Positions 1-64,000 of a DNA stretch of 64,000 bases are shown in pieces. The notes under the pieces are model-generated. The model did not search any database, was not told the DNA's origin, and saw only the letters and a list, made by a program, of their open reading frames with translations. The first letter of the stretch is position 1. Every line of letters begins with the position of its first letter. The stretch lies in the IMG/VR virus record IMGVR_UViG_3300020049_008481. One strand, written 5' to 3'. This DNA is from a virus (Duplodnaviria; Heunggongvirae; Uroviricota; Caudoviricetes). The position numbers were made by a program, and so were the translations under genes.

Positions 1-3
1 AGC

Positions 4-279
4 ATGCCAACGCTAGAAAAAACCCCTAGACCAATCGTTGTCCGCACCAGAGAAAATGATGATCCAGAAGGGCGTATTTTACTGGACCTTACAGTGGAAG
101 CTATCGGTGTCGGTGACGCTTGCCGTAAAGCCATAGCTTTAGCTGACATCAACTGTGAGCATCCTGACCCTGACGGGTACATTTTAGACGTTCTGTTCGT
201 GACTGACCCTGACACTGGGGAATGGAAAGTGGATGCTTTCCGATACAACCCCGAAAATCCACCGGAGATTGAGGCTTAG
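4..279 (+). CDS. hypothetical protein (start lies 3 nt from the window edge and may be a truncated N-terminus)
   Basis: ORF in track; same strand and tiling as downstream genes; no recognisable motif. Confidence 0.4.
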   Translation: MPTLEKTPRPIVVRTRENDDPEGRILLDLTVEAIGVGDACRKAIALADINCEHPDPDGYILDVLFVTDPDTGEWKVDAFRYNPENPPEIEA

Positions 280-280
280 A

Positions 281-478
281 ATGGTATTTATGGTCTTGCT
301 TGTCTTGTGTTTAGCTGGTTCGATGTATGCGCTTGTCTATGCGTTGCATAATATAAACATAAATGGTAAAATTGGGATGGATAACATTGGACTCACTTTT
401 GACACAACAGGTGCTAACCTTGCCAAGCTAAGAGAATATCCTATTATGAACTTAGCTGATTGGGATTTGGAGTCCTGA
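281..478 (+). CDS. small membrane protein (hydrophobic N-terminus MVFMVLLVLCLAGSMYALVYAL)
   Basis: ATG at 281 immediately follows the TAG stop of the upstream ORF (TAGAATG). Internal in-frame start of track ORF 233..478. One predicted TM helix. Confidence 0.3.
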   Translation: MVFMVLLVLCLAGSMYALVYALHNININGKIGMDNIGLTFDTTGANLAKLREYPIMNLADWDLES

Positions 479-661
479 TGACAGCGTATGATGACACATT
501 CAAACCTGTACCCGATAGGAATGTACGAATGAAGTATCCGCCCAAAGGGTAGAAAGTCCGTTAAGCCGATAGAAACCTTCGCACTATCTGGCAACGACGA
601 AACATTCATTACGAAGGCAATAGACCTGGCAAAGACACACACCAGCGGTGGCTCCTATGAT

Positions 662-973
662 ATGGTTGCACTGTACGTTAAAGGATCAAGAATCATCGTC
701 GGAAAGAACGACCTGATCCGACCTGCCACGACGATGAATGCATCGTATCCTGACATTGCAGGGGTTCACTGTGAACTGTCCTGCTACTACAAGAATCCAC
801 AGATGCGTGGTGGAACCATCTATGTGGCTGGACGTAAAGCATCATCTTCATCAATCATGATGAATTCGCGCCCTTGCCGGTATTGTGCTGCGCTGTTGCA
901 GTCCACTCGTACTAACTGGATTGTGTTTGTCCAAGAAGGAACTTTTGTTAAGGCCAGAATTGAGGATTTGTAA
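662..973 (+). CDS. CDA-fold zinc deaminase (cytidine/dCMP deaminase-like), 103 aa
   Basis: HCE ... (32 aa) ... PCRYCA matches the H(A/C)E-x(24-36)-PCxxC zinc-binding signature of the cytidine/deoxycytidylate deaminase superfamily. Confidence 0.6.
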   Translation: MVALYVKGSRIIVGKNDLIRPATTMNASYPDIAGVHCELSCYYKNPQMRGGTIYVAGRKASSSSIMMNSRPCRYCAALLQSTRTNWIVFVQEGTFVKARIEDL

Positions 974-1354
974 ATGCCTAAATATAAAGTCGTACTAACT
1001 GCAGCTAACTCTAACGCTCTCGGAGTAAAACATCACGAGGTTATCGTAGAAGCTGTTAACGAACGCTACGCTGAAGATGAAGGAAGAAACTCTTGGGCCA
1101 CAGCAGGGCTAGATGTAGCCCCGCCTCTCCCTATCCAGAGTGTGGAAGTAATTCTACTAGATCCACTGCGTGACCTAAGCGAGTTAATAGCCGAACATGT
1201 TTTGGAACCCCATGACTACGATGGGTGCGACGTGTATTGCAAGTGCGGGTTCGGGAGTAACGAAAGCAAGGACGCCTTTCTTCCTGATGAGAAATGGGCG
1301 GCTCATCTCACTGAAATCCTAATAAATGCTGGCTTTGTCAAGAAGGTAGAATAA
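974..1354 (+). CDS. hypothetical protein
   Basis: ORF abuts upstream stop (TAAATG); no motif recognised. Confidence 0.5.
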   Translation: MPKYKVVLTAANSNALGVKHHEVIVEAVNERYAEDEGRNSWATAGLDVAPPLPIQSVEVILLDPLRDLSELIAEHVLEPHDYDGCDVYCKCGFGSNESKDAFLPDEKWAAHLTEILINAGFVKKVE

Positions 1355-1654
1355 GTGGTACTAGACGATAGAGTTACTAGACAAGACGTGCAAGACCTTG
1401 TAGACCGAATGTATGACCATGGGGTCTTTGGCGAAATAGACATTCGCTGGGACTATTCAGGCAGAGGTATGTATGGTAAAACATGCGTCGGTTTCGTTAC
1501 CGACGTATCCCCTGTGCTTTTTGGGTACACTATGGGTCAAGCAATGGCAGAAATGAACGATCAGCGGCGGTTCATGGACCAGTCACCCACATGGGAAGAG
1601 AATGATGTCCCACGCAGAGCAGACAGTATGGGACGAAGCACGATCTACTACTAG
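1355..1654 (+). CDS. hypothetical protein
   Basis: ORF directly following previous gene (GTG start as translated in track). Confidence 0.45.
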   Translation: MVLDDRVTRQDVQDLVDRMYDHGVFGEIDIRWDYSGRGMYGKTCVGFVTDVSPVLFGYTMGQAMAEMNDQRRFMDQSPTWEENDVPRRADSMGRSTIYY

Positions 1655-1665
1655 AAAGAAACAAC

Positions 1666-2136
1666 ATGCCTGCATACCCAGCAAGCCTTTTTCTGGATGT
1701 GCCAGAAGCAGCAAAAACAACCCCTAGACCCCAACAGAACTTCAAGTCAAGAGTAAGTTCCTACCCCTCAACAACATTCATGACATTCACCGACTGTATT
1801 CATGGTGATCACTCAGAATGTGTAGAAAAAAGGGAATTCAAAGTCAGCGTTCCAGGCAGACTGACCAATGTAAATTATGAATGCGACTGTGACTGCCACT
1901 ACAAATACACACCTATAACCGATGGATACAAAAATTCCAAATGTCTTCAAAACTCACACGACGAATGCAGCGGGAACTTCTGCTCATGCTACTGTCATGG
2001 GCAAAAATACAGTCTGTCAGAAACATACGTATCACAGCAATGCGTGAGACGAGACCATGGTAAATGCGTATCGGGCAGGTTCTGCAAATGCTACTGTCAC
2101 GTAGAAGGGATACAAAATGCCCGCTATAGCTGCTAA
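1666..2136 (+). CDS. Cys/His-rich repeat protein A (three H-x-x-C ... CxCxCH units)
   Basis: Repeated motifs CDCDCHYKY, CSCYCHGQKY and CKCYCHVEG, each preceded by H/D-x-x-C; paralog of the next gene. Confidence 0.55.
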   Translation: MPAYPASLFLDVPEAAKTTPRPQQNFKSRVSSYPSTTFMTFTDCIHGDHSECVEKREFKVSVPGRLTNVNYECDCDCHYKYTPITDGYKNSKCLQNSHDECSGNFCSCYCHGQKYSLSETYVSQQCVRRDHGKCVSGRFCKCYCHVEGIQNARYSC

Positions 2137-2602
2137 AGATTTCCTCCTGCATCCTTTGAACGGCACCACGCCTGCACGCCCATATGATGACGTAGGAACG
2201 TTTTCTATGTGTCTAAGTGGAAATCATACTGGGTGCCTCAGCGAAGTGCCAATCTTTGGGGTGGACCCCAAGGTCGGTATGTTTGTATGTGACTGCAAAT
2301 GCCACGACGACTTTGATCTAGATGATTGCTACGAATTCTTCAAGTTCAGTGAATGCTTAAGTGGCTGGCACGAATACTGTCATGAAATTGACAACGTGGA
2401 AGAAGAAATGTGCTCATGCACTTGCCACGAAGACAGTGAACGAAACTTGATTCTTCAAGCATATGATGACATATGTGTAGAATTTGGGATTGATGACATC
2501 TCAGATTTTGAAACCATCAAAGCAATACTAATGGCACAGAAAGAAAACAAAGTGCTGGCTCAAGAGGGGCTAGCCCTATTAGAGACTATCCAGTCATGGT
2601 AA
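2117..2602 (+). CDS. Cys/His-rich repeat protein B (paralog of 1666..2136)
   Basis: Motifs CDCKCHDD and CSCTCHED preceded by GNHTGC / GWHEYC. 20-nt overlap with the upstream paralog. Acidic C-terminal tail. Confidence 0.55.
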   Translation: MPAIAAKDFLLHPLNGTTPARPYDDVGTFSMCLSGNHTGCLSEVPIFGVDPKVGMFVCDCKCHDDFDLDDCYEFFKFSECLSGWHEYCHEIDNVEEEMCSCTCHEDSERNLILQAYDDICVEFGIDDISDFETIKAILMAQKENKVLAQEGLALLETIQSW

Positions 2603-2623
2603 ACCAAACAAAGGAAAACTATA

Positions 2624-3439
2624 ATGCCTGACTTTTACCTTCCACCGGAAGCCGACAAGACCTACGCTTCCTACCGTCGAACCGTAGGGCAAGAGGTTGA
2701 AATGGCATCAGGTGCTGATGCTGCTGGCGTCTTGCATGCTGCAGGGCTAGCCCCTGACCGCAACCTTCACGGTTACGCTTGTTCCTGTCGTTACCGTGAC
2801 ACCTACCCTGTGCATCCCACTTCGGACTGCACGGCAGGCGGTGGTGAATTCATCATCGGTGGCTCTCGTGGAGTTCTGTTCGGATCGAAGACCTACTTCG
2901 ATGCAACGAACTATCTTGCGGTAGCTTTGCAGCAGGTCCGTGGCACCCACAGCCGATCGGTGGGCATGCACACTCACGTCGGGGCCAGCGACCTCACCAA
3001 TCAGCAGAAATGCCAGCTTATCAGAATCTACCTGAGATTCCAGGAGGAATTCTTGGAGTTGGCTGCGCTCAGTGACCGAGAGGTTCGTTCAAACGGCAAC
3101 ACCGAGCCTAGGCTGAACCAGAGCTACTACATCACCAGTCCTGATGTTTGGGAGTTGCCTGTTGCTGAGCTTTCCTTCCCTCTCCCCGGTCGCCCCACTC
3201 TAAACTTCGGTGGCCGAGGTGGACCTACCATCGAGTTCCGAGCCTGGAATGCTTCCCGAGTTGCCTGGCGTATGCATTTGGCAGCCGGTGTATCTTCTGC
3301 TATGGTAGAAGCTGCCAAAGCAGAGAAGCTGACTGTCCCCGGTGACGACTATACGCTTATCACTTTCCTTGAAGACATTGCCCCGCCTGATATCATTGGG
3401 CTGATGCATCGTCAGTTCAACTACCATAGGAGCCTGTAA
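2624..3439 (+). CDS. amidoligase-family protein 1 (GS/GCS2-like carboxylate-amine ligase fold, Amidoligase_2-like)
   Basis: N-terminal VGQEVEM, like the GxExEF start of the GCS2 family. GMHTHVG motif. C-terminal EFRAWNASRVAWR. All three blocks are shared with the paralog at 7140..8099. Confidence 0.45.
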   Translation: MPDFYLPPEADKTYASYRRTVGQEVEMASGADAAGVLHAAGLAPDRNLHGYACSCRYRDTYPVHPTSDCTAGGGEFIIGGSRGVLFGSKTYFDATNYLAVALQQVRGTHSRSVGMHTHVGASDLTNQQKCQLIRIYLRFQEEFLELAALSDREVRSNGNTEPRLNQSYYITSPDVWELPVAELSFPLPGRPTLNFGGRGGPTIEFRAWNASRVAWRMHLAAGVSSAMVEAAKAEKLTVPGDDYTLITFLEDIAPPDIIGLMHRQFNYHRSL

Positions 3440-4273
3440 ATGCCTATTACTCTAGCTAGACCAGAACTTTATGATCCGTTTGGATTTCTTCTAGAAGAGG
3501 AACTTCCACAGATCATGACGTATGCCTTGCCTGACGATGGCGCTGGCGTAGTATCTTTCTTAACTTCATCACGTCCAACTGACGAGGAAGTTGAGGCCCG
3601 CCTGGAAGAGATGAGGCTAGCCGAGATTGCCCGTTCCAGAACAGGATGTTACTTCAACAACTGTAATGATCCAGTAATCTGGAGCGCCCGACTACTTGTT
3701 TCCCCATCTAATTGTCCAGGTAGAGATGGTCGCTGGCGGACCAATTACAGAGCCGAGCGTGTTTCACTGTGTTCCGAGCACGCAGTCAACTGGCATGGCG
3801 GCTTCTCTAACATGACACGCCAGCGTGACCGGCATCCGGCTATGCCGACAGATACGGTAGAGGTTCCTCATACAAGAGTCGATGGGTTCAGAGATGTTAT
3901 AACGATGATCCCTAACCCCGGACACTATAGGCTAACTGGCCGAACCGGGTCATACCAAAATGTTCACATCTCCCGAGTCACTGAGCACAGTGTTCAGGTC
4001 GAAATCACTGATGACTCTGGTGCGCTAGTTCATAATTCAAGAGTGAACAATGATGATCGTGGGAGTGGAGACTACATCACAATACACCCTAGGCGCAACA
4101 CGCTTAGAACTATCTGTCAAGTCGAGATGGAAGCTGCAAGAGCATGGGGCCAGCATCATGGACGTGACCCCCTAACCCATTATGTCCTTCGCTCTGAAAG
4201 TTCCAGGGCTGCAGGCATGAGCACAAACACTTTCCGTACAATCTATAGGAGAATAAACAATGCCGTGTCGTGA
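3440..4273 (+). CDS. hypothetical protein (277 aa) inside the amidoligase cluster
   Basis: ORF abuts upstream stop (TAAATG); no motif recognised. Confidence 0.5.
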   Translation: MPITLARPELYDPFGFLLEEELPQIMTYALPDDGAGVVSFLTSSRPTDEEVEARLEEMRLAEIARSRTGCYFNNCNDPVIWSARLLVSPSNCPGRDGRWRTNYRAERVSLCSEHAVNWHGGFSNMTRQRDRHPAMPTDTVEVPHTRVDGFRDVITMIPNPGHYRLTGRTGSYQNVHISRVTEHSVQVEITDDSGALVHNSRVNNDDRGSGDYITIHPRRNTLRTICQVEMEAARAWGQHHGRDPLTHYVLRSESSRAAGMSTNTFRTIYRRINNAVS

Positions 4274-4562
4274 TATTAACTGTGATGACGAATACTGTGA
4301 TGCTGACGACTACTATGAGGACGACTACTATGAAGATGACTACTCCGAGGGAGCGGGCCGAGTGATTTGCCGTTCATGTAATGAAGAGGACAACCTCCTT
4401 GATATCCTAACAGAGACAACGTACTGCCAGTGCAGAATCCCCCCTGGAACAATGTATATCAAGGTAGAAACCCCACTGGCAACGCTGGTGGCCAATAAGC
4501 CTAGTGAGGAAGCGTGGCCGGTCGTGCCACCCGATGAGGTTAAGCCGAAAATCCATTCATGA
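4260..4562 (+). CDS. acidic Tyr/Cys-rich small protein (DDYYEDDYYEDDYSE repeat)
   Basis: ORF with three tandem 15-nt repeats encoding DDYYE units, flanked by CxxC/CQC cysteines. ATGA overlap with the downstream GGCT gene. Confidence 0.5.
   Translation: MPCRDINCDDEYCDADDYYEDDYYEDDYSEGAGRVICRSCNEEDNLLDILTETTYCQCRIPPGTMYIKVETPLATLVANKPSEEAWPVVPPDEVKPKIHS
4305..4349 (+). repeat. 3 x 15-nt tandem repeat (gacgactactatgag / gacgactactatgaa / gatgactactccgag)
   Basis: Read directly in the sequence; encodes DDYYE-DDYYE-DDYSE. Confidence 0.7.
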
Positions 4563-4951
4563 GGAAGCTTTTCGTTTACGGAACCTTAAGGCCCGGAATG
4601 GCTTTATATCCGCTACTAGCAGACGTAGTAGTAAAATCTATTCCTGCAACTATTGAAGGTGAGCTTCACTCTTTCATGGGTGGAGCTTACCCGGTTGCAT
4701 TCCTAGATAAGCCGGGAGTAATTAAGGGTGATATCCTAACATGTTTAGAACATGGAGGCACACTTAACTCAGTGTGCGCTATGGAAAGACGTGCAGGATA
4801 CACGGAAAAGCTCGTAGATGCCACTACAGAGGATGGTAGAATCATTGAAGTCATGGCATTCGACTTCACTGAATACAGATTTATGGGTACGGATTGTGCA
4901 GTCACTTCCGGTGACTGGAAACAGTTCTGTGCCGAGAATCGCTACTATTGA
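4559..4951 (+). CDS. gamma-glutamyl cyclotransferase / AIG2-like family protein
   Basis: N-terminal KLFVYGTLRPG, the hallmark hFVYGTLk.G motif of the AIG2/GGCT fold; size 130 aa. Confidence 0.7.
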   Translation: MRKLFVYGTLRPGMALYPLLADVVVKSIPATIEGELHSFMGGAYPVAFLDKPGVIKGDILTCLEHGGTLNSVCAMERRAGYTEKLVDATTEDGRIIEVMAFDFTEYRFMGTDCAVTSGDWKQFCAENRYY

Positions 4952-4976
4952 CATTTAGCAGAACATCTGCTATACT
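4948..4976 (+). promoter_or_regulatory. sigma70-like promoter TTGACA-17-TATACT with a palindromic operator-like site (TAGCAGA-ACA-TCTGCTA, 4956..4972) in the spacer
   Basis: Exact consensus -35 hexamer and 17-nt spacer. The -10 TATACT is identical to three other candidate promoters in the window. Lies in the 106-nt gap upstream of the GAT-II gene. Confidence 0.4.
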
Positions 4977-5057
4977 GATATAAATAGTGCGTCAACCAAC
5001 GTACTTCAACTTTAAAAAACAAATCCATCTAAAGACGATGGTAAACTCAGAAAGAGG

Positions 5058-6506
5058 GTGGTCCTCATTTGTGGGATCGCAGGAATTAATCTATCAGATC
5101 AAGACGCAGGCGTCATCGACGCCGCTCAACTAGCCAAGAACCTACTTCTTGGAATCCAGTCCCGAGGCCGAGACGCCTCAGGAGCCGCATGGTACGACAC
5201 TGACGGTGTGCTAATGATCCAGAAGGATGCAATGGCAGCCACCAGCTTCGTAGAACAGCTTGACCTACCGAGTGACGCTCGGAATGTCATTCTCCATACA
5301 AGGATGGCTACCCAGGGTAGCCCCGAAAACAACCACAACAATCACCCGATCATTACCGGCAACATCGTTGGTGTTCATAACGGAGTTATGCACAACGACT
5401 ACAACTTGTTCCAGAAGATCGGCCCAGGTAGACGAATTGCCCAGGTAGACACGGAAGCGATCTTTGCTGCCATCGCCTATGGGCTAGAGAAGGACTCAGA
5501 TGGCAAGCATCTGATCGCCGGTTCCATTCCAGAAATCCTTAACGAGATTTCTGGTTCTGCTGCAATTGCATGGCAGGAAATTGATGGGAATCCCACAACG
5601 TTCCGTGTAGCCAAAATCTCTGGGTCCCCGTTCGTGTTTGCCCAGACTCCCGGTGGGTCTTTCATCTTCGCTTCTGAAGCTGAAATTCTCAACAAGGCTG
5701 CTGCAGCTTCAGACGTGGAACTACTGTTCGTTGACTCATTGACTGACGGTACTTTGATGGAGATTGACGCTGGCAAGATCGTGGCAGTCAATACCTGGGA
5801 AGACAAGACGCCTACCAAGAAGACGTACACCACTGGATCAGGCTACGTCAATCGATCTACCAACACTCCGACTCAGGGCACTCTGCCTGTTACTACAACT
5901 GGCAGCGACGAGTCAATGACTGAAATCATCGCAAAGGTGATGTCAGATTCTTCCTTTCATTCCCTTGCTGCCTCCCATGGGACGGTTGTTAACCATCTCA
6001 GCGAAGGCACTTACGTCGGGAATGGCAAATACGACGAAGAGTATGTCGAACGTGAAGCGTCTATTGATAGGTTCATGAAGCATATCAGTGACGAGCCTGA
6101 CACTGTGATTGACACCGTTCGGGACCTTCACGGCTTCGTTCGCCCTGGCAACTGGGTGATGACAGGCGTAGGCAATGTCCCCATCGTTGGGCAGATTGTT
6201 TCCCTACCCCAAGCGTTCCCCTACGGAGAATACATGATCAAGGGGTACTTCCCGATCAACAAGTATGATGACTTCGACACTGTTCTAGTCTCACGAAGCA
6301 ACGAAGATTTCATTGTATTCAATCAGGCAACACAATACATCCTTGACTCTGGGACTAGTCTAACAGCAGAGATGCTCAACACGTTCCAGTTGATCCTAGA
6401 GGATCTAGGAACCTATGTGGACTCAAGTGAGGACAAGTATGTGAGAACTTCAACTGGCAAGGATTACGTAGTGGGACCTGACAAGTCCCTTGTTCCAGTG
6501 AACTAA
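5058..6506 (+). CDS. class-II (Ntn-type) glutamine amidotransferase domain protein with an uncharacterised about 260 aa C-terminal domain
   Basis: N-terminal (MVLI)CGIAGI, with RGRDASG, HTRMATQG, NHP, HNGVMHNDYNLF and DTEAI blocks, match the PurF/AsnB/GlmS-type GATase-II domain. Four residues precede the catalytic Cys, implying a propeptide or a different start. Confidence 0.65.
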   Translation: MVLICGIAGINLSDQDAGVIDAAQLAKNLLLGIQSRGRDASGAAWYDTDGVLMIQKDAMAATSFVEQLDLPSDARNVILHTRMATQGSPENNHNNHPIITGNIVGVHNGVMHNDYNLFQKIGPGRRIAQVDTEAIFAAIAYGLEKDSDGKHLIAGSIPEILNEISGSAAIAWQEIDGNPTTFRVAKISGSPFVFAQTPGGSFIFASEAEILNKAAAASDVELLFVDSLTDGTLMEIDAGKIVAVNTWEDKTPTKKTYTTGSGYVNRSTNTPTQGTLPVTTTGSDESMTEIIAKVMSDSSFHSLAASHGTVVNHLSEGTYVGNGKYDEEYVEREASIDRFMKHISDEPDTVIDTVRDLHGFVRPGNWVMTGVGNVPIVGQIVSLPQAFPYGEYMIKGYFPINKYDDFDTVLVSRSNEDFIVFNQATQYILDSGTSLTAEMLNTFQLILEDLGTYVDSSEDKYVRTSTGKDYVVGPDKSLVPVN

Positions 6507-6513
6507 GGAAAAA

Positions 6514-7152
6514 ATGACAACTGTACAAGTAACCGGAGCCGTCGTAGGATCGGCACCCCAGCGGCGATCGACTATCAGAATAGTCGTACCTGTCAGAAAA
6601 AAGCTCCCTGACGGACTAATCCAGCATTCGACCTATTCCGTGCCGCTTCCCGATTACATCAGCTTTTCTGAATGGTATGATCTAGTTGAAGAAGAAGTAT
6701 CACGGCTACGTCACAATAAACAGTGGAAAGACTCTCCATGGATTGAAATTTCCAATAAGGCCAAGGAAAAGCTAGGCAAGCTTCTTATTCATCTAGAGAA
6801 AAACCCTAACGATGTTGCTGCTGGCATAGCTTTTCATAACAAGGTTAACAGATACCTTAGTCTACATAAAGCACGAGAGAATAAGGTAAGCAGAAGCTAT
6901 ACAGCACCACCAAAGGAAGTTGAAAAGCTCCCTGGATGGAAGCTAACAACCTTCCCTATTAGCCAAACTGGTGCTGCACTAATTCACTCCATTATTGGGA
7001 CTAGAGAAGAAGCTATCAAAAAGGCTGAAAAGGTACACAAGGAGCTAGTGGGTAACACGGTTCTGATCGGCTGTAAAAGGATGGAGCCTGTAACCTTAAC
7101 TAAGCCAGACACTAAAAGCTACTACTACAACTATGGGATGTGGGACTATTGA
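6514..7152 (+). CDS. hypothetical protein (212 aa)
   Basis: ORF tiled between the GAT-II gene and amidoligase 2; no motif recognised. Confidence 0.5.
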   Translation: MTTVQVTGAVVGSAPQRRSTIRIVVPVRKKLPDGLIQHSTYSVPLPDYISFSEWYDLVEEEVSRLRHNKQWKDSPWIEISNKAKEKLGKLLIHLEKNPNDVAAGIAFHNKVNRYLSLHKARENKVSRSYTAPPKEVEKLPGWKLTTFPISQTGAALIHSIIGTREEAIKKAEKVHKELVGNTVLIGCKRMEPVTLTKPDTKSYYYNYGMWDY

Positions 7153-8099
7153 CCACTTTTGGAATGGAAATCGAATTTCAGGACAATGCTGAACTTCTCG
7201 TAGAGAAGACGCACATGCTTTACCCTGAGCTTCTGCCCTCAGATTCATTACACTCATACCACTGTGACTGCAACAACTGCATGAGTCGCACTGTGACCCT
7301 AAGAGCGCAACGTGACTCTAGTTGTTCTGGAGAGCTAATCACAAAAGTCTTCAACGAAAACGAGTTCTCTGAATTTGTAGAGGTTCTAGACTGTCTTCAG
7401 GAAGTCGCTGTCGAAGTTGACGCTGTGCCTGGAACAAACGCTGGCGTTCATGTTCACGTTGTCCCAGTTACAGAAAACTTTCTACAGTGCCATGAGTTAT
7501 TATGGCAGTTTATGCGGTGGGAGGATGCAGTCATCCGGCTGGCTAATGGAAGATTCCCTGGCCTCCGTCCGATGAATACGTCAGTTCAGGAATCAAACCT
7601 GTATAACCTTCACACCCTATGGTACGATTATGCCCCAGAGGGGGAAGCTAGGAGAAGAGAGCTATCCGGGTTCAGTGAGTACGTTAAAAAGATTGACGCC
7701 CTGCCCAGCACCTTAGAGGTCGAGGTTGGTCAGCCTAGAGGGGCAACTAGGGAATGGTGGCTAGCTAACCTATTCAACAATCATTATGAAGCGGACAGGC
7801 ACTCGAATCTTGCAATCCGCACACGTCACGACACTTGGGAGTTTAGAGTGTGGAATTCTACACGCTCAGCTTGGCGTTGGGAAATGTATGCCAAAATGTC
7901 TCTGTTGTTAGGGAACTACGAGTTCATGAGTAACCTGAAAGACGTAGAGGTGCCCTCAGACCCGGACGAGGCTCTTGCGGTCCTTCATCCTCTAGTTGGC
8001 GCAAGAGATGAACGACTTGGGGAGTTGATGGGTAAGCAGATTGCATATCAGAATAGTGCAAACTATGGGTGGACTGATTTCTATCAGGTTAGCAGGTAG
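7140..8099 (+). CDS. amidoligase-family protein 2 (paralog of 2624..3439)
   Basis: FGMEIEF N-terminus, GVHVHVV, and EFRVWNSTRSAWR, which aligns with EFRAWNASRVAWR of the paralog. Confidence 0.45.
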   Translation: MGLLTTFGMEIEFQDNAELLVEKTHMLYPELLPSDSLHSYHCDCNNCMSRTVTLRAQRDSSCSGELITKVFNENEFSEFVEVLDCLQEVAVEVDAVPGTNAGVHVHVVPVTENFLQCHELLWQFMRWEDAVIRLANGRFPGLRPMNTSVQESNLYNLHTLWYDYAPEGEARRRELSGFSEYVKKIDALPSTLEVEVGQPRGATREWWLANLFNNHYEADRHSNLAIRTRHDTWEFRVWNSTRSAWRWEMYAKMSLLLGNYEFMSNLKDVEVPSDPDEALAVLHPLVGARDERLGELMGKQIAYQNSANYGWTDFYQVSR

Positions 8100-8101
8100 A
8101 T

Positions 8102-8839
8102 ATGCCACGTAACTACACTTTTACTACAACTACCCCACATGATTTTGCCCTCTCTGCATCTGCCATAGATGAGCAGCTTGAGCGTCTATTAACCCTACAT
8201 CCTACGACAGAAGAAAGAGCGTATTATATGCCAACAACAGCACGATCTAGAACTAGAGCCGAACAGGCAAGCGAGCTTTTACAGCGCAGAGTAAACCAAA
8301 CAATCCTGTCATCGGCTACTGATATTGAACATCCCCCTAGGCTGCCAGACCTGCCACAAGACCTCAACCTTGTGACATGCACCTACAATTCCGACAGGTC
8401 ATCATACCTGCAGTACGCCTCCCAAGCGTACTCGTTCTTTCGACAGACAGCTAGCAGGTATTCCCCAGCTACGCTAAACGCAATTGCGTATATCTCAGAC
8501 AATGCACACGATGGGACAACCGCTGACCTGCCGCAAATATCTGTAGCCCAAATCCCTTACCACTACGATGATGAATCCGAAATAAAGTTTGGTGGAATCA
8601 TTGGCATGCGAATTTCTTGGCCGGGGAAAACTGTCCTTACAGTTCACCCCCAGGTTCGTAGGTCTGGCATTGGGACGTTACTTGTATCTGATTCCTCTAC
8701 CCCGCTTAAGCTCTGGGTTGGGCGAACGAACATTGCTGCACAGATTTTCCTCCTATCCAGAGGGTTCTATGCAGAAGCTTTCAACCGAAACGGAGCGGTC
8801 CTTTACAGCAGGAACTCTGACGACGCAGAAGGGTCTTGA
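8102..8839 (+). CDS. protein with a C-terminal GNAT-like acetyltransferase motif
   Basis: VHPQVRRSGIGTLLV resembles the GNAT acetyl-CoA-binding motif (Q/R-x-x-G-x-G/A); the N-terminal 150 aa are unassigned. Confidence 0.4.
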   Translation: MPRNYTFTTTTPHDFALSASAIDEQLERLLTLHPTTEERAYYMPTTARSRTRAEQASELLQRRVNQTILSSATDIEHPPRLPDLPQDLNLVTCTYNSDRSSYLQYASQAYSFFRQTASRYSPATLNAIAYISDNAHDGTTADLPQISVAQIPYHYDDESEIKFGGIIGMRISWPGKTVLTVHPQVRRSGIGTLLVSDSSTPLKLWVGRTNIAAQIFLLSRGFYAEAFNRNGAVLYSRNSDDAEGS

Positions 8840-9297
8840 TCGAAATCAATGAGTCAACTATTGAACCGGAATTCGTTTTTGAGATAGATGCATACAAGGT
8901 AGTCGAAGGGGACTTCATCGTCCACAAAGACGAGATAATGTATGTTGAAGATGTCGAGAAGCTTGAAAACACTCCACTCCCGACTGTAGCTATTTCGGCT
9001 AAAGGTCCTCATGGGCACAGGGATGTTATGTTTTTTCATTTCGATGAGGGCGTGCAAATCTATTGTCCTAAAACTGATGACTACGATGACATTAAAGACA
9101 GAGAAGGCTACCAGCAGTTCGCAGATGGCGGATATGATGATGAAGAGGATTACGATATGTTCTGGAATAATAGACATGGATGGGACTCTTATCATGGATA
9201 CAGGTCAGTAAAGAAGACTTATTCCCCTGTGATGCCGGTTCCTCTTCCTGCTTCAACTATTCTTAGTAACGTTAAAGACATATTCAGGAGACAATAA
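8836..9297 (+). CDS. acidic hypothetical protein
   Basis: ORF overlaps upstream stop by 4 nt; Asp/Glu/Tyr-rich. Confidence 0.45.
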   Translation: MIEINESTIEPEFVFEIDAYKVVEGDFIVHKDEIMYVEDVEKLENTPLPTVAISAKGPHGHRDVMFFHFDEGVQIYCPKTDDYDDIKDREGYQQFADGGYDDEEDYDMFWNNRHGWDSYHGYRSVKKTYSPVMPVPLPASTILSNVKDIFRRQ

Positions 9298-9536
9298 TGA
9301 TTGTTGTTCATCAGGAACCACTCATTCAACTTCGCCGTATCCGAAGCAACGGAGCGGGTTATGACGCTTGGAACCTCTGGGCTTGGTCTATCCTAGATGG
9401 GGACCGCCGAACGGGCGGAACTTTCGAAGGAGCTATCTCCCCTGCACACGCAACCCGAAAACTTGCCCGCATTGTGCGCCGACCGAACCGCCAGATCTGG
9501 ACCCAGGTTTCTAACGATGAGATGAGATACAAATGA
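9297..9536 (+). CDS. hypothetical protein
   Basis: ATGA-type overlap tiling. Confidence 0.4.
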   Translation: MIVVHQEPLIQLRRIRSNGAGYDAWNLWAWSILDGDRRTGGTFEGAISPAHATRKLARIVRRPNRQIWTQVSNDEMRYK

Positions 9537-10048
9537 CAACATGGTGTTGTGACATAACAAAAGAAGAAAGCCCACTAGCCCATAAAACCTTCGAGCACCC
9601 CAACTGGTGCCCGCTTTCACCTGACTATGTTCCCGCATTCAAAGAATACTACAAGTCGATAGATGAAGAGTGGTATAACAAGAAGAAGTACAAAATCAGT
9701 AAGCTACCTGCCCGAGTCTTGTGGAAAGGCGATGTTTTAGTATCAAAGAAGAATCAAAGATGGCTGGTCGTTGGTAGAGAAGTAGACGACGCTCTCATCT
9801 GGGTTAATCTAAAGAACATTGATGTAAGTTATGACAACTATAAGTATGGATGCTTCGACAAGGAAGAAGAAGTTAGCATGATTATAAAGCCGTCAGGACT
9901 TAAGACTAAGACATTACGGCGAGCATATCCTGCTAGACCTGCCAGTCATCTACTTATTGAGGCTCTAACTTTGAATGAAAAACTCCCTGAAAGAGTTGAA
10001 TCATGGGAGAAAGCATACTCTAACCCAAGAAAGATTTCTAGCAAATAA
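9533..10048 (+). CDS. hypothetical protein
   Basis: ORF, tiled. Confidence 0.5.
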   Translation: MTTWCCDITKEESPLAHKTFEHPNWCPLSPDYVPAFKEYYKSIDEEWYNKKKYKISKLPARVLWKGDVLVSKKNQRWLVVGREVDDALIWVNLKNIDVSYDNYKYGCFDKEEEVSMIIKPSGLKTKTLRRAYPARPASHLLIEALTLNEKLPERVESWEKAYSNPRKISSK

Positions 10049-10458
10049 TGGCAGACACAAATACATCTTTAAAAGAAGTAGCAATAATGAAAGCATCAGA
10101 AACAGTAAAAGTATCTACAGTACAGTTAGAGAGAGAAAGTTCCAGGCAAGGCAGGGAAGAGCTAATTAAGCTTCTAGCAATTGACGCCCTTCTTAAGTTG
10201 TTGGACTACGGTAACTGTGAACTAAAAAACATTAATCTAGTTCATTCAGGAATGCCTGAATTCGTAGACGACGCATGGGTTGTACCGCAAGTAGAGGTTC
10301 ATATTGAAGCGGATACGGTTCCTATCGTAATGACACGGCATGCCACAATGGCAACCTCCACTGAGGCAGCCTGGCATTACTTCTGTCACGGTGAAGCATT
10401 CCTTGATATTGCAGAATTGGGATCTATACTTATAGGCCAAATGGCAGAGGAAGATTAG
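10048..10458 (+). CDS. hypothetical protein
   Basis: ORF, tiled (TAATG overlap). Confidence 0.5.
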   Translation: MADTNTSLKEVAIMKASETVKVSTVQLERESSRQGREELIKLLAIDALLKLLDYGNCELKNINLVHSGMPEFVDDAWVVPQVEVHIEADTVPIVMTRHATMATSTEAAWHYFCHGEAFLDIAELGSILIGQMAEED

Positions 10459-10625
10459 TGCATATACTGTATGCGGATACGGCATGCTTTGGATTCACCC
10501 TCCGTAATGCAATAGCTCGTGGAGATAGACCTGCTTTAGAGGCACTAAAGAAAGAGCTTGACACTACTGATAGAATGAATCATAAATACTCAACAGTACG
10601 TTGGATCGAATACGAAAGTGATTAA

Positions 10626-11399
10626 ATGCCTAGAGCGCACGTAGCAAACTTCACAATCCAGCTAGGACCAATCAGCCTGACTGGAAGACTATTCAATATC
10701 ACCCTACCGAACCGAAACGAATACCGTGAATTCGTTTCAATCGCACCCGACATTGAACCCCCAACGAGGGTTCAGCAAGTGTATCAGACGCCCGAAGGCA
10801 CAGGCTCATGGACCCGAGGACAATTAGCTCGGGCACGTGTTGTCCTTAATAATGAAGGCGAAGAAGAACTAGTCAAGGTGTCAGTAGAAGATGTTGCAGA
10901 AGTAAGGACATCAACTCTACCTGAGAACGTTCTACGCACAACCATTCATCCACGTAAAGAAATTGAAGGATCAACATTCTTTGCGGAAGGCTCATATGTG
11001 TTCGTGCCTAACATTGCAGACGAATATCATGGCCTAGTTTTAAAGATGGTTTCAGACTCAGACAAGGCATTCGTTGGCATGTGCAAGGTACGTACCACAG
11101 AAGGATTCTGGCGGCTAACAACATGGCGCAACCAGATTGTAGTACAGAAACTGCTGTGGCCCGATGAGGTAACAGAACTTGAAGGTGTGAGTGTGGAACT
11201 TCCACAGGAACATTACGATGCAGCCATGCAGATGATTGACCGTGTAACAGTAGACTTTGATGCTTCACAGTACAGAAACGCATACCGTGAACGTTCTGAA
11301 CAGTTAGACGCAGAGCTTAGTGGTTCTGAGTTGCCACGAGAGGCCCCTACAACACCCGTAGACAGCCTCCTGAGCATCCTTGAAGGGTTCGGTGCCTAA
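10626..11399 (+). CDS. hypothetical protein (257 aa)
   Basis: ORF preceded by a 160-nt gap that may hold a 55-aa GTG-start ORF. Confidence 0.5.
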   Translation: MPRAHVANFTIQLGPISLTGRLFNITLPNRNEYREFVSIAPDIEPPTRVQQVYQTPEGTGSWTRGQLARARVVLNNEGEEELVKVSVEDVAEVRTSTLPENVLRTTIHPRKEIEGSTFFAEGSYVFVPNIADEYHGLVLKMVSDSDKAFVGMCKVRTTEGFWRLTTWRNQIVVQKLLWPDEVTELEGVSVELPQEHYDAAMQMIDRVTVDFDASQYRNAYRERSEQLDAELSGSELPREAPTTPVDSLLSILEGFGA

Positions 11400-11562
11400 T
11401 ATGATTAAAAGAGCTGTTGGAGATAAGGTTATCCATAGACCTTCTGGATTTACTGGCAAGATAGTAGACATCAACCAAACACTTGTTTATCTGGTGGAAC
11501 TAGATAATGGGGACTTAGTTGTATCGCTTTCAACTGCCATCAAATCATTAGAGGGGGAATAA
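11380..11562 (+). CDS. hypothetical small protein
   Basis: ORF, tiled. Confidence 0.4.
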   Translation: MKGSVPNMIKRAVGDKVIHRPSGFTGKIVDINQTLVYLVELDNGDLVVSLSTAIKSLEGE

Positions 11563-11563
11563 A

Positions 11564-11824
11564 ATGACATTAACATGGGAAGAAGCCCAAGACAAGTGGG
11601 CTAGGCATCAGGTTCTAACTATCAAGAAGCCACAGGCTGACTTTGAAATCACCGGAGTAGAGTTTGGGAACTGTGGCCCCTATGAAATGAGTGAATACAC
11701 CTGGGGCTACGATTCTCCCAATGTTGTTATTAGTTACAAGGCAAGCCGGAAAACTTACAGTCTAACAGTAGATGTATCTTTCGAAACGCTCATAGCTCAG
11801 TTACTAGAAATAGGAAATTCGTGA
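11564..11824 (+). CDS. hypothetical protein
   Basis: ORF, tiled. Confidence 0.45.
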   Translation: MTLTWEEAQDKWARHQVLTIKKPQADFEITGVEFGNCGPYEMSEYTWGYDSPNVVISYKASRKTYSLTVDVSFETLIAQLLEIGNS

Positions 11825-12213
11825 CCGAATACGACGAAATCTGGCGTACCCCATATGAAGAGACGGAAGGACTTTATCCTGGTCTTGTAGTACATGACGG
11901 CAGAATGGCTGGATCAATTACAGCAGGAAAATCAAGGCTGCCGCTATGGGCTATTATTACTGCTGACTGGGATGAGGTTAGCAGAATCTGGCCGTCCACG
12001 ACTGATTATATTACAGAAGAAGAATTGTCAACCTTTCTTCATTCACTACTTGGATTGCGTGGAGAGTTCGCCAGGCTGCTGTTAGTCTTGGCCAATCAGC
12101 AAAAACTATATATGGAAGATGGCCTTGATGATTCTGAATCATGGTGGGAGTCAGATTCAAAACAGATTGTAATAGATCAACTTAAACGATGCTTGGAGAC
12201 TTTAGATGGCTGA
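11821..12213 (+). CDS. hypothetical protein
   Basis: ORF, 4-nt overlap tiling. Confidence 0.45.
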   Translation: MTEYDEIWRTPYEETEGLYPGLVVHDGRMAGSITAGKSRLPLWAIITADWDEVSRIWPSTTDYITEEELSTFLHSLLGLRGEFARLLLVLANQQKLYMEDGLDDSESWWESDSKQIVIDQLKRCLETLDG

Positions 12214-12547
12214 ACAAGACTTAATTCGTACCGAACTAACTAGTCTTAGAACACTAACAAAAGATGATCTAGACGCAGAAATCGATGCCCTAAAAAAGTA
12301 TGCATGGTTTACTTTTTTTGAAAAGAAATACTATGAAGCCGTGTGTGCAGAACGTACATATCGTATTCCATGTGAAGCAGTAGTCTTCTGCGGGCCAGGT
12401 CATCAGTCAACAGCGAAATGCGAACAACGAGGGCCACATAAGACGCATTATGTTTCTTTTGTTATTGGACCTGATGGGTGCTCAATGGAATGGACAGACG
12501 ATGATATCGTAGATTTACCAAATGGTAAACGAGGTGTGTTTAGTTGA
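12206..12547 (+). CDS. hypothetical protein
   Basis: ORF, tiled. Confidence 0.45.
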   Translation: MAEQDLIRTELTSLRTLTKDDLDAEIDALKKYAWFTFFEKKYYEAVCAERTYRIPCEAVVFCGPGHQSTAKCEQRGPHKTHYVSFVIGPDGCSMEWTDDDIVDLPNGKRGVFS

Positions 12548-13326
12548 GAATTCTTCTAGCAGGCGACCTGCATGGACAACTAGACTCAGCCAGTCAAGTT
12601 ATTGAAGCCGCAACAGAAGAAAATATTGACCTAATTATTCAATTAGGGGACTTTGGATTCATCTGGAAAGACGATGACCTCAGCAAGTTCAACAAGCTAA
12701 ATGACATGTTGACAGAATCCAAGAAGACAATGTTCTTCCTAGACGGTAACCACGAAAACTTTGACCTGCTAAACAGGTTAGGTGCAAACACAGAAAATTT
12801 GACAATCACACAACTTCAAAGTAGAGTCTACTACCTACCCCGAGGTTACAGATTTAACATAGACGGCGTGAAATTCATGTCGTTCGGTGGAGCAACATCT
12901 GTGGATCAAGATTCTAGAGTACACTTTATCTCCTGGTTCCCACAGGAAGCCATTACAGACGTACAAGTACGTAAAGTCACAGAAGAACCAGTAGATATTC
13001 TATTAACACATGACTGCCCTGAACTAACCGGCACCTTGCGAACATATTTAAATCAGACAGAATTTACATGGCCCGATAGGCTAATCAGGTCATCATGGGG
13101 CAATCGAATGAGACTCTATGAGATTTACGATAAAGTGAAACCTAAAATTCTAGTCCATGGACACTATCATTACTGTTACAAAGATAAATTACAATACGGT
13201 GACTTGTATCGTTATAAAGATGAAATACAGTACGGTGATGTGTATGGTCTAGGGTGTGATGGTGTGCCTAACTCAATGGCCATCTTGGACACTAAAGATC
13301 TATCTATTAAAGGACAATGGGCATGA
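12544..13326 (+). CDS. calcineurin-like metallophosphoesterase
   Basis: GDLHG, GDFG, GNHE and HDCP metal-binding motifs of the metallophosphoesterase superfamily. Confidence 0.7.
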   Translation: MRILLAGDLHGQLDSASQVIEAATEENIDLIIQLGDFGFIWKDDDLSKFNKLNDMLTESKKTMFFLDGNHENFDLLNRLGANTENLTITQLQSRVYYLPRGYRFNIDGVKFMSFGGATSVDQDSRVHFISWFPQEAITDVQVRKVTEEPVDILLTHDCPELTGTLRTYLNQTEFTWPDRLIRSSWGNRMRLYEIYDKVKPKILVHGHYHYCYKDKLQYGDLYRYKDEIQYGDVYGLGCDGVPNSMAILDTKDLSIKGQWA

Positions 13327-13511
13327 CCGTTAGAAGCCGGGCACAGCAGAATGCATTAAATGAGATTAGCAACTATGGCCCACCAGAGGGACCGGAATAC
13401 AGAGGCTATTCGTCCAACACTTTACTAAGTTTATTACGTCGTGGCGACCTCATTCAGAAACAGATCTACACCTGTCATTGCCAACACAGATCCTGCCTGC
13501 ATGAGAGCTAA
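13317..13511 (+). CDS. hypothetical small protein
   Basis: ORF, tiled. Confidence 0.35.
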   Translation: MGMTVRSRAQQNALNEISNYGPPEGPEYRGYSSNTLLSLLRRGDLIQKQIYTCHCQHRSCLHES

Positions 13512-13546
13512 GATTTATGTGTATGCCCTAAGCGAACGTCAATTTA

Positions 13547-13825
13547 GTGAACGCTACACGATTTAGGAATGCTATGAAAATTAAACTGAACGACGACATT
13601 AGAATCAAATCCAAACTACAACATCATGAGCCAACTCTGCTGTTCCAAACAGCATGCTTAGCTATCGAAAAGTACATTAAAGATACAGGTGGAGACTCAC
13701 TAGACGGAACACTAGCTTCCATCCTAGAAGAACTAGAAGACAAGAACCTGCCCAGGGAACCAATGTTCCTTAGGTTAGTCAAGTCAGAACGTCCAGTGGA
13801 GGTAGAAGATGACTGCCCAGCTTGA
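13547..13825 (+). CDS. hypothetical protein
   Basis: ORF. Confidence 0.4.
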   Translation: MNATRFRNAMKIKLNDDIRIKSKLQHHEPTLLFQTACLAIEKYIKDTGGDSLDGTLASILEELEDKNLPREPMFLRLVKSERPVEVEDDCPA

Positions 13826-14132
13826 CCCCGATCCAAATACTATAGCAGGAATCTTATTAGCCGTTTCTAGAAAACACTTCCCTTCCTGGCTATGGGACAA
13901 TTGCGTGTGCGGAGAGTCTGATAATAGTGGGTTACATCTGTACCATCAATACGAGTTAGCAATTCAGGCTGCACTTCTAGACGGGTCAATCCCACCAGAA
14001 TCTTGGGCCACTGATTCTCAAACTTTACAGAAAATTGCTAACCGATTCGGTAACGCTGCCGTTAACAAAAGGATAGAAGAAGCAATAGCTTTTGATGCGG
14101 CTATACAGAAACGTAGGGGAGAAAATGTTTAA
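13809..14132 (+). CDS. hypothetical protein
   Basis: ORF. Confidence 0.45.
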   Translation: MTAQLDPDPNTIAGILLAVSRKHFPSWLWDNCVCGESDNSGLHLYHQYELAIQAALLDGSIPPESWATDSQTLQKIANRFGNAAVNKRIEEAIAFDAAIQKRRGENV

Positions 14133-14150
14133 AGTCGGAGACAAGGGTAT

Positions 14151-14363
14151 ATGAAAATCTCAGATAGAATCCGTGATTTAAGATACGGAAAATTCATAGG
14201 CACACGTAGGCTCTACGGGGACCCCAATCATCTCCCCTCATATGTTGGAACATACTTTGTGTTCAACCGGAAGACTATCTTTAAGTCTAAACATGATCTA
14301 AAATGTGACTGGTTGCATGACAGAAGAAAGTTCCTTGACTTGGAAGGCAAGAATCTGCTGTGA
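14151..14363 (+). CDS. hypothetical small protein
   Basis: ORF. Confidence 0.4.
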   Translation: MKISDRIRDLRYGKFIGTRRLYGDPNHLPSYVGTYFVFNRKTIFKSKHDLKCDWLHDRRKFLDLEGKNLL

Positions 14364-14680
14364 TGGGCAATCACCCTCGACTGCCACAGCCAGGCTGCAC
14401 TGAGCCAGGAATTGATGGGGTCGTTGTGGCAAGTATAACTCACTCTGACGATGAGCGTGGAGAGTTTCACTTAGTGTTATCTGTAGACCCGTTAATGCCA
14501 GGCTCATACTATCGAGTGGCTGTATATGAATATTTAGGTAGCAGATGGGTTTTACGATGGGACGTATGCAATTCTGCGTATCATGCGCATCGGATCGGTG
14601 ATATATGCCGAGGGGGCGGACGTTTCCCGAATATCGTCCCAGCCGTTCGTGCGTATGAAGATTATGGAGGTGAATGGTGA
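14360..14680 (+). CDS. hypothetical protein
   Basis: ORF, ATGA overlap. Confidence 0.45.
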   Translation: MMGNHPRLPQPGCTEPGIDGVVVASITHSDDERGEFHLVLSVDPLMPGSYYRVAVYEYLGSRWVLRWDVCNSAYHAHRIGDICRGGGRFPNIVPAVRAYEDYGGEW

Positions 14681-14916
14681 TAAACGTTGAAGATGAAAGG
14701 TTAACCCAGGCTGCACTGCTAGAAAAACAGGCCAGGGAACTTCGTAGAGAAGTTGAAAACGATAAATGCGCTACCATTAGAGCGTTACTTAATGAGGCCA
14801 AGGCCCAAGCTGAGAAGCTAAAAGAAGGCCCCTCCTTATACCAAGGTGACCATTGGTCGCAAAAAGACGAACTGCTTCGATCAATTGACGGAGCAATCAA
14901 CAGTTGTCACAACTAA
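14674..14916 (+). CDS. hypothetical coiled-coil protein
   Basis: ORF. Confidence 0.45.
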   Translation: MVINVEDERLTQAALLEKQARELRREVENDKCATIRALLNEAKAQAEKLKEGPSLYQGDHWSQKDELLRSIDGAINSCHN

Positions 14917-14926
14917 AAGGAAAGCA

Positions 14927-15235
14927 ATGAAAACACTCACAACTAACAAGAGCGAACAACGTGGACTGCAGGGCTACGAAGCTGGCCTCATAGCTTATGA
15001 CCTAAGTGACGAAGAAATTCAAGAAAACGATGGGGAATCCCCAGCCGGTTTCTATCTTAAGATAGTACCACGCCGTTACCCTGGATCAACCCTAGCAACA
15101 ACCATTGAAATTCAGTTCGAAAATAACCATGAGTTAGAGGATCTTATCGCTATCCTAACCAGAACAAAAGAGCAGCATGAGGCATATGTAAATATGGTTC
15201 AGTCTCGTAGACTATTACAGAAAGTAGCATTATGA
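14927..15235 (+). CDS. hypothetical protein (internal start of track ORF 14846..15235)
   Basis: ATG at 14927 preceded by aaaggaaagca RBS-like purine run; avoids a 70-nt overlap with the upstream gene. Confidence 0.4.
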   Translation: MKTLTTNKSEQRGLQGYEAGLIAYDLSDEEIQENDGESPAGFYLKIVPRRYPGSTLATTIEIQFENNHELEDLIAILTRTKEQHEAYVNMVQSRRLLQKVAL

Positions 15236-15438
15236 ACAGATACCTAATTACAACGTTTGAAACAGACGACAACCGAGTCAACTACTCAGTCACTGACATA
15301 ACAGGACGAGAAGTGCCAGACAATCATAGCAATAAGATCATTACACGATCAGCTATCTTTGCAACCTCAGAAACTGAGGCACTAGCTCTACTGCTTGCCC
15401 TTTCAGTGCAGGTAAACGTATACAAATCAGAGGGTTAA
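15232..15438 (+). CDS. hypothetical small protein
   Basis: ORF, ATGA overlap. Confidence 0.4.
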   Translation: MNRYLITTFETDDNRVNYSVTDITGREVPDNHSNKIITRSAIFATSETEALALLLALSVQVNVYKSEG

Positions 15439-15630
15439 GTGGCCACACCGCGTTTCACGGACGAACGTTTAGCAGAACTACTGCACTATGCGGCAGAACT
15501 GGCAAGAAACGGACAATGGAAAGAATCTATCCTTGTCAAAGATGCAGTAGACGATCTGCGTGGAATTCCGGTAGACCCAGGCGGGCAACATACTAATTCA
15601 AACTATCTCAGGCAGAATAATGAATCGTAA
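15439..15630 (+). CDS. hypothetical small protein
   Basis: ORF. Confidence 0.4.
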   Translation: MATPRFTDERLAELLHYAAELARNGQWKESILVKDAVDDLRGIPVDPGGQHTNSNYLRQNNES

Positions 15631-15784
15631 AGAAGTTGATGCGATATGGACTCTTATTAGTGCAGCCAGTGCCTGGAAACGTATCCTAATGGATGAAGCA
15701 GATTACGAAGACGAAGGTGGCGAGCAGATCACAGAGGCCATACAGACAATGCGTGAATCGTTGAAAAAGAATAATGACACATAG
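15620..15784 (+). CDS. hypothetical small acidic protein (about 54 aa, below the track cutoff)
   Basis: ATG..TAG ORF filling the 143-nt gap before the RuvB-like gene, overlapping its start. Confidence 0.3.
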   Translation: MNRKEVDAIWTLISAASAWKRILMDEADYEDEGGEQITEAIQTMRESLKKNNDT

Positions 15785-16670
15785 ACCAACTTCATGGTCT
15801 GACTATATAGGACAAGAGAGTCTTAAAGACAGACTGCAACTCCATATCCAATCATCGTTAGAACGTGGCGTGAATCTACCACACGTTCTACTAGTCTCTG
15901 GTCCTGGAATGGGCAAGACAACGCTGGCCTCGATCATCTCCAATGAGATGGGGCAACCGTTCGAAAACTTCATCATGCCACTTAAGCCAAGAATCCTAGA
16001 ACGTGTGGTAAAGAACCAGGAAGGTGTTGTCCTCTTTGACGAAATCCATAGAAGCAACCCGAGACAGCAGGAAAGTCTACTAACATTCATAGAAGATAAC
16101 TATTACCTTGACGACAGAGGTAATAGATGGGACAATAACAATCTTACAGTGGTAGCCGCTACCACCGAAGGTGATAAAATCATTCGGCCATTGTATGAAC
16201 GGTTCAAAAATGCAGGAATTCTCCCTACCTTCGACCCCTATACCCAGCAAGAGATAATGCAAATCATTTCTAATGGGATGAAAAAAGAAATGCTATATAT
16301 GAATGAGGTGGACTTGGAATTGCTGGCGAAAGCTTCTCTTGGTGTCCCTCGAAATGTCAATGGCTTTATTTCAGTCGCTAGAGATTTATTCTACCAGAAT
16401 GGGAATTCGCCTTCTGCTTTAGAAATTCTAGATGCACTAAGAATAACAGAGACAGGGTTATCAGTAGAACACATCAGGTATCTTAAAAACTTACTAGCTG
16501 CCGGTGGGCAGGCCGGATTGGAACTTATGCAAATGATGCTGAGTATCCCAGAAGGCGCTATAGTCCAGTTAGAAATTGATCTGATCAGGCAGGGGCTTAT
16601 TGAACGTCAAGCCAGAGGTAGAGAGATCACAGCCCTCGGCGCTAGGCTAGCGAGAGACGTAGAGGTTTAA
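15774..16670 (+). CDS. RuvB-like AAA+ ATPase (Holliday-junction branch-migration helicase-like)
   Basis: LLVSGPGMGKTTLASIISNEMG (Walker A / RuvB N-terminal block), VLFDEIHR (Walker B and sensor region), QESLLTFIED. Confidence 0.65.
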   Translation: MTHRPTSWSDYIGQESLKDRLQLHIQSSLERGVNLPHVLLVSGPGMGKTTLASIISNEMGQPFENFIMPLKPRILERVVKNQEGVVLFDEIHRSNPRQQESLLTFIEDNYYLDDRGNRWDNNNLTVVAATTEGDKIIRPLYERFKNAGILPTFDPYTQQEIMQIISNGMKKEMLYMNEVDLELLAKASLGVPRNVNGFISVARDLFYQNGNSPSALEILDALRITETGLSVEHIRYLKNLLAAGGQAGLELMQMMLSIPEGAIVQLEIDLIRQGLIERQARGREITALGARLARDVEV

Positions 16671-16672
16671 AG

Positions 16673-16870
16673 ATGGTAATAGTTAAAGTGTTGTACCTGC
16701 TTATTGCAGTCGCATGGTTTGTATACTGTACATTTGCATTTAGGAATAGATTTTCAAAATCCCAACCCGGAAATGCGGTAGGTGGGCTTATCTTAATTTG
16801 GGCTATGTGTATGGCTTGGCCTATCACAATGATCTATGCTTCTAGAAGCGAGTTGGGCAATGATATCTGA
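16673..16870 (+). CDS. small membrane protein (2 TM)
   Basis: ORF; two hydrophobic helices. Confidence 0.4.
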   Translation: MVIVKVLYLLIAVAWFVYCTFAFRNRFSKSQPGNAVGGLILIWAMCMAWPITMIYASRSELGNDI

Positions 16871-17207
16871 TTGGGCACTTGCACTTTACAATGACAACGC
16901 CGAATGGGATAAGTTTAGCTCATCAGTGAAACCCCAATGGGGATACAGCGCCCTATTCTTTTTACTTAAGGGGCTTAAAGACCAGGATAATATCCTAAAG
17001 TTCACGATGGCAAGCAGGCATGGTCCGCTAGTGTTATTTATAGTATGCGCTGACGGTAAACTTGCCAGAGTAACGTATGATCCACTAGAAAAAGGTAACG
17101 AGAAGTCCTATTTTTGCAGGGTGACTGAGAAAGGTAACCCTGTGCCCATCTGGGTGGGTAGTGGTTTATCCGAAATCATTGAAGTAATGAAAGAGTTGAC
17201 AGCATGA
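16836..17207 (+). CDS. hypothetical protein
   Basis: ORF. Confidence 0.45.
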   Translation: MLLEASWAMISDWALALYNDNAEWDKFSSSVKPQWGYSALFFLLKGLKDQDNILKFTMASRHGPLVLFIVCADGKLARVTYDPLEKGNEKSYFCRVTEKGNPVPIWVGSGLSEIIEVMKELTA

Positions 17208-17542
17208 ACGGTGACATTAAATCCGCAGAATTGAAAGGCTCAGGGGTACGATATATTTTCACTGATGGCACTTTCAAAGACATCAAAAACACATATGAAT
17301 GTATCGTTCATAGTCAAAGGTATGCTTACTGGGCGGGCATCGCGGCAGCATTAGATTCTCCAGAAATGCCTATGAGAGCCAATGTCAAGAATATCGAATT
17401 CTTCTTTAACGGCTGGAATGAAGTCCAATATACTCGTGTTGACGAACAAGATAAGACCGAAGAATTAGAAGCAATTGACGCAGAAGCGTTAAAAGCATAT
17501 AATGAAAAGACTGAAGAAGAAATTAGGATTAGACATGGCTAA
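17204..17542 (+). CDS. hypothetical protein
   Basis: ORF, ATGA overlap. Confidence 0.45.
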   Translation: MNGDIKSAELKGSGVRYIFTDGTFKDIKNTYECIVHSQRYAYWAGIAAALDSPEMPMRANVKNIEFFFNGWNEVQYTRVDEQDKTEELEAIDAEALKAYNEKTEEEIRIRHG

Positions 17543-17837
17543 TGACCCACTAGAGAAGCTACGCATTCTGCAGAAACGCATCAAAGAACTTGCTGCCAAG
17601 CACGGATTTGAGTTGGGTGGGTTGGCTATCATTCCGAATGAAGATCCTGACGGTGGGGACACGGCGCAGGTCGCTTTGAAGTTCTCTCCCGCAGATGAGA
17701 ATGTTGTAGTATCTGATCCTGATCTTGAAGCTGAATTCATGAGTATTATCCAGGGTGGCTTTGCACAGGCTGCAAAGGCAGACGACGGTAAGAAGCGCCA
17801 AGAAATCATGGATGAAATGAAAGACTGGTTTAGCTAA
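17535..17837 (+). CDS. hypothetical protein (internal start of track ORF 17502..17837)
   Basis: ATG 17535 preceded by aggattagac RBS-like sequence. Confidence 0.4.
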   Translation: MANDPLEKLRILQKRIKELAAKHGFELGGLAIIPNEDPDGGDTAQVALKFSPADENVVVSDPDLEAEFMSIIQGGFAQAAKADDGKKRQEIMDEMKDWFS

Positions 17838-18043
17838 TGAAAATAGAAATGTTTGTGGCAGGAGATAACAAAACTGATGCGCTTAACAGCGAGTTGTTTA
17901 TATTTCACTCTAACGCAGAAGACTTTGCTAATAAGTATATGTTATCGAATGTATATAAAGTTACATTCGAGCTTACTGAGGAAAACCTCAGTAAAACGCA
18001 ATTACAATTCATAGACGCCGAAGATCCAAACGATGTGGATTAG
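17837..18043 (+). CDS. hypothetical small protein
   Basis: ORF, TAATG overlap. Confidence 0.4.
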   Translation: MKIEMFVAGDNKTDALNSELFIFHSNAEDFANKYMLSNVYKVTFELTEENLSKTQLQFIDAEDPNDVD

Positions 18044-18086
18044 GAATCTTCGTGCCCGTAGAAGTTGGGGACGAGCCGAGAAGATC

Positions 18087-18263
18087 ATGACTTACATGGT
18101 TAAACATGGCATCACTGAAATGAAGTTTGAAAGAGACGACGCCAATACATTTGATTGCGTCATTAAATTTGGTGATTCAGATGGACCGTGGAGTATTCTT
18201 GAACTAACTGACCATAATAACATCAAAACTGATTTCTATAAATTCTTTGGGGTGGGATGGTAA
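18087..18263 (+). CDS. hypothetical small protein (internal start of 18033..18263)
   Basis: ORF. Confidence 0.35.
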   Translation: MTYMVKHGITEMKFERDDANTFDCVIKFGDSDGPWSILELTDHNNIKTDFYKFFGVGW

Positions 18264-18282
18264 TAAATGCTAACTTTACAAA

Positions 18283-19419
18283 ATGGCAATAGCGGATAGA
18301 CAATTAGCCTGGAATGATCTTCAGCCATGTGGCAAACAAAAGAAGCACAATTGGGACGGACGCCTCTGTCTCAGATGCGGATTCAAAATCCATAGGCGAA
18401 AGAAGATATCTCAGACTAAAATCAAAATCCTAAAAGAACAGCAGGATAACAAATGTTTCTACTGCAAACAAGAACTTAACGAAGAAACATTAACTGTTGA
18501 CCACAAGACCCCCATTAGCAGACAAGGTACGGATGCTATAGAAAACTTATGCCTAGCCTGCAAGAAATGCAACCTAGAGAAGAATAACTTAACGTTAGAA
18601 GAGTTCAAAATGCATCTTCCAATGCTCGCAGAATCCATGGACAAAGAACGACTAATGGAACTAGTCAGCGATAACTCATTCTGCTTTCAGCAAAAAGTTG
18701 ACGGAGACAGAATGATAGTCGAGGTTGACAACGGAGCGGTTACCGTCTACAATAGGGATGGTAAAGAATACACTCGCCAGGTAAAAGTTTTACGTCCTGT
18801 GATTAAAGAGTTCTCGAATCCAGAATTCTTTAAAGGTGTATGGCTATTCGATGGTGAATATATTAACCGCAAATATTATGTCTTTGATCTAATCAAAGTG
18901 ATCAACACAAACGGTGTTAATATCATTCAAGACGCCACTTACCATATGAGATTAGACTGCCTCAACACGATCTTCAATCATTGGGCACCTAATCACATCA
19001 TGCAACTCCCTTCGCATCTTACCTCCAAGGATAAAGAAGATTTCTTAGATAAGGTTGACGCATCTAATTCAGAAGGCGTAATTGCCAGACGAATGACTGC
19101 TCCATACCAGTCAGGTGCAAGGACAACGAACTTACTTAAGTTTAAGTTCGTTGAAACGGCTGACCTAAGAGTGACCGGCATTAATGAACAGGCAAGTATT
19201 TCCCTAGAGTGTGCTGACGATATCCCCATCGGTAATTGCACTATGAGCGCAACTAATCTTCGTAGGGTAAAGATTGGTGACATCGTTGAGATTCGCTACT
19301 TATATGTAGGGAAAAGTAATCGGCTATATCAGCCTGCGTTCATGAGAATCCGTAATGACAAGTCGGAACCAGATCCTTTTGGTTCACTTAAGCTAGTAAA
19401 TAAGGATGTACTGGTATGA
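18283..19419 (+). CDS. HNH endonuclease domain fused to an ATP-dependent polynucleotide ligase (nucleotidyltransferase) domain
   Basis: N-terminal CFYCKQ...TVDHKTPISRQG...NLCLACKKCNLEKNN (HNH with CxxC pairs). Ligase motif I KVDGDR, motif III FDGEYI, motif IV-like SEGVIARR, motif V LLKFKF. Confidence 0.6.
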   Translation: MAIADRQLAWNDLQPCGKQKKHNWDGRLCLRCGFKIHRRKKISQTKIKILKEQQDNKCFYCKQELNEETLTVDHKTPISRQGTDAIENLCLACKKCNLEKNNLTLEEFKMHLPMLAESMDKERLMELVSDNSFCFQQKVDGDRMIVEVDNGAVTVYNRDGKEYTRQVKVLRPVIKEFSNPEFFKGVWLFDGEYINRKYYVFDLIKVINTNGVNIIQDATYHMRLDCLNTIFNHWAPNHIMQLPSHLTSKDKEDFLDKVDASNSEGVIARRMTAPYQSGARTTNLLKFKFVETADLRVTGINEQASISLECADDIPIGNCTMSATNLRRVKIGDIVEIRYLYVGKSNRLYQPAFMRIRNDKSEPDPFGSLKLVNKDVLV

Positions 19420-19535
19420 CCTATAAAGATTTAGCTTGGGCTTTCGAAGGGGCCGTGGGTAAAGTGAATAATATCTTGAAGGCCGATGCTTTAATCGCAG
19501 CACTAGCTCGTATCATCACCACTACGATGTGACAA

Positions 19536-19895
19536 ATGCCAAGAAAAGACGGATCGAAACATTCAAAACAATACAAAAACCATTCTAAGGGCAAAAAAGC
19601 TAAGTATGCATCATCCAAATGGGATGCACTCAACTTTGGTAACTCACTACAAGACCTAAAAAACTATCTGGATAAAGGGAATAACAATGATCCAGAGGCT
19701 CTAAAAGTTTTCCTTGCCAAAGGGCGACCATATGATGTATACTGTAAGATAGGTGACGTTGAAATAAACTTGAACGTTGTAGCGTTTAACCCCAGGGATG
19801 CTAGAAGTAAAGTAATTAATATGCATGCCATAAATAAACAACTCAAAGTTCTAGCCGTATGTAGCGGTGGAGAAAACTGGACAACACTCGTATGA
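19536..19895 (+). CDS. hypothetical protein with a lysine-rich basic N-terminus
   Basis: ORF. Confidence 0.45.
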   Translation: MPRKDGSKHSKQYKNHSKGKKAKYASSKWDALNFGNSLQDLKNYLDKGNNNDPEALKVFLAKGRPYDVYCKIGDVEINLNVVAFNPRDARSKVINMHAINKQLKVLAVCSGGENWTTLV

Positions 19896-19905
19896 AAGAA
19901 GCTAA

Positions 19906-21081
19906 ATGACAACCTTAACAGATAAGTTCTCTGCTCTAGAAGCAGACCTAAACGAAAGCGTTTTCGAACGTCAGCGTGAAATTCATGCAATGCTGAATGC
20001 TCTAGTTTCACAGAAGCATTTCTTCATGATCGGCCCGCCCGGTGTAGGCAAGTCCTATATGATTCGTGAGTTAGTTGATCGTGTAGATTTCTCAGACTCT
20101 CACCTAGACAATCCTTACTTCCAGTGGCTGCTAACAAAGTACACTACCCCTGAGGAAGTGCTCGGCCCGCCTTCTATTGTTGAAATGGAGAAAGGTAACT
20201 ATGTTAGGGTAACTGATCGCAAGCTTCCAACCGCTGCTATTGCGTTCCTAGATGAGATTTTCAAGGCCAACTCGTCTATTCTTAACGCCCTGCTAACCAT
20301 CTCCAACGAGAGACTGTTCTTCAACGGTGCAGATGAGGAACGTGTGCCGCTATCCTCCATCTTTGCGGCCTCCAATGAGATGCCCGCAGATGATGGGCTA
20401 TGGGCGCTTTGGGATAGATTGCATTTTCGGTTTAACGTAGGCCCACTTCACGAGCCTGGGAACTTCATTCGGATGCTTGACACCCACAACAGCACAACAC
20501 AGAAGGATGTAGAGAAGTTTCTGACTTGGAATGACATCCTGGAAGCACAGGAAGGCGTCAAGCAGGTAAAAATCTCAACAGAGATTCTAGAAATCATGCG
20601 TGCCCTTCGTGACGACCTTGCAGCTAAGGGCATTGAGCCGTCTGAGCGACGGTTCGCTGAATGTCTGCCGATCATCCAGGCTGAGGCTTATCTGAACGGT
20701 CGTGATGAGGTCGAAGTAGATGACCTACGTATTCTACGCCATGTAATGTGGGGTCGGCCCGAAGATGCTAGAGTGGCTGAGCGTGTTATCCTAGAGCTAG
20801 CTAACCCTCTAGAGAAGGAAGCCCTAGATATTCTAGAGCGAGTGGAGAAGCTGGATAAGGATCTTAACAAGGTTCTGTCTGATGCAGATAACGATAACCA
20901 GGCTGCCAGTCAGTCAGTGGAAATCTGGACGAAGCTTAAGAAGGCCAAGATCACTCTTAAGGAACTTCACGCTAAGATCGAAGAGTCAGGCCGCAAGTCC
21001 GAGATTATTGATCTTGCTGACGCAAAGGTTAACGAGGTTGCTACTCGGGTAATGAAGGACGGATTTAAGGGAGAGCTATAA
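19906..21081 (+). CDS. MoxR-like AAA+ ATPase
   Basis: FFMIGPPGVGKSYMIRELV Walker A; AIAFLDEIFKAN Walker B; size and layout typical of MoxR/CbbQ/NorQ-type ATPases. Confidence 0.65.
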   Translation: MTTLTDKFSALEADLNESVFERQREIHAMLNALVSQKHFFMIGPPGVGKSYMIRELVDRVDFSDSHLDNPYFQWLLTKYTTPEEVLGPPSIVEMEKGNYVRVTDRKLPTAAIAFLDEIFKANSSILNALLTISNERLFFNGADEERVPLSSIFAASNEMPADDGLWALWDRLHFRFNVGPLHEPGNFIRMLDTHNSTTQKDVEKFLTWNDILEAQEGVKQVKISTEILEIMRALRDDLAAKGIEPSERRFAECLPIIQAEAYLNGRDEVEVDDLRILRHVMWGRPEDARVAERVILELANPLEKEALDILERVEKLDKDLNKVLSDADNDNQAASQSVEIWTKLKKAKITLKELHAKIEESGRKSEIIDLADAKVNEVATRVMKDGFKGEL

Positions 21082-21344
21082 TGGGGGTAGCTGAAAGGTT
21101 CCTTGCAGATACATGTAGTTCCCTTCTATACCTACTTGACCGAGGCGAGTTTAATGACGAATTGGCTGACGTACGGGAGCACATTCGGTACACTAATGTC
21201 ACGGAACTTGATTCTATGCATGTAGTCTACGCTGGGAGAGAAATAGAAGTTACAGCTAGAGACTTAGGTGCTCATGTCCACACTTGGGTTTCTTCTAAAT
21301 ATGGAGATAAGTGCAGTGTATGCAGGGCATTAGATGATGAGTAA
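21081..21344 (+). CDS. hypothetical small protein
   Basis: ORF, ATAATG overlap. Confidence 0.4.
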   Translation: MGVAERFLADTCSSLLYLLDRGEFNDELADVREHIRYTNVTELDSMHVVYAGREIEVTARDLGAHVHTWVSSKYGDKCSVCRALDDE

Positions 21345-21504
21345 GGCTGAGGTATTAGCAGAAGCTTTTATGGAGAAGTACGGTCTAATTAATTGTGGTA
21401 TGCTTGTTTGTATCGGCCCCAGAGAATATCGTTCTGATATACAAAAAGCATATAATGAGGGTTACAAGCAAGGGCAAGAGTTAGTTAATAGAGCGGAGAG
21501 ATAG
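21337..21504 (+). CDS. hypothetical small protein (about 55 aa, below track cutoff)
   Basis: ATG overlapping the upstream stop (GATGATGAGTAA) and running to the TAG that overlaps the GTG start of the vWA gene. Confidence 0.3.
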   Translation: MSKAEVLAEAFMEKYGLINCGMLVCIGPREYRSDIQKAYNEGYKQGQELVNRAER

Positions 21505-23072
21505 TGAGTGATTTCCTAAGAGGATTCTTAAACAACAACAAACAGTCACCCGATGAGGCCAGCAAAAATGCTATCATCCGTGACAAATGGGATGAGGAAT
21601 CCTACCAGTCAATCCTCAAAGAAATGAAGGCACTCCGTAAGTCCGAAGAGAAGCTGGCAGATGTTGTAACGACAGGCTCATCGGCTTACGCTGATAACTT
21701 CTACGCTCTGCTTAAAGCAATGCCACAATTAGAGACACGTGGCAACATGCGGGCCTCCCATCTTGTCAATCATCGTGTAGCACAGGAAGCACAGGAACTA
21801 AAAGAGTTCAAGGAGCTTCGCACCTACACAGTGAATGATGATGTGGCAACCGCCCTGTCTTCTATCACGATGGAACCTGAGCTAGAAATCCTGTTCGATA
21901 AACTCAAAGAGGAACAGAAAGCGGCTGAGGAACTACAGAAGAAAATGGATCAGATGGCTGGCCTGGATCAGCAGGAATCAGACATTGACGATCTACTGTC
22001 CCAGCTTGAAGATGACGCTGATGAAGCAGAAGTGCAGAACTATCAGGAACAAAAAGGTGCTGTTCAAGATGCAAAAGACGCTTTACAGAAAGCCATAGAC
22101 GAAGGGGCACAAGCTCTCCAAGATGCCCTAGATGGCAAGACCGCTGATATCCAGTCGGCTCTAAAGAAAATGGCAGGTGACGCCATTGGTGAACAGGAAA
22201 GCATCGAACAGGCTGAGTCATGGGGCATGTCCCCAGGCGAGTTGAAGAGGCTCCCTGCCAATAAGCGTCTAGAGTTAGCGAAGAAGATTTCCAATGATCG
22301 ATTCAGGAGAATATCTGAACTGATCGGGCCAATGATTCGCATGGCATTCGCTGAACGACAGAAGCGAACCATCCATTCACGTGACGAAATCTATGATATT
22401 GAAACAGGCAATGACCTGTCAAGAATTATCGCCAACGAATTGCTTGCCTTAAAGCATAAGGCTTTACGTAACGACTTCATTCGTAGGTTCTATGAGGAAA
22501 GACTGCTACAGTATAAGCTTAAGGGCGAAGAAAAGCTTGCTAAGGGTGGTATAATCTTCTGCGAGGACGGGTCAGGGTCAATGTCAGGCGACAGAGAACT
22601 CTGGGCTAAAGCGGTCGGGTTGACTTTATTGCAGATCGCTAAGTCACAGAAGCGTGAATTCCATGGCATCCATTTCGGTGGACCAAGACAGATTAAACAT
22701 TTTGATTTTTCTGATATCCGTAATGTTCAGATCGAACAGCTAATTGACTTTGCTGAGGTGTTCTTTTCAGGAGGCACCTGCTTCATGACTCCCTTGTCTA
22801 AGGCGCTTGATATCCTAAAAGTACAATATGAGAAAACTGGTGCCGTTAAAGCTGACATTGTGTTCTGCACAGACGGGCAATGTGCAGTCGATCCGGCATG
22901 GCTTGAAGCGTTCAAGAAAGAACAGGATCGCCTAGGATTTAATGTCTATGGGGTGGTCATTGGTGGTACTATAATGGATGAGCCTCTTCGAACAATTTGC
23001 GATGGGAAGGTCACTACGGTTAAGCGCCTTACATCAGGAACGGATATGCGTGATGTTTTTGGGACATTATAA
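21504..23072 (+). CDS. von Willebrand factor A (vWA) domain protein with an acidic coiled-coil N-terminal half
   Basis: IIFCEDGSGSMSGD (MIDAS DxSxS) and VFCTDGQ (MIDAS T/D); encoded immediately after the MoxR-like ATPase. Confidence 0.65.
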   Translation: MSDFLRGFLNNNKQSPDEASKNAIIRDKWDEESYQSILKEMKALRKSEEKLADVVTTGSSAYADNFYALLKAMPQLETRGNMRASHLVNHRVAQEAQELKEFKELRTYTVNDDVATALSSITMEPELEILFDKLKEEQKAAEELQKKMDQMAGLDQQESDIDDLLSQLEDDADEAEVQNYQEQKGAVQDAKDALQKAIDEGAQALQDALDGKTADIQSALKKMAGDAIGEQESIEQAESWGMSPGELKRLPANKRLELAKKISNDRFRRISELIGPMIRMAFAERQKRTIHSRDEIYDIETGNDLSRIIANELLALKHKALRNDFIRRFYEERLLQYKLKGEEKLAKGGIIFCEDGSGSMSGDRELWAKAVGLTLLQIAKSQKREFHGIHFGGPRQIKHFDFSDIRNVQIEQLIDFAEVFFSGGTCFMTPLSKALDILKVQYEKTGAVKADIVFCTDGQCAVDPAWLEAFKKEQDRLGFNVYGVVIGGTIMDEPLRTICDGKVTTVKRLTSGTDMRDVFGTL

Positions 23073-23075
23073 TCT

Positions 23076-23273
23076 ATGAAAAAACCAACGAGAGAAGAAT
23101 GGGCTAAATTAATTGCACTCATTTCCAACAACCGTCCTATTCTAACCTATGATTATTCAGAAATCAGACCAGTAGGTGCCCCACTTTCTAATCGTAAAAA
23201 TGAATTAATTACTTCACTGGACATCATTGATATAATGAACAAAATTAGTAAGGTTATTGTAGCAAATGGATAG
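23076..23273 (+). pseudogene. 65-aa ORF derived from an internal segment of a ribonucleotide reductase gene (remnant or repurposed fragment)
   Basis: TREEWAKLIALISNNRPILTYDYSEIRPVGAPL...ELITSLDIIDIMNKISKVIVANG aligns with residues about 200-290 of the RNR at 27744..29759 (TREEWAKSV...NRPTVIFDYSQIRPAGAPL...KLITSRDIVDIMNKIGKAVVAGG), with an internal 23-aa deletion. Confidence 0.4.
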
Positions 23274-23377
23274 GATTCTGGGTCGGGCAGTCCTCTACCC
23301 CATAGTCATCGCTTCTGTATTTGTTTTAGTAGCAGATGATATTATACAAACAATTCTAAAAGAAATAGCAAACGCAT

Positions 23378-23566
23378 ATGATTCTACTACAAGTTAGAGG
23401 CTCTGATGGCAATGTCTTTCATGTTATAGAAGCAGGTGATGGGCAGCACATTACAAATGAAGCTGGATGGGTTGTTTGGAATGAAGATACCGGATGGCAT
23501 AATGAGCCAATACCAGTACAACTGGATTGCTATGAATGTTCGGGACAAGGTTGGTTGGATGGATAA
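23378..23566 (+). CDS. hypothetical small protein (C-terminal CYECSGQGW)
   Basis: ORF. Confidence 0.35.
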   Translation: MILLQVRGSDGNVFHVIEAGDGQHITNEAGWVVWNEDTGWHNEPIPVQLDCYECSGQGWLDG

Positions 23567-23789
23567 AGACTTTGATTCCATTATCTCAGGCATTGAGATT
23601 CAAGAGCCAACTGATCTAAACTATTCAGAACTATCATCCGATACTTTACTTGACATATATGTTGATGTGTCAGAACAACTAAGACAATTAGAACAGCAAC
23701 TTAGACCTGTTACACAAGAGGGTAGAGATTTGCATTCTCAGCGGGCTGCTGTTAAAATCATACTTGCCAACCGTGGCATTTTAGCTTAA
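23559..23789 (+). CDS. hypothetical small protein (internal start of track ORF 23436..23789)
   Basis: ATGGATAA overlap with the upstream ORF stop. Confidence 0.35.
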   Translation: MDKDFDSIISGIEIQEPTDLNYSELSSDTLLDIYVDVSEQLRQLEQQLRPVTQEGRDLHSQRAAVKIILANRGILA

Positions 23790-23802
23790 AGAAAAGAGAA
23801 CA

Positions 23803-24414
23803 ATGACAGACTGTTTAATTAACTTCGTGATTGACCGTTCAGGATCAATGAATAGTGTACGTCAGGCAACAATTGACGGATTCAATTCATTCATTGAAGA
23901 ACAGAAGGCGGTAGAAGGCGAGGCTCGACTATCCCTTACACTCTTTTCGACTGCCGTTGACGCCCGGTATATTGCGGTCCCGCTAGAGAATATTCCGCCC
24001 TTAGGCTCAGAGACTAACGACTACGTTCCCAATGGCAACACAGCACTTCTTGACGCTGTAGGTAAGTCCATTATGGCGACAGAGCTATGGTTGGATCAGA
24101 ATAATGATTTCAGTGGGAAAGTTGTTTGCGTAATCCTTACAGATGGCATGGATAATGCTAGTCATGTTTGGACTAAAGGCAGCGATCTAAACGACATCAT
24201 CGCCTCTAAGCAGAATGATGGGTGGGAGTTCATGTTCCTAGGTTCCGGTGGCTCAGAATGGCTGGAACGGACCTTTGGTGGCGTTGTAGACTCAAAGCGG
24301 TTTATGGGTTACGCTCATGCCGGTGGACAGACACTCTCAGCATATAGTAGCGTGTCTACGGGGCTAACTGCAACACGCTCTACAGGTGCCACTTTCCTAG
24401 CAGATAATGGATAA
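23803..24414 (+). CDS. vWA domain protein (203 aa)
   Basis: NFVIDRSGSMNSV (MIDAS) and VILTDGMDNAS. Confidence 0.6.
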   Translation: MTDCLINFVIDRSGSMNSVRQATIDGFNSFIEEQKAVEGEARLSLTLFSTAVDARYIAVPLENIPPLGSETNDYVPNGNTALLDAVGKSIMATELWLDQNNDFSGKVVCVILTDGMDNASHVWTKGSDLNDIIASKQNDGWEFMFLGSGGSEWLERTFGGVVDSKRFMGYAHAGGQTLSAYSSVSTGLTATRSTGATFLADNG

Positions 24415-24841
24415 CGAAGAATTCACATCCTTGGTTAACGCCGACATCAGAGGTACGTTAGATGAACCTACCTCTGACTGGCTACGTCAATCAGATAATG
24501 TTTATAGATTCTATGATACGTTACTGAAACTCAAACATGATGTAGACTTACAGTTGACTGCCAACAAAATAGAGGTCGCTGAAAACCGGGCCAACTATCT
24601 GCAAACAAGTGACGAGATAGGGTGGCAAAGTTTCCTGGCTTCTAATGCAAAATGGAAACATAATGCCGTGAAGTTTAAGAACGGTGTTGACCGTAAGCTT
24701 GTTGAGGTTAAGCGCCTAGTGAAAGCGTTTGATAAAGACTCACGGCTAGAGGCAGCCATTAGAGAACATATGGAAGCTGTTACTGAAACAGATGATGACG
24801 GGTTTGCTGCAGATGAGAAACTATGGAGTTTAATTGATTAA
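24407..24841 (+). CDS. hypothetical protein
   Basis: ORF, overlap tiling. Confidence 0.45.
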   Translation: MDNEEFTSLVNADIRGTLDEPTSDWLRQSDNVYRFYDTLLKLKHDVDLQLTANKIEVAENRANYLQTSDEIGWQSFLASNAKWKHNAVKFKNGVDRKLVEVKRLVKAFDKDSRLEAAIREHMEAVTETDDDGFAADEKLWSLID

Positions 24842-25037
24842 TGTAAACAGGGTAACAATGGATTATATTCAAGAGATGAGAGATGCAGTAGCCTATGTAT
24901 CTAGACATGTAGTTTTTGATGACGCTGATATAGCTTGCGTGGACTGCGGCCGCCGTCTGTACCCTGATTGTGACGTTTCGGCTGTAAGTATAGCTGGATG
25001 CGCTAGACAGCATAGATTAGGGTACCATGACTACTGA
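24834..25037 (+). CDS. hypothetical small protein (CxxC ... C)
   Basis: ORF. Confidence 0.35.
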   Translation: MINVNRVTMDYIQEMRDAVAYVSRHVVFDDADIACVDCGRRLYPDCDVSAVSIAGCARQHRLGYHDY

Positions 25038-25215
25038 TACATTAGAACAGACAGAAACCAAAAGCTCGGAGCTTCCAGAATTCCTTAATATAATCCATGA
25101 ATGGTTAAAGATTATCCCAGGTCGGGAACTATTCTCTGCTGATGAATGCATGAACTATCTGTTAGATATTCAGCAGGCAGCTATAAGATTTGAGGAATCA
25201 CATGGCAACATATGA
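25027..25215 (+). CDS. hypothetical small protein
   Basis: ORF. Confidence 0.4.
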   Translation: MTTDTLEQTETKSSELPEFLNIIHEWLKIIPGRELFSADECMNYLLDIQQAAIRFEESHGNI

Positions 25216-25378
25216 GGAAGTTAGTGTTCGTGTTAGACAAGAGCTACTTGCCTCTGTAACTTTAACGAAATGTCAGGATTGCGGTTCAGTGGTTTTAGAT
25301 ACTGATATGCACGATGACTTTCACTATTATGTAAACCTTACGGTGGAGCGCATAAATGTTGTTGAGAAATTGGACTGA
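25190..25378 (+). CDS. hypothetical small protein
   Basis: ORF. Confidence 0.4.
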   Translation: MRNHMATYEEVSVRVRQELLASVTLTKCQDCGSVVLDTDMHDDFHYYVNLTVERINVVEKLD

Positions 25379-25538
25379 AGTGCATCGAACTTTTACCCCT
25401 CCCAGCATTGAAGAGGTTAAAAGTTTAGAAGGATCTAGCATAGATGCCCTAAATCGCATAGTTCATGGGTTCACCACTATTGAATACAGAAAAGGTAAGA
25501 GAACTAAATTCGTTACCTTATACGGGAATCAGACGTAA
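25356..25538 (+). CDS. hypothetical small protein
   Basis: ORF. Confidence 0.35.
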   Translation: MLLRNWTEVHRTFTPPSIEEVKSLEGSSIDALNRIVHGFTTIEYRKGKRTKFVTLYGNQT

Positions 25539-25548
25539 GTGCTTGAAT

Positions 25549-25797
25549 ATGGCTATTTACAAACATAAAAATAGACGCTACTACAACTTAGAATACGTTA
25601 CTCCACGAAGCTACACAGGTAGTTGGATTGAAGCTACGGACAGAATTACTGGTGAAGTCAAACGATTAAATAATTCTTCCTGGAAATTAGAAGATTTTAA
25701 ACCTGTATCTAGCGAAGACAATTTTCGTAGATTTAAAGACTTCCTAGCGTACTGGTGCCCACCTAAACGTAAAGTATGTAAAACGTGTGGGCGTTAA
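25549..25797 (+). CDS. hypothetical small protein with C-terminal CxxC (internal start of 25465..25797)
   Basis: ORF; last gene of the + strand arm. Confidence 0.35.
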   Translation: MAIYKHKNRRYYNLEYVTPRSYTGSWIEATDRITGEVKRLNNSSWKLEDFKPVSSEDNFRRFKDFLAYWCPPKRKVCKTCGR

Positions 25798-26051
25798 TCT
25801 TCTTCGTCAAAGCCATCTAACAAAAAACAGACAGCCGGGTCGTCAGTTAAAATTTCAGGCTCTTCAATCATGTCATACACTGACTCTTCTGCTTTACGTA
25901 GAATAGAAGCTGCCTCTATAATAGAGACCCCCCTAATATCTACCTGCAAAGACCCGTCTAAAGCATCCCAACGTATCACAATGCTAAATGACGGGTCTGG
26001 CGGCAAATCTTGGTCATCTGGGTAATCTTCATCTACCATACGGAACCTCAT
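25794..26051 (-). CDS. acidic hypothetical protein
   Basis: ORF on the minus strand, convergent with the left arm. Confidence 0.45.
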   Translation of the reverse strand: MRFRMVDEDYPDDQDLPPDPSFSIVIRWDALDGSLQVDIRGVSIIEAASILRKAEESVYDMIEEPEILTDDPAVCFLLDGFDEED

Positions 26052-26101
26052 ATATGAATTATCGGGTCGTGATAAATGAGAATAAGGTATAGATTTCTGT
26101 C

Positions 26102-26926
26102 TTATTTAGTGGGCCACCAGGGTTGAACTTCTGGATACTTTTCTTCCATAAAGTCACCAACAGGCACTCCCTCATATTTTCTACATAGAGAATCTAAACT
26201 CACCAAGGAAAGATCATAACTACCATTTTCAACGTGATTTTTAATGATGATTCCACGCCAATGCTGGTTACCGATGTAACCTTTGTAACCCTCTGATGCG
26301 AGATAGGCGGCTCCTGCTACTAACCCATGCTGGGACTGCCCACGGACATAACGCATGGAATAGTCTAGAATCTGCTGATGCCCCATGCTAAAAGAATGAC
26401 CAATCGTTTTTAGTCTTGTAGAAACAACACCACCTAAAGGTTTCCCCGTCATGGGGTTCGGGAAAAAATGGGCATAGATTACACCGTCAACATCTACAGG
26501 TTCAAGATAATCAAACACTTCCCAACCACGTGTATTTAAATCCTGATAACCAATAGTGCCATCAAGGATGGGGTTGTCTTGAATACAACGTTCGATACGT
26601 TGCTCATGATTCCCTAACAAGAAAATCTTACGTGGCTTATATTCTTCCTGTCTACGCTTACGACGCCCCTTATTAAAAAGGTCGGTACTGGCGTCGAGCA
26701 GTCGAAACGCATTGTTTCCTGCTTCAATATCCTCCTTATAACGGCGACCTTCAAACTGAATCTTACCACGATCGAAGCTACATAACGATTCCATATCGTA
26801 TGTGTCACCTAAATTCACGATAACATCTGGTCTACGTTCTAGTAGATACTTGGATATCCAAGTTAAATGATCCAATGGATCACCCGGTTTTACTTGCAGG
26901 TCGGGTATAACTGCGTGTGTTGTCAT
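26102..26926 (-). CDS. calcineurin-like metallophosphoesterase (Ser/Thr phosphatase-like)
   Basis: DLQ, NLGDTYD, GNHE motifs; second phosphoesterase in the window, not closely related to 12544..13326. Confidence 0.7.
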   Translation of the reverse strand: MTTHAVIPDLQVKPGDPLDHLTWISKYLLERRPDVIVNLGDTYDMESLCSFDRGKIQFEGRRYKEDIEAGNNAFRLLDASTDLFNKGRRKRRQEEYKPRKIFLLGNHEQRIERCIQDNPILDGTIGYQDLNTRGWEVFDYLEPVDVDGVIYAHFFPNPMTGKPLGGVVSTRLKTIGHSFSMGHQQILDYSMRYVRGQSQHGLVAGAAYLASEGYKGYIGNQHWRGIIIKNHVENGSYDLSLVSLDSLCRKYEGVPVGDFMEEKYPEVQPWWPTK

Positions 26927-26975
26927 TCATTTATCCTTAATGTAGATTGTAGGATTTACTTCGACTAGTGAAGCC

Positions 26976-27004
26976 TTGACTTCAACCCATTATTCGTGTA
27001 TACT
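26976..27004 (+). promoter_or_regulatory. sigma70-like promoter TTGACT-17-TATACT, followed by a GGGGCGA/TCGCCCC hairpin at about 27012-27047
   Basis: Near-consensus hexamers at exact 17-nt spacing in the divergent intergenic region between the minus-strand phosphoesterase and the + strand block. Confidence 0.45.
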
Positions 27005-27120
27005 ATTCCCATGGGGCGATGAATGTTCGAATCGTTCTCGCCCCGCCATTATAACATAAAAGGAAATTTGAAAATGAAGAATAAAACCTTATGGGACTTA
27101 ATCTGTGAATGGCTACGTAA

Positions 27121-27324
27121 GTGGCGGCCACAAAGGCAGCCTGCATGAGCCTCTACAATTTAGAACAAGGTATCCTCGATGCGGTACTACGACCTGGATT
27201 AGAAATAGGTCCATGTTCGGAAGGCCCCATTCGGGGAATGTGCGGGCTTCTCGGAAGTCTCGGAGATGCTTGCCCCAACTGCAACCTTTGGGATCTTATT
27301 ATGCGATACAAATCTGAGGTATAA
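27121..27324 (+). CDS. hypothetical small Cys-rich protein
   Basis: ORF ending at TAAATG with the next gene. An upstream 24-codon ORF (27074..27148) overlaps it and ends in ATGA at an internal Met, so the true start may be 27145. The alternative frame 27105..27317 is not favoured. Confidence 0.35.
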   Translation: MAATKAACMSLYNLEQGILDAVLRPGLEIGPCSEGPIRGMCGLLGSLGDACPNCNLWDLIMRYKSEV

Positions 27325-27630
27325 ATGAAATTTACAATAACAGTAGAAACAACTGATCACCCTAACGATGTGATGCAGTTTCTTAAAATGCTTGATTGGC
27401 GGGCTGCACAAACTATTGTGCTGAAAATGCCCAACAATGATACCGTCACCTTAAGGGCTAGACATATGCGATTTGATATGGCCTACGAGTCTGTGAATAT
27501 GTTCCTGAGAGATATGTACACTGACAGGGGATTCGTAACCACTAGCAACCGGGCTACGCCTGGCCGCATTAGAGCGCCTAGACTTGAGGCACTGAGTATC
27601 GCTGATTCACCAGAACCCGCCAGACCATAA
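27325..27630 (+). CDS. hypothetical protein
   Basis: ORF. Confidence 0.45.
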   Translation: MKFTITVETTDHPNDVMQFLKMLDWRAAQTIVLKMPNNDTVTLRARHMRFDMAYESVNMFLRDMYTDRGFVTTSNRATPGRIRAPRLEALSIADSPEPARP

Positions 27631-27743
27631 ACTTGGATTCTGGAACTTTCGGAATAAGTTTAATAGCTGAGTGTTATACTCCGAGGATAGTAGTCTAAAA
27701 GTTAGCTTAAAAAAAGCTAGAGCTATCTATCTGAAAGGGTACT

Positions 27744-29759
27744 GTGGAGTTTTTAACATTCAAACTGTCCGATGAGTTCGTAAACACTTACAAAAAAGTT
27801 CGTCCCAACTGGGGATTAGACATAGGTGGTGGGAACTACCTATCAGAACTAGTCTTCGTCTCAAAGTATAGCCGCAAAAAGGCTGACGGGACAAAAGAAC
27901 AATGGTATGAAACATGTCGTAGATGTATTGAGGGCTACTATTCCATCTTAAAGGATAACTGCAAGCGCAACAAGACACCTTGGAATGAGTTCAAGGCGCA
28001 GAAGTCGGCAGAAGATGCTTACGCTAGAATGTTTGCATTCAAATGGACGCCGCCCGGTAGGGGCATGGCTAACATGGGGACAGAGATGGTTCATGAAGAA
28101 GGGGATATTTCAACCCTGATCAATTGCGCTGCCGTTACGACTGAAAAGATTTCACACCACTCGGCATATGAAGCAACTTTCCCATTTGTTAGACTAATGG
28201 AAATGTCAATGCGTGGTGAAGGCGTTGGGTTTGACACTCGGGGCGCAGGCAATCTCACCTTACATAACCCTACAGAAGAAACTATCGAATATGTAATCGG
28301 TGACACTAGAGAAGAATGGGCAAAATCTGTAGGTATTCTTCTGGAATCATTCTTCTTTAAGAACCGTCCCACTGTTATCTTTGATTATTCACAGATTAGA
28401 CCAGCAGGTGCCCCACTAAAGAGGTTCGGTGGGAACGCCTCAGGTCCAGGGCCACTAAAGACCCTGCACGAAACATTAGTGTCCCAGTTATCTAACCGTG
28501 AAGGTAAACTAATTACCTCACGTGACATCGTTGACATTATGAACAAGATTGGTAAAGCCGTTGTGGCCGGTGGGGCACGAAGAAGTGCGCTACTAAGCCT
28601 AGGTGATGCAAGTGACGACGATTATGTTAACTTAAAGAACTGGGAACTAGAAGAAAACAAAGAACGAACCGGAGAAGATGGATGGGCATGGACTTCAAAT
28701 AACTCCATCATTGCTCGCAACGGAGATAACCTAGATCATCTAGTTGATAAGATTGCGGTAAATGGAGAACCAGGCATTATTTGGGTTGACACCATGGCAA
28801 ACTATGGTAGACTAAAAGATCCCGCTGACTTCAAGGACAAAGCAAATCTTACAAACCCTTGTGCAGAGATTCCATTAGAATCATCAGAGCTATGCTGCCT
28901 ATCAGAACTTTATCCTGCACACCATGACTCGCTTGAAGACTTTAAAGCGTCAATGAAGCATGCGTACATGTACGCTAAGGCCGTGGTTCTTCTAACATCA
29001 CCTTGGGGTGAAACAAACGAAGTTATCACACGCAACCGACGAATCGGTGTATCAATAACGGGTGTTGTAGACTTCATCGAAAACCGTTCATGGTTTGAAA
29101 TGCAAGAATGGATGGACAAAGGATACGATTACCTAAGAGGTTTGGATAAAAAGTATTCGGCTTGGCTGGGGGTCAGGGAGTCTATTCGACTTTCCACAGG
29201 TAAGCCTGCTGGAAGCACTTCATTGATTGCTTCTACTACCTCAGGTTTTCACTGGCCTACAACCTCAGGTTTCTTCACAAGACGAATGAGATTTCATAAG
29301 GTCGATCCGATGGTGCAAATTCTTGAAGATGCCGGATACCCCATTGAACCAAGCGTAGATGACCCTACTTCAACTGTAGTTGTCGAGTTCCCCGTAACAG
29401 GGTTAAATGTTAGAAGTGAACGTGAAGTTTCTATCTGGGAGAAAGCACACTTGGCTGCGATGGGACAGAAGTATTGGTCAGATAATATGATTTCAGTCAC
29501 CGTATCCTTCGATAAGGATACCGAGGCCGATCAGATTGCGCCTCTTCTCAGATCGTTCCAGGGCAGCCTTAAGAGCGTTTCCTTCCTTCCTATCAGCAAA
29601 GAGGGTACAAGCTACGTACAGGCCCCTCTAGAGCCTTCTACGGAGGCTGAGGTGCTTGCTGCGCAATCGGGCAAGAAGCTTATTAAGTTCTATAAGTCAA
29701 AGTTAAATGAAGCACAGGGTGAGCGTTTCTGTAACACTGACCATTGTGAAATTCCTTAG
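27744..29759 (+). CDS. ribonucleotide reductase catalytic subunit (single-chain, probably class II / NrdJ-like)
   Basis: NPCAEIPL active-site Cys/Glu motif and VVAGGARRSALL (GG.RRGA) motif. The 671-aa size and absence of an adjacent NrdB favour class II. Confidence 0.65.
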   Translation: MEFLTFKLSDEFVNTYKKVRPNWGLDIGGGNYLSELVFVSKYSRKKADGTKEQWYETCRRCIEGYYSILKDNCKRNKTPWNEFKAQKSAEDAYARMFAFKWTPPGRGMANMGTEMVHEEGDISTLINCAAVTTEKISHHSAYEATFPFVRLMEMSMRGEGVGFDTRGAGNLTLHNPTEETIEYVIGDTREEWAKSVGILLESFFFKNRPTVIFDYSQIRPAGAPLKRFGGNASGPGPLKTLHETLVSQLSNREGKLITSRDIVDIMNKIGKAVVAGGARRSALLSLGDASDDDYVNLKNWELEENKERTGEDGWAWTSNNSIIARNGDNLDHLVDKIAVNGEPGIIWVDTMANYGRLKDPADFKDKANLTNPCAEIPLESSELCCLSELYPAHHDSLEDFKASMKHAYMYAKAVVLLTSPWGETNEVITRNRRIGVSITGVVDFIENRSWFEMQEWMDKGYDYLRGLDKKYSAWLGVRESIRLSTGKPAGSTSLIASTTSGFHWPTTSGFFTRRMRFHKVDPMVQILEDAGYPIEPSVDDPTSTVVVEFPVTGLNVRSEREVSIWEKAHLAAMGQKYWSDNMISVTVSFDKDTEADQIAPLLRSFQGSLKSVSFLPISKEGTSYVQAPLEPSTEAEVLAAQSGKKLIKFYKSKLNEAQGERFCNTDHCEIP

Positions 29760-29766
29760 GAGATAA

Positions 29767-30315
29767 ATGGGTTTCCAAGATAGAAAGTTTAGAACTGCAA
29801 AGGCAGAAATTGAACGAGCCAACCAGTTCATCCAATCAATATGGGCCACAACGGGTGGCACCGTAACAACCTCTGAAAAGGTAGATATGACAGAACCAGA
29901 TTTAAATGAATCTATACAAGATTTTACAAGAAAGCTAATTGACCAGGCAAAGCTAATTGGAGAAAATCCAACATCGGATAGACTAACACTAGACGAGTAT
30001 CAACGCAGGACTCAGGACACCGCAGTTTACCCCGGCAAAGGCAGCACGCTCGGTTTGTACTATACTGCTCTAGGATTAGGTGAAGCGGGCGAAGTTCAGG
30101 GTAAAGTAAAAAAGATCATTCGGGACGACAATAGCGTCTTAACAGACGAGAAAAAGACAGCTATAGCCAAAGAGCTAGGAGATATATTGTGGTATTGCGC
30201 AGCCTTAGCTTGTGAATTAGGTCTATCATTGGGTGAAATAGCAGAAGCTAATCTTAGCAAACTTGCCTCACGCAAAGAACGTGGAGCAATACAAGGGAGT
30301 GGCGATGACCGCTAA
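29767..30315 (+). CDS. MazG-like nucleoside triphosphate pyrophosphohydrolase
   Basis: GLGEAGEVQGK (EExxE-type helix) and ELGDILWYCAALA motifs typical of the MazG/HisE all-alpha NTP-PPase fold. Confidence 0.7.
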   Translation: MGFQDRKFRTAKAEIERANQFIQSIWATTGGTVTTSEKVDMTEPDLNESIQDFTRKLIDQAKLIGENPTSDRLTLDEYQRRTQDTAVYPGKGSTLGLYYTALGLGEAGEVQGKVKKIIRDDNSVLTDEKKTAIAKELGDILWYCAALACELGLSLGEIAEANLSKLASRKERGAIQGSGDDR

Positions 30316-30467
30316 GTGGGAGTCAGATGGGATATCTATTTACAAGAATGGGCGAGTAGTAGCAGCCTGCATCGACACCCCACAGCAGCCGCCCTAGTAC
30401 AAGCTATTCGCAATGAAGATTACTGTCCATTCGATTGTGAATCTTGCCATGAGGATGATGATTACAT

Positions 30468-30806
30468 ATGATTTACTTAACAGATGCAGATTTCTACGAA
30501 ACAATTGCAGCGAACAACCTGGTGCTAGTTGATTTCTATGCTGACTGGTGCGGCCCATGCAGGATGATGGAACCAATACTAGAAGACTTCGCTAGCGATA
30601 ATCAAGATATCATCGTAGCCAAAGTCGACGTTGACGAAAATCGCATTCTCGTTGAAGACTTAGGGGTGCAAAGCATGCCAACTCTTCTTCTATTTAAGGA
30701 TGGTTGGGAAGTTAATAGAGTATCCGGGGCGATGGGGCGCACTCAATTAGATGCATTCGTCGTAGCTCACGAACTCCCATTTGTAGGGGTTGACAATCGG
30801 ACTTAG
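30468..30806 (+). CDS. thioredoxin
   Basis: LVDFYADWCGPCRMMEP WCGPC active site; 112 aa. Confidence 0.8.
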   Translation: MIYLTDADFYETIAANNLVLVDFYADWCGPCRMMEPILEDFASDNQDIIVAKVDVDENRILVEDLGVQSMPTLLLFKDGWEVNRVSGAMGRTQLDAFVVAHELPFVGVDNRT

Positions 30807-30818
30807 ATAGTATATACT
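30790..30818 (+). promoter_or_regulatory. sigma70-like promoter TTGACA-17-TATACT, followed by a CTGGA/TCCAG hairpin
   Basis: Exact -35 consensus overlapping the last codons of the thioredoxin gene; 17-nt spacer; TATACT -10. Confidence 0.45.
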
Positions 30819-30979
30819 AAGGCTCTGGAACTCAAAGTCCAGTGCCTATACGAGTGTTAGTATAAAAGGTATTACGCAACTAGAATCAAATACTTTCCCA
30901 AAAAGTAACTCCAAACATTTCCACTAAGATTCTTACGAAATGCAAGTTCGATCCTTGCACACTCGGCTGCCAACAACCG

Positions 30980-31216
30980 TTGGCTGAAACACAAGCTAAA
31001 CAACAGGAGAAACAAACAATGGCAAGAAACACTATTCGTGTTAACAAGCGTACCCTACAGCGTCAGTACAATCAGTGGCTGCGTGGTGACCGTTCGAAGA
31101 TGGTTATCGAGCGTGAGGACTACGGCAATACTACTGCTCGTGGTGGCCTCATTACCCGGCTGTGGTCAACACAGCTTGGACTGTCGTCTACTCGGGCAGT
31201 CAAGGCCGCTGCGTAA
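30980..31216 (+). CDS. hypothetical basic small protein
   Basis: ORF downstream of a candidate promoter. Confidence 0.4.
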   Translation: MAETQAKQQEKQTMARNTIRVNKRTLQRQYNQWLRGDRSKMVIEREDYGNTTARGGLITRLWSTQLGLSSTRAVKAAA

Positions 31217-31414
31217 CTAGGTGCAAGGATGAGTACAAAAGCATTTCTAATCTGCCTCGTTATAGAGTTAGTAATAGCTTTTGTGCTCATCTTGTATTTC
31301 CTATAGGATATGCGTTTCGTTGTAAAAGGCTTATCATCTACTTGGGGCAAGGCGGATGTCCATTGGACGTGGATAAAGCAGGGTTGCCCATTTAAACCTG
31401 AAAGTCTTATCTCA

Positions 31415-31478
31415 ATCCAATTGTTGGGATACATGCTGCAATACAAACATATTATCCCAACAATTGGATTTTTGTTTC
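31415..31478 (+). terminator. rho-independent terminator-like element: perfect 17-bp inverted repeat (ATCCAATTGTTGGGATA ... TATCCCAACAATTGGAT) with 21-nt loop, followed by TTTTTGTTT
   Basis: Read directly; in the coding-poor gap between 30980..31216 and the SPFH gene. Confidence 0.45.
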
Positions 31479-31501
31479 ACTTTACTAAGAAAGAAGTTTA
31501 A

Positions 31502-32503
31502 TTGATCAAGTTTATTATTGCTCTAACATGCCTAATTGCATTTTTAGGTCTCATCATCTACAAGAAAGTGGCTGGCGACGAAAGCGTCGGCGTAAAAACA
31601 GGGATAGGAGTTGCAGGCGGACTAACCGTGCTGTTCCTTCTTCTCTCAATGTTCAGAGTGGTCCCGGCTAACCATGTTGGTGTCCCCGTTTCTATGGGCC
31701 ATATCGGACCTGCGTTGGGTTCAGGTATCCACCTAGAATTACCTTGGACTAAGATTGAAACCTTAAAGACCACAGTTGAAGAACTTTCAATGCTTAAGGC
31801 TAAAGATGAAGGCGATGCGGCAAAGGATGACAGTATCTCCATCATCGCCAAAGGTGGCGGCTCAATGAGTGTAGATGAGACTGTCCGATATGTAGTCGAT
31901 GAGAAGCAGGCCAGAGAACTATATAAGACCGCAGGGTCTATGGCTGCAATCAAGGACCGTTTCATTCGCCCCGACGCCCGCTCAGTTACAAGGGACGTGT
32001 TTGCCCTGTACACAGCGGAACAGGGGTACGGTGATAAGCGTGGAGAGATTTCTCTAGAAATTGAAAAGAGACTCCGGCCACGTCTAGCCGCAAGAGGCAT
32101 TCTTCTGGATTCTGTTACAATCAGGGATGTTAATCCAGAGGCTCGTGTGCTGACAGATATTAATGCCATTCTATCTGCACGCAATCAGGCTGTCCAGGCC
32201 ACGGAAGTCCAGAAGAAGTCTGTTACTGAAGCGGAAACTAAGCGCCAGGTTGCCGAAAAGACTGCCGCAGAGGCCGTCGTAAGGGCGCAGGGTGAAGCAG
32301 ATGCTTTGGCTATTGCATCACAGGCTCAGGCCGATTCTAACAAGCGTGTAGCTCAGTCCTTAACGCCTGAACTACTTAGCTATAAGATTGCACAGGCTTG
32401 TTCCGATGCTATTAAGAACACTGGCGCAACTGTTGTTAACATCTGTGGCGTTGGTTCTGCAAGTCCCGGCTCAGGCAGCCCTGTTATTGTAAATGGCAAG
32501 TAG
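31502..32503 (+). CDS. SPFH / band-7 (prohibitin-HflK/C-like) domain membrane protein with an Ala-rich coiled-coil C-terminus
   Basis: N-terminal TM helix, then VVPANHVGVPVSMGHIGPALGSGIHLELPW typical of the SPFH domain core. Confidence 0.55.
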   Translation: MIKFIIALTCLIAFLGLIIYKKVAGDESVGVKTGIGVAGGLTVLFLLLSMFRVVPANHVGVPVSMGHIGPALGSGIHLELPWTKIETLKTTVEELSMLKAKDEGDAAKDDSISIIAKGGGSMSVDETVRYVVDEKQARELYKTAGSMAAIKDRFIRPDARSVTRDVFALYTAEQGYGDKRGEISLEIEKRLRPRLAARGILLDSVTIRDVNPEARVLTDINAILSARNQAVQATEVQKKSVTEAETKRQVAEKTAAEAVVRAQGEADALAIASQAQADSNKRVAQSLTPELLSYKIAQACSDAIKNTGATVVNICGVGSASPGSGSPVIVNGK

Positions 32504-32504
32504 C

Positions 32505-32533
32505 TTGACAAAGTAAGTTTGATAGTGTAAGAT
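32505..32533 (+). promoter_or_regulatory. sigma70-like promoter TTGACA-17-TAAGAT positioned to start transcription at the tRNA 5' end
   Basis: -10 ends 6 nt before tRNA position 1. Confidence 0.4.
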
Positions 32534-32539
32534 GGTATC

Positions 32540-32613
32540 AGCGTGGTAGAGCAGTCTGGTAGCTCGTCTGGCTCATAACCAGAAGGTCGCAGGTTCAAAT
32601 CCTGTCCACGCCA
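32540..32613 (+). tRNA. tRNA-Met (anticodon CAT; could equally be an initiator or lysidine-type Ile2)
   Basis: Manual cloverleaf: acceptor AGCGTGG/CCACGCC with A1-C72 mismatch; D-stem GAGC/GCTC; anticodon stem TCTGG/CCAGA with loop CTCATAA; 5-nt variable loop; T-arm GCAGG-TTCAAAT-CCTGT; discriminator A; CCA not encoded. Confidence 0.7.
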
Positions 32614-33242
32614 CTAGCTTCGTAAGGGTTGGCAACAGTTAGTAGGCTTGCCGAATGTAACTGTTGTGTGTATCAGCAACCCTTAGCAAGCTTTCAAGGG
32701 GGTGAGAGTTGGCTTCGCCACCGAAAGTTAGTGTGTAAGTGTTTGACTCATCTTAACTGGCAGAGATGTAAAACGGCTAGTACAAAAATAGATGTCGATA
32801 ATATCGCATCGAAGAGCTCAGCCGCAATTTGGGCTGAGCTTGACGCTCTAGAGCTTTCACTAGTCTAGTAAGCGGGGGGGGTTGGTTAAACCTTTTTATC
32901 CAATTAGCCTGACGACCCGAAAAGACGGGTGGGCATCCTGGGGAGACAGGACAGAGGGTTAAACTGTAAAGTAATCTATGACTGCTGGAAAGACAGTGAA
33001 AGGTGACCCACCTACCTTGAAGTGGGAATAGTCATATGATACTACATGTTAGTTCGGTGTACTTCGCTTCGAACGCGAACACCTCCACCAAATGTATTTA
33101 ACTCCCAAATGGACCATGATAAGCTTATATGAGCATTATGCGATCTATCCATTCTGCAGGCTATCATGGGTCCAAAACAAATGGACTGTTACAATGTTAA
33201 ATAAAACCAAATCTAAATTTTCATGCGAAGGTTCCAGGTTGA

Positions 33243-33551
33243 ATGCCAAGGAAGATTTACCTTCCAACTGGATTTACGTTTCTAAACGAGGTTAAAATGG
33301 TATGGCTTACTGGCACCATTATAGGTGTTATTTGTTTCACTTTTCTCAACGTAGAATTAGGTGTGACTTTTAAACCGAACCTATTCACCGTGCTATGGTT
33401 ACTGAATTTGATTCTAGTATCATACATGTTTTGGCCTATACTAGTTGCTCTACTAGTAGGCTACTTAGCTGATGTTAAGTGGCAGATATCTAGAAAGATT
33501 GCTATTAAAGCATATGAGACTTTACAGAATTTCAATACCACCGCTCAATAA
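33243..33551 (+). CDS. membrane protein (2-3 TM)
   Basis: ORF with hydrophobic helices; start uncertain (alternative Met at 33297). Confidence 0.4.
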   Translation: MPRKIYLPTGFTFLNEVKMVWLTGTIIGVICFTFLNVELGVTFKPNLFTVLWLLNLILVSYMFWPILVALLVGYLADVKWQISRKIAIKAYETLQNFNTTAQ

Positions 33552-33582
33552 CAGACACATGTTTTTTGTGGCAGAAGGTAAG

Positions 33583-33819
33583 ATGCATGCTAAGTTAATG
33601 TACTCTACGCTGCCAGAATTGAAGAGAGCGCCGGGGTTTAGGGAAATGAAAGACTTAATTTGCGGGGAGGTTGCGCTACCACATGTGCCTTTGGATAGTG
33701 CTGGGATAGTAAGATTTAATAACGGCTCCATTATGGTTGCCTACGGCCCTGGAGACTCTAAGAATTCAACAGTGATTAATTACGGCTGTCCAGTGTGGAC
33801 GTATGTAGGAGTACAATGA
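33583..33819 (+). CDS. hypothetical small protein (internal start of track ORF 33472..33819)
   Basis: ATG preceded by gaaggtaag RBS 6 nt upstream; avoids overlap with the upstream gene. Confidence 0.35.
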   Translation: MHAKLMYSTLPELKRAPGFREMKDLICGEVALPHVPLDSAGIVRFNNGSIMVAYGPGDSKNSTVINYGCPVWTYVGVQ

Positions 33820-33900
33820 TAAAATTAATTGTAGCTGCAGTTATAATCTTATTAGGGCTATGCGCATGGGATTTAAAGACGAACATCACGGAATTCTTCC

Positions 33901-34395
33901 GTGATTTCTAGACCTAAGTTTTGGATAGATGAGAATAGGGCTAAAGAGGCTGAGAAAAGAGGCATCGGTATTTATATGGGGAACGGCCCAAAGCCGGTGC
34001 CGGAAGGTGAAGAGCCTAATGTCTATGTTTCTCTAGTCTCCCCTGGCATGCATGCCCCATGTATAGACATTGATCTACCATGCAGACTAATCGAATCCAA
34101 AACACCTGGCCACTTCCATTTATATATTGACACTGTGATACCGGAAGATAAATACTTTCCAATGCTTAAAGCCATGGCTGATGCGAAGATTGTGCAGTCA
34201 GGCTACTACCACGCATCCGTTAAACATGGGATGACAGTAGTCAGAATTCAGTTTAAAGATAAAATAAAAAGCATTATTGAACGATATAGACAAACAGGAG
34301 ATGCACTAGCTGATGATCTTGACGAAGATACCAATGCATTTTGTTCAGATCTACCTAAGAAAGAGAGACAAAATGAACCACTGGATAACTTCTAG
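33901..34395 (+). CDS. hypothetical protein
   Basis: ORF. Confidence 0.45.
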   Translation: MISRPKFWIDENRAKEAEKRGIGIYMGNGPKPVPEGEEPNVYVSLVSPGMHAPCIDIDLPCRLIESKTPGHFHLYIDTVIPEDKYFPMLKAMADAKIVQSGYYHASVKHGMTVVRIQFKDKIKSIIERYRQTGDALADDLDEDTNAFCSDLPKKERQNEPLDNF

Positions 34396-34726
34396 TGCCG
34401 TCAGACGTGTCACGGTAGGTGACCACACCTTCACCGTAAAGGTTGCAGACACTCCTGAGAGCCGCACAGTGGGGCTACTCGGCTTAGACTCTGCAGACCT
34501 AGATGTTGCAGCAGTCCTGTTCGACTGCGGGAGAATGTGGTACACCCCTTTCACGGCAGACGGTATGAGGTTTGATTTTCATATTGCATGGTATGATGAA
34601 GATGGCGGCATAGTAGACGCTGCTTTCATCACTAAAGATCACCGTGGGCCTATTTGGCCTCAGTCTGATTATAGGTATGTTCTTGAATCCAATCAAGAAA
34701 TCCCACAAGGAAGGTTAAAGTTGTGA
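34373..34726 (+). CDS. hypothetical protein (internal start of 34313..34726)
   Basis: ORF; last gene of the + strand block. Confidence 0.4.
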   Translation: MNHWITSSAVRRVTVGDHTFTVKVADTPESRTVGLLGLDSADLDVAAVLFDCGRMWYTPFTADGMRFDFHIAWYDEDGGIVDAAFITKDHRGPIWPQSDYRYVLESNQEIPQGRLKL

Positions 34727-34784
34727 TTAAAAAGGTAAATAAATGGATTAGGATAGATTGGACCCAGCCTCTTACTAAAGAATT

Positions 34785-35246
34785 TCAACTACAAGCTTCA
34801 AACGATGTTAAAGAAACTCGTCTACCTTCCGTGTAATATAACCAAGAAATACCTAACAGCATTGGTTGGTATTTCTTCTTATCTGAATGAACTAATAGAT
34901 GACATTTATTACACAAGTAAATCAGGTTCAAGAGAGAGTTGGTACACTCCTGCTCGCTACGATAATAAATGTGATGAACCTCTTTACCGGGGGCACCACA
35001 ACCACGACAAACCCGATCACGTTCCACTATAGCAGGTCGAATTAACTCATATTCACGATCGAACGCAGACAACTTCACTGTTTTAGTTTTAACTTTAACT
35101 AGGGGCTTGCAGGTTTCTTCACAGAAATACTGCAAGCCCCTTTTTTTCATTTCTTTTTTATTGAAATGTCCTCTACAGCGTCCACACCGTACCTGCATTT
35201 TTAGAGGCGCAAAGCGGGTGGCATCGTGAATAGTGCTGTAACCCAA
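34785..35246 (-). CDS. HNH endonuclease
   Basis: CRGCGAPGKEVHHIYYRSEQ...NLIYLCNKCHLLVH HNH motif plus N-terminal CxxC pairs. The start may instead be the internal MKKRG, which would remove the 45-nt overlap with the PRTase gene. Confidence 0.6.
   Translation of the reverse strand: MGYSTIHDATRFAPLKMQVRCGRCRGHFNKKEMKKRGLQYFCEETCKPLVKVKTKTVKLSAFDREYELIRPAIVERDRVCRGCGAPGKEVHHIYYRSEQECTNSLLNLIYLCNKCHLLVHSDKKKYQPMLLGISWLYYTEGRRVSLTSFEACS
35102..35147 (+). terminator. rho-independent terminator (GGGGCTTGCAG ... CTGCAAGCCCC + TTTTTTT) for the + strand block, embedded in the 5' coding region of the convergent HNH gene
   Basis: 11-bp perfect GC-rich stem, 17-nt loop, T7 run on the + strand. Confidence 0.55.
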
Positions 35247-35581
35247 TTGGGTACAGGGTTTCTAGCAAATAGGACTGCACTCTGGCAGTCAGCAGTCAGC
35301 TTGCCCATCATGTCAATATATGAACGCATGGAACCACCAGTGGTCCACACATCATCTACTACTAGAGGACCAAACCCTTTTCGGGAATACTTCTTTAACG
35401 CCTTAGCGAACGGGACTCCACCAGTAGGGACGCCCCAGACCTCATCGAATGGCCTGATGCACTCTACTAACATTAAAGCTACTCCATCCCAGTCTTGATC
35501 ACTTAGAGCGTCACATTCAATTTTCCATCCACTACTAGCTCCGCTTGCTAAGGTAAAATCACCTACCTCAAATAGTTGCAT
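35201..35581 (-). CDS. type-I phosphoribosyltransferase (PRTase) domain protein, 126 aa
   Basis: LVVDDVWTTGGSM PRPP-binding motif (hydrophobic-DD-hydrophobic-x-T-G-G-S) and upstream FTLASGASS flexible-loop-like block. Confidence 0.55.
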   Translation of the reverse strand: MQLFEVGDFTLASGASSGWKIECDALSDQDWDGVALMLVECIRPFDEVWGVPTGGVPFAKALKKYSRKGFGPLVVDDVWTTGGSMRSYIDMMGKLTADCQSAVLFARNPVPNWVTALFTMPPALRL

Positions 35582-35828
35582 TTAATCCCATCCTCACTAA
35601 CTTCCTTCGTTCTTTACTATTAAACCCACCCCATATGCCGTAGTTGATATCTTTCCTGAGCGCATAGTCTAAGCATTGCTCTTTAACGGGACACGAGTTG
35701 CAGAATCGCATGGCTGGCCCCTTATCTTTCTCGTCCTCGGGGAAAAAGATATCGTAGTCAGCAGTAGCAGCGCCTGAGGCGCAAGCTGCTTCATCCATCC
35801 ACGGCTCAGAGTCTATAATAAAACTCAT
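35568..35828 (-). CDS. WhiB-like Fe-S transcriptional regulator
   Basis: C-x(n)-C-x2-C-x5-C (CASG...CNSCPVKEQC) and GIWGG turn motif characteristic of the actinobacterial WhiB family. Confidence 0.75.
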   Translation of the reverse strand: MSFIIDSEPWMDEAACASGAATADYDIFFPEDEKDKGPAMRFCNSCPVKEQCLDYALRKDINYGIWGGFNSKERRKLVRMGLNATI

Positions 35829-36070
35829 TCTTCCTCTTGCTCTTCTGGTTTAATTCTGCCGTTTTCAGCAAGTACGTTGTCAAGGAAATCTTCTGTATCT
35901 TCAATGACGCTTTCTAATTCCCGGCTTAGCCTTTCATTCAGGAATTCTGTATCTATAACTACAGACCTCATCACAGCTATTGCTTTGGTTTGCTCACGCA
36001 TCTCAATGTATTGGATGTTGATGTAGTCATCACTAAAAGCTATTGACGTTACTTTAACTTGATCTGACAT
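35825..36070 (-). CDS. acidic hypothetical protein
   Basis: ORF, overlap tiling. Confidence 0.45.
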   Translation of the reverse strand: MSDQVKVTSIAFSDDYINIQYIEMREQTKAIAVMRSVVIDTEFLNERLSRELESVIEDTEDFLDNVLAENGRIKPEEQEEE

Positions 36071-36597
36071 TATCTGTTAGGTCCATATAGAAACGACTGT
36101 AGTTCTTCGTCAGAACTACTCTTACTAGGGGCTGCACGAACGGCAGTCACGACCTCAGGATTAGCCTCTTCTCTGCCATTCAAGAATGAATCTAATTCAG
36201 GATCACTACCCATAGGGACTCGGCTGATCCGAACTGGTTCAGAGTTCATGTTCGTACCGTCGTATTCAATTTCACCAGTATCAACATCAATGTTTCGGCT
36301 CGGAATCCATTCAGGTTCCGTGTATTCATCACGAACTGTTGGAATACTATTTACTGACATTACTTCTGCCCCAACCACCTTGTAAGTGTTTGTGCGCTTA
36401 ATGTCGCCCTTGGCGGTCTCGGTAATACCGGCTGCCCCAACCCTAGCCACAACCCTGAATTCAACCATATCATCAAATGCTAGCTTGATGTCGTCATTCT
36501 CTTCTAGGTCAAATGAACCATTGAACTTGTTTACATAGATGGTTACAGGTAGCCCATCAAACTGCTCCCTGCCGTCCTTAATGATTTTCACCATCAT
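36070..36597 (-). CDS. hypothetical protein
   Basis: ORF. Confidence 0.5.
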   Translation of the reverse strand: MMVKIIKDGREQFDGLPVTIYVNKFNGSFDLEENDDIKLAFDDMVEFRVVARVGAAGITETAKGDIKRTNTYKVVGAEVMSVNSIPTVRDEYTEPEWIPSRNIDVDTGEIEYDGTNMNSEPVRISRVPMGSDPELDSFLNGREEANPEVVTAVRAAPSKSSSDEELQSFLYGPNR

Positions 36598-36750
36598 TTC
36601 CCACTCCTGACCAGGGGCATCTCCCCTTTTATTAGCTTCATGTTTTTTTCATTGTGCTTCTGCATGCAGATAGCTTGACTAATTTTGATAGGACTATCAT
36701 ATGTCCTCTTACATTGAGGACATTCCCATATCTGTTTAGTTGTGCTCATG
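36595..36750 (-). CDS. small zinc-ribbon-like protein (about 51 aa, CPQC ... C; coordinates +/- 1)
   Basis: ATG to TGA ORF filling the gap, with AAATGATGG stop/start overlap to the downstream gene; below the track length cutoff. Confidence 0.25.
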
Positions 36751-36775
36751 ACAAGCTCAACCCCTTTCGTTTGGT

Positions 36776-37012
36776 TTATATTCCAGCAAATGTTACATTG
36801 ACCTGATCTGGTCGCAACTCTGGGAATAAAGACTCTTCTTGTGTATAATGTTTATTTGGCTCGATAACTGTTATTCTGGCAGACAATGTGCCAATTCTTT
36901 CGGCAACAGCTTTTGCAGTAATTTGCTCAGGTGGATCTTCCCAAAGATCCTCAGGTTCCAACTCCCCTGAAATCCAGTCATAATCCCTCAGGTACAAACT
37001 TATTTTAGTCAT
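36776..37012 (-). CDS. hypothetical small protein
   Basis: ORF. Confidence 0.45.
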   Translation of the reverse strand: MTKISLYLRDYDWISGELEPEDLWEDPPEQITAKAVAERIGTLSARITVIEPNKHYTQEESLFPELRPDQVNVTFAGI

Positions 37013-37455
37013 GCTGCAACTCCTTGTGTCTTAGACCAAGCTTCATAAACTAACTTCCTACCAGACCCAGTAGAGCCAATTAGACGCTCCCGCCAAGCCG
37101 GATCACTCTCAACCTCCAAGGCTTTCACTATGCTTGCCTCCAGAGCCTCGTCAATCGGCTCCAGAGCGCCTGTAAGCTCAGGGATGGCTCCTGCTGCCCA
37201 AGCGTACCTGTAAGAGCTTACAACGCCTTCTGGCGTTGCATATCTCTTCTTACGGGCATGACACCAATCCGCCACTCGAACAAGTGTTCTGTAATCACAA
37301 TGAGGGTACTCTTTAAAAAATGCCTTAAGTGATCGGTTAAGGATAGCTATCTGCTTACCTGTAGGGTACGGAATCCCCATTCTCTGCTGGCAGTATCTAG
37401 CAAAACTCTTGCCATCTACAACGTCCTCAACTTTAGTATAACTAGTGAAACCCAT
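37009..37455 (-). CDS. hypothetical protein
   Basis: ORF, ATGA overlap with primase-helicase. Confidence 0.5.
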   Translation of the reverse strand: MGFTSYTKVEDVVDGKSFARYCQQRMGIPYPTGKQIAILNRSLKAFFKEYPHCDYRTLVRVADWCHARKKRYATPEGVVSSYRYAWAAGAIPELTGALEPIDEALEASIVKALEVESDPAWRERLIGSTGSGRKLVYEAWSKTQGVAA

Positions 37456-40404
37456 TTACTCTCCCAATCCTAATTCTGCCTGCCAGTTAAACAAGTCATC
37501 GTCTGGTACAATAATTCTCCTATCACCCGTAGCATGCCGGTAGATTGCAGTCTCAAAGTTATCACGCTGCTGCTCCATTTTAAGCTCATCTTTAGCTCTT
37601 AAGACTAAGGGGTCGCCCTGCGGGATCATAGCTAGAGACAAAGGAGCGAACTGGAAAGAAGTCAAGGCATTCTTACCTCCGTGTCTTGACTTAAGAATTC
37701 TCATCTTAACTTCACCAGTTTTTTCATCCTCCTGCCTGCCTTTAATGTTGTCATCTGAAAATAAAGAGAATACGAAATCTGCAGTTTCCTCTACAGTGCC
37801 AGCGTCTCTAGCACTATCAGCTTCAATCTCTTCACCAAACTTAGTCCCACGGTTCACCTGATGCGGTGTGAATATCGTTAACTTCAAATCCTTAGCTATA
37901 GCCTTCATTTCCATGATGGCTGCGCCAGTGCGTTCGTACCCCTCACCTTTAAAGGACCTTGCCCAGTAACCTAGATAATCTACACCAACAAAATCTGGCT
38001 TAGCACCTAGTTCAAACTCGTACTGCTCTACGCAGTTTATAAATTCATCGGGGGTTACACGGTTTTTGTCAATAATTAAAAGTCTATCTCTAAAGAAATC
38101 CAGACAATCTCTATCACTAGCTTGCGGATTATAGAACCTATAGATCCGTCTAGCACGTTCGAACCACTCAGCCCGCGTTTGCTCTAAAGAGACAAACAAT
38201 ATCTTCTTACTAGGATCTGACATCAATAATCTATGGAAGATATTGAGAATCATAATAGTATTGTGTGTAACAATATGAGACTTCTCAATGAGATATAAAG
38301 AATCCTCAGAGTCTACAGAAATACACCTAATCTCAGACTCGCCCTCAGGCTTAATTGATACTATAGCTCGCATCGGGGTTGTCTTATTTATTACCGTAGG
38401 TTCTATATTCTTCCTAATAGATGAAAATGCTTTTATCTCATCTGGTAACATAATTGACAATTGACCTTCCGGTACAACATCTTCATTCCTCTGAATCCAA
38501 GATTCCATAGCAGTACCACCGAGAGAAGTTACAAGCCTTATCATGTCTTTCAAAAGCTGTCTAGATGAACTGTAATAATTACATGACTTGCGATTCTGAT
38601 TTTGTCTACTACTGCCATCACCATCCATAAGTCCTTGCAATAATGCCACTCTCTGCTCCACCGAAGAGACGAAATACTCTTCCGGGATAAACTTTAAACC
38701 ACTTTTTACATTTAACCCCATCCCCCTAATGGTAGAAATCAAATTATGAATTGTATATGCATCACAAACATCACCTTTACGGTTAATTTTTACAACAGTG
38801 TATACCTCTCGCACCCTAGCAGCCACTTCGGGATCAGGGGTGGTTAAAGCTACAGAACCCCCAGCTAAGTATCCATTAGATATCAAAGCGCCTAAGGTGT
38901 ACGGATCGACAGGTAAATCCTTATGATCGTATTGGACGGGAGAACACATGGGGATCTTGTAACGATACTCTCTATTCTTATATCCAGCATGAAGATTCTT
39001 AGACATCAAATCCTTTGTTGAATAATTAGAAGATTTTATCCATTTTCTCTCACGACCATATCGCTCTAAAACTGTCCAAATATGATCACCATCTACAATA
39101 GTAGACGTGCGATCACTAAAAGTAACCCTATATGTCTGCAATACCCCACGGTCAAATACATCTGTTATTCTAGTTGGGTGACCATTGCTACCAAAAACAT
39201 AGTCTCCAACTTCTAAATCTCCCCATTTTCTAATTCCATTAGGAGTGGGAACATCAGTATCTAAGGGGTGACCTTTTCCAACATTTGTTTTTGCAAGCAT
39301 AACAGCAACCTGGCCTGGTTTCAGACCTGGCTGGATGCGAGAATCTATAGATTCGATGCCAAGCTTCAATCCACCAGTGAACCGATCTTCTTCCCACTCA
39401 TCCCATGCTTCATCTACGCTTAGAAGAATACCACCCCTAGCTTTAATAAGCAACATCTTAAAGTCGTCCGCAGAATGTTGCTTACCAATAAGCCATTCGG
39501 TAGGGTCATTCTTTGTGCCGTCATCATCATCTGGCGGCATCTTGACAATCTTGGCCCGAGCGCCAATCGAAATAGAAATCTTCTCTGCACCACGAGCGCC
39601 AGTCTCGTCAGCATCTAGACAGACATAGACCCTGGAAGCCGAAGATAGGTAGTCATTCCAACCGTCTTGCCATGATAGCTCTCCCGGAACCCCAACAGCG
39701 TCAAAACCATACTGCTCCAATACCATCGCATCAAACTCACCGGCTGCAACCACGACCTCCGTGCTGGTCGCCACCCTATCCGCATTGAACAGTTTGGCTT
39801 TATGGCCAGTAGGGGTTAGGTATTTGTTTTTAGAGTTATCTAGTTTCCGTCCACGAATTTGAAGCACCTTACCGAAGCTTAGATAAGGAATAGCGATGCA
39901 CCCTGCTAAGAATTCTCTGCCATACTGGTCCATCATGCCAGACGCAATAACCTCTTCTTTAGTGAACCCCTGCTTAAACAGTAATGGTATAAGAGATTTG
40001 CCATCCGAATACCCTAGCTTATGTGATTCAATTGTTTCAAAAGTTAAACCACGTTCGTCCTTAAGATAATCGTAAGCAAATTCATTCTCAGCTAAAGACT
40101 CGTAGTAGTGCTCTGCTGCTGACTGCAAGACCTGCGACACCCTATAAGAATTCTCTATTTGAGAATCCTCTTTCAAAACTGGGTCACCGAAATGCTTACG
40201 AAGCTTATTTAGTGCACCACGTTCGTCGCATAAGAAACAAGTGAACAGCCCAGGAGGGTCGCCACTTGGGTCAACGTTAATATACAATCTTCCCCTTGAA
40301 GACTGATCCTCGTTACAAAAGAAGCAGGGACCATGAATTTCATTGTTCCCTGCTCTCTTGAAAGGCCACTTCTTATCTAAAAGATAACCTTCTACATCTG
40401 CCAC
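37456..40404 (-). CDS. primase-helicase (zinc-binding domain + TOPRIM primase + DnaB-family helicase) interrupted by an intein
   Basis: N-terminal CFFC...CFLC zinc finger; TOPRIM VVVAAGEFDAMV ... VCLDADETG; P-loop AKTNVGK then about 338 aa of intein before the helicase resumes (T)IMILNIFHRL; C-terminal RecA-fold helicase blocks. Confidence 0.8.
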   Translation of the reverse strand: MADVEGYLLDKKWPFKRAGNNEIHGPCFFCNEDQSSRGRLYINVDPSGDPPGLFTCFLCDERGALNKLRKHFGDPVLKEDSQIENSYRVSQVLQSAAEHYYESLAENEFAYDYLKDERGLTFETIESHKLGYSDGKSLIPLLFKQGFTKEEVIASGMMDQYGREFLAGCIAIPYLSFGKVLQIRGRKLDNSKNKYLTPTGHKAKLFNADRVATSTEVVVAAGEFDAMVLEQYGFDAVGVPGELSWQDGWNDYLSSASRVYVCLDADETGARGAEKISISIGARAKIVKMPPDDDDGTKNDPTEWLIGKQHSADDFKMLLIKARGGILLSVDEAWDEWEEDRFTGGLKLGIESIDSRIQPGLKPGQVAVMLAKTNVGKGHPLDTDVPTPNGIRKWGDLEVGDYVFGSNGHPTRITDVFDRGVLQTYRVTFSDRTSTIVDGDHIWTVLERYGRERKWIKSSNYSTKDLMSKNLHAGYKNREYRYKIPMCSPVQYDHKDLPVDPYTLGALISNGYLAGGSVALTTPDPEVAARVREVYTVVKINRKGDVCDAYTIHNLISTIRGMGLNVKSGLKFIPEEYFVSSVEQRVALLQGLMDGDGSSRQNQNRKSCNYYSSSRQLLKDMIRLVTSLGGTAMESWIQRNEDVVPEGQLSIMLPDEIKAFSSIRKNIEPTVINKTTPMRAIVSIKPEGESEIRCISVDSEDSLYLIEKSHIVTHNTIMILNIFHRLLMSDPSKKILFVSLEQTRAEWFERARRIYRFYNPQASDRDCLDFFRDRLLIIDKNRVTPDEFINCVEQYEFELGAKPDFVGVDYLGYWARSFKGEGYERTGAAIMEMKAIAKDLKLTIFTPHQVNRGTKFGEEIEADSARDAGTVEETADFVFSLFSDDNIKGRQEDEKTGEVKMRILKSRHGGKNALTSFQFAPLSLAMIPQGDPLVLRAKDELKMEQQRDNFETAIYRHATGDRRIIVPDDDLFNWQAELGLGE
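38260..39273 (-). other. class-3-like (WCT) intein with LAGLIDADG homing-endonuclease domain inserted in the helicase P-loop
   Basis: No Cys/Ser at intein position 1 (G/HPLDTDVPTPNG block A). Block B DHIW. Two LAGLIDADG-like motifs (LGALISNGYLAGG, LLQGLMDGDGSS). Block F Cys (IRCISV). C-terminal VTHN followed by Thr +1. Confidence 0.6.
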
Positions 40405-40411
40405 TTACCAC

Positions 40412-41371
40412 CTAAACTTTCATTAAATCATTGGAAATCCTATTGAACAAATCTTCGTCAGAAAGTGTAAGCTTAGCAGCCTCTCTACCCTGGCCTAATT
40501 TCTCTTCGCCATAATAGAACCATGCACCGCTTTTGCGAACTACCTCTTCCTGTACAGCTACGTCTAACAGGGAACCAGTCTGTGAAATTCCCTCACCATA
40601 CATAATGTCAAACTCTGCTTGCTTGAACGGTGGGGCCATGCGATTCTTAATAACCTTCACCCGAGTTCTATTGCCAATAATCTCCACACCATTTTTGATA
40701 GATTCAATACGTCTAATATCTAATCTGACACTAGCATAGAACCTTAAAGCTCGACCACCCGACGTGGTTTCTGGTGAACCGAACAGGATGCCTATCTTTT
40801 CTCTAATCTGATTAATAAAGAAAACTGTAGTATGAGTCTTAGATACCGTGCCAGTAAGCTTTCTCATAGCCTGGGACATTAGACGGGCGTGCAGCCCAAC
40901 GTGTGAGTCCCCCATGTCCCCATTAAGCTCTGCAGCGGGCACCAGGGCTGCCACAGAGTCCACGACTACCAAAGCTACCTCACCAGTAGCTGCGACCCTT
41001 AGAACGATTTCTAGAGCCTCTTCGCCTGTAGTGGGCTGCGAGATGAGTAGATCATCAACATTAACCCCAATACGTTCAGCATATGTAGGGTCAAGCGCAT
41101 GTTCTGTATCAACATACACACACTTACCACCCTTCTCCTGTGCTGACTTAACAAGGTGCAAAGCAAGGGTGCTCTTCCCACTTCCCTCCGGGCCGAAGCA
41201 TTCAATCACTCGCCCCTTAGGTAAGCCGCCAATACCTAATGCCCTATCTAAAGCAATGCAGCCGGTAGGGATAACTTCAATTTCTAAATTAGGGGCATCA
41301 CCCATTGCGATGATTGATCCCTCTCCGTAGTCTTTATTGATAGCTTTAATTTCGTCATCTAACTTTGTCAC
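40412..41371 (-). CDS. recA: RecA recombinase
   Basis: [33 protein letters not shown] Walker A block and overall RecA core; 319 aa. Confidence 0.85.
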
Positions 41372-41444
41372 ATAATCTCCTAATAACTAAAAGAAGGGAG
41401 CGATGAACACGCTCCCTTCTTGGCCTTAAACTAAAGCTTACAGA

Positions 41445-41903
41445 CTAAAACGGATCATCGGCTACATACGGGTCGGCTGACGAAGACCCCGAACGAAGCA
41501 CGTCCGCAACAAAGTTCTTCTCAACAGTGGTCCCATCGGCAGCGATCTTGCGCCGAGTGCCAATCACAACCTTAGCAACCATACCGACAAGATCCTCAGG
41601 CTCAAACTCAAAGCCCACAGGGATGCCATCAAACCCTAGGATAGACTGCACCCAGGCCCGAAGCTTACAGTCGGGGTGAAGCGTGAAAGTGGTAGGAGTA
41701 TTGCCGAATACCATTCGGCCACTAAACTCACCTTCCGTGATCTTGAAATGAAAAGATACCTGCTGCTTTTTGCCCTTAGAAGGATCATTCTCATCAATAT
41801 CATAGAACGAATCACGTACCTCACACTTAGTAATTTCTACCGGATGAACAGTGCCCTCGGGGATTGCCTCTTCTACTTCGTACTCACCTAGCTTAAATGT
41901 CAT
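41445..41903 (-). CDS. putative ssDNA-binding protein (acidic C-terminal ...ADDPF tail)
   Basis: The C-terminal DDPF resembles the SSB DDDIPF protein-interaction tail. Position between RecA and recombination ATPase. OB-fold not verified. Confidence 0.35.
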   Translation of the reverse strand: MTFKLGEYEVEEAIPEGTVHPVEITKCEVRDSFYDIDENDPSKGKKQQVSFHFKITEGEFSGRMVFGNTPTTFTLHPDCKLRAWVQSILGFDGIPVGFEFEPEDLVGMVAKVVIGTRRKIAADGTTVEKNFVADVLRSGSSSADPYVADDPF

Positions 41904-41944
41904 TATTTTCCCTCTCTCATTAAGTCACTACTATTTGTAGATTT

Positions 41945-42979
41945 TTACTTCTTAGCCTTTTCAAGATAATGATCCCGACAAAGCACATTCCTATAACGGA
42001 TCTTACTTAACTCTGATTGCTTCTTAGCTACCATCTCTGTACAACCATCTACATCACATGGATATTCCTCTTCTGGCTCAGAAGATTCAGGGGCAATACT
42101 TGACATGGTTTTCTTCCTGTTAGCTATCTCAACAGCAACCTCTTCTTCTTTAATAGCATCCTTGATGATGTCATCATCAGTAGTCCCATTAGCTTTAATC
42201 AGTGCTTCGTCGCTAATGTTAATTTCAACCGTGTCCTTCAAATCTACATCACCATAAATGTAGGATACGATCCTATCGTAGTCATCTTCAAAGTTGACAG
42301 GGATTTCAGCAGGCAACTTACCCGAACGGTCCTTAACCCAGGGGAACTGGGGGGACTGCACAGTCGTAAGAACCCGGACCTGCTTTCTCACTGGCTTATT
42401 GTCCACTAATTCGCTGACAGTGTTGGTCTTTAGTAGCAGAGCCAGGTCAACATAGCCAGTAATCTGCTTACCCATTTCACCTTGGATACCTGGGTTGAAC
42501 CAGATCTGCCCACTGTCCCCGTCATTGACTTCCTTTAGATGCACAGTGAAGATAACATTCATTTCAAGGTTTCTAAAACCAGAAACAATAGCTTGCATCT
42601 GTGAACCGATGAAACCCCAATCCTGAAGATTGGTTGCGTCTCGGCGCTGTGAGGCAAGCCGCTCACGAATGATGATTCTTTGCACCTCATCGATTGTATC
42701 GATGACCACAGTTTCAACAGGAAAACCTAATGTCTGCTCACGTACCAGGGGGTCCTGGTCTAGCATGCGTTTCAGGTTGAGAAGGTCATCCAACGACTTA
42801 ATTTCAACGAAAGGGATATCCCTATCAGCAATCGACATAAGTCCTGCTTCAGCAGAAGCATAAATAGGATTCGGGAAGCAACTCGATAGTAAGGTCTTAC
42901 CAGCACCGGAGTTTCCCGCAATTAGTGCTTTTATGTAGCGTCCATAGTCAGACGCACCTGTTCTTTTGATCTGTAACAT
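41945..42979 (-). CDS. AAA_24-type RecA-fold ATPase (Sak4-like) with C-terminal Cys cluster
   Basis: LIAGNSGAGKTLLSSCFPNPIYASAEAG Walker A block typical of phage AAA_24 ATPases; C-terminal CDVDGC...C..H zinc-ribbon-like. Confidence 0.55.
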   Translation of the reverse strand: MLQIKRTGASDYGRYIKALIAGNSGAGKTLLSSCFPNPIYASAEAGLMSIADRDIPFVEIKSLDDLLNLKRMLDQDPLVREQTLGFPVETVVIDTIDEVQRIIIRERLASQRRDATNLQDWGFIGSQMQAIVSGFRNLEMNVIFTVHLKEVNDGDSGQIWFNPGIQGEMGKQITGYVDLALLLKTNTVSELVDNKPVRKQVRVLTTVQSPQFPWVKDRSGKLPAEIPVNFEDDYDRIVSYIYGDVDLKDTVEINISDEALIKANGTTDDDIIKDAIKEEEVAVEIANRKKTMSSIAPESSEPEEEYPCDVDGCTEMVAKKQSELSKIRYRNVLCRDHYLEKAKK

Positions 42980-43067
42980 ATCTCTTTTCTTTCTTCGCCA
43001 TCTCTGGACTTAATCAATAAGCATTTGCTTTATTGGATATATTATACCACATATTGAAAATGTTTGC

Positions 43068-43928
43068 TTAAACTTCTGCAGTCACAAGTGCCTCTTCTGC
43101 AAGTTCTTTAGGGATAGGAACACCACAAGGATCGGTGTAGGGGCACCACACACAACTTTCACCAATGTTAGGAACAAACACACCAGCATCCTGTGCCTTT
43201 TCGATTTCAGTCACCAGACGGTACAGCCTATAGAAGTCATCATCATCTCTTGGCCCCGCATCAATATCTTTCATATTCATCAGATGAACCCATATGGCTT
43301 TACGATTGATTCGCTTGAAAGCTTCAAAGTAATCTTCACCACCAGGGATGCCAGGATAATCAGGACCGTTACCCATCCAGAACTCTGGCTGAAGCGAAGC
43401 ATAATAATAAACCGTGAACTGCTGGTTCAGGAACAACTCAATCTTAGTGGGCTGACGCCCCGCCGTCTTGTAGTCACAGATACGCAAAGTACGATGGCCG
43501 TTGCCTGCTTTCTTAACTTCCAGCAAGTCAACCACACCTTTAAGTTCATGATCCCCGAATGGCACTAAGAATTTATGTTCGGTCGCAAGAATCTGTCGAT
43601 TCTCCCACTTGACTTTATCATAGTATAGGTTTAGTATTTCTACGCCCTTATCACGCAGCCCACCGTAGGTCGTGTTCCTAGGCCAGAAATCAATTATGGA
43701 ACCTATCTTGTCTGGGTTATCCCATAGATCTTTAAAACGCTCAATGCAATTTTCGATAGAAACGCCCTTGTTTAGATCTTCTAGGCACATGTGGATAATT
43801 GTGCCGAACACGGCCTTAGCATTAACTCTATCTTCGACCTCTAGTGTTTCCTTAAAGTGTCCCTTTAATGGACAAGAATTCCATAAACTTAATGTAGAGT
43901 AACTAATTCGCATGTGATTGCCTTTCAA
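43068..43928 (-). CDS. RecB-family / Cas4-like PD-(D/E)XK exonuclease with C-terminal Cys cluster
   Basis: LRICDYKTAG (DYK catalytic motif) and C-terminal CVWCPYTDPCG three-Cys cluster, as in Cas4/AddB Fe-S nucleases; N-terminal Cys (WNSCPLKG). Confidence 0.6.
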   Translation of the reverse strand: MKGNHMRISYSTLSLWNSCPLKGHFKETLEVEDRVNAKAVFGTIIHMCLEDLNKGVSIENCIERFKDLWDNPDKIGSIIDFWPRNTTYGGLRDKGVEILNLYYDKVKWENRQILATEHKFLVPFGDHELKGVVDLLEVKKAGNGHRTLRICDYKTAGRQPTKIELFLNQQFTVYYYASLQPEFWMGNGPDYPGIPGGEDYFEAFKRINRKAIWVHLMNMKDIDAGPRDDDDFYRLYRLVTEIEKAQDAGVFVPNIGESCVWCPYTDPCGVPIPKELAEEALVTAEV

Positions 43929-44637
43929 ATGGAGATTTTGCTTTTAAGTTTTGACGTTCTAACCTACCACGAATGCTACTCCCTGATACGCCCAACTGCC
44001 TACCCGCTCCCAAGTAACCACTTCGTTCAACTAATTGCACTAATTCAGAATTTTCAGGCCAATTAATCTTAGTTCGTTCATTTCTGAAGGATGTTTTTTG
44101 CTTAAAGGAAGAGCATTTTCTACATCTTTTAGAATATTGAGATATAGGGTCACCACAATCAGGACAAGAAAATACTTTTCTTGGAGTATACTGTTGCACA
44201 GTTAAGACTCCATGGCAGTTAGCACATAAAATTTGAAGATTCTCTAAAATATTATTTGCCCTACTTCCATCAATATGATGAACTTCTAAAGGAATTTTAC
44301 TATTATTCCATTCAGTCCTTAAACAAATTTCACACTGTTCTTCCTTATATCCGTATTGAACCAAACGTACCCTAAGTCTCTTAGGGCATTCTTCTGTTTT
44401 GACTTTTCCAGAAAGAACATCAGCAAGCAAGACCCTTCCTTCTCTATGTTTTCTAGAAGTGTTAAAGTGTGAAAAATCTATACCATATTTTACAGACATA
44501 CGTTTAAAATGTTTAGACATTGCTTCTTGTGATCCGAATATACTACATACCTCAATCCATGAATTACTTCTAGCCACCGCTGACTCTATCATTTCTGGCG
44601 TATATTTTACATTCATTTCCAACCACTCGAATTCCAC
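43903..44637 (-). CDS. HNH homing endonuclease
   Basis: CEICLRTEWNNSKIPLEVHHIDGSRANNILENLQILCANCH HNH motif; extra CPDC...CRKC zinc finger. Confidence 0.65.
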   Translation of the reverse strand: MEFEWLEMNVKYTPEMIESAVARSNSWIEVCSIFGSQEAMSKHFKRMSVKYGIDFSHFNTSRKHREGRVLLADVLSGKVKTEECPKRLRVRLVQYGYKEEQCEICLRTEWNNSKIPLEVHHIDGSRANNILENLQILCANCHGVLTVQQYTPRKVFSCPDCGDPISQYSKRCRKCSSFKQKTSFRNERTKINWPENSELVQLVERSGYLGAGRQLGVSGSSIRGRLERQNLKAKSPFERQSHAN

Positions 44638-44662
44638 AACTTCAAAGTGCTGTAGCTAATTC

Positions 44663-44872
44663 TCATTTGTCTTCTCCAAAAAGTATAAAGTATATCTCAT
44701 ACACGTTAGCATTTAAGCACCTCATCAAAGAAGCAAATGCATGGACAGTCGGAGACATGGCACCCGATTCAATTTTAGAAACGTATGCAGGCGATAACCC
44801 AGCTTTCAACGAAAGCTCTCGGGCACTTATTCCACTTCTTTTTCTTAACTCATGAAAAAGAATTACATTCAT
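44663..44872 (-). CDS. XRE-family helix-turn-helix protein (69 aa)
   Basis: LRKRSGISARELSLKAGLSPAYVSKIESG HTH_3 signature. Confidence 0.55.
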   Translation of the reverse strand: MNVILFHELRKRSGISARELSLKAGLSPAYVSKIESGAMSPTVHAFASLMRCLNANVYEIYFILFGEDK

Positions 44873-47800
44873 GCTAGGGTTTTTACCTTAGATACAGATA
44901 GCTTATTGTTATCCTCTAACATTCTACCTTTAACCCATACCACAGAGTCCTCGTTAAGAAGAGATATTACTTTTGGATAGTCTTTTGGGAATACGACAGC
45001 TTCAACACTCCACTCTAAATCTTCTAAATTAAAAGTAGCCATCCAATCCCCTTTCTTAGTTATCTTCTTTTGTATATTACTAACCATACCTGTAGTGCTT
45101 ACATAAGCACTACCCTTAGACTCCACTAGTTCACCTATAGTAAACTCCCTACCCTGTTCTAGTATTCCCTCCATCCCAATTAAAGGATGATCACTAACAT
45201 AAACCCCAAGAACTTCCTTTTCTTTAGCCATTTTCTCTTCACGGGAAAACTCTTCAAGGGGAATCGCCACGTCATGTTCAAACACATCGAACAAAGTCAT
45301 GACCCCATTATCTTCATCTTTTTGATGCCTCTTAGATTTCTTTAATGAATCTTCATAAATACTTAGCAGGCCCTTGCGACTATGGCCTAAAGAATCAAAT
45401 GCACCTGCATTAATCAACGAACCAAGTGCCTTCTTATTTATAAGAGCCATAGGTCCATCCTTAATGAACTTGTGAAAATCGGAATAAGGGCCACCGTACT
45501 CTTCAACAAGGCTCACCGATACAGCCTGACCAACATCTCTTACGGCTGCCATGGCGAACAGGATGGCCCCGTCCTCGGTTGGCGCGAAATCAACTCCTGA
45601 TTTGTTAATGTCTGGGACCAAGACGGGGATTTGCATTCGTCTACATTCATTTAAATAGATAGCTAGCTTATCTGACTTATCTATCACGCTGGTTAGTAAC
45701 GCTGCCATATACTCGACTGGATAATGAGCTTTAAGGTATGCGGTTTGATACGCAATAAAGCCATAAGAGTAAGCATGGCTAGCGTTAAAAGCATAATCGG
45801 CAAATGGTTCCATGATGTCGAACAAAGAATGGCCTATAGTTCCATACCCCTGGGCTATGCACCCTTGAACAAACTTGTCCCGCTCAGCAGCAATAAGATT
45901 CCTATCTTTTTTACCCATTGCTTTTCGGAGCATATCTGCTTCAGCCAGAGAATAGCCAGCCATTTTCTGGGCAACCTTCATGATGCTTTCTTGATAGATC
46001 ATCAGACCGTATGTGCTGGAAAGCACATCTTCAAGATCAGGATGGTAATAGGTGACAGGTTTGCGACCAGTCTTTCTGTCAGCGTAATCTTTATGCATAT
46101 TAGCTGCCATAGGGCCAGGACGGTACAAAGCCACCAGGGCTGCTACGTCATCCAAGGAATTCGGTTCCAAGAGTTTCATGAGGTTCCGCATTTCCTTAGA
46201 TTCTAGCTGGAAAACACCTATAGCGTGACCTGACTGTAGTAGGTCAAACGTCTTACCATCCTCTAAGGGAAGTTCATCAATATCAACCTCTACTCCTTGG
46301 CGGGACTTAACGTGTTTAAGTGTATCAGTTATAACATCAAGGTTCCTTAAAGCCAAGAAATCCATCTTTAATAACCCTAAGTCATCACAAGCCGTAGCCT
46401 CATATTGGGTTACGATAGGGGCCTCTTCTGGGTCTTGATTGACTTTATTCTTACGTTGAATCGGCACATAGTCAGTTAAAGGATCTTTGGTGATAATTAC
46501 GGCTGCCGCATGGATGCCGTCCTGCCTACGCAGGTCTTCCAGTCCCAGGGCGACATCAATAACTTTTTTAGTATCTGGATCGCGGTTATATAGCTCACGC
46601 AAATCCTTTGCTAAGCCATAGCCGTCTTTGAATTCTTCTTTCAATTCAAAGCAAGCATGAAGTGGAGTGCTTCTGCCAGCTATAAGCTTGGGCATGAGCC
46701 TATTAATATTACGTCCCACATCGAATTCATAACCTAAGACTCTAGCTGCGTCCTGCACGGCAGCCCTCGCCTTAATAGTTGAGAACGTAATGATTTGGGC
46801 AACATGGTCACGCCCATATTTCTGTGCAGCATAATTAATCATATGATCACGATAACGTGAATCAAAGTCCATATCTATGTCTGCCATAGAAACCCTATCT
46901 GGATTTAAGAAACGTTCGAACAGCAAATCGTACTTGATAGGGTTAATGTTTGTTACACCTAGAGAATAGGCTACTGCGCTTCCAGCGGCGCTACCCCGAC
47001 CTGCGCCGGTACGAATCCCATTTTCTTTAGCATGACGAATTAGGTCCCATACAACTAAGAAGTAAGATTCCAACCCAAGGTTAGATATAACATCCAACTC
47101 ATAGCCTAGTCTATAGATAACTTCATCTGGAAGATCTTGACCCCATCGCTCAACAGCACCTTCAAAAGTGAGATGATGTAGATAAGACTTATAATCATTA
47201 AAGCCAATTGGCAGAGGGAATTCTGGCATAGAGGGTCGATGAAAGTCTATTTCAACGTTACAACGCTCAGCTACAAGTAACGTGTTGTCACAAGCGACTT
47301 CAACTTCACGAAACAGATAACGCATTTCTTCAGCGGTTTTAATATAGTGCTCTTCACCTGTGAACTTAAATCTGTCAGGATCGGATAATCTAGAACCCGT
47401 TTGGACACAATTATGTGTTACAATTCCATCAGCTATGTATGTATGATCTTCAGAAACATCAATAGAATAAACATCACCAGAATAATTTTCTCTACTTACA
47501 GTGATAGCCTGCCACGCACCCGATCCTGCATAAGTATGAACACTACTACTAAGACCAGGAGCACACATCAACATCCCAGATAATAAATTACAAGCTCTTA
47601 TCTCGTTAGTCCTTCTTTGCCCCGGTTGTAAAGTTCGGACATCCCAGAATGGATACTCAAACTTTCTATTATATGAGCTAATGCAGTTTTTAGCCCTAGC
47701 TTCAAGATCACATTCTCCGGTGGTTCGCTCCCATAGGGGCTTGTAATAGTCAGTTCTAGGCAAACTTTTCCTTACATCATAAAAAGACCAAGTAGGAATT

Positions 47801-49053
47801 CCAAACTTTTGACTTATGAATAGTTCTTCTTGATTAGCTTCTGCCTTTGTTTTGTGAACAGTTAAAGCCCATATTGCATCAGCATTTTGTTCTTTAGCCC
47901 TAGCTATTAATCCTAAAACTCCGGTTCCAGGCCTATTCTTAGACCTAATCCTTTGGAATTGGGTCGACCCAATCCTGTATTTACTTCCTTGACGCATTAT
48001 GTAGGTTACATAGTTACCATCAGTCGGATCAGAATCCAGTCTAACTATGCAGATATGATCGTCGGTATATCGAGATTCTTCTCCACTAGTCAGATTTACC
48101 TTTATAAGTTCTCCAAGATATTGTCTTGATCCAACCTGAGTCACATAGTTACCAAGTTTATGGACTCGTCCTTTCCTATCTTTTCCAGACCAAGAGACTA
48201 CCCGATCACCAACCCTTATATCCTCTATATTGGTGGCATCAACTAGAACCTTCCACGAGGACCCCCTTGGATTACCAGCTAAAGTCGTTCCAGTAACTCT
48301 AAGAACTTTTGTACCAGGGGGCTGACAAAGTAAAGCCCCATGAGACTCTGCATCATGCTTATGCACGTAATGACTATCGTTAGTTGCAACTAACGGAGCG
48401 TTTAGCTTCTTAGCTATCCTCATAAGCGAAGGGTTTGTAAAAGTCTGCTCTTCTAAACCATGATCTTGAATTTCAATAAACAGATTATCTTTACCAAAGA
48501 TATCTTGCAATCGAGCAGCTTTAGCTAGGGCGGCATTATAGTTGTCCCTTTTACCTCTTCGCTTATTAAGTAGTTCCTGTAAGACATGCCCGCCAAGGCA
48601 GCCTGTCGTCGCAATGATGCCTCTAGAATGTTGCTCTAGAAGTTCCCAGTCTACTTTAGGTTTCTTGTAATACCCCTCTAAGTAAGCTTTACTTGACAGT
48701 TGAATAAGGTTCTGATAACCCTCATTAGTCTCAGCCAAAGTGGTTATATGATAATACTGCTTCAGATTGTCTTCAGTTTCACCACCGCCATCTTTTACTT
48801 TCCCCTTACTGGTGATGCGTTCAGTTCTGTGGTCCCTAGCCTGGTACAACTCGCTACCAATAATAGGTTTTATACCAGCCGCCTTAGCCGCCTTGTAGAA
48901 GGGGATAACGCCATACATGTTACCATGATCAGTGATAGCTGCTGCTGGCTGGTCATCTTCAGCCACCGCCGCAACAACTCCATCCACCTTCGCTGCGCCA
49001 TCGAGCATGGAATACTCTGTATGCAGATGAAGGTGGGCAAATGATTTACCCAA
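44869..49053 (-). CDS. dnaE: DNA polymerase III alpha subunit (DnaE-type, PHP domain) containing an intein
   Basis: N-terminal PHP block HLHLHTEYSMLDGA; LVATNDSHYV...HGALL|C...; extended Pol IIIalpha core to residue 1394; about 200 aa longer than typical DnaE, accounted for by a 306-aa intein. Confidence 0.85.
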   Translation of the reverse strand: MGKSFAHLHLHTEYSMLDGAAKVDGVVAAVAEDDQPAAAITDHGNMYGVIPFYKAAKAAGIKPIIGSELYQARDHRTERITSKGKVKDGGGETEDNLKQYYHITTLAETNEGYQNLIQLSSKAYLEGYYKKPKVDWELLEQHSRGIIATTGCLGGHVLQELLNKRRGKRDNYNAALAKAARLQDIFGKDNLFIEIQDHGLEEQTFTNPSLMRIAKKLNAPLVATNDSHYVHKHDAESHGALLCQPPGTKVLRVTGTTLAGNPRGSSWKVLVDATNIEDIRVGDRVVSWSGKDRKGRVHKLGNYVTQVGSRQYLGELIKVNLTSGEESRYTDDHICIVRLDSDPTDGNYVTYIMRQGSKYRIGSTQFQRIRSKNRPGTGVLGLIARAKEQNADAIWALTVHKTKAEANQEELFISQKFGIPTWSFYDVRKSLPRTDYYKPLWERTTGECDLEARAKNCISSYNRKFEYPFWDVRTLQPGQRRTNEIRACNLLSGMLMCAPGLSSSVHTYAGSGAWQAITVSRENYSGDVYSIDVSEDHTYIADGIVTHNCVQTGSRLSDPDRFKFTGEEHYIKTAEEMRYLFREVEVACDNTLLVAERCNVEIDFHRPSMPEFPLPIGFNDYKSYLHHLTFEGAVERWGQDLPDEVIYRLGYELDVISNLGLESYFLVVWDLIRHAKENGIRTGAGRGSAAGSAVAYSLGVTNINPIKYDLLFERFLNPDRVSMADIDMDFDSRYRDHMINYAAQKYGRDHVAQIITFSTIKARAAVQDAARVLGYEFDVGRNINRLMPKLIAGRSTPLHACFELKEEFKDGYGLAKDLRELYNRDPDTKKVIDVALGLEDLRRQDGIHAAAVIITKDPLTDYVPIQRKNKVNQDPEEAPIVTQYEATACDDLGLLKMDFLALRNLDVITDTLKHVKSRQGVEVDIDELPLEDGKTFDLLQSGHAIGVFQLESKEMRNLMKLLEPNSLDDVAALVALYRPGPMAANMHKDYADRKTGRKPVTYYHPDLEDVLSSTYGLMIYQESIMKVAQKMAGYSLAEADMLRKAMGKKDRNLIAAERDKFVQGCIAQGYGTIGHSLFDIMEPFADYAFNASHAYSYGFIAYQTAYLKAHYPVEYMAALLTSVIDKSDKLAIYLNECRRMQIPVLVPDINKSGVDFAPTEDGAILFAMAAVRDVGQAVSVSLVEEYGGPYSDFHKFIKDGPMALINKKALGSLINAGAFDSLGHSRKGLLSIYEDSLKKSKRHQKDEDNGVMTLFDVFEHDVAIPLEEFSREEKMAKEKEVLGVYVSDHPLIGMEGILEQGREFTIGELVESKGSAYVSTTGMVSNIQKKITKKGDWMATFNLEDLEWSVEAVVFPKDYPKVISLLNEDSVVWVKGRMLEDNNKLSVSKVKTLA
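47410..48327 (-). other. intein in the PHP domain of DnaE (Cys1 ... TDDH block B ... VTHN, +1 Cys)
   Basis: Begins CQPPGTKVLRV after ...ESHGALL and ends DVYSIDVSEDHTYIADGIVTHN|CVQTGSRLSDP. Removal restores the conserved HGALLCVQTG...DPDR DnaE sequence. No clear LAGLIDADG motif. Confidence 0.6.
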
Positions 49054-49056
49054 AAC

Positions 49057-49368
49057 TTATCCTTTTTGTTTTACCCCATTGACAACAATCCAAACAGGAT
49101 GGTATTTAGCATACGACTGTCTATGATGCTCCGGCAGGATCTTCTTATGCCCCAACATCAAATGCCATGTTAATGCCATCCACAGACTATTAACGGCAAC
49201 GAGTCCAAATCTATTCCTAGACATTCTACGATAGAACGAAGAAAGAGTTTCCTTCTCTTTTCTTATCGCCCAAAGATCATACACTACAACCGAACCGAAT
49301 ACAGCAGCCCAACCCAAAACTGGCTCAAGGCTAATTAATTTCGTATTCATCGAGGATTTTAATTGCAC
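49057..49368 (-). CDS. small membrane protein (2 TM), holin candidate
   Basis: 103 aa with two hydrophobic helices and a charged C-terminus; located in the lysis cassette. Confidence 0.35.
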   Translation of the reverse strand: MQLKSSMNTKLISLEPVLGWAAVFGSVVVYDLWAIRKEKETLSSFYRRMSRNRFGLVAVNSLWMALTWHLMLGHKKILPEHHRQSYAKYHPVWIVVNGVKQKG

Positions 49369-50014
49369 CTAAGAAAATCACTTGAGTATCTTTCTTAGCA
49401 TGCAGAGGGATAAGTGGCCATGCCTGAACTTCCACTTTGTTACGTTTCCCCGTTTTAACGTTAACATTGGTATATGAAACATTAAACTCTAGACGGTAAT
49501 GATAAGACGCATCAGAAGCATCCTTTACACGCACTCTATCCTCAGCCGCTACCGCAGACCAAAATTGTCCCAGAGCAGCCTCTGCATATGTGATGCCCAA
49601 TAGTTTATACCATTCACTATTAGCCCAAATGAATTCACCATCACCTTCCACAGTTGATTTGATGATATACGAAGCTGTAGGACAATGAATAGTGTGAGCC
49701 TTGAAAGTAGCGACAGCCATTTCTGCTGCGTTGTTTGAAAGATCCTCGGAAAACTGAGTAACAATGTCTTTAATCTTTTTTATATCTTCAGTCTGATTAA
49801 ATGAGTTGCGCAGTTTGTGATTGATTCCTTCAATTGACTCTATAATTCCCTTTTGCCCCTCAGACAAAGATTGGATCTGATAGATCCTATCTATAGAAGA
49901 AAGAAAATTACCAAATGTTTTGACCGCTCGCAGAAACTTTGGCACCAGGGCCAGAACCGCAGAGAAGGCTAGGATGCCTAGCATTATAGCAACGACAGTA
50001 CCCCAGGTTATCAT
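49331..50014 (-). CDS. membrane-anchored protein (N-terminal TM)
   Basis: ORF; one N-terminal TM helix. Confidence 0.45.
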   Translation of the reverse strand: MITWGTVVAIMLGILAFSAVLALVPKFLRAVKTFGNFLSSIDRIYQIQSLSEGQKGIIESIEGINHKLRNSFNQTEDIKKIKDIVTQFSEDLSNNAAEMAVATFKAHTIHCPTASYIIKSTVEGDGEFIWANSEWYKLLGITYAEAALGQFWSAVAAEDRVRVKDASDASYHYRLEFNVSYTNVNVKTGKRNKVEVQAWPLIPLHAKKDTQVIFLGAIKILDEYEIN

Positions 50015-50628
50015 TACCCAGCCTTATCTACTAGTATGAATCGCTCGGTTCTCCAGCATTGCCTTTCACCAGTTTTGCCACTTGAATCTAACTTCTGCGG
50101 TATCTCGCAACCACCAATAATAAACTCTGGACCGATACCATTTTTCATGTTTCCTAAAGCGTATTCTCTTACCTCAATGGGGATATGGTTTTCATATGGA
50201 GTCTTTGCGCTACACCCAATCAACCTTACTGCTGGTGGCTTATTGGCTGGCTGAGGTACCTCATAAACAAATCCACCAGGATATACAGAATGCCAACCAA
50301 GAATGCCGGTTACAAGAACTTCTTCTTTAGCACACTTTACTCCAGAAGTCTTAACCGTCCCATTGATATCTACGGTAGCAACTTGAGAATTATCACCAGT
50401 TAATGAATCTATCCTAGGGCCACTATTGGTCACAGGCTGCACTGGGTACGGCCCCAGTGGTCTCCACTCATCTGGCTTAATGAGCTTGTAAGTTATGACA
50501 GCAGAAGTCAGTCCAACTAAAAGAGCAGCAACAAGCAAGATAACTGATCCTCTATTGATACGTTTACGCGCCTTTACTACAGCCTGGCGAATGTAAATGT
50601 TCACAGTAGAATTTTTGAGAATACTCAT
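50014..50628 (-). CDS. membrane-anchored protein (N-terminal signal-anchor)
   Basis: ORF; N-terminal TM GSVILLVAALLVGLTSAVITY. Confidence 0.45.
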   Translation of the reverse strand: MSILKNSTVNIYIRQAVVKARKRINRGSVILLVAALLVGLTSAVITYKLIKPDEWRPLGPYPVQPVTNSGPRIDSLTGDNSQVATVDINGTVKTSGVKCAKEEVLVTGILGWHSVYPGGFVYEVPQPANKPPAVRLIGCSAKTPYENHIPIEVREYALGNMKNGIGPEFIIGGCEIPQKLDSSGKTGERQCWRTERFILVDKAG

Positions 50629-50675
50629 TTAATCCCCTCACTGATAACATCGGGGATTAAATAAGACAAATAAAG

Positions 50676-51512
50676 TTAGGTGGACTGATAGTAGGCCCCA
50701 TACCATGCAAGAATAGCCATAGTCTTAGAACCAACAACACCGTTTATAACAGGGAACGGACGTTCCTGCTTGTTAAGGTCTGCCAGCTCATTGGCGTAAC
50801 CCTTGAAATAAACAACCTGTACTAATGTTGTTTCGTCAAACCTACCATCTCCACGGTTCTTCGGCCCCTTATACTTCCAATGAGGAAGTATAACATTTAG
50901 CCTGTTGTGGACATACCGTACAGCCTGGGGGTCATTGGTTTTATAGTCCTCAAGCGTTAAAGAGGCAGTCAGAGTCGGCATAGCCGGAATAACAACCGGA
51001 GGCTTCGAAGGCGCAGGCTTAACGTAAGTGTAATCTATGATCCCATAGCCAACAATGGAAGAAGTGCTACGATAGTGTTCGACAACAATACCACCGTTAT
51101 CTTGGGAGCCACCCGAACTAGTGTTCCCCTCTATAGTGTGGATGCGCCCATCCTTCAGGACACCTAAAACAATCCCCACATGGCTAGGACGCCCCTTGCC
51201 GAAATCAAAGAAAACAATCCAACCACGCTGGGGGCGAGTCGACTTGCTAGCCCACTTACCTTTAGACTTAAACCAAGAAACCCCACTAGGACAGTATGCG
51301 CCACCCTTAGATGTAGTACATGGGAACGGAGAGAACCCTAAAGCAGTATAGAAAACCCATGAAACAAACATAAAACACCATGGGCCAGTGAAACCCCACC
51401 AGTCAGAATACTTAACTCGGTTAGACCCAGCAGGAACTTCTTTAACCCCACGCTGAGAATAAGCCAACGCTAAAATCTGCTCACGGTCAGCTACAGTCAA
51501 CTGTCTAGACAT
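50676..51512 (-). CDS. endolysin: CHAP-domain peptidase with C-terminal peptidoglycan-binding (PG_binding_1-like) domain
   Basis: Catalytic Cys in GPWCFMFVSW and His in SHVGIVLGV...IEGN (CHAP). C-terminal AVRYVHNRLN...INGVVGSKTMAILAWYG matches the PG-binding D-G-x-x-G-x-x-T pattern. Confidence 0.65.
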   Translation of the reverse strand: MSRQLTVADREQILALAYSQRGVKEVPAGSNRVKYSDWWGFTGPWCFMFVSWVFYTALGFSPFPCTTSKGGAYCPSGVSWFKSKGKWASKSTRPQRGWIVFFDFGKGRPSHVGIVLGVLKDGRIHTIEGNTSSGGSQDNGGIVVEHYRSTSSIVGYGIIDYTYVKPAPSKPPVVIPAMPTLTASLTLEDYKTNDPQAVRYVHNRLNVILPHWKYKGPKNRGDGRFDETTLVQVVYFKGYANELADLNKQERPFPVINGVVGSKTMAILAWYGAYYQST

Positions 51513-51651
51513 CTTTATACTCCTTCACCGGCTTGCGATCTTCTTTGTCATCAAGCATAGGAGGTTGGGGGCCATCTTCAGGGGTGGCACCGTTATCTGT
51601 TTGCTCTAAAAGCAGACCCTCTGTTATAATAAGTTCTTTTTCTGTAGGCAT
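51509..51651 (-). CDS. tiny ORF (about 47 aa) overlapping the endolysin start
   Basis: ATG ... GATGTCTAG overlapping the endolysin ATG; below track cutoff. Confidence 0.2.
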
Positions 51652-51827
51652 AGCATCTCCTAGATATCTATTTTATTATCCCTAATGTAATCTGCAAGCC
51701 GTAACTGTGCAGTCCTTAAACCCGAAACTGTAGTAGCTGATGCAATAGCTGCCCGAGTCGACACCAAATCTGCATCGACAACATCAGGCACTTCTACAAT
51801 TTCACCATCTTGCCATTCTAAACCCAT
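51652..51827 (-). CDS. tiny ORF (about 58 aa) starting at the TAATG overlap with the tail-fibre gene stop
   Basis: ATG overlaps TAA of 51827..54535; below track cutoff. Confidence 0.25.
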
Positions 51828-54535
51828 TAATCAACTCTCCTTGCTGAAATGCCATGGAATCTACAGGTTGCAACAGCAGCCGTAACCCTCAACGTGACAA
51901 CAGTTTTAGCTGTAAGCACTTTGTCAGCATCTACGATTGAAACAACTGGGGTGTTAGTCCCTAAATATGTCGACATAGCAGACCCTAAGTTAGAGCTATT
52001 AATAGCTAGCTGTAATGTACTCGAAGCATTAGCGTTGATAGCCGTATAGTGGGCTTGGAATCTCCACGTACCCGCTTCAAGCTCATCAACCCATTCTAGA
52101 TATCCCGTTGCAGCTATAGCCATATACATGTTAGAACCAGACATGGTTCCAGAAGAAACTGCTGAGTACGACCAGTAGTGCCATGCTCTAGCCATTCTAG
52201 TAGCAGAGAGCGCATCCACATAAGTCTTAACTGCCTTCTGGGAAGGTAAGGTTGTATCGCTATTTGCGACTAACGTGCCATCCGTATCTAAGGTCAGCAG
52301 GCTGGCTGTAGCAGCACCTGTGAAATACGGTATCTTATTAGCTGCCGAGGTGGTCCCCGCTATAGCTGCAAGGTCCGCGTCATAAGCTTGAACGTCTGTA
52401 CCGACAATAAGACCTAATGACGTTGGAGTTACCGCTGCCGCTGCGCCTGCAGTATCGAACTCTGCAGCATTATGTGTTACTATGTCACCAAAAGTAGGAA
52501 GATCGCCAGGCTGGACCGCGCTGTCCGCTGTAGCACCCTGGGCAGCCGTAGCAAAGTCCCCTACGGCACTTAATGACGAATCATAGAGCACCCACCAACC
52601 ATCAAGAGCCTTCAGTAAATCGACTCTACCCAAAGTTGAGATAGAATACGAGCTAACACTATCACCAGATAGGTCACGGATTATCTCACTATCAGTAGGA
52701 GTGAGGGTGACTGCACCTTCAGCGGCGATGATCGTGAAAATTTGACCATCAGGAAATTGTGCAAACGTAGGGAGAAGTAATTCATCAACGCCAATTAGTG
52801 TTCCATCTTGTGTAACTAATATATCCCCATCAGTAAATTCACGCACTTTACGTACTTGAGCGTGACCTCTTGGAACTGGGGCATTACTCCCAAAGACTGG
52901 GTACCAAGGCTGCACGCCGAAGTCCAGTAGAACAGAGTCAGCTTCAGCAGGAGGTGTAACTGGCCATCCACCTGGAATAGTTACAGTGCCATCAGCCGCT
53001 AGGTTACCTTCCACTCCTTCATCAGTACGCCATACGGTCCACGCATATGGGGCATCTGCATCTTGAGTGACCCAACGGGCACGGAAAGCACCACAGCTAG
53101 AAAGGGTCCAATCGCTATCTGGTCGCGCCCAGGTCGGAACCGTAACAATAGGATCGGTAGGGTCTACTGCATCTTTGCCACCAAGGAGAGTTCCGGTTAG
53201 TAGGATTGTGAACCCATTGGCTGCCAGATGGACCGGAGTTAACGGCGGAATACCAACGAATGGCATAACCATGCCATTAGGGTCTTGGCTATACCAGTTG
53301 TCGCCTATAACTGGACCGTCATCTGACCACGTTGGGAAGCTTGTCCATGCCCCATCATGTTCACCATAAGCTGGGAACGGAAGGTCATACTGGTTAATAA
53401 CTTGAGGAAGCTCATTGTCGTTAGTCACCCATGCGTATTCTGTCTCAGGAGTCCAAAGGCCACTAACCCCATCGGGGACATTGCCGTCTCCATCTACGTT
53501 ATTAGCATCCATAGACAACCTAAGAGTGCCATCTATGCCATCAAAAACTTCTAGCTTCGCTACGTCAAGTCGCCCAGGGCCGATACCGATATGAGGAATA
53601 AGATCAGTTACATCATAAATTGATGTCAGGCCGTCTGTAATTGACTCGGAAACAAAAGTCTCCCAGAACCTACCATCCTCGGTGGCCTCCCCACCTTCTT
53701 GGATTCTCCGTTGGAACTCAACGATCCCGGTAGCAAAAGTAAGCTTGTAACGTATCTCCTGAAACACATCAGGCATTAGACCGACTACTTCTAGGTGCCC
53801 GACTTCATCAATTTCCCCAGATTCAGTCCACTCTAAAAAGTGTCTAGGTCTCCCACCTTTCCAGAAAACCGCAGCCTCAATAACATCACATTCCGAAATG
53901 GAGTCATTAGGATGAATGATTGTGAAAAATTCCGAGTAAGAAGAGATTAGGCCAAACTCTGAACCATAGTTCACTGGCCTGATGGTAGCTCTGATATCTA
54001 GACCATCACCTGTAAAAGCTGGTATCGATGGACCATTAAACATAGCCTCACGCCATGCATTCACCCCACCACATCTAAGATAATTTCCAGTATAGTCAGT
54101 CCCAATTGCAGGACCAACCTCATCAATCAAACCCAACGCCTTAGTGACTAGATCATAAATTTCACCTGTAGTCACAGAACCAGAAATCAACCCACCGTAA
54201 AGAAGCTCAATGTTTTTTACGATATTATCGATAGCTAGCCTAATATCAGAAGGCTGATCAGTAACGTGAACACCAACTAGATACTTATAAATATTTAGTG
54301 CCTCTTCTGGCAAGACCACACTAAAGTTATCCAAGAACATCTGCGCCAAGGTGTCAAATGCGTCACTAATAGTATCTGGATCTAAGATGCCTAACGTATC
54401 ATCAGGGATGCTATCATCATAGCTAGAACCAGAAATAGTTACAGGACCACCTATTCCTAGGACAGTAGGTTCAGCAAGATTAGCCGGAACCTCTATAGTC
54501 ATAACCTCGCTATTACTTAAATCAACAGTAGGCAT
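51827..54535 (-). CDS. minor tail / tail-fibre protein (902 aa)
   Basis: Large ORF in the tail module rich in Gly/Thr/Asp beta-type sequence; ATGA overlap with the upstream gene. Confidence 0.5.
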   Translation of the reverse strand: MPTVDLSNSEVMTIEVPANLAEPTVLGIGGPVTISGSSYDDSIPDDTLGILDPDTISDAFDTLAQMFLDNFSVVLPEEALNIYKYLVGVHVTDQPSDIRLAIDNIVKNIELLYGGLISGSVTTGEIYDLVTKALGLIDEVGPAIGTDYTGNYLRCGGVNAWREAMFNGPSIPAFTGDGLDIRATIRPVNYGSEFGLISSYSEFFTIIHPNDSISECDVIEAAVFWKGGRPRHFLEWTESGEIDEVGHLEVVGLMPDVFQEIRYKLTFATGIVEFQRRIQEGGEATEDGRFWETFVSESITDGLTSIYDVTDLIPHIGIGPGRLDVAKLEVFDGIDGTLRLSMDANNVDGDGNVPDGVSGLWTPETEYAWVTNDNELPQVINQYDLPFPAYGEHDGAWTSFPTWSDDGPVIGDNWYSQDPNGMVMPFVGIPPLTPVHLAANGFTILLTGTLLGGKDAVDPTDPIVTVPTWARPDSDWTLSSCGAFRARWVTQDADAPYAWTVWRTDEGVEGNLAADGTVTIPGGWPVTPPAEADSVLLDFGVQPWYPVFGSNAPVPRGHAQVRKVREFTDGDILVTQDGTLIGVDELLLPTFAQFPDGQIFTIIAAEGAVTLTPTDSEIIRDLSGDSVSSYSISTLGRVDLLKALDGWWVLYDSSLSAVGDFATAAQGATADSAVQPGDLPTFGDIVTHNAAEFDTAGAAAAVTPTSLGLIVGTDVQAYDADLAAIAGTTSAANKIPYFTGAATASLLTLDTDGTLVANSDTTLPSQKAVKTYVDALSATRMARAWHYWSYSAVSSGTMSGSNMYMAIAATGYLEWVDELEAGTWRFQAHYTAINANASSTLQLAINSSNLGSAMSTYLGTNTPVVSIVDADKVLTAKTVVTLRVTAAVATCRFHGISARRVD

Positions 54536-54966
54536 TAGACCTCACCACCCGGCCCCTCGACCTTTAACTTTCCTCTAGCAATAGTGAACGGCTGCCCGCC
54601 GTCAGGAGTTAGCCAACATCTCCAATGCGTCTGCTCTACAAAATCTGCAGTCACCTGGAACGTGACAGAAACGGCACCTTCTGTGGGGTCCGTACTTATT
54701 TCTGCTGAAAGATCATCAACCTCTGCGCTCCCTACATCTGCAGACTCATAAATTTTAGCAGTCACGGTATGATCTGTTAAATCAAACGGCACGCGTGACG
54801 CAGCCGCTAACTCTTCGATACTAGCGCCGGGGTTAGCAGCAACCCAATCTGGGTCGATAGAAGTAACATACATGGTTAGAGTCCGTGCATCTGAACGTGG
54901 AAGTTTTTCAATATTGACCTCCACAGGTCCAAGATTTATGTTAACTTTAATAACATCAACAGCCAT
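54535..54966 (-). CDS. minor tail protein (143 aa)
   Basis: ORF in the tail module. Confidence 0.45.
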   Translation of the reverse strand: MAVDVIKVNINLGPVEVNIEKLPRSDARTLTMYVTSIDPDWVAANPGASIEELAAASRVPFDLTDHTVTAKIYESADVGSAEVDDLSAEISTDPTEGAVSVTFQVTADFVEQTHWRCWLTPDGGQPFTIARGKLKVEGPGGEV

Positions 54967-54977
54967 AAGTACCCATC

Positions 54978-57356
54978 CTAAATAGTGATATCCGAAGCAA
55001 CTAATTCTCCTAGATAAGTATCGGCAGAAATTTGTGTAAAACGGATAATATCAGTGTTAGCTGCAGTTGTCGAGAGCGTAGGCATAACACCGCCGACCCA
55101 TATGATTGTCGCAGTGCCAGCGTTGTCACTAGTCAAAACTCTTGGCCCAAATGAATCCTGCGTATAAACATGGGTTACCGCTCCGGGTCTGGGACCATCT
55201 GTTGGCAGATCCCATCCTTCAATATCATCTTCTAAAAGGATACTTTGCACATCAGCGCCATAGTCTCCATTTAAAGAAATAATTCTAGCTGGGGGTACAT
55301 AGATGGCATATGGGTCACCTATAGAAGAAGTCCCATTTGGCTCCCACACGCCGCCCCAGGTGCCAGCTACAGGGGTCAGCTTAAAGCTTTGAACTGGCTC
55401 TTTTGCTAAATGGAACGGATTAGCCACATTCACGGTAGGAGATGCAGCCCAAGTTATGACAGGACCGACACCACTACCACTAGCAGCCAGTACGGCAATC
55501 GTAATAGGAGTTCTGGCATCTGCCGTATCTGGTGCCGTTATCTCCAATGACCCAGTTGTTCCAGCAGAATCAACTAGAATCAATATCCCGCTAGAAGCGT
55601 TATCTGTTAAGTCCGTAGTAAGAGTATAGTTAGGCCCAGAGCCAGTAAGGTCAACAATTGAAGGAGCAACAGGAAAGCCCATCTTCCCCAAAGGAGGCTC
55701 AACAGTCAACGCCCATAGGTCTGAACCCGAATTCAAAGGAGTGCATCTGATAATAATTTGGTCTCTAGGTTCCGCAATTTCAAAGACATTAAAAGGATTC
55801 AGAGAAATGCCAGTATAGTTAATGTTAGAAACTAGCGGCAAATCACCACTTGCACTCAAAAGAATAATCGTGAATTCAGGTGAAGTTGAAGGGTCAGGAA
55901 GGTCCAGAGTAAGCTCTTCGGAAGAAGACGCATTAGGTACAACAAGGGTTACAGTGGCAGAGGCTATTCCAGTTAAATCCGCTGTTAATGGATAAGACGA
56001 AGCAGATTCGTCTATCACAGTAGTCCCAACGTATGACGAGCCACCACCACCGCCGCCACCATTTAGCCAAGCTAAACCATAATGCCAATCACCGGAGTCG
56101 GACTGAACGACAAAGACTTTGATAGCTGCACCGTCCGCGCCAATAACACCACCGTCGAACGGGTCATCCGTATACCAAACTGGGGTGATGTCAGTGACAG
56201 TTGCTCCATCTAGGATATGCCAATCCGTTGCAGGCAAGGAAGTCCCCGATGGATTCAACACCATTGTAAATGATCTTTCCTCATCGTATGGTGGAAAATA
56301 TATATCAGACGCCCCAGATATGGCTGCATAATAAGTCATGGCCTTACCGACAAGAGTGAAGTCTAGATCACCACTGGACTGCGTAACGTAATTAGCAGCG
56401 TCCCCTATCCTTATCCACGGAAGATTACCTGTTGCTTCTGTCGCTAAATCTATCTGATCTGGCTGAGTAATCTCTGTTGAAGTCCCGTAAGGAGCACCAG
56501 AAATAGTCTCATATCCGATATCAATGAATTCCGTATCCGCAGCATCCAACGTAGTTACAAGGCTGCTATCCCACAGGCCGAAAGAAGAAGTACGATAAAT
56601 TCTCCACTGATACCCTGCAGTGATCGGCGGATCGGGGTATGTTATGGTAACGCTGTTGGCGCTAGAAGTGTTGTTGGCCGTTGGCAGTCTGCTGTTTGTA
56701 TCTTCTGTCCATGAGCCGTCGTCAATAAACTCTCCACCCTCAAGGGTTGCAAGCTCATCAGAGAGAGCACGAATCTTTAAGAAGTCTAATGAGCTAGGTG
56801 AATATCTGTAGATGTTCCAACCGTTAGCACCAGAAGGTAGGGCTGGGTAAGTGAGGGTGACTTTACCAGTAGTTGTTCCAACAACATTAGCGTACACGGC
56901 AGGAGAAGGGGTTGTCTCTAGGCTAGGATCGCCATTAATATAAGCAGACAAAGTGTATTGGTAAGTACCAGCGCCTAAGGTTCCACCAGTTGTTTCAACC
57001 ACAGGAAGGTCAGGAATATCTGGAGGATCAATTTGCCCAGGGAGTTCAATCTCCGCTGTAGGAGAAGGAGCACCTTCTCGACCAGTATCATCAATCAAAG
57101 ATACTGCGTAGTAAAGAGTCTGGCCACCAGCAAACCCACCAGATCCAGCATCTGAGGTAAGCTCAGGAGGGTCACCTACAGTGTCCCCGGTGACTACAAC
57201 GCCAGTATGATGGTGGTTCATAATGGCGTAAACAAGGGCATCCATGTCCACCCTGTCTGCAACTAATGCCTTGTAGCCGTCTTCGGCTAAGGAGCCAGAG
57301 GCCCCTACCGTTGACCAGCCAAAATTAGTGGTACTGCCGTTTGCCATATTCTGCAC
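54978..57356 (-). CDS. minor tail / tail-fibre protein with a poly-Gly run (GGGGGGGSS)
   Basis: Large ORF with repetitive T/S/G-rich beta-rich sequence typical of phage fibres. Confidence 0.5.
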   Translation of the reverse strand: MQNMANGSTTNFGWSTVGASGSLAEDGYKALVADRVDMDALVYAIMNHHHTGVVVTGDTVGDPPELTSDAGSGGFAGGQTLYYAVSLIDDTGREGAPSPTAEIELPGQIDPPDIPDLPVVETTGGTLGAGTYQYTLSAYINGDPSLETTPSPAVYANVVGTTTGKVTLTYPALPSGANGWNIYRYSPSSLDFLKIRALSDELATLEGGEFIDDGSWTEDTNSRLPTANNTSSANSVTITYPDPPITAGYQWRIYRTSSFGLWDSSLVTTLDAADTEFIDIGYETISGAPYGTSTEITQPDQIDLATEATGNLPWIRIGDAANYVTQSSGDLDFTLVGKAMTYYAAISGASDIYFPPYDEERSFTMVLNPSGTSLPATDWHILDGATVTDITPVWYTDDPFDGGVIGADGAAIKVFVVQSDSGDWHYGLAWLNGGGGGGGSSYVGTTVIDESASSYPLTADLTGIASATVTLVVPNASSSEELTLDLPDPSTSPEFTIILLSASGDLPLVSNINYTGISLNPFNVFEIAEPRDQIIIRCTPLNSGSDLWALTVEPPLGKMGFPVAPSIVDLTGSGPNYTLTTDLTDNASSGILILVDSAGTTGSLEITAPDTADARTPITIAVLAASGSGVGPVITWAASPTVNVANPFHLAKEPVQSFKLTPVAGTWGGVWEPNGTSSIGDPYAIYVPPARIISLNGDYGADVQSILLEDDIEGWDLPTDGPRPGAVTHVYTQDSFGPRVLTSDNAGTATIIWVGGVMPTLSTTAANTDIIRFTQISADTYLGELVASDITI

Positions 57357-57400
57357 CTTTCCTGTTCATAGATAATCGTCTGTTTCTCATGGTAATGAAC

Positions 57401-58135
57401 CTACAAAAACATCCCTATGAACTCATCCCTGGTAAGAGATTCACCTAATTCACTAATACTTAACGTATCGCTATTAATTAGCTCAATAGGATCTATGTAT
57501 GTTCCAGGGAATACTTCTACTATATCTAAGTAAATATCGAAACTAGGATCAGGGGAAGAACTATAAGCGGCTATAGGAAACAACCGACTACCAGAAGGCA
57601 CCTCGTCTGTTTCGGTTGCAAATATAGCAGTAGTAGAAAAAACCTGACCTACTTCTAAATCCCCTACCTTATGAAGTGCCCCACCTATAGCTAAATAGTC
57701 TGCGTCTATGACCGTATCCGTGAGAAACTGGTATATGATAATAGTTGGTATAGGCTGATAAGTATAAGGAGGCTCAGGCTCTTCTCCGAAAGTCGTCTGA
57801 GACGGTCCTATATTATCTAAAGACAATGAACCTAATGCTAAAATTTGCAAATCTGGATTGCCGCCCTCCAGGGCAATCCCTAAATGATTAGAATAGTCTT
57901 CATCAATAGTTATCTCACCTGTTATAGCAATATACCCTCCAGAGACCACGTTGGGGATGCTATATGACTGCACCCTGAGCGTGCCGCTACACAGATCCCC
58001 GAAGTATGGGGAATAATCTAATCCTGCATCTTCGTAAAACGCAAACTCTTCAGCATTTCTAGTACGGCTTGAAGATGGAGTCAACGGGACCGGAGCAGTC
58101 CCCTCTACTGGGCCAATTGTTCTTTCTGATAACAT
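57401..58135 (-). CDS. minor tail protein
   Basis: ORF in the tail module. Confidence 0.45.
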   Translation of the reverse strand: MLSERTIGPVEGTAPVPLTPSSSRTRNAEEFAFYEDAGLDYSPYFGDLCSGTLRVQSYSIPNVVSGGYIAITGEITIDEDYSNHLGIALEGGNPDLQILALGSLSLDNIGPSQTTFGEEPEPPYTYQPIPTIIIYQFLTDTVIDADYLAIGGALHKVGDLEVGQVFSTTAIFATETDEVPSGSRLFPIAAYSSSPDPSFDIYLDIVEVFPGTYIDPIELINSDTLSISELGESLTRDEFIGMFL

Positions 58136-58806
58136 TAGTCTTCTGGCCTCCAGAGTATCAAACTAAAAAGTGGAGTATCTGAAATTGTTATCTCTGGGAC
58201 AGATAGATCCCATTGAGTCACAGTCATGTGCACATCTAAGTCAGCGCCTTCCTCGTCGCTAAAATAGACATTGCCACTAGTCACAAGGCCCGATGTGTCA
58301 CTGAAATTATATGTGATAGTCCCAGCCACATCACCAAACGAGAAATCCATTATCCCATTTCTTATAACGCTAAGCGAAGGGAATACGTCTAAAACAACAT
58401 CCATCCTCAAAGTAAAGAACCATTCGCCAGTAGTTGCAACACCCGGAAGCCCCTGGTAGCTTATGCTTGTAAGCTGCTCTGGTAACCAAATAAACTCATC
58501 TGGATTATCGTTGTTGCTTAACTTCTTCCCCGGAGAGTGCATTACGGTTTGCCATTCAGAAAACTGGTTAGGAGTGATTAACGTATATGAATCGTTTAAA
58601 TCGTATTCAACGCCATTCTCCGCATTCAGTCTTGTCCCATTCCATTGAATAAACTTGCTATACAGGCCATCACGGAAGTTTTTTACAATATCATCATCAA
58701 AGGATTCATCCTGCCAATCAACTATAGGTAATCTTTTGATGGGTTCATCTGCTATCTGGACAACTGTTTGAATCCATCGATCAAATGCTCTAGTAATATA
58801 AGTCAT
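58135..58806 (-). CDS. minor tail protein
   Basis: ORF, ATGA overlap. Confidence 0.45.
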   Translation of the reverse strand: MTYITRAFDRWIQTVVQIADEPIKRLPIVDWQDESFDDDIVKNFRDGLYSKFIQWNGTRLNAENGVEYDLNDSYTLITPNQFSEWQTVMHSPGKKLSNNDNPDEFIWLPEQLTSISYQGLPGVATTGEWFFTLRMDVVLDVFPSLSVIRNGIMDFSFGDVAGTITYNFSDTSGLVTSGNVYFSDEEGADLDVHMTVTQWDLSVPEITISDTPLFSLILWRPED

Positions 58807-58808
58807 GG

Positions 58809-59228
58809 CTAGTCCCCGTCAGGGTTTGCGCCAACCAATGCCTGACCTGAAATCACCCAATTCACAATGCACTTAGTCCCGACAGGTCCGCCCGTCACAA
58901 CAATGCCAATCCTGGCACCTTGATAATGCTGTTCGACTCCACGCGTAACTGTGTTCCAGCTTAGCAATATGGGGTTAACAATAGGGATCATCCCAGCAGT
59001 AAACGACGAGTCTGCAGCTAGTTCTGCACCAAACACCACAGAAGGACGCTGAGTAAATTCAACAGGGAAAAGGATATCAATTTCCGTTTCCACCCCATCA
59101 CCATCTTTGCCGTCAATATTCGGGCCAGTGCATCTAATAAGTCCAGAAACAGAAGTAGACTTTGCTAATGCAGCCTGCCGTTGTGCTAGGTCAGCAGCAA
59201 CTCTAGCTATTGCAGTATCTATCCTCAT
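58809..59228 (-). CDS. minor tail protein
   Basis: ORF. Confidence 0.45.
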   Translation of the reverse strand: MRIDTAIARVAADLAQRQAALAKSTSVSGLIRCTGPNIDGKDGDGVETEIDILFPVEFTQRPSVVFGAELAADSSFTAGMIPIVNPILLSWNTVTRGVEQHYQGARIGIVVTGGPVGTKCIVNWVISGQALVGANPDGD

Positions 59229-59371
59229 GGGCCAGCCTCTTCTTCTACAGTCCTAATTTGGTAGAGCTTAGGATCAGTTGGGGCCAGGCGTAGCACTGAT
59301 CTGGAGCTTGTACGTTCCAGTTGAGCAGCCAGTTCTTCAGATATCTCAAAGTAAGGAGGCAAAGCTGCCAT
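59225..59371 (-). CDS. tiny coupled ORF (48 aa)
   Basis: Starts at the TAATG overlap with the 1294-aa gene stop and ends at the CCATGAGG overlap with the next gene start; fills an otherwise empty 140-nt gap. Confidence 0.35.
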   Translation of the reverse strand: MAALPPYFEISEELAAQLERTSSRSVLRLAPTDPKLYQIRTVEEEAGP

Positions 59372-62300
59372 TATCCCACCACCAATTCCATGCCCTTGAG
59401 CAGATACCCATCTGACTCAAGCAACTGTCCTCTATTAAGCTTCTTCAACCTATTAATATTGAATCTCTCAGGGAAGTATCTACCGTTAAGCCGAACTCTG
59501 ATGCGATCCCATGTTTCATAGTCATCAGGGATAACGTATCTACGATAAGGCTTGGGGAGTTCCTGATTAGTACCACTCTTACGTAACGCCCAGTTCTCTC
59601 GGTCACCAAGCCAGTTGGTTTCTAGCGTCATGGTGTATTTACCAGTGGTAAAGTTATGGCTGGAACGTATGCTTCTAACGTAATGGATGCTTGACTCTGC
59701 AGTCACCCTTTCAATAATCCGAACTTGGTCATTGCAACTCAGTAGAGGATTGGCTTTAATGGTAGCATTTGTCTGCCTGAGGGACATGAAGATATGCATC
59801 GAAATAAGTTCAGCCATGCGTCTCTGCTCTTCAAGAGACATAAAAGTATTATTGATCCACATAACAGGGTTGACCATACCACGAAGCAGGTCTTTACCTA
59901 CAGGATTCTTGAACCGTGTAGTCTTAGTGGCCTCTAAGTTTTCGGTTGGCTCTTCGGTAGAGACAATAATTTCTGATCTAACATTGTCAACATTAAGTTG
60001 CTTAGACAAGTCGAACAAGTTAGTGTCCTCATTTAGCTCTGGAATAAATATAGTTCTCGTACCATATTCATCAAAGTTCCCAGGCTGATAGAAGTTAGGC
60101 GACTCGAAATGACACTCGCCCTCTTCACCGATCCAGAAGAAATAACCAACAATCTGTCTAATCTGATTAATCACGTCAATAGGCGGACGCTTATCAAACA
60201 TGTCAGCAGGCAAAGGTGCCTCCGCATATGCCCCAGTAGATTCGATGTTACCATACACGTCAGGGTACTGAAGCTGTAAAGGCTTCCATCCAACAAGCAG
60301 GAAGCTGAACATCACATTAGCCGTGCCATCAAAAACGATAGTGTTATCTCCTGGCTCCATGAACCACCAATCATTCGCTGGATCAAGTGAGCTTGAATAA
60401 TCAACTCCACCGGGGCCAATCGCAGTCTCAAGAGCAAAGTTAACCACAGTACCTGCCGGTAGCGGTACAGTTGACTGCACAATTGGGGTGCCAGCAGAAG
60501 AGGCATTCGTTACCTTTAGGATACCAGTAGCTTGCATTGTGACAACTGGCATCGAGTTGACGAATACAGGATTAGACATGTTTATAGTTTGACTAGGTGA
60601 CGTGGTTGTATATGTGGTTTGAGGTCTGGGCTGCTCAACACTCGGTAAGCGATGATATGATCCATCCCTAAGTGGCAGCAAGTACCATCCTGCCCACAAC
60701 AGGATCTGCTTGATGATGTCACTGTAGTCAGAGTTGCCAGTAAAATACACCGTACCACGCCTGCGAGCCAACCAGTTATGATGTTTCAAGGTGGGACACC
60801 AGATAATTCCAGAGTATAATTCGTTTGTTACTTTAAGGGGGTTCTTAACCTTTTTCTGAGAAGATAGAACAGGACACACAACATCCCCTGATCTGACTGT
60901 CGTGCTCCACTTGCTGAACATCTTAGTCGTATTAGGAGTTAATCCCGCAAGAACACATGCCATTTCGAACATTCTTATTCTACGTTCATCTTTTTGGGTT
61001 AAGATGACCACACCATTATCTTTACGTCGATGGCCATCAGCATCAACACTTGTTTCTATAAAAATACTCAATTGCTTCTTGGTCAAAGAGCACAAGAAAT
61101 CAACCGTAGGAACTCGATCAGGAGCTACTAACTCAAATTCTCTTCTCACTTCATTACATAACCTATATACCGAAACGCCAGAGTTGTTTATAGTTTCTCT
61201 CCATTTGCAGGGCTTCTTGCCATGTCCATAGCTCATAGAACCAGGAGGGCCATATAAATTGTAAAGACACTTTTCTATCCTTAAAGCATATGGCAAGTTA
61301 ACTTCTTTTGATTGAGCTATGCAAGCCCTATCGGACAAAGACCCTTCGGTCCAGAACCAAGCTATTAATTCTACGAATTCATCAGAATACTTTGAAACCA
61401 ACGGAGTATCTGAACGATCAACTGATGTAGGAATTCTACTCTTATAATCAAGAGTTTCAGTAGTCCCCCAGCTAAATTCACCTTCCTTGGACTTCAATAA
61501 CCATTTATGATTAGGAGTGGTCAGCGAACTATGCCTACGTCCTTCCATCCTAACCATTTCTAAATCAGTGTAATCCTTAACAAACATCTCAGTTATCATA
61601 CTCCACTCAGAAGTCCCAGTGAGTGGATTGATTGAGAGCGATTCATCACCTATTTTAACTTCATCCCAATGTAGCCAACCTCTCTTCGTCAAGATTTCTG
61701 TCTGGTCATCAACACAATAGTTTCCTGGGTATCTATTAGAAGTGGTCGTGTAGGTGGTGCGGTTCTCATAGGTTGGAGGGACATAACCAGATCCACCACC
61801 ACCACCTTCTAGTGGAGTAGTGTCGTAGAATTTTACTTCACGGATTCCAGCACGATAAGGAAAATCACCCAACTTACTGTTCTGAAGATGTCTAAAAGAT
61901 ATACGGACTTTTTCTACGCCGTCGTAGGTTCTTCCAAGATCAAACATCGTCTTGGCTTTAGCGTTAAAGTTCTCAGTTCTACGACCAAGCTTCTTGGCAG
62001 CAATGTATTTGATACCCGCATTAGTATTGCCAAGCACAGCTAGGGAATAAGGAATCTTCTTTGAACCTATCCACTTACCATCTATTCTTAGACTTACATA
62101 TGCAACAAAACCAGATCCCCAAGTTGTCAACTCCACTGAGTCCATAGACTGCCCATTAAGGTCAGCTTCCCACCAGACGGTCCCATAGGGCTGTGTAGCG
62201 CCCTGGTAGCCCTCTGATAGCCAGAAGGTACGCTCATTCTCATCTATGGCGTTAGCGGGGTACCAGCCGTATACCCCATGATTAGATCCACCGTAATGAA

Positions 62301-63255
62301 CATCAGAGCTAGAACTAGAATATGTTGCAGGTCTACGGATCTGATTGGTAGCAATTTCACCTGTAGGAACACTGATGGACCCAGGATCGATGAGGATAGA
62401 TTCAACCACAGGGGTTATGATTGTTTCATCCCTATACTTAGAGAGCCTAAGTGGATAACTATCGGCTGGCATAAACGGAGGATACATCTGAGTCTGCAAA
62501 AGCAGCTTCGTCATGTCCTGACAGGGGATAGTTATTTTACGAGAACGTGAATCAAAGGTGGGGCTATTCGCCAGCCACACACCAGTTAGAACAACATCAC
62601 CATCGGCTTTAGCCTGCTCAAACGTCTTCTCAGGATCGGAAGTCTCAGCGTATCCCTCGTAAGTCCTGAATAGAGCGTTAGGCACGATTTCGTTGTACCA
62701 TTCATTATTATCATGCTCCCATAAGCTTGTCGCAATTAAACTAGCCCCACCAGTTCTCCTTGGGTCAAAGACACCATCTGGCTTAAGAACAACGTATTTA
62801 TCACCGCCGCGGTTAGGAGTCATATAGCCTGGTCGGCCAAGATCGTTAGATGGGCGGCCTGAAACTTCCCCATTAGCCATTAGGTTTTGGTTGCCAAGAA
62901 CTAGCGTACACTCGGCTGCCTGAGACTCGACAGATCGATTCCATTCGATAGATTCCACGTTAGGAAGAACTGTTTCTATCTGATCATTATCGGCACGCTG
63001 CCACCAGCGGAACGGCCCCTTGGGGGTTTTAACACTGTTATACGGGTTGGCTGGTTCCGTATTTGGATGATCACGTTCAGGCGGGGCAGGATCAGGTTCG
63101 CCAGTATCTACATCAGGAAGCTCAGTATAGACAGATGGGTTCGTATATTCAGAAGAAGAAAGGAACCAATCTTTCTCGATAGTCACCCAACCAAGAGGGA
63201 TTAGGGTTCTGTCATCTTGCCATTTTCTCCAAATCCCATTGCTTAACTGTCTCAC
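59371..63255 (-). CDS. large minor tail protein with an F5/8 type C (discoidin-like) carbohydrate-binding domain, interrupted by an intein
   Basis: YPANAIDENERTFWLSEGY...WWEADLNG...AGIREVKFY discoidin-like blocks (residues about 320-477), then a GGGGGSG linker, then the intein (residues 514-841). Confidence 0.55.
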   Translation of the reverse strand: MRQLSNGIWRKWQDDRTLIPLGWVTIEKDWFLSSSEYTNPSVYTELPDVDTGEPDPAPPERDHPNTEPANPYNSVKTPKGPFRWWQRADNDQIETVLPNVESIEWNRSVESQAAECTLVLGNQNLMANGEVSGRPSNDLGRPGYMTPNRGGDKYVVLKPDGVFDPRRTGGASLIATSLWEHDNNEWYNEIVPNALFRTYEGYAETSDPEKTFEQAKADGDVVLTGVWLANSPTFDSRSRKITIPCQDMTKLLLQTQMYPPFMPADSYPLRLSKYRDETIITPVVESILIDPGSISVPTGEIATNQIRRPATYSSSSSDVHYGGSNHGVYGWYPANAIDENERTFWLSEGYQGATQPYGTVWWEADLNGQSMDSVELTTWGSGFVAYVSLRIDGKWIGSKKIPYSLAVLGNTNAGIKYIAAKKLGRRTENFNAKAKTMFDLGRTYDGVEKVRISFRHLQNSKLGDFPYRAGIREVKFYDTTPLEGGGGGSGYVPPTYENRTTYTTTSNRYPGNYCVDDQTEILTKRGWLHWDEVKIGDESLSINPLTGTSEWSMITEMFVKDYTDLEMVRMEGRRHSSLTTPNHKWLLKSKEGEFSWGTTETLDYKSRIPTSVDRSDTPLVSKYSDEFVELIAWFWTEGSLSDRACIAQSKEVNLPYALRIEKCLYNLYGPPGSMSYGHGKKPCKWRETINNSGVSVYRLCNEVRREFELVAPDRVPTVDFLCSLTKKQLSIFIETSVDADGHRRKDNGVVILTQKDERRIRMFEMACVLAGLTPNTTKMFSKWSTTVRSGDVVCPVLSSQKKVKNPLKVTNELYSGIIWCPTLKHHNWLARRRGTVYFTGNSDYSDIIKQILLWAGWYLLPLRDGSYHRLPSVEQPRPQTTYTTTSPSQTINMSNPVFVNSMPVVTMQATGILKVTNASSAGTPIVQSTVPLPAGTVVNFALETAIGPGGVDYSSSLDPANDWWFMEPGDNTIVFDGTANVMFSFLLVGWKPLQLQYPDVYGNIESTGAYAEAPLPADMFDKRPPIDVINQIRQIVGYFFWIGEEGECHFESPNFYQPGNFDEYGTRTIFIPELNEDTNLFDLSKQLNVDNVRSEIIVSTEEPTENLEATKTTRFKNPVGKDLLRGMVNPVMWINNTFMSLEEQRRMAELISMHIFMSLRQTNATIKANPLLSCNDQVRIIERVTAESSIHYVRSIRSSHNFTTGKYTMTLETNWLGDRENWALRKSGTNQELPKPYRRYVIPDDYETWDRIRVRLNGRYFPERFNINRLKKLNRGQLLESDGYLLKGMELVVG
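60733..61716 (-). other. intein with LAGLIDADG-type homing endonuclease inside the minor tail protein
   Basis: Block A CVDDQTEILTKRGW; block B TTPNHKWL; LAGLIDADG-like VELIAWFWTEGS and LSIFIETSVDADGH; blocks F/G LYSGIIWCPTLKHHNWLARRRGTVYFTGN with +1 Ser (penultimate Gly instead of His). Confidence 0.55.
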
Positions 63256-63623
63256 GGAACATCCACCTCTGTAAGCTTCATCTTGTATTTATGCCTCCAC
63301 TGGCTATGGCGTCTTGGTTCCGATGTTAATTCAAGGTCTGTAATAAAAACCCAAGTTTCTCTTTCTAAGTCATCAGTTAAAAGAACTTGCACCATGTTCT
63401 CAAATATGTTTACCAAAAAGTCGTAACTATCTTCATCTAAGATAACACCAGTTATCTCGGCAGTTCTAGGTAAGGCGCTCCCAATTGCAACATATGGTTT
63501 ACCAGTTAAAGTTCTATCCTTAGAAAGATTACGAGAACGAGTAAAAGACCCACCAGAGTTCGGGTTAATAGGAAAGCTTATTATAGTTGGAGTTGCAGCG
63601 CCATCGCTTATGGTCCATCTCAT
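63252..63623 (-). CDS. minor tail protein (123 aa)
   Basis: ORF, ATGA overlap. Confidence 0.45.
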   Translation of the reverse strand: MRWTISDGAATPTIISFPINPNSGGSFTRSRNLSKDRTLTGKPYVAIGSALPRTAEITGVILDEDSYDFLVNIFENMVQVLLTDDLERETWVFITDLELTSEPRRHSQWRHKYKMKLTEVDVP

Positions 63624-63678
63624 TTAGCCATCCCCTTTTAAAACCTTAACCTTAACTATATATCTGACTTTTCAGGCT

Positions 63679-63978
63679 TTAATTAAGCCTTTCAATAGCA
63701 AACATCTGTAATGACCAAGTATGTTTCCAAGGGGCACCAGCAGAACGAACCCTAGATGGCTCATATGACTCTATAATTACAAGAAACTGTCTACCCAAAT
63801 GGTCCTTAAAAATAACAGGCCGAGGCTTAGAGGCCCACTCGTCAAATCGTTCATGCTGTTGCTCATCAATCAAAGTACCTGAAATACTAAAATCCCCACC
63901 AACAAGCAACTGGCTATCCTGGACAGCGGCACCATGATCCAGATAGCTGTAGGCAGAAGCTTTAGAATGAAAAGGCAT
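63679..63978 (-). CDS. hypothetical tail-module protein (99 aa)
   Basis: ORF. An upstream minus-strand gene appears to end (TAA) at about 63987, with the rest outside the window. Confidence 0.4.
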   Translation of the reverse strand: MPFHSKASAYSYLDHGAAVQDSQLLVGGDFSISGTLIDEQQHERFDEWASKPRPVIFKDHLGRQFLVIIESYEPSRVRSAGAPWKHTWSLQMFAIERLN

Positions 63979-64000
63979 AGACGCATTATTCGGACCAATG

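Follow-up and report, generated by a model that had tools for sequence, protein, structure and literature searches.

A divergent phage amidoligase, Ntn-amidotransferase and gamma-glutamyl-cyclotransferase cassette with a GNAT-like gene and a Cys-rich acidic partner protein

The window, that is the whole stretch of phage DNA analysed, comprises 64 kb of a source genome of at least 130 kb. All open reading frames (ORFs) of the preliminary description are located on its + strand, the genes are tightly packed or overlapping, and the sole intergenic gap in the block is at positions 4952-5057. The core of the cassette corresponds to 2624-8839, and the following features were assigned within and upstream of it:

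662-973, + strand: CDA-like ORF (HCE...PCRYC) with weak statistics
1666-2136 and 2117-2602, + strand: two Cys/His-repeat paralogs, directly upstream of the core (BLASTP paralogy)
2624-3439, + strand: AmLigA, carboxylate-amine (COOH-NH2) ligase paralog 1 of the GS/GCL superfamily, with an LHxYxCxC knuckle (sub-threshold PF12224, family profile, motifs)
3440-4273, + strand: embedded lineage-specific ORF of 277 aa with no assigned family
4260-4562, + strand: short CysAcid member (DDYY protein, 100 aa), Cys-rich, acidic, Tyr-rich and zinc-ribbon-like (family HMM, alignment, composition)
4559-4951, + strand: GGACT/AIG2-like gamma-glutamyl(amine) cyclotransferase (PF06094, phrog_2520, YGTLR)
4948-4976, + strand: candidate sigma-70-like promoter, TTGACA-17-TATACT with extended TG, in the sole gap upstream of the GATase gene
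5058-6506, + strand: class-II (Ntn, Cys1) glutamine amidotransferase-type amidohydrolase, GATase or GAT-II (GATase_6/4/7, phrog_14519, 1xff)
6514-7152, + strand: embedded lineage-specific ORF of 212 aa (pI 9.6) with no assigned family
7140-8099, + strand: AmLigB, carboxylate-amine ligase paralog 2, with a conserved LHxYHCDCxxC knuckle
8102-8839, + strand: GNAT-like acyltransferase, with an RRSGIG CoA-binding-type motif in the C-terminal ~145 aa and a variable N-terminal region (PF13508, family profile)

Comparison of AmLigA with Pfam gave a sub-threshold match to PF12224 (E 0.012). Its homologues form 16 clusters with 40-50% identity and AmLigA was found in 11 related loci; for a tblastn search of 50,697 phage records the ligases were too divergent to be detected. 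The motifs GxExE, HTHV and EFRxWN..R..WR are conserved in AmLigA, and the ExE, HxH and ExR motifs are conserved in both ligase families. Alignment of the AmLigA family profile with the AmLigB profile (hhalign 99.95%, E 1.7e-38), the shared motifs and the top structural neighbours, which are glutamate-cysteine ligases (GCL) and a YbdK-like enzyme and not PafA, back the earlier claim that two paralogous GS-like ligases are encoded here.

The GATase consists of an amidohydrolase domain of ~260 aa and a conserved C-terminal domain of ~210 aa without recognised fold. Matches above threshold were obtained to Pfam families GATase_6 (E 2.9e-12), GATase_4 (E 1.9e-7) and GATase_7 (E 6.7e-6), and the protein also matches phrog_14519 (E 4e-42) and the GlmS glutaminase domain 1xff (E 2.3e-11). 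Across 9 GATase sequences there is no variation at Cys1, at R and T in HTRxAT, at N-G in HNG or at D in VDTE, and the GlmS-type Gln-pocket residues are likewise invariant in the family, which keeps the full pocket for the alpha-amino-acid moiety of free L-Glu or L-Gln; affinity to EgtC and GATase_4 is weak. The preliminary description had placed a 4-residue propeptide, MVLI, in front of the catalytic Cys. As the Shine-Dalgarno sequence AAGAGG (5052-5057) is immediately adjacent to the GTG and 9 nt upstream of an ATT at 5067, directly 5' of the Cys codon, and as homologues start with MCGI(A/S)G (8/8), MVLI is probably an artefact and the true start is probably this ATT. The promoter candidate upstream agrees with the consensus in 11 of 12 positions and is the best site in 12 kb; because the total of sigma-70-like sites equals the shuffled expectation, it is regarded as a consensus match only.

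The GGACT protein matches PF06094 (E 4.2e-12; 47.1 bits, cutoff 22.8) as well as phrog_2520 and has the YGTLR motif at its N-terminus. The GNAT-like protein alone gave a sub-threshold match to PF13508 (E 1.1e-3; 19.8 bits, threshold 27). For its family, 124 representatives were obtained by phmmer; 56/79 members match PF13508 and 24/79 match PF00583, and the family profile matches the N-terminal acetyltransferase-like protein 6zmp (E 3e-4). The earlier fold and family assignments are upheld, and the catalytic motifs are intact.

The DDYY protein contains a DDYYEDDYYEDDY tract, encoded by a tandem repeat of 15 nt x 4.2 (4279-4344), followed by CxxC-x9-LTE-x3-CxC. It is recognised by a CysAcid family HMM built without it (E 1e-4), its alignment and composition (pI 4.05) agree with this family, and it represents only the last third of the family, in truncated form. 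The terminal motif with its invariant Glu (E52) is found by pattern in 9 of 12 family members and as variants in 2 more. A Cys-rich ORF with 13-31 Cys and a pI of 4.1-5.0 (trimmed to the first Met) is located between AmLigA and GGACT in 11/11 loci holding that interval, and the family HMM recognises 7 of these 11 ORFs; locus L002 has a divergent copy in the interval, and its canonical, HMM-recognised copy follows the GNAT gene. In locus L009, a DEDDYYECDCC insert is present in the Cys knuckle of the AmLigA-like ligase. The proposal that the acidic Tyr-rich protein is a candidate substrate is strengthened by the presence of its Cys-rich acidic family inside the cassette in every related locus holding the AmLigA-GGACT interval, and this pattern suggests the CysAcid protein as a candidate substrate or carrier.

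By an HMM scan of 26 loci and unbiased clustering, a block of AmLigA, GGACT, GAT-II, AmLigB, the GNAT-like gene and the Cys-rich, acidic, Tyr-rich protein was found conserved in ~25 related metagenomic loci. The GAT-II gene is present in 16/16 loci, ligases in 14, the GNAT-like gene in 12, where it adjoins GAT or AmLigB, and GGACT in 10, and unbiased clustering of the related loci revealed no further recurrent enzyme family. The idea of a cassette kept as a block in related genomes therefore withstood the comparison that could have overturned it. For the five enzymes and the acidic protein this applies, but not for the deaminase, the Cys-His paralogs and the domain-less ORFs that had been counted in. 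The CDA-like ORF does show the HCE...PCRYC motif, but its matches are statistically weak (E 0.04 in Pfam; E 0.54 to a cytidine deaminase in the PDB) and it is not conserved with the cassette. The Cys-His proteins, which contain three (1666-2136) and two (2117-2602) C-x4-H-x2-C...CxCxCH repeats, are paralogs as stated earlier (BLASTP E 5e-9), and neither the related loci nor 50,697 phage records yielded a homologue. That they belong to the cassette is doubtful; the only ties are adjacency and a CxCxC flavour that recurs in the ligase knuckle and in Salgado gp96. ORF 3440-4273, included only because of its position inside the block, has no match in Pfam, PHROGs or NCBIfam and no homologue in related loci, and hhalign showed no relation to the ORFs that take its place in other loci; for ORF 6514-7152 neither a family match nor a homologue in related loci was found.

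These ORFs (662-2602, 3440-4273, 6514-7152), which are not conserved with the block, together with the dense packing and synteny by descent typical of phage genomes, could indicate that the genes are early or middle neighbours without joint function. However, the five enzyme families and the partner stay together through rearrangement (the two gene orders GAT-B-GNAT and B-GAT-GNAT), although ligases across loci share only 30-40% identity, and unrelated cultured phages also carry some of these families together. Chance neighbourhood is therefore already disfavoured and very improbable.

A phage cassette of amidoligase, GAT-II and ATP-grasp, with or without GGCT, was predicted by Iyer, Abhiman, Burroughs and Aravind (2009, Mol Biosyst), described in phage RIO-1 (Hardies et al., 2013), and is present in phiEco32, 7-11, LUZ24, PaP3, tf, UFV-P2, PA11/TC6, CW02 and PSA-HP1; the earlier link to amidoligase/GAT-like/AIG2 neighbourhoods in Pfam and Aravind-group work was correct. 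The window shares with it two GS-like COOH-NH2 ligases, a long (~480 aa) class-II GATase, sometimes the gamma-glutamyl cyclotransferase, and a position among early or replication genes. The GATases show 28% identity (E 1e-8 to 1e-11) and the AmLigB model structurally matches the 'amidoligases' of tf and CW02. In contrast, the window has a GNAT-like gene in place of the ATP-grasp, PF14395 is matched by neither of its ligases, both of which are PF12224-like and have a Cys/His knuckle, and the Cys-rich acidic partner is not seen at the equivalent place in Alcaligenes phage QDWS535, where the ORF between the ligase genes encodes 2 Cys. For the window's GATase (36-37% identity), GGACT (35%) and ligase (best TM-score in BFVD), the closest cultured relatives form a GGACT - 'carboxylate amine ligase' - GATase triad in Arthrobacter phages (Ottawa gp64-66, Salgado gp97-99). 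There GGACT is preceded by a small protein containing Cys (in Salgado gp96, CTCDCAPC and DDYGDHCYDD), but, unlike in the window, the triad has a single ligase, its GATase is short and lacks the C-terminal domain, and a GNAT-like gene is missing. The cassette is a divergent, phage-only version of the amidoligase/Ntn-amidotransferase/gamma-glutamyl-cyclotransferase cassette.

Because gamma-glutamyl chemistry is common to the three enzyme families, we infer that the cassette may make and trim gamma-glutamyl-type amide bonds, and we tentatively take the substrate to be protein-borne. AmLigA and AmLigB would activate a carboxylate with ATP, most likely the gamma-carboxylate of Glu, and couple it to an amine. 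The Cys1 Ntn amidohydrolase would hydrolyse gamma-glutamyl amides or supply ammonia from glutamine, GGACT would take the gamma-glutamyl group off the amine as 5-oxoproline, and the GNAT-like enzyme would acylate an amine. The substrate or carrier would most likely be macromolecular, either the co-encoded CysAcid protein (here the DDYY protein) or a host protein. A similar enzyme logic is found in 'add then remove' systems such as EgtA/EgtC in ergothioneine synthesis, BtrJ/BtrG with the carrier BtrI in butirosin synthesis and the gamma-glutamyl cycle of GSH, in which gamma-Glu is added by a ligase and removed by EgtC, a class-II GATase-fold hydrolase, or BtrG, an AIG2/GGCT-fold cyclotransferase, and which also involve an acyltransferase and a carrier protein. 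These pathways differ in that their ligase families are partly other (BtrJ is an ATP-grasp) and the window's setting is a phage, and there is no sequence-level orthology, the EgtC model giving only E 0.005 over 50 residues. The partner resembles in character LysW, a small acidic zinc-ribbon carrier, but LysX is an ATP-grasp, unlike the cassette ligases. A Pup-like protein of the Pup-PafA/Dop type is absent from the cassette. As the CysAcid C-terminus is not conserved and has neither a conserved terminal Glu/Gln nor an EDWGE tail, it cannot be a C-terminal attachment point of the Pup or LysW type. Alternatively, these acidic, Cys-rich proteins might act as DNA mimics or regulators and simply accompany the block. 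This alternative, the variable C-terminus and the truncation of the window's own partner speak against a protein target.

Against a protein target also count the ligases' best structural neighbours, which are small-molecule ligases, and the action of GGACT and GAT-II enzymes on free gamma-glutamyl compounds, in the case of GGACT gamma-glutamylamines, and not on intact proteins. The same points, together with the GAT-II pocket fitting a free L-Glu or L-Gln moiety, agree with the classical reading, in which the cassette synthesises and recycles a peptide or amine with a gamma-glutamyl group. This might be a thiol resembling glutathione or a gamma-glutamyl-polyamine, or the chemistry might concern linkages and amidation of peptidoglycan stem peptides; it would serve to remodel the metabolism or the surface of the host cell, for instance in superinfection exclusion. 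Ligase, Ntn-hydrolase and cyclotransferase mirror the gamma-glutamyl cycle, EgtA/EgtC and PuuA-type polyamine glutamylation, and a GNAT could perform polyamine acetylation or peptide capping. A related block has also been named 'peptidoglycan modification cassette' (PMC5498523; PMC10580990), but no test of that idea was found in the literature. Yet the constant, non-enzymatic Cys-rich acidic partner is left unexplained by this reading, unbiased clustering revealed no transporter, Mur-type ligase, lipid-carrier or secretion-related gene in the block, and the cassette products all look cytoplasmic. We consider a small-molecule or envelope role possible but rather unlikely.

The neighbourhood of the closest cultured relative also counts against a protein target. 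In phage Ottawa, three ParB_N proteins, a Tet_JBP-like oxygenase (a sub-threshold match, E 1e-6) and a P-loop nucleotide kinase (PF18751, E 1.4e-39) are encoded within ~600 bp after the triad; the homologue of this kinase in Gordonia phage MakoManhole adjoins an annotated aGPT-Pplase2. By analogy to thymidine hypermodification pathways, ligases, GAT-II, GGACT and GNAT might decorate or deprotect a 5-hmU/5-hmC-derived pyrimidine of the phage DNA that carries an amine or an amino acid, a reading we likewise consider possible but rather unlikely. It is favoured by Pfam amidoligase and amidotransferase matches, with no assigned role, in metagenomic contigs with 5-HMUDK and aGPT-Pplase2 and by a GNAT shown to acetylate 5-aminomethyl-dU in DNA (PMC8989533); a GNAT acetyltransferase is among the tailoring enzymes of the clusters of M6, PaMx11, ViI, SP10 and PhiW-14 (Lee et al., 2018, 2021), comparable to the window's GNAT-like gene. 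CDA-like ORFs near the cassette in the window, L009 and L020, and a CDA domain annotated on one viral amidoligase-fold protein, point the same way. However, the 5-hmdU DNA kinase, aGPT-Pplase/AADT and 5-hmU source that define the thymidine clusters were not found in the window or related loci. Among ~70 window ORFs, Pfam revealed no dUMP/dCMP hydroxymethylase, Tet/JBP, ParB, P-loop DNA kinase, aGPT-Pplase, glycosyltransferase or deazaguanine gene, an absence that for the source phage rests on 64 kb of at least 130 kb; a 1,293-aa ORF (59371-63255) without Pfam match has a weak partial thymidylate-synthase match (PHROGs, E 1.2e-4, 75 residues). Hydroxymethylase, Tet/JBP, P-loop DNA kinase and aGPT-Pplase were likewise not found in the flanks of ~25 related loci, and with the ParB, Tet and kinase of Ottawa as phmmer queries nothing was detected in the window or in 25 related loci with flanks of up to 10 kb. 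No standalone Walker-A kinase candidate was found and no DNA-modification family is among the recurrent families of the related loci. Known hypermodification genes normally occur in clusters.

For the related cassette, peptide or protein modifications have been predicted, and we found in the literature neither an experiment testing this role nor an experimental determination of the target (protein, small molecule or cell-wall precursor, phage DNA). Papers up to 2024 cite only the 2009 prediction, in line with the earlier remark that an experimentally defined function is lacking. What the variant described here adds to the family is a GNAT in place of the ATP-grasp and a newly recognised protein partner.

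The open reading frames (ORFs) listed for the block in the preliminary description are all present on the + strand, where they abut or overlap by 4–20 nt, and the only gap in the block measures 106 nt (4952–5057). The genes discussed here are the following.

662–973, + strand, CDA-like deaminase ORF
1666–2136, + strand, first Cys-His repeat protein
2117–2602, + strand, second Cys-His repeat protein
2624–3439, + strand, AmLigA, ligase paralog (271 aa)
4260–4562, + strand, DDYY protein, Cys-rich acidic Tyr-rich partner (100 aa)
4559–4951, + strand, GGACT
5058–6506, + strand, GATase, class-II glutamine amidotransferase (GAT-II)
7140–8099, + strand, AmLigB, ligase paralog (319 aa)
8102–8839, + strand, GNAT-like protein

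A candidate promoter close to the sigma-70 consensus (TTGACA-17-TATACT, extended TG), recognised by consensus match only, lies at 4948–4976 in the sole intergenic gap of the block; transcription from it would divide the cassette into two units.

Loci around homologues of these proteins were obtained by exact-protein look-up (6 loci), from IMG/VR (2) and from JGI/ENA metagenomes (15); their six-frame ORFs were scanned with HMMs built here, and all ORFs were also clustered without prior models. GAT-II recurs in all 16 non-redundant loci, both ligases in 14, the GNAT-like protein in 12 and GGACT in 10, and the Cys-rich acidic Tyr-rich protein constitutes a sixth recurrent family that had not been flagged as such before. 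Beyond these families, neither the HMM scan nor the unbiased clustering of the loci revealed a recurrent enzyme. The ligases of the related loci are merely 30–40% identical to those of the window, and the genes occur in two orders (A-Cys-GGACT-...-GAT-B-GNAT and A-Cys-GGACT-...-B-GAT-GNAT), so that their linkage survives rearrangement. The core of what the preliminary description had taken for one block is conserved as a block in related genomes, with five enzyme families and the Cys-rich acidic partner recurring; the deaminase and the Cys-His paralogs, which it had listed in the cluster as well, are not conserved with this core and were rejected as core parts. No counterpart of 974–1654, of the Cys-His paralogs, of 3440–4273 or of 6514–7152 was found in any related locus, and 3440–4273 was rejected as an orthologue of the ORF following AmLigA in three of them (L001, L006, L008; hhalign probability 0.2%). 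The boundaries of the cassette are now better defined, at 2624–8839. Upstream of it, 1355–1654 is a 99-aa ORF matching phrog_14658 (unknown function) with a Walker-A-like GRGMYGKT, too short for a kinase. A gene for a Ku-like DNA-end-binding protein recurs about 8–10 kb downstream of the cassette in five loci, the window included (10626–11399, phrog_4873; also L001, L002, L006 and L008).

In IMG/VR, a single-protein pattern scan gave no match and a profile scan gave 2 loci only. Scanning 185,579 species genomes with alignments of AmLigB and the GNAT-like protein yielded no relative, and 50,697 cultured-phage records gave no tblastn match to either ligase, to a Cys-His paralog or to a full-length member of the partner family. 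In the sequence collections searched, the clade is known from uncultured viruses only.

Both ligase paralogs have the catalytic fold of glutamine synthetase and glutamate-cysteine ligase (GS/GCL), as the preliminary description had proposed. Taken alone, each falls just below the PF12224 cutoff (15.9 and 20.0 bits against 22), and PF12224 has a precomputed match in 14 of the 40 homologue clusters of AmLigB; 16 homologue clusters were obtained for AmLigA. The profiles of the two families match each other with an hhalign probability of 99.95% (E 1.7e-38), and the viral structures that best match the AmLigB model are annotated as phage 'amidoligases', those from tf, Salgado and CW02 among them. 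The N-terminal GxExE, the HxH and the ExR motifs are kept in both families together with a Cys/His knuckle (LHxYHCDCxxC), and ATP-dependent carboxylate-amine ligation is predicted from the conservation of ExE, HxH and ExR. The possibility that one of the ligases is of the PF14395 type was discarded, as no match to this family was obtained. An AmLigA-like ligase from another locus (L009, 5366–6457) carries within its Cys knuckle an acidic insert rich in Asp, Tyr and Cys (DEDDYYECDCCSGYCDH...; DEDDYYECDCC), which resembles the separate Cys-rich acidic partner proteins.

The interval between AmLigA and GGACT contains a Cys-rich acidic ORF in 11 of the 11 loci that have this interval. These ORFs encode 13–31 Cys, 8–19 Tyr, about 20% Asp plus Glu and up to seven CxxC pairs, and when trimmed to the first Met show pI values of 4.1–5.0. 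The family HMM recognises seven of them; in one locus (L002) the copy in the interval is divergent and a canonical copy recognised by the HMM follows the GNAT gene. The DDYY protein of the window is detected with an E of 1e-4 by a family HMM built without it, and corresponds in alignment to the last third of the family proteins, which consists of an acidic D/Y tract followed by CxxC-x8-10-L-x-[TS]-E-x2-[YF]-x-C-x-C. The Glu of this terminal motif is invariant (E52 in the window protein) and internal; the C-termini of the family are variable and display no conserved attachment residue or tail. Membership in Pup/PafA or LysW systems was rejected, as the partner family is without a conserved C-terminal tail. 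Just upstream of the Salgado GGACT, gp96 (L027, 6785–7315) contains CTCDCAPC and DDYGDHCYDD, the former resembling the CxCxCH units of the Cys/His-repeat paralogs of the window.

The GATase passes the Pfam threshold (GATase_6, 47.2 against 27 bits) and is the only one of the proteins searched that NCBIfam names. A Shine-Dalgarno sequence (AAGAGG, 5052–5057) abuts the GTG chosen by the ORF finder (5058) and lies 9 nt upstream of an ATT (5067), which directly precedes a Cys codon (5070) and would place this Cys as the N-terminal nucleophile. As all 8 GATase homologues begin with MCGI(A/S)G, and given the spacing of the Shine-Dalgarno sequence, the gene probably starts at ATT 5067, and this start fits better than the four-residue MVLI propeptide assumed previously. 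Alignment of 9 sequences to GlmS (1xff) reveals as invariant the R and T of HTRxAT, the N-G of HNG and the D of VDTE, which we take to be the equivalents of GlmS R73, T76, N98-G99 and D123. In GlmS, the counterparts of these residues hold the alpha-amino and alpha-carboxyl groups of glutamine. Because these pocket residues are invariant, the GATase probably binds either glutamine itself or a compound that likewise presents a free L-gamma-glutamyl head group. Its C-terminal part of about 210 aa is conserved in the clade and matches no family in Pfam, NCBIfam or PDB, and no known type of fused or partnered synthase (acceptor) domain was found for it; the GATase may act by itself as an amidohydrolase or work together with a ligase.

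GGACT matches PF06094 over the whole profile above threshold (47.1 against 22.8 bits) and carries the YGTL(R) motif in its N-terminal KLFVYGTLRPG; a candidate catalytic Glu is E76 in CAMERRAGY, which falls at the margin of the weak alignment with AIG2-like 2jqv (E 0.31). The GNAT-like protein of the window on its own falls below the Pfam GNAT threshold (19.8 against 27 bits), and its single-sequence AF2 model has a pLDDT of 35.5. Its family comprises 124 representatives among 1.84 billion proteins (phmmer), of which 56 of 79 match PF13508 (best E 8e-8) and 24 of 79 match PF00583, and the family profile matches the N-terminal acetyltransferase-like 6zmp (E 3e-4). Motif A for CoA binding (R/Q-x-x-G-x-G/A) reads RRSGIG in the window and is kept in 4 of 6 aligned homologues. 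It is this family-level evidence that points to a GNAT. The Cys-His proteins (1666–2602, CxCxCH units) are true paralogs with 3 and 2 repeats, unique to this phage, and an hhalign probability of 0.4% led to the rejection of their membership in the Cys-rich acidic family. The CDA-like ORF at 662–973 contains HCE...PCRYC, with weak scores.

A computational description of phage GS-like ligases together with a GAT-II Ntn domain and an ATP-grasp enzyme, often with a gamma-glutamyl cyclotransferase, was reportedly given by Iyer et al. in 2009, and the same combination is said to have been described also by Hardies et al. in 2013. Like the classical amidoligase/GAT-II/ATP-grasp cassette (QDWS535, UFV-P2), the block has two GS-like ligases and a long class-II GATase. 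In contrast to that cassette, Pfam detects no ATP-grasp or PF14395 (COOH-NH2_lig) ligase among the ORFs of 1–11400, and clustering of the related loci revealed no such recurrent family.

GS/GCL-fold ligases make L-gamma-glutamyl amides, Ntn GAT-II enzymes hydrolyse them, with substrates that include glutamine and gamma-glutamyl adducts (EgtC), and GGACT takes the L-gamma-glutamyl group off amines as 5-oxoproline. Pathways in which gamma-Glu is added, chemistry is performed and gamma-Glu is removed again are exemplified by EgtA/EgtC and by butirosin BtrJ/BtrG, the latter with an acyltransferase and a carrier protein. As three enzyme families of the cassette are inferred from family knowledge to act on an L-gamma-glutamyl amide, the cassette could be a module for the formation and trimming of gamma-glutamyl-type amides, in which the GNAT performs a capping or transferring step. 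We tentatively favour a protein-borne substrate or carrier over DNA tailoring and over small-molecule or cell-wall chemistry, since the clade always has a Cys-rich acidic protein and never, visibly, base-activating enzymes. Later genome papers speak of a 'peptidoglycan modification cassette', or raise a superinfection-exclusion or secondary-metabolite idea (PMC5498523, PMC10580990, PMC3890496, PMC6209634, PMC11318856), and a search of the full-text literature found no experimental test of the cassette. That its enzymes work on a free small molecule or on the cell wall appears unlikely to us in view of the ever-present partner.

The window comes from the genome of a large tailed phage. Its DnaE-type polymerase has its best matches (42–43%) in Streptomyces and Saccharomonospora phages and in a human-faecal phage contig, and it also encodes a primase-helicase, RecA, ribonucleotide reductase, clamp loader, thioredoxin, MazG, tail proteins, a CHAP-domain (endolysin-type) protein and one tRNA-Met. 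The region 600–9000 shows no DNA-level resemblance to cultured phages by megablast. At about 34,500, coding strand and GC skew change sign (+ strand genes before, - strand genes after), and the tRNA-Met (32540–32614) lies just upstream of this switch. A middle segment of the primase-helicase ORF (37456–40404, 982 aa) matches PHROGs that carry the annotation terminase large subunit or helicase loader, and the N-terminal part of an ATP-dependent DNA ligase ORF (18283–19419) is HNH/endonuclease VII-like; both may be inteins or homing-endonuclease insertions. A MoxR/CobS-like ATPase (phrog_19600) is followed by a VWA-domain protein at 19906–23072, with a second VWA-like ORF at 23803–24414, and the full-length bacterial-type RecA (40412–41371; PF00154, E 4.6e-122) adjoins a PD-(D/E)XK nuclease and a Sak4-like annealing protein. 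Nucleotide-pool genes, namely a small phosphoribosyltransferase-domain ORF (35201–35581) and a MazG-like pyrophosphohydrolase (29767–30315), might influence DNA composition. Proteins identical to window ORFs are encoded on JGI contigs as long as 130,702 bp, and the window therefore represents at most half of a source genome of at least 130 kb.

The nearest cultured relatives of the GATase, GGACT and ligase of the window are found in Arthrobacter phages. In phage Ottawa (OQ938580.1; locus L005, 7516–12451), a GGACT-ligase-GATase triad is followed within about 600 bp by a run of genes for three ParB_N proteins, for an oxygenase resembling Tet_JBP (E 1e-6, below threshold; annotated 'oxidoreductase') and for a P-loop nucleotide kinase of PF18751 (E 1.4e-39; annotated 'adenylate kinase'), and a homologue of this kinase adjoins an annotated aGPT-Pplase2 in a Gordonia phage. 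These genes have the appearance of a thymidine hypermodification cluster, here in a phage that is in culture, and give real support to the idea that the triad acts on DNA in that lineage. The NEB group has reported that thymidine-hypermodification clusters from metagenomes include Pfam domains of amidoligases and amidotransferases, and has shown that a GNAT acetylates 5-aminomethyl-dU in DNA (PMC8989533). Weak pointers in the same direction are CDA-like ORFs (H[AC]E...PCxxC) near the cassette in three loci (window, 662–973; L009, 8588–8941; L020, 16199–16654), of which those of the window and L009 are members of one small family (BLASTP E 8e-5). A further weak pointer is BFVD entry A0A6J5KPZ7_1, which matches the amidoligase model and has a CDA domain in its annotation. 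Another BFVD entry matching this model is annotated with a LIM domain. However, Pfam detects no hydroxymethylase, Tet/JBP, ParB, P-loop DNA kinase or aGPT-Pplase gene among about 70 window ORFs, and unlike a thymidine hypermodification cluster the block was found without a 5-hmdU source, a P-loop 5-hmdU DNA kinase or an aGPT-Pplase/AADT. PHROGs searches with 30 window ORFs gave one weak partial thymidylate-synthase match in a 1,293-aa ORF (59371–63255), a Walker-A search gave no candidate kinase, and phmmer searches with the ParB, Tet and kinase proteins of Ottawa against the whole window and 25 loci gave nothing. As hypermodification genes are usually clustered and none were found here, tailoring of DNA by the cassette enzymes is considered improbable, but it keeps some weight, as the 64-kb window leaves out at least half of a genome that measures 130 kb or more.

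Within the preferred reading of a protein-borne substrate or carrier, a more specific proposal, which we regard as doubtful, is that the phage ligates groups onto a protein after translation, or runs a pathway with a carrier protein like LysW, with the adduct on the Cys-rich, acidic, Tyr-rich partner. The adduct, gamma-glutamyl or aminoacyl, would be formed by the two Zn-knuckle GS-fold ligases on this dedicated zinc-ribbon-like protein, possibly at its invariant internal Glu; GAT-II and GGACT would serve to erase it or to deprotect, and the GNAT would be a capping enzyme. If true, this would be a new protein-tagging or carrier chemistry found only in viruses.

The block is a new, virus-only variant of a known, experimentally unexplored cassette, with a newly recognised partner protein. 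The cassette and the acidic candidate of the preliminary description have held up, and its deaminase, Cys-His paralogs and propeptide have not. Annotations of amidoligase/GATase cassettes exist for many phages, those of Pseudomonas, Vibrio, Escherichia, Arthrobacter and marine bacteria as well as crAss-like groups, and since 2009 their function has been a matter of computational prediction alone. The present clade contributes a conserved non-enzymatic partner as an obvious candidate substrate or carrier, by which the question becomes testable, and cultured Arthrobacter phages are usable as a model because the same triad adjoins thymidine-oxidation and kinase genes there. Either outcome would give a function to widespread unknown phage genes, be it virus-specific protein ligation or a new branch of DNA hypermodification.

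Follow-up and report, generated by a model that had tools for sequence, protein, structure and literature searches.

Two overlapping phage genes carry tandem copies of a Cys5His2 unit, a putative metal-binding mini-domain of phages, bacteria and archaea

Two small proteins encoded by overlapping genes (ORF1 and ORF2) in a phage-like region of 64 kb and 44% GC (the window, that is, the whole stretch of DNA analysed) are built from tandem copies of a unit with five cysteines and two histidines, C-x4-H-x2-C-x(4-20)-C-x-C-x-C-H, here called C5H2. Hundreds of viral contigs, and bacterial and archaeal genomes besides, contain this unit, for the most part in free-standing mini-proteins about 35-60 residues long, and we consider it on balance likely, judging from its sequence, that it is a self-contained, metal-stabilised mini-domain of a widespread and unannotated phage and prokaryotic family. 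What is new is the strict seven-residue signature, which is undescribed in curated libraries, solved structures and searchable papers, whereas small Cys/His modules as such are known.

ORF1 (1666..2136, + strand; 156 aa, pI 7.9, from the ORF list and its translation) holds three units, and ORF2 (2117..2602, + strand; 161 aa, pI 4.2), which lies in the +1 frame and overlaps ORF1 by 20 nt, holds two units followed by an acidic helical tail. In ORF1, unit 1 (1795..1899, +; aa 44-78) reads CIHGDHSEC-x20-CDCDCH and scores 43 bits against a profile of ten units, unit 2 (1942..1998, +; aa 93-111), CLQNSHDEC-SGNF-CSCYCH, shows the compact arrangement usual in the family, with an x4 linker, and unit 3 (2041..2100, +; aa 126-145) is CVRRDHGKC-VSGRF-CKCYCH. 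ORF2 contains unit 4 (2210..2305, +; aa 32-63), CLSGNHTGC-x17-CDCKCH, and unit 5 (2354..2428, +; aa 80-104), CLSGWHEYC-x10-CSCTCH. The seven Cys/His positions are invariant in all five. Three of the five have a Gly at the third position after the first Cys (C1+3), and all five have a Ser or Thr upstream, at -2 in four and at -3, the position usual in the family, in one.

The original prediction, made from the sequence alone, described five C-x-C-x-C-H hexapeptides spread over two overlapping ORFs, and a six-frame regex scan finds all five copies, with the sequences it gave. Only one further hexapeptide of this kind turns up in the six frames of the 64 kb, and the five account for five of its 13 C-x-C-x-C motifs. 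The upstream element, predicted as H/D-x-x-C, is indeed present, always as H-x2-C, and its D variant occurs in none of the five units (0/5). The predicted spacing of 10-25 residues has to be corrected, the actual gaps to C-x-C-x-C-H being 4, 5, 10, 17 and 20, and so has the definition of the repeat, which was right in its H-x-x-C and C-x-C-x-C-H elements and overlooked the invariant first Cys (C-x4 before the His).

Cysteine accounts for 7.5-10% of the residues of the two proteins, and the units contain 15 of the 16 Cys and all seven His of ORF1, and 10 of the 12 Cys and five of the six His of ORF2. Outside the units, BLASTP comparison and alignment reveal a common N-terminal segment, MPAYPASLFLDVPEAAKTTPRP in ORF1 (1666..1731, +) and its counterpart MPAIAAKDFLLHPLNGTTPARP in ORF2 (2117..2182, +), for which no family match was found. 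The acidic C-terminal tail of ORF2 (2432..2599, +; aa 106-161) is predicted by AlphaFold2 to form three helices. ORF1 and ORF2 align in BLASTP over 120 aa with 29% identity (E = 5e-9), and the alignment takes in the similar N-termini, MPA..FL..TTP.RP, in agreement with the proposal that the two are paralogs.

Searches for close relatives of ORF1 and ORF2 by megablast and tblastn in 50,697 phage records found none. A word-indexed search of 5.8 billion proteins recovered ORF1 alone, as the identical JGI protein P0001 from a contig of 130,702 bp; scans of viral contigs with ORF1, ORF2 and the amidoligase and GATase of the window as queries gave nothing useful; a metagenome scan with the GATase gave only a locus of 29% identity and 21% GC, without the unit; and a concatenate of 36 units (1,164 aa), searched against the protein index, produced 893 candidates and none at E <= 10. 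A five-unit profile run with full HMMER against 1.84 billion representative proteins (E <= 0.001) returned five proteins, namely ORF1, ORF2, P0003, P0004 and P0005. P0003, a eukaryote-like kringle-repeat protein of 1,867 aa, was discarded as a spurious profile match. The other two come from Logan assemblies: P0004 has 155 aa and three units of the form C-x4-H-x2-C-x4-CxCxCH, and P0005 has 100 aa and two units. Like ORF1 and ORF2, they are small proteins with tandem arrays of the C5H2 unit; in contrast, they are only ~23-26% identical to ORF2, lack the N-terminal segment and the helical tail, and have other genomic neighbours, with no amidoligase cassette. The seven residues are intact in each of the ten units of these four multi-unit proteins and recur in hundreds of single-unit relatives, which answers the objection, foreseen in the original prediction, that the repeat might not be conserved in homologs. 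Among the ORFs analysed outside the window, only P0004 and P0005 reached the threshold of at least two scoring units per ORF; in one more ORF, from locus L066, the second unit is degenerate. Tandem arrays are rare, and a single copy is the norm outside the window.

Since a single unit cannot reach significance in a database of 1.84 billion proteins, DNA was searched directly, with a back-translated pattern of the x4-linker unit. This pattern matched at least 120 loci in viral contigs and at least 120 in contigs of bacterial and archaeal genomes, whereas a permuted control, C-x4-C-x2-H-x4-C-x-C-x-H-C, matched 54 loci in the entire viral collection, mostly CHCH low-complexity sequence. Of the 120 viral matches listed, 111 are stop-free and 102 contain no more than one additional Cys or His. 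Two features that the pattern does not impose are enriched among the matches listed, Ser/Thr at -3 (82/108, against 4/31 for the control) and Gly at C1+3 (41/111, against 0/33). A stricter pattern with Ser (TCN) and Gly added found 57 viral loci, where about 0.2 are predicted from the control count scaled by codon frequencies; 14 of the 57 overlap the 120 loci listed and, if the latter sample the family without bias, the x4-linker members in IMG/VR number roughly 490. Of the genome-contig matches listed, about half are genuine, from Actinomycetota, Myxococcota, Bacteroidota, Bacillota, Pseudomonadota and archaea (including Nitrosopumilus, Thermoplasmata and Methanolobus), and the rest are low-complexity CHCH-type junk. 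Actinobacterial phages and genomes are a frequent source of members.

A profile built from 75 viral single-unit sequences only (A3), and independent of the window, scores 40.6 bits with ORF1 and 19.7 bits with ORF2, while no other window ORF falls below E = 0.7, and unit 2 by itself reaches 20.9 bits, with most of the profile's length covered. On the strength of this reciprocal profile match, we regard the single-unit phage mini-proteins as true relatives of the window units. Chance does not explain the pattern: the C5H2 family is real. The suggestion that the spacing was too regular for chance is upheld by the control pattern (54 against at least 120 loci) and by the enrichment of the unimposed Ser/Thr and Gly, and the phage-database search then proposed, for C.C.CH with the upstream element, is answered by the at least 120 viral loci found by DNA pattern. 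The word 'novel', taken to mean unique, does not survive, with the unit present in at least 120 viral and at least 120 genome contigs and also in cultured Arthrobacter phages. The unit is a widespread, unannotated mini-domain of phages, bacteria and archaea.

Members of the family are short, with a median length of about 61 aa among those listed, and in 73 of 130 the unit lies at most 12 residues from the C-terminus. Apart from the seven ligands, the logo of 103 distinct units shows only G at C1+3, S/T at -3 and a hydrophobic residue at -4, the remaining positions being polar and variable; in the family, S/T at -3 is found in 70% and Gly at C1+3 in 47%. An example is gp068 of Arthrobacter phage Tribby (YP_010666153.1), a 'hypothetical protein' of 37 aa with one unit, MNPDCRDGKHQACSGDGWDLEKDEPCPCNCPCHTKES. 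Proteins of this type have the identical signature, the upstream S/T and the Gly at C1+3 in common with the window units, and differ from ORF1 and ORF2 in having one unit in 30-100 aa instead of three and two, and in lacking the long linkers and the extra N- and C-terminal segments. Phage Mudcat carries the ORF of Tribby gp068, unannotated; an 'RDF' label considered for it was rejected, since gene 61 merely abuts the unit ORF by 4 nt.

Some members are in-frame fusions of the unit with DNA-binding or other zinc modules, which speaks for a module of the metal-stabilised kind: the partners are the dimerisation and DNA-binding domains of Lsr2 (Streptomyces sp. NP160), Phage_zn_bind_8 and a double zinc ribbon. 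A GlcNAc transferase is a further fusion partner. As these fusions are heterogeneous, with a glycosyltransferase among them, they do not point to a single class of partner. The short members, the C-terminal placement and the 37-aa Tribby gp068 suggest that the unit is autonomous. The 135 immediate neighbours of single-unit genes include none that recurs consistently, which is what a generic module would lead one to expect.

Neither protein belongs to a catalogued family: against Pfam-A 2025, PHROGs v4, NCBIfam 20 and PADLOC 2.0, ORF1 matches no family and ORF2 has only a sub-threshold match to ZapC_N (E = 0.08). When 75 members of the C5H2 family were compared with Pfam, no family was matched by more than three; DUF7949 (weak, 2/75 members, best E = 0.05) was set aside as Cys-composition noise, as were matches to EGF and toxin families. 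Two families without assigned function, phrog_15767 and phrog_36831, match some single-unit members weakly (E from 1e-4 to 0.1). Profiles A1 and A3 gave nothing significant with 177,635 PDB sequences, the best match being a 13-residue stretch of a bacteriocin (E = 0.3), and a full-text literature search for the motif and for 'Cys5His2' found no relevant description of the unit. The original prediction had recognised no zinc ribbon, metallothionein or RING pattern in the repeat, and no curated model indeed matches it.

The unit can be compared with known small metal-binding modules. The fungal GAL4-type Zn2Cys6 binuclear cluster (PF00172) is a eukaryotic DNA-binding domain, C-x2-C-x6-C-x5-12-C-x2-C-x6-8-C, with no His. 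Like the C5H2 unit, it is a Cys-dense module of roughly 30 residues whose ligands are too many for one zinc and too few for two separate sites, so that bridging thiolates are required, but the spacing is different, the unit has His and there is no HMM match, so the resemblance is one of principle only. The retroviral-type CCHC zinc knuckle, C-x2-C-x4-H-x4-C, has in common with the unit the C-x4-H spacing, the conserved turn Gly, the very small size and the lack of a hydrophobic core. However, the unit has no C-x2-C pair, has H-x2-C in place of H-x4-C and carries an additional C-x-C-x-C-H strand, and there is no Pfam match. Metallothioneins and the CXC, pre-SET and tesmin clusters use at least nine Cys for three to four metals, with spacings that differ from those of the unit; the C-x-C motifs and the high Cys density, suggestive of a polynuclear thiolate cluster, are similar, but the unit has a fixed set of five Cys and two His and no HMM of these clusters matches it. 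Phage_zn_bind_8 (PF24623) and DZR (PF12773) are likewise small Cys-rich phage modules and occur in unit-bearing polypeptides, yet they are ribbons with C-x2-C knuckles and form separate domains, with the unit region lying outside these models. Finally, in SWIM the motif is C-x-C-x(n)-C-x-H, whereas the C-x-C-x-C-H of the unit ends in CH and comes after other ligands, and Pfam gives no match.

AlphaFold2 gave an unusable model of a single unit (10-row alignment, pLDDT 55) and, for ORF2 (4-row alignment), a pLDDT of 45, with residues 1-107 below 50; the only part above 50 is the tail, where helices are predicted at residues 106-123, 131-140 and 145-160 (pLDDT 52-69). The CxCxCH segments are placed in strands, in models that are unreliable here. 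Because these models are unusable, the knuckle, strand and binuclear geometry considered below is derived from the number and spacing of the ligands.

In our view, the five Cys and two His of the unit most likely act as metal ligands, with zinc as the most likely metal, which is made probable by the knuckle-like C-x4-H with Gly, the lack of a hydrophobic core and the very small size. Seven ligands are more than one tetrahedral site takes and one short of two sites, which favours a two-zinc cluster with one bridging thiolate in each unit, by analogy with Zn2Cys6 clusters; as a fallback, each unit may have one zinc site and spare residues. The C-x4-H-x2-C element would form a knuckle, followed by a variable loop and by a beta-strand, formed by C-x-C-x-C-H, in which every second side chain is presented. 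The hydrophilic and variable remainder of the unit is what would be expected of a fold held by metal, with no hydrophobic core. Metal binding by the unit is plausible, and we infer as well the identity of the metal, its stoichiometry and the binding role of ORF1 and ORF2.

The two proteins arose by duplication of the unit and of the gene and are probably co-transcribed with the same-strand block at 974-4951. We propose that they are multivalent binders or adaptors, whose target would be a macromolecule of the host or the phage, and that they are not enzyme substrates. The acidity of ORF2 (pI 4.2) argues against nucleic-acid binding by this protein. With ORF1 near neutral (pI 7.9) and ORF2 acidic and endowed with a helical tail, their partners may well be of different kinds.

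A more far-reaching version of this proposal, which we put forward tentatively and hold to be rather doubtful, is that the unit has a polynuclear metal-cluster fold that is new in structure, such as Zn2(Cys5His2) with one bridging thiolate, and is the basis of a large and unnamed family of portable binding modules of phages that infect bacteria and archaea. ORF1 and ORF2 would represent its rare 'beads-on-a-string' form, with a function in host takeover. If so, it would be the multivalency of ORF1 and ORF2, possibly together with the co-transcribed amidoligase cassette in this single lineage, that provides a host-takeover function absent from the single-unit proteins. A structure of the unit would tell whether the seven ligands form a new binuclear site, and one such structure, together with a name for the unit, would provide an annotation for phage 'hypothetical' mini-proteins that recur. 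The tandem proteins of the window and Tribby gp068 are convenient constructs.

Among the alternatives to such a binding module, ORF1 and ORF2 could be metallothionein-like stores of Zn, Cu or Cd, which buffer or steal metal during infection. The Cys content of the proteins, the C-x-C motifs typical of metallothionein and CXC-type clusters, and the tandem multiplication, which raises capacity, would all suit a store. However, no metallothionein model was matched, and metallothioneins do not resemble a strict seven-residue signature combined with long variable linkers. Moreover, the great majority of family members have only one unit, in many cases attached to other domains, for which a structural or interaction module is a better fit. 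We therefore regard the metal store as improbable.

It is also quite improbable that the unit ligates an iron-sulfur cluster ([2Fe-2S] or [4Fe-4S], through Cys and His), and that its carriers are redox or NO sensors or regulators comparable to the WhiB-like proteins, which are common in actinophages. Five Cys and two His could provide a ligation of the Cys3His or Cys4 type, the members abundant in actinobacterial phages and genomes occur where small Fe-S regulators abound, and one Arthrobacter phage region also encodes a WhiB protein. Against this, no similarity to Wbl or to any Fe-S family was found, and to shield a cluster with a core of only 19 residues that lacks a hydrophobic shell would be atypical. 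Ligands in excess of what a single cluster needs, in a knuckle-like C-x4-H spacing with Gly, are more zinc-like.

The genomic context of ORF1 and ORF2 gave rise to the remaining functional alternative. Both belong to a tightly packed, one-strand series of genes (974-4951) that also includes, on the same strand, a weak Amidoligase_2 ORF (2624-3439) and a GGACT ORF (4559-4951); a strong promoter-like site (4948-4976) then precedes the GATase ORF (5058-6506), downstream of which lie a second weak Amidoligase_2 ORF and a weak GNAT ORF. The tight packing on one strand makes co-transcription of ORF1 and ORF2 with part of this cassette likely. The cassette is conserved in phages as a module in its own right, and chemistry on the peptides or side chains of peptidoglycan has been proposed for it (PMC5498523).

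ORF1 and ORF2 would, on this alternative, be substrates or scaffolds of the cassette, either as multi-core RiPP-like precursors or as proteins tagged with amino acids at side chains or C-terminus. The position in the same tightly packed block as the Amidoligase_2 and GGACT ORFs, with the GATase ORF beyond the promoter-like site, is in its favour, the common N-terminal segment can be read as a leader, and multi-core precursors processed by ligases exist (PMC5934393). The comparative data speak against it: cassette homologs are absent from all 286 unit-bearing loci (2.37 Mb), the 135 immediate neighbours of single-unit genes include no amidoligase, GATase or GGACT family, and the neighbours of P0004 and P0005 are unrelated to the cassette (an integrase and a weak glycosyltransferase match). 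Conversely, the cultured phages Ottawa, ctwe8250 and Lyrsu01 have the cassette and no unit within 7 kb on either side of it (absent in 3/3). The independent conservation of the cassette and its proposed peptidoglycan side-chain chemistry also weigh against substrates of this kind, and, S/T aside, the family has no conserved Asp, Glu or Lys positions that could act as donor or acceptor. We thus judge a substrate or scaffold role very unlikely. The link to the amidoligase cluster drawn in the original prediction found no support in these loci and phages, and since the association of unit and cassette is not conserved, their adjacency is most simply coincidental or lineage-specific; given the tight packing with the amidoligase and GGACT genes, a functional link particular to this lineage is possible. 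The gain for understanding the phage of the window is modest, and the attractive idea of cassette substrates has no comparative backing.

The concern that the region might be untranslated, raised in the original prediction as a possible refutation, is met by several lines of evidence. A codon model trained on the long genes of the window places the annotated frames of ORF1 and ORF2 at the top of the six, with a low score for ORF1 (-0.17) that is still the highest of its six frames. Across the units, each of the seven invariant positions uses both synonymous codons (TGT/TGC or CAT/CAC), and no Rfam family matches the region. ORF1 and ORF2 are translated paralogs, and their arrangement is neither a split gene nor a DNA repeat. 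That the region is non-coding, or the motif a chance or low-complexity artefact, a reading to which the low codon-usage score of ORF1 and the CHCH-type junk among the genome-contig matches lend a little colour, has a vanishingly small probability and is effectively refuted already by the synonymous variation at every invariant position, the paralogy of the two ORFs, the retention of the unit in P0004, P0005 and hundreds of ORFs, the far poorer yield of the permuted control in matches and secondary features, and the Rfam result together with the shortness of the DNA repeats. Codon usage, synonymous codons, short DNA repeats and paralogy together indicate old duplications of unit and gene, kept at the protein level. 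The DNA repeats in the region measure 20-23 nt and lie over the CxCxCH codons, the nearest DNA match to this segment of unit 3 being that of unit 2, with 90% identity over 20 nt.

The C5H2 unit, a putative metal-binding mini-domain of the form C-x4-H-x2-C-x(n)-C-x-C-x-C-H that is carried in the window by the adjacent paralogs ORF1 (1666-2136, +) and ORF2 (2117-2602, +), is also found in several genes outside it. Two IMG/VR viral contigs (L092 and L037) each encode two separate unit-bearing ORFs, one of them with a long linker, so that dispersed paralogs within a single phage exist besides tandem arrays. The genome of Arthrobacter phage Mudcat (NC_031224.2, about 42965-43078; L302 2501-2614) has, between gp61 and gp62, an unannotated 37-aa ORF made of a single unit, MNPDCRDGKHQACSGDGWDLEKDEPCPCNCPCHTKE, and an ORF of identical type is annotated in phage Tribby, as gp068. 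In Streptomyces sp. NP160 (NZ_VDMJ01000035.1, locus L197), the unit is found in frame with a complete Lsr2, comprising both the dimerisation and the DNA-binding domains, with no stop between them (5385-5849 of the reverse-complemented locus). An internal Met immediately upstream of the Lsr2 part could act as an alternative start.

Directly downstream of ORF2, the amidoligase cassette (2624-8839, +) is similar to the phiEco32/RIO-1-type cassette (PMC5498523). It includes two Amidoligase_2 ORFs (2624-3439 and 7140-8099, +) and a GNAT ORF (8102-8839, +), all three weak family matches, together with a GGACT ORF (4559-4951, +), a class-II GATase ORF (5058-6506, +) and two unknown ORFs (3440-4273 and 6514-7152, +). 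The GATases of Arthrobacter phages share 36-37% identity with that of the cassette. Also within the cassette, a 100-aa ORF (4260-4562, +) contains a tract extremely rich in Asp, Tyr and Glu, DDEYCDADDYYEDDYYEDDYSEG, which is followed by CRSC...CQC. This ORF has no family match in Pfam-A, PHROGs or PADLOC, and its composition makes it a candidate modification substrate or mimic, a more obvious one than ORF1 or ORF2.

Within the first 4.5 kb of the window, the second codon shows an unusual bias: seven genes on the + strand, at 4, 974, 1666, 2117, 2624, 3440 and 4260, open with Met-Pro (ATGCC...). The same region encodes a 103-aa ORF (662-973, +) with a weak match to the cytidine/dCMP deaminase zinc motif (HCE...PCRYC) and a match to a family of unknown function, phrog_36670.

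Further along the window, an ORF at 18283-19419 (+) has an HNH endonuclease domain (residues 58-112) N-terminal to an ATP-dependent DNA ligase domain, and this phage genome has a MoxR-vWA pair at 19906-23072 (+), with a bpMoxR-type AAA+ ATPase preceding a vWA-domain protein. Two replication genes are both likely to contain inteins: a 982-aa primase/DnaB-like helicase (37456-40404, -) with a LAGLIDADG_3 insert, whose PHROG 'terminase' matches look intein-derived, and a 1,394-aa DnaE-type DNA polymerase III alpha (44869-49053, -) with a weak Intein_splicing match at residues 282-548.

Follow-up and report, generated by a model that had tools for sequence, protein, structure and literature searches.

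Minimal ATP-dependent DNA ligases, such as Lig E, the Lig C type and the Chlorella virus-like core, consist of a nucleotidyltransferase (NT) domain and an OB-fold domain. N-terminal DNA-binding modules are well known in ligases (PMC7470946), and WGR-NT-OB DNA ligases have been described by Williamson and Leiros 2020 (PMC7470946). Among phage nucleases, small zinc-ribbon HNH proteins are strand-specific nickases with a minimal domain of 76 aa (PMC3592412, PMC3765158); phage HNH nickases typically bear zinc-ribbon appendages, HNH domains bind the minor groove, and the HNH nickase MobE promotes homing (PMC3592412). The Gme HNH protein is an Mn-dependent nicking endonuclease that prefers damaged (AP-site) DNA and for which a role in repair has been proposed; by itself it is not a Holliday junction resolvase (PMC3765158). 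Phage fusions of HNH with Rnl2 RNA ligases were reported by Burroughs and Aravind 2016, as cited in Iyer et al. 2021 (PMC7824862), and phage Ku cooperates with a LigD-type ligase according to Pitcher 2006, as cited in PMC7719229. No paper on a fusion of HNH with an ATP-dependent DNA ligase was found in the literature searched.

Such a fusion is encoded in the phage DNA analysed here, a stretch of 64,000 nucleotides referred to as the window. The ORF at 18283..19419 (plus strand, as are all features given below) was recognised by the ORF listing and Pfam; it starts with ATG, contains zero internal stops and encodes 378 aa followed by a TGA stop. The protein is composed of four parts, namely a possible zinc knuckle (residues 1-37), an HNH core (38-109), an adenylation domain (110-290) and an OB domain (291-378). 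The original prediction of a single polypeptide at 18283-19419 coincides exactly with this ORF, and the HNH nuclease and the ATP-dependent DNA ligase are confirmed as one genuine polypeptide. Over the 2,236 bp of segment 17617-19852, a JGI contig from an independent assembly (L002) is 100% identical, and the fusion protein is recorded in identical form on 5 contigs. Because the independent contig matches completely, a frameshift or stop between the two domains is unsupported by the available assemblies.

It is very improbable that an error of assembly or sequencing joined two separate genes, or that only a ligase starting at Met110 is made. In favour of this explanation, the start at 18283 lacks a Shine-Dalgarno sequence (+1.5 kcal/mol), and the internal ATG of Met110 (18610..18612), the ancestral start position as indicated by the start of core-only relatives, is preceded by a weak purine-rich stretch (Shine-Dalgarno −2.4 kcal/mol). 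However, the neighbouring genes starting at 15774 and 19906 likewise lack a strong Shine-Dalgarno sequence, the frame is open across the whole ORF, the independent contig and the 5 contig records agree with it, and homology to the HNH family extends to K109, leaving no space for a stop codon or an intergenic spacer. The Shine-Dalgarno analysis, together with a promoter and terminator scan around the junction, revealed nothing diagnostic. Because the Shine-Dalgarno sequence upstream of Met110 is weak, internal initiation there is at most possible, and a ligase-only product starting at this residue may accompany the full-length protein.

The HNH (beta-beta-alpha-metal) core, residues 38-109 (18394..18609), was delimited by Pfam, alignments, AlphaFold and Foldseek. 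The Pfam HNH model (PF01844) matched residues 58-102 with 41.1 bits (cut-off 21.4; E=2e-10), while HNH_5 (PF14279) scored 38.0 bits against a cut-off of 27.5 and HNH_4 scored 27.5 against 22; in PHROGs, the HNH endonuclease family phrog_2118 was matched at 1e-23. The Cys4 zinc site is formed by C58, C61, C93 and C96, and the catalytic residues are D73-H74, N88 and N97. In the alignment to the solved Gme HNH nickase (4h9d), the former correspond to C38, C41, C73 and C76 and the latter to D53, H54, N68 and N77, so that all eight zinc-binding and catalytic residues are kept in the fusion. The HNH residues also aligned with the HNH domains of IscB and Cas9, and the core ends in the TLEEF helix typical of its family. 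The HNH part was modelled apart, because the full-length AlphaFold model was unusable for this part and for the arrangement of the domains; the HNH-only model reached a pLDDT of about 90 over residues 41-100, and its leading Foldseek matches, at probability 1.00, were 4h9d (the Gme HNH nicking endonuclease) in first place and then HNH domains of Cas9. From this nearest solved structure and the retained residues we infer that the HNH half is probably a nickase. Membership in the T4 endonuclease VII type of resolvases was considered and rejected because the Pfam Endonuclease_7 model scored 16.6 bits, under its cut-off of 23.6; a PHROG annotated as endonuclease VII matched at 3e-17, which is weaker than the generic HNH families.

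Residues 1-37 (18283..18393) precede the core and contain the pattern C16-x5-H22-x6-C29-x2-C32. In the HNH-only AlphaFold model their pLDDT was low to moderate (35-71), and the family alignment showed no homologous segment in the small HNH relatives. This segment is a lineage-specific extension that may form an extra zinc knuckle or zinc ribbon, an appendage typical of phage HNH nickases.

The ligase part starts with a nucleotidyltransferase (adenylation) domain, residues 110-290 (18610..19152), which was identified by Pfam, invariant columns, AlphaFold and Foldseek, and ends with an OB-fold domain carrying motif VI, residues 291-378 (19153..19416), which was identified by AlphaFold and by alignment to Mycobacterium tuberculosis (Mtb) LigD. 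DNA_ligase_A_M (PF01068) scored 72.3 bits (cut-off 26.2; E=5.6e-20), and the ATP-dependent DNA ligase family phrog_114 of PHROGs was matched at 6e-34. Motif I is KVDGDR (138-143), with K138 encoded at 18694-18696, and is followed by motif III FDGEYI (189-194), motif IIIa YYVFDL (198-203), motif IV EGVIAR (264-269), motif V LLKFKF (284-289) and motif VI RIRNDK (355-360), the last of which aligns with motif VI of the Mtb LigD ligase domain. Across 150 relatives there is no variation at K138, D140, G141, D190, E192, F201, D202, R223, E264, G265 and K288, nor at D359 within motif VI. The AlphaFold model of residues 110-378 has a pLDDT above 95 and is beta-rich over residues 291-378, where the Pfam OB models score under their cut-offs. 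The top 50 Foldseek matches of the ligase part were DNA ligases and a few capping enzymes, with 0 RNA ligase structures among them, and the matches span both the NT and the OB domain. They include Lig E 6gdr (TM-score 0.68, target-normalised), the LigD ligase domain 1vs0 and the T4 ligase 6dt1, with an identity to any solved ligase of only about 17-21%. By motif content and predicted fold, residues 110-378 make up a full minimal ATP-dependent DNA ligase, with NT and OB domains and motifs I to VI. The domain HMMs thus place HNH (PF01844) and DNA_ligase_A_M (PF01068) both above the Pfam cut-offs, in line with the earlier claims of a complete HNH/zinc-finger motif in the N-terminal 110 or so residues and of ligase motifs I, III, IV-like and V, to which motifs IIIa and VI can now be added.

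For relatives of the ligase part, 1.84 billion representatives were searched exhaustively with HMMER, and the best 150 of 16,689 matches were inspected. Besides the query, these comprised 102 core-only proteins, 39 with N-terminal and 8 with C-terminal extensions. Pfam detected the ligase domain in all 150, WGR in 33 and HNH in 1, the query itself. None of these best 150 of 16,689 matched the HNH part, and all matches begin at approximately query residue 93-133. The N-terminal extensions of the 39 proteins (of 149 relatives) measure 89-182 aa and are almost all WGR-like, 33 of them being WGR domains by Pfam, with one resembling a SWIM zinc finger. The core-only relatives have the same length as the ligase part (260-290 aa), and in a neighbour-joining tree the query is nested within a clade of 10 core-only ligases. 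The junction lies at Met110: the core-only proteins P0002, P0003 and P0019-P0042 start within 0-4 residues of the Met110 column, and the tblastx homology of the related loci L003, L004, L008 and L009 starts at 18619.

No HNH of the fusion type was found in 369 kb covering 86 ligase-family loci, and at none of these loci was a separate HNH gene, the expected precursor state, located just upstream of the related ligase. A second HNH-ligase fusion was likewise absent from 50,697 phage records. The tblastn match of Tunturiibacter phage Tunturi_5 gp61 (query 48-364) was examined as a second protein with both domains and was rejected by Pfam and alignment; it is a WGR-type ligase with a WGR-like N-terminus and no HNH. 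Searches of IMG/VR with bpMoxR, the fusion and the Ku-like protein returned nothing or one ligase relative at 29%, an 8-kb megablast query found no counterpart among phages, and the metagenome scan matched distant ligases only, without the window's own contig. Because no sister phage with a ligase identity above 41% was present in the databases searched, the insertion event cannot be reconstructed; a close allele lacking HNH was likewise absent from them.

The HNH relatives were retrieved with a profile search built from a seed alignment, and the best 120 of 4,642 matches were inspected. They are phage or prophage proteins of 100-137 aa or RRXRR/IscB-like proteins, and a ligase domain was found in 0 of these best 120 of 4,642. 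In the family alignment, the fusion HNH lacks the conserved C-terminal 40 or so residues of its small phage relatives. Some phage HNH matches reached residues 150-187 of the query, and these extensions were rejected when blastp with the ligase part alone found nothing in them; the extension of the Javan166 HNH match into the ligase region is an artefact that reads across a stop codon. The combination of nuclease and ligase, originally predicted to be uncommon, is shared by 0 of 149 ligase relatives and 0 of 120 HNH relatives, and the suggested comparison with related ligases located HNH at 0 of 149 relatives and 0 of 86 loci. On these profile and alignment data, the architecture looks unique among the inspected relatives and lineage-specific, and HNH fusions may exist in more distant ligase families.

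The fusion gene is located in a replication and recombination module. Upstream, a phage RuvB homologue is encoded at 15774..16670 (RuvB_N 86.5 bits, RuvB_C 43.8 bits in Pfam), and downstream a bpMoxR AAA+ ATPase at 19906..21081 is followed by a VWA protein at 21504..23072, both identified by Pfam and collinear with L004; some small ORFs also neighbour the fusion gene. In L003 a RuvB-like gene lies one gene upstream of a core-only ligase, while L004 carries the ligase followed by bpMoxR and VWA. The RuvB–ligase–bpMoxR-VWA block is conserved in distant phages without HNH. The window also encodes RecA (407 bits), a PD-(D/E)XK exonuclease and a Sak4-like protein. At 10626..11399, 7 kb upstream of the fusion, a Ku-like DNA-end-binding protein is encoded that could be a partner of the ligase (phrog_4873, 1.2e-6; phmmer E about 1e-5 against the bacterial Ku structures 8v53 and 9i91); its assignment is tentative because Pfam gave no match. 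In L004 a homologue of this gene precedes the ligase by 1.2 kb, and no Ku homologue was found in L003. The primase-helicase carries an intein-like insert containing LAGLIDADG, and a free-standing HNH gene is located between the exonuclease and the DNA polymerase of the same genome. The 'terminase' PHROG matches of the primase-helicase were rejected, as they map to this insert; the window ORFs that were scanned yielded no terminase, and they include two generic metallophosphoesterases.

As for the origin of this architecture, we favour, at slightly better than even probability, a recent lineage-specific gain in which an HNH nickase gene without its C-terminal tail was fused at the ancestral start of the ligase. 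The gene of a small free-standing phage HNH endonuclease would have arrived just in front of the ligase gene, shed about 40 aa of C-terminal tail together with the stop codon, and been joined in frame exactly at the ancestral start codon, Met110. The ligase half is the phage's own ligase, a conserved, syntenic component of the replication and recombination module, and is predicted to seal 3'-OH/5'-phosphate nicks by the standard lysine-AMP mechanism at K138. With both catalytic centres intact, the protein should be able to nick and to seal, and the fusion may leave 3'-OH and 5'-phosphate ends and reseal such nicks itself. This reading is consistent with relatives that are core-only from the Met110 column, with the position of the query inside a core-only clade, with RuvB/ligase (L003) and ligase-bpMoxR-VWA (L004) synteny that exists without HNH, and with the HNH relatives (best 120 of 4,642), which lack a ligase domain; the intein-like LAGLIDADG insert and the free-standing HNH in the same genome point in the same direction, and the likeness to the Gme nicking endonuclease supports the nickase component. 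On the other side, the separate-gene HNH precursor is missing from the 86 ligase-family loci, and a search for repeats flanking the HNH segment found none. The GC content is 0.40 in the HNH part and 0.41 in the ligase part, and GC3 does not differ either; because the two halves are equal in GC, there is no compositional sign of a recent foreign origin. Classical homing endonucleases carry a long-target DNA-binding module, which is not recognisable in the fusion HNH. Moreover, the intact catalytic residues and the precise, linker-poor junction would equally fit a selected bifunctional enzyme, and the frequent N-terminal WGR in the family shows that this slot is adaptively used. A selfish or mobile origin of the HNH is suggested by this pattern, and homing by the module is hypothetical. 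Of the proposed in-frame invasion of a ligase gene by an HNH module, the gain of a module is retained as the best-fitting alternative, whereas invasion of the coding sequence is not: the HNH is an N-terminal addition ending at Met110.

Three further functions have to be weighed against the recent gain. The HNH could belong to a selected cut-and-seal enzyme that nicks or processes an end or junction, the tethered ligase resealing the 3'-OH/5'-phosphate product, for instance during recombination, concatemer resolution, Ku-assisted end joining or genome circularisation; analogies would be the nuclease-plus-ligase logic of bacterial LigD and the succession of T4 endonuclease VII and ligase. We consider this rather unlikely, if the strongest of the three. 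HNH cleavage products are directly ligatable, which agrees with a coupled reaction, as do the two intact active sites, the recombination-rich surroundings (RuvB, RecA, the PD-(D/E)XK exonuclease and the Sak4-like protein), the linkage of a Ku-like gene to this ligase family in two phages and a LigD ligase domain as the nearest solved ligase. The preference of Gme HNH for AP-site DNA and its proposed role in repair (PMC3765158) would also suit such an enzyme. Nevertheless, the architecture is a singleton, absent from 149 ligase relatives, the 120 best HNH relatives and 86 ligase loci; the RuvB/Ku/ligase context occurs without HNH, Endonuclease_7 falls under its Pfam cut-off (16.6 versus 23.6), Gme HNH alone is no Holliday junction resolvase (PMC3765158), and the Ku call is without Pfam support. 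The nicking and sealing halves may be functionally coupled. It is unlikely, and a shade less probable than the general cut-and-seal role, that the protein is a selected, self-contained, ATP-driven nick-and-reseal or end-processing and end-joining enzyme of parts not previously seen together. Its HNH would cut or trim phage DNA at ends, junctions or specific sites and its ligase would reseal the product, possibly with the Ku-like and RuvB/RecA proteins, giving the phage a minimal apparatus of its own for end joining, circularisation or resolution. A role in genome end processing is conceivable, given the Ku-like gene 7 kb upstream and the linkage of its homologue with the ligase of another phage.

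A quite unlikely alternative holds that the HNH/zinc module mainly binds DNA or senses nicks, nuclease activity being absent or incidental; the module would take the place of WGR, or of the DNA-binding domain or latch of other ligases, and help the NT-OB core to encircle DNA. The 109-aa module falls in the size range of the extensions that 39 of 149 relatives carry in the same slot (89-182 aa), and both the N-terminal DNA-binding modules of other ligases (PMC7470946) and the minor-groove binding of HNH domains (PMC3592412) are compatible with it. Yet the nearest clade works without any N-terminal domain, and because the catalytic residues D73, H74, N88 and N97 are all retained, a purely structural role of the HNH is unexpected. 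Far less probable is the previously proposed RNA or tRNA repair enzyme resembling the phage HNH-Rnl2 RNA ligase fusions. In its support, 103 of the 150 relatives match Pfam RNA_ligase (PF09414) at E<=0.001 (best 150 of 16,689). It is disfavoured, however, because the protein ends in an OB fold carrying motif VI instead of the helical Rnl2 C-domain, the structural neighbours (top 50) are DNA ligases with no RNA ligase, PF09414 is absent from the query's own Pfam matches at E<=1, and the gene neighbours serve DNA replication and recombination; in addition, the window ORFs scanned yielded neither a polynucleotide kinase nor RtcB nor any further RNA ligase. The recent, lineage-specific capture of an HNH nickase gene at the ligase start remains the reading that we prefer.

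Under this preferred reading, the fusion would document a rarely caught step, the capture of a selfish nuclease gene in frame by an adjoining essential gene. If active at both sites, it would be a compact natural enzyme of 378 aa in which a strand-specific nickase and a DNA ligase are united, and it might be of use for nick-and-reseal or nick-translation-type manipulations; it would also be a natural experiment on N-terminal accessory domains, with WGR in many relatives and HNH here. With the Ku-like gene nearby, Ku and ligase might both come from the phage as an end-joining pair, in contrast to the known Ku phages, which rely on the LigD of their host. Should the fusion be a mere recent accident, its interest would be local only.

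When compared to the minimal NT-OB ligases (Lig E, Lig C type and the Chlorella virus-like core), the ligase part shares the two domains, the six motifs and the length, and the fusion adds an N-terminal HNH module of 109 aa that is absent from the inspected relatives. With the WGR-NT-OB ligases it shares the core family and the N-terminal attachment point for a nucleic-acid-binding domain; Pfam finds no WGR match in the fusion, whose accessory domain is instead a nuclease with intact catalytic residues, and its own clade is core-only. The small zinc-ribbon HNH nickases (N.phiGamma type; Gme HNH 4h9d) have in common with it the [CxxC]2 zinc site and the catalytic H-N-N variant, with a core of 72 aa against a minimal nicking domain of 76 aa, and the fusion may also bear a zinc knuckle as an appendage, whereas the fusion HNH is not free-standing and lacks the C-terminal tail of its relatives. 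In contrast to the packaging HNH nickases (Xu and Gupta 2013; HK97 gp74 type), the fusion is situated in a replication module and not beside cos, terminase or portal. The T4 mob/seg-type free-standing homing endonucleases are similar in their sporadic distribution (HNH in 0 of 149 ligase relatives and 0 of 86 loci here), in a conserved DNA-metabolism site and in the presence of other mobile elements in the genome, but the HNH described here is fused in frame rather than an independent ORF, and no long-target DNA-binding module was detected in it. The phage HNH-Rnl2 fusions likewise place an N-terminal HNH on a ligase of the covalent-nucleotidyltransferase superfamily, while the ligase here is NT-OB of the DNA-ligase type with motif VI, not Rnl2. 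Among solved ligases, the ligase domain of Mtb LigD is the nearest, and LigD too joins a nuclease (phosphoesterase) to a ligase; nevertheless, the NCBIfam LigD models stay under their cut-offs (TIGR02779 65.3 versus 227.75; TIGR02776 46.1 versus 373.2), Pfam detects no PrimPol or phosphoesterase domain in the fusion, and the nuclease is an HNH. The tentatively assigned Ku-like gene, which accompanies this ligase family in two phages, would be a parallel to the bacterial LigD/Ku system. In the Ku-encoding mycobacteriophages Omega and Corndog the ligase is supplied by the host, whereas here it is supplied by the phage.

The open reading frame at 18283..19419 (+) encodes 378 amino acids, begins with ATG, ends with TGA, and is open throughout. 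The Pfam search placed an HNH domain (PF01844) at residues 58-102 with 41.1 bits against a cut-off of 21.4, HNH_5 and HNH_4 likewise exceeding theirs, and a ligase adenylation domain (PF01068) with 72.3 bits against 26.2; the PHROGs agreed with these calls (phrog_114, ATP-dependent DNA ligase, 6e-34; phrog_2118, HNH endonuclease, 1e-23). An assembly artefact behind the fusion is unlikely because positions 17617-19852 recur at 100% identity on L002, a JGI contig that was assembled separately; the identical protein is recorded on five contigs, the longest of 130.7 kb. With the open frame, the PHROG agreement, the matching contig, and both halves over the Pfam cut-offs, the original prediction of a single polypeptide combining an HNH nuclease with a ligase was confirmed far beyond chance. 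Every ligase motif named in that prediction was found, as were motifs IIIa and VI.

Free-standing HNH proteins of 100-137 aa form a large family in phages and prophages, and residues 38-109 align with their first ~75 residues at 35-41% identity. By sequence and fold, the nearest solved protein was the Mn-dependent Gme HNH nicking endonuclease (4h9d), with the IscB and Cas9 HNH domains next. The zinc cysteines (C58, C61, C93, C96) and the intact active-site residues (D73, H74, N88, N97) correspond one-to-one with those assigned in Gme HNH, and the separately modelled module reached a pLDDT of ~90 across residues 41-100 (AlphaFold). By analogy, this HNH domain would be expected to act as a nickase; in the literature, small HNH proteins of this kind nick in a strand-specific manner and have a minimal domain of 76 aa, and homing can be driven by an HNH nickase, MobE (PMC3592412). 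The conserved C-terminal ~40 aa of the free-standing relatives (TLHERIxKPFIxRLGxxYGI...FDGKFYFE) are missing from the fusion, which also carries a 37-aa N-terminal extension unique to it. The C-x5-H...C-x2-C pattern there is similar to the zinc ribbons appended to phage HNH nickases that have been characterised (PMC3592412), but residues 1-37 were modelled with only low to moderate confidence. Residues 110-378 form a complete minimal ligase in the AlphaFold model, with an adenylation domain and, after it, an OB domain rich in beta structure; with 150 relatives, pLDDT exceeded 95 from residue 111 onwards. Twelve residues (K138, D140, G141, D190, E192, F201, D202, R223, E264, G265, K288, and D359) are invariant in the 150 closest cluster representatives.

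HNH-family homology reaches ...NLTLEEFK109, the same place as ...LSLEKFR/RTLEEY in relatives, and ligase-family homology starts at M110-HLPMLAES. Ligases consisting of the core only have their own Met 0-4 residues ahead of the conserved P-MLAES, and in the exhaustive HMMER search their matches start at about query residue 110-133, which are their own N-termini; tblastx homology of four related loci begins at position 18619. Taken together, these starts and homology limits place the practically linker-free fusion point at what sequence comparison identifies as the start codon of the ancestral ligase (ATG 18610-18612). A separate ligase product might also be made from this internal Met110; Shine-Dalgarno analysis was not diagnostic, since neighbouring genes also lack such a motif.

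When 5.8 billion proteins were searched by word index, only the identical protein combined HNH and ligase. HMMER, run in filter-only mode on 1.84 billion representatives, gave 16,689 matches, and none of the best 150 matched the HNH part; Pfam assigned the ligase domain to all of these 150, WGR to 33, and HNH to one. Their architectures comprised 102 core-only, 39 N-terminally extended, and eight C-terminally extended proteins, the N-terminal extensions (89-182 aa) being almost all WGR-like and one SWIM-finger-like. The SWIM-like zinc finger (CxC...CxH) belongs to P0158. P0012 and P0015 carry a C-terminal DUF6011, and in eight relatives the C-terminal extension, 84-110 aa long, is unassigned. 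In a neighbour-joining tree of the ligase core, the query was nested in a clade of 10 core-only proteins, with P0019 the closest (41% identity). Conversely, the best 120 of 4,642 HNH relatives contained no ligase domain, an HNH-core HMM recovered no such domain across 369 kb at 86 ligase-family loci, and no second fusion was found among phages in 50,697 GenBank records. The sole apparent candidate there, Tunturi_5 gp61, was rejected, its N-terminus being WGR-like. The view that the fusion is uncommon held within the top of each hit list, the part inspected. A stand-alone WGR-domain protein of 179 aa (4808..5347) lies ~5 kb upstream of the core-only ligase on contig L003, and the WGR module may be either fused to the ligase or a separate gene of the system.

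The window is a segment of a phage genome, with genes encoding a ribonucleotide reductase (27744..29759), a DnaG-DnaB primase-helicase, a DNA polymerase, a Sak4-like protein, a PD-(D/E)XK exonuclease, an endolysin, a tail fibre protein, and tRNA-Met. The ligase gene is flanked by a RuvB homologue at 15774..16670 (+) (RuvB_N 86.5 bits, RuvB_C 43.8 bits) and, downstream, by a bpMoxR AAA+ ATPase and VWA-domain protein pair at 19906..23072 (+). This block is common to distant phages with an HNH-less ligase: L003 has a RuvB-like gene (8618..9715) followed by the ligase, and contig L004 has the ligase followed by bpMoxR and VWA, collinear at 6619..9353. Neither RuvA nor RuvC was recognised in the window ORFs scanned. 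At 10626..11399 (+), a 257-aa Ku-like DNA-end-binding protein matched a 'Ku-like' PHROG (1.2e-6) and solved bacterial Ku (~1e-5), with no Pfam match; its L004 homologue (1394..2287; phmmer 3e-15, Ku at 1e-8) is encoded 1.2 kb upstream of the core-only ligase. The Ku-like protein and the ligase may form a phage-encoded pair; mycobacteriophages Omega and Corndog encode Ku and rely on host LigD (Pitcher 2006, as cited in PMC7719229). The bacterial-type RecA at 40412..41371 (-) scored 407 bits (Pfam RecA), and its closest cellular relatives among species representatives were mostly Acidimicrobiia/Actinomycetota (60-67% identity), a weak hint of the host lineage; the GC content of the window is only 44%. 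Elsewhere, a cluster at 5058..8839 (+), in which a glutamine-amidotransferase-like protein (phrog_14519, 4e-42) is joined by weakly amidoligase-like (7140..8099) and GNAT-like (8102..8839) proteins, may be a modification or metabolic module; two calcineurin-like metallophosphoesterases (12544..13326, + and 26102..26926, -) lie in the early/replication region, and a MazG-like pyrophosphatase at 29767..30315.

Other mobile endonucleases occur in the same replication module. The 982-aa primase-helicase ORF at 37456..40404 (-) is split by a ~390-aa intein-like insert with a LAGLIDADG_3 domain (residues 583-632), which interrupts Walker A of the helicase (AKTNVGK | ... | T) and has ...IVTHN|T at its end. 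The insert starts with a residue other than Cys or Ser, and W, C, and T occupy blocks B, F, and G, a pattern that a class 3 intein would show; where this ORF matches PHROG 'terminase large subunit' families, the matches fall in the insert. A free-standing 244-aa HNH endonuclease at 43903..44637 (-) (phrog_10822, 5.5e-29; Pfam HNH just under cut-off) has the exonuclease gene on one side and that of the 1394-aa DNA polymerase on the other; it is of a different subfamily, with no cross-match to the ligase-fused HNH by tblastn or HMM.

Lineage-specific capture is the best-supported explanation of the fusion. A selfish or mobile origin of the HNH module is suggested by its sporadic distribution, by relatives that are free-standing, by a junction lying at the ancestral ATG, and by the other mobile endonucleases of the replication module. 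A small HNH nickase-type gene, having lost its C-terminal tail, would have been joined to the start codon of the conserved, syntenic component, the phage's minimal DNA ligase, which would seal nicks in replication and recombination and perhaps partner the Ku-like protein. In favour of a selected cut-and-seal enzyme, HNH products (3'-OH, 5'-phosphate) are the exact ligase substrate and many recombination proteins are encoded nearby; however, this is a singleton architecture and the gene context recurs where HNH is absent, and we consider such an enzyme rather unlikely. Still less probable is an HNH module serving for DNA binding only, in place of WGR, given its intact active site. The RNA repair role that had also been proposed has a precedent in the HNH-Rnl2 fusions of PMC7824862, but the OB domain with motif VI argues against it, as do the DNA ligases among which its structural neighbours lie and the setting of the gene in the genome. 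The alignment with LigD extends through motif VI (RIRNDK), and the top 50 Foldseek matches of the ligase half in the PDB were exclusively DNA ligases and a few capping enzymes, including the Mtb LigD ligase domain (1vs0), T4 ligase (6dt1), Lig III, Lig E (6gdr), and ASFV ligase.

The fusion is real, a single-lineage event whose origin is likely ordinary; it could be of use as a compact nickase-ligase. No description of HNH fused to an ATP-dependent DNA ligase was found in the literature searched. Ligases with appended N-terminal modules are already known, LigD being a known nuclease-ligase polypeptide. Among RNA ligases, the HNH-Rnl2 proteins referred to in PMC7824862 combine HNH with a ligase.
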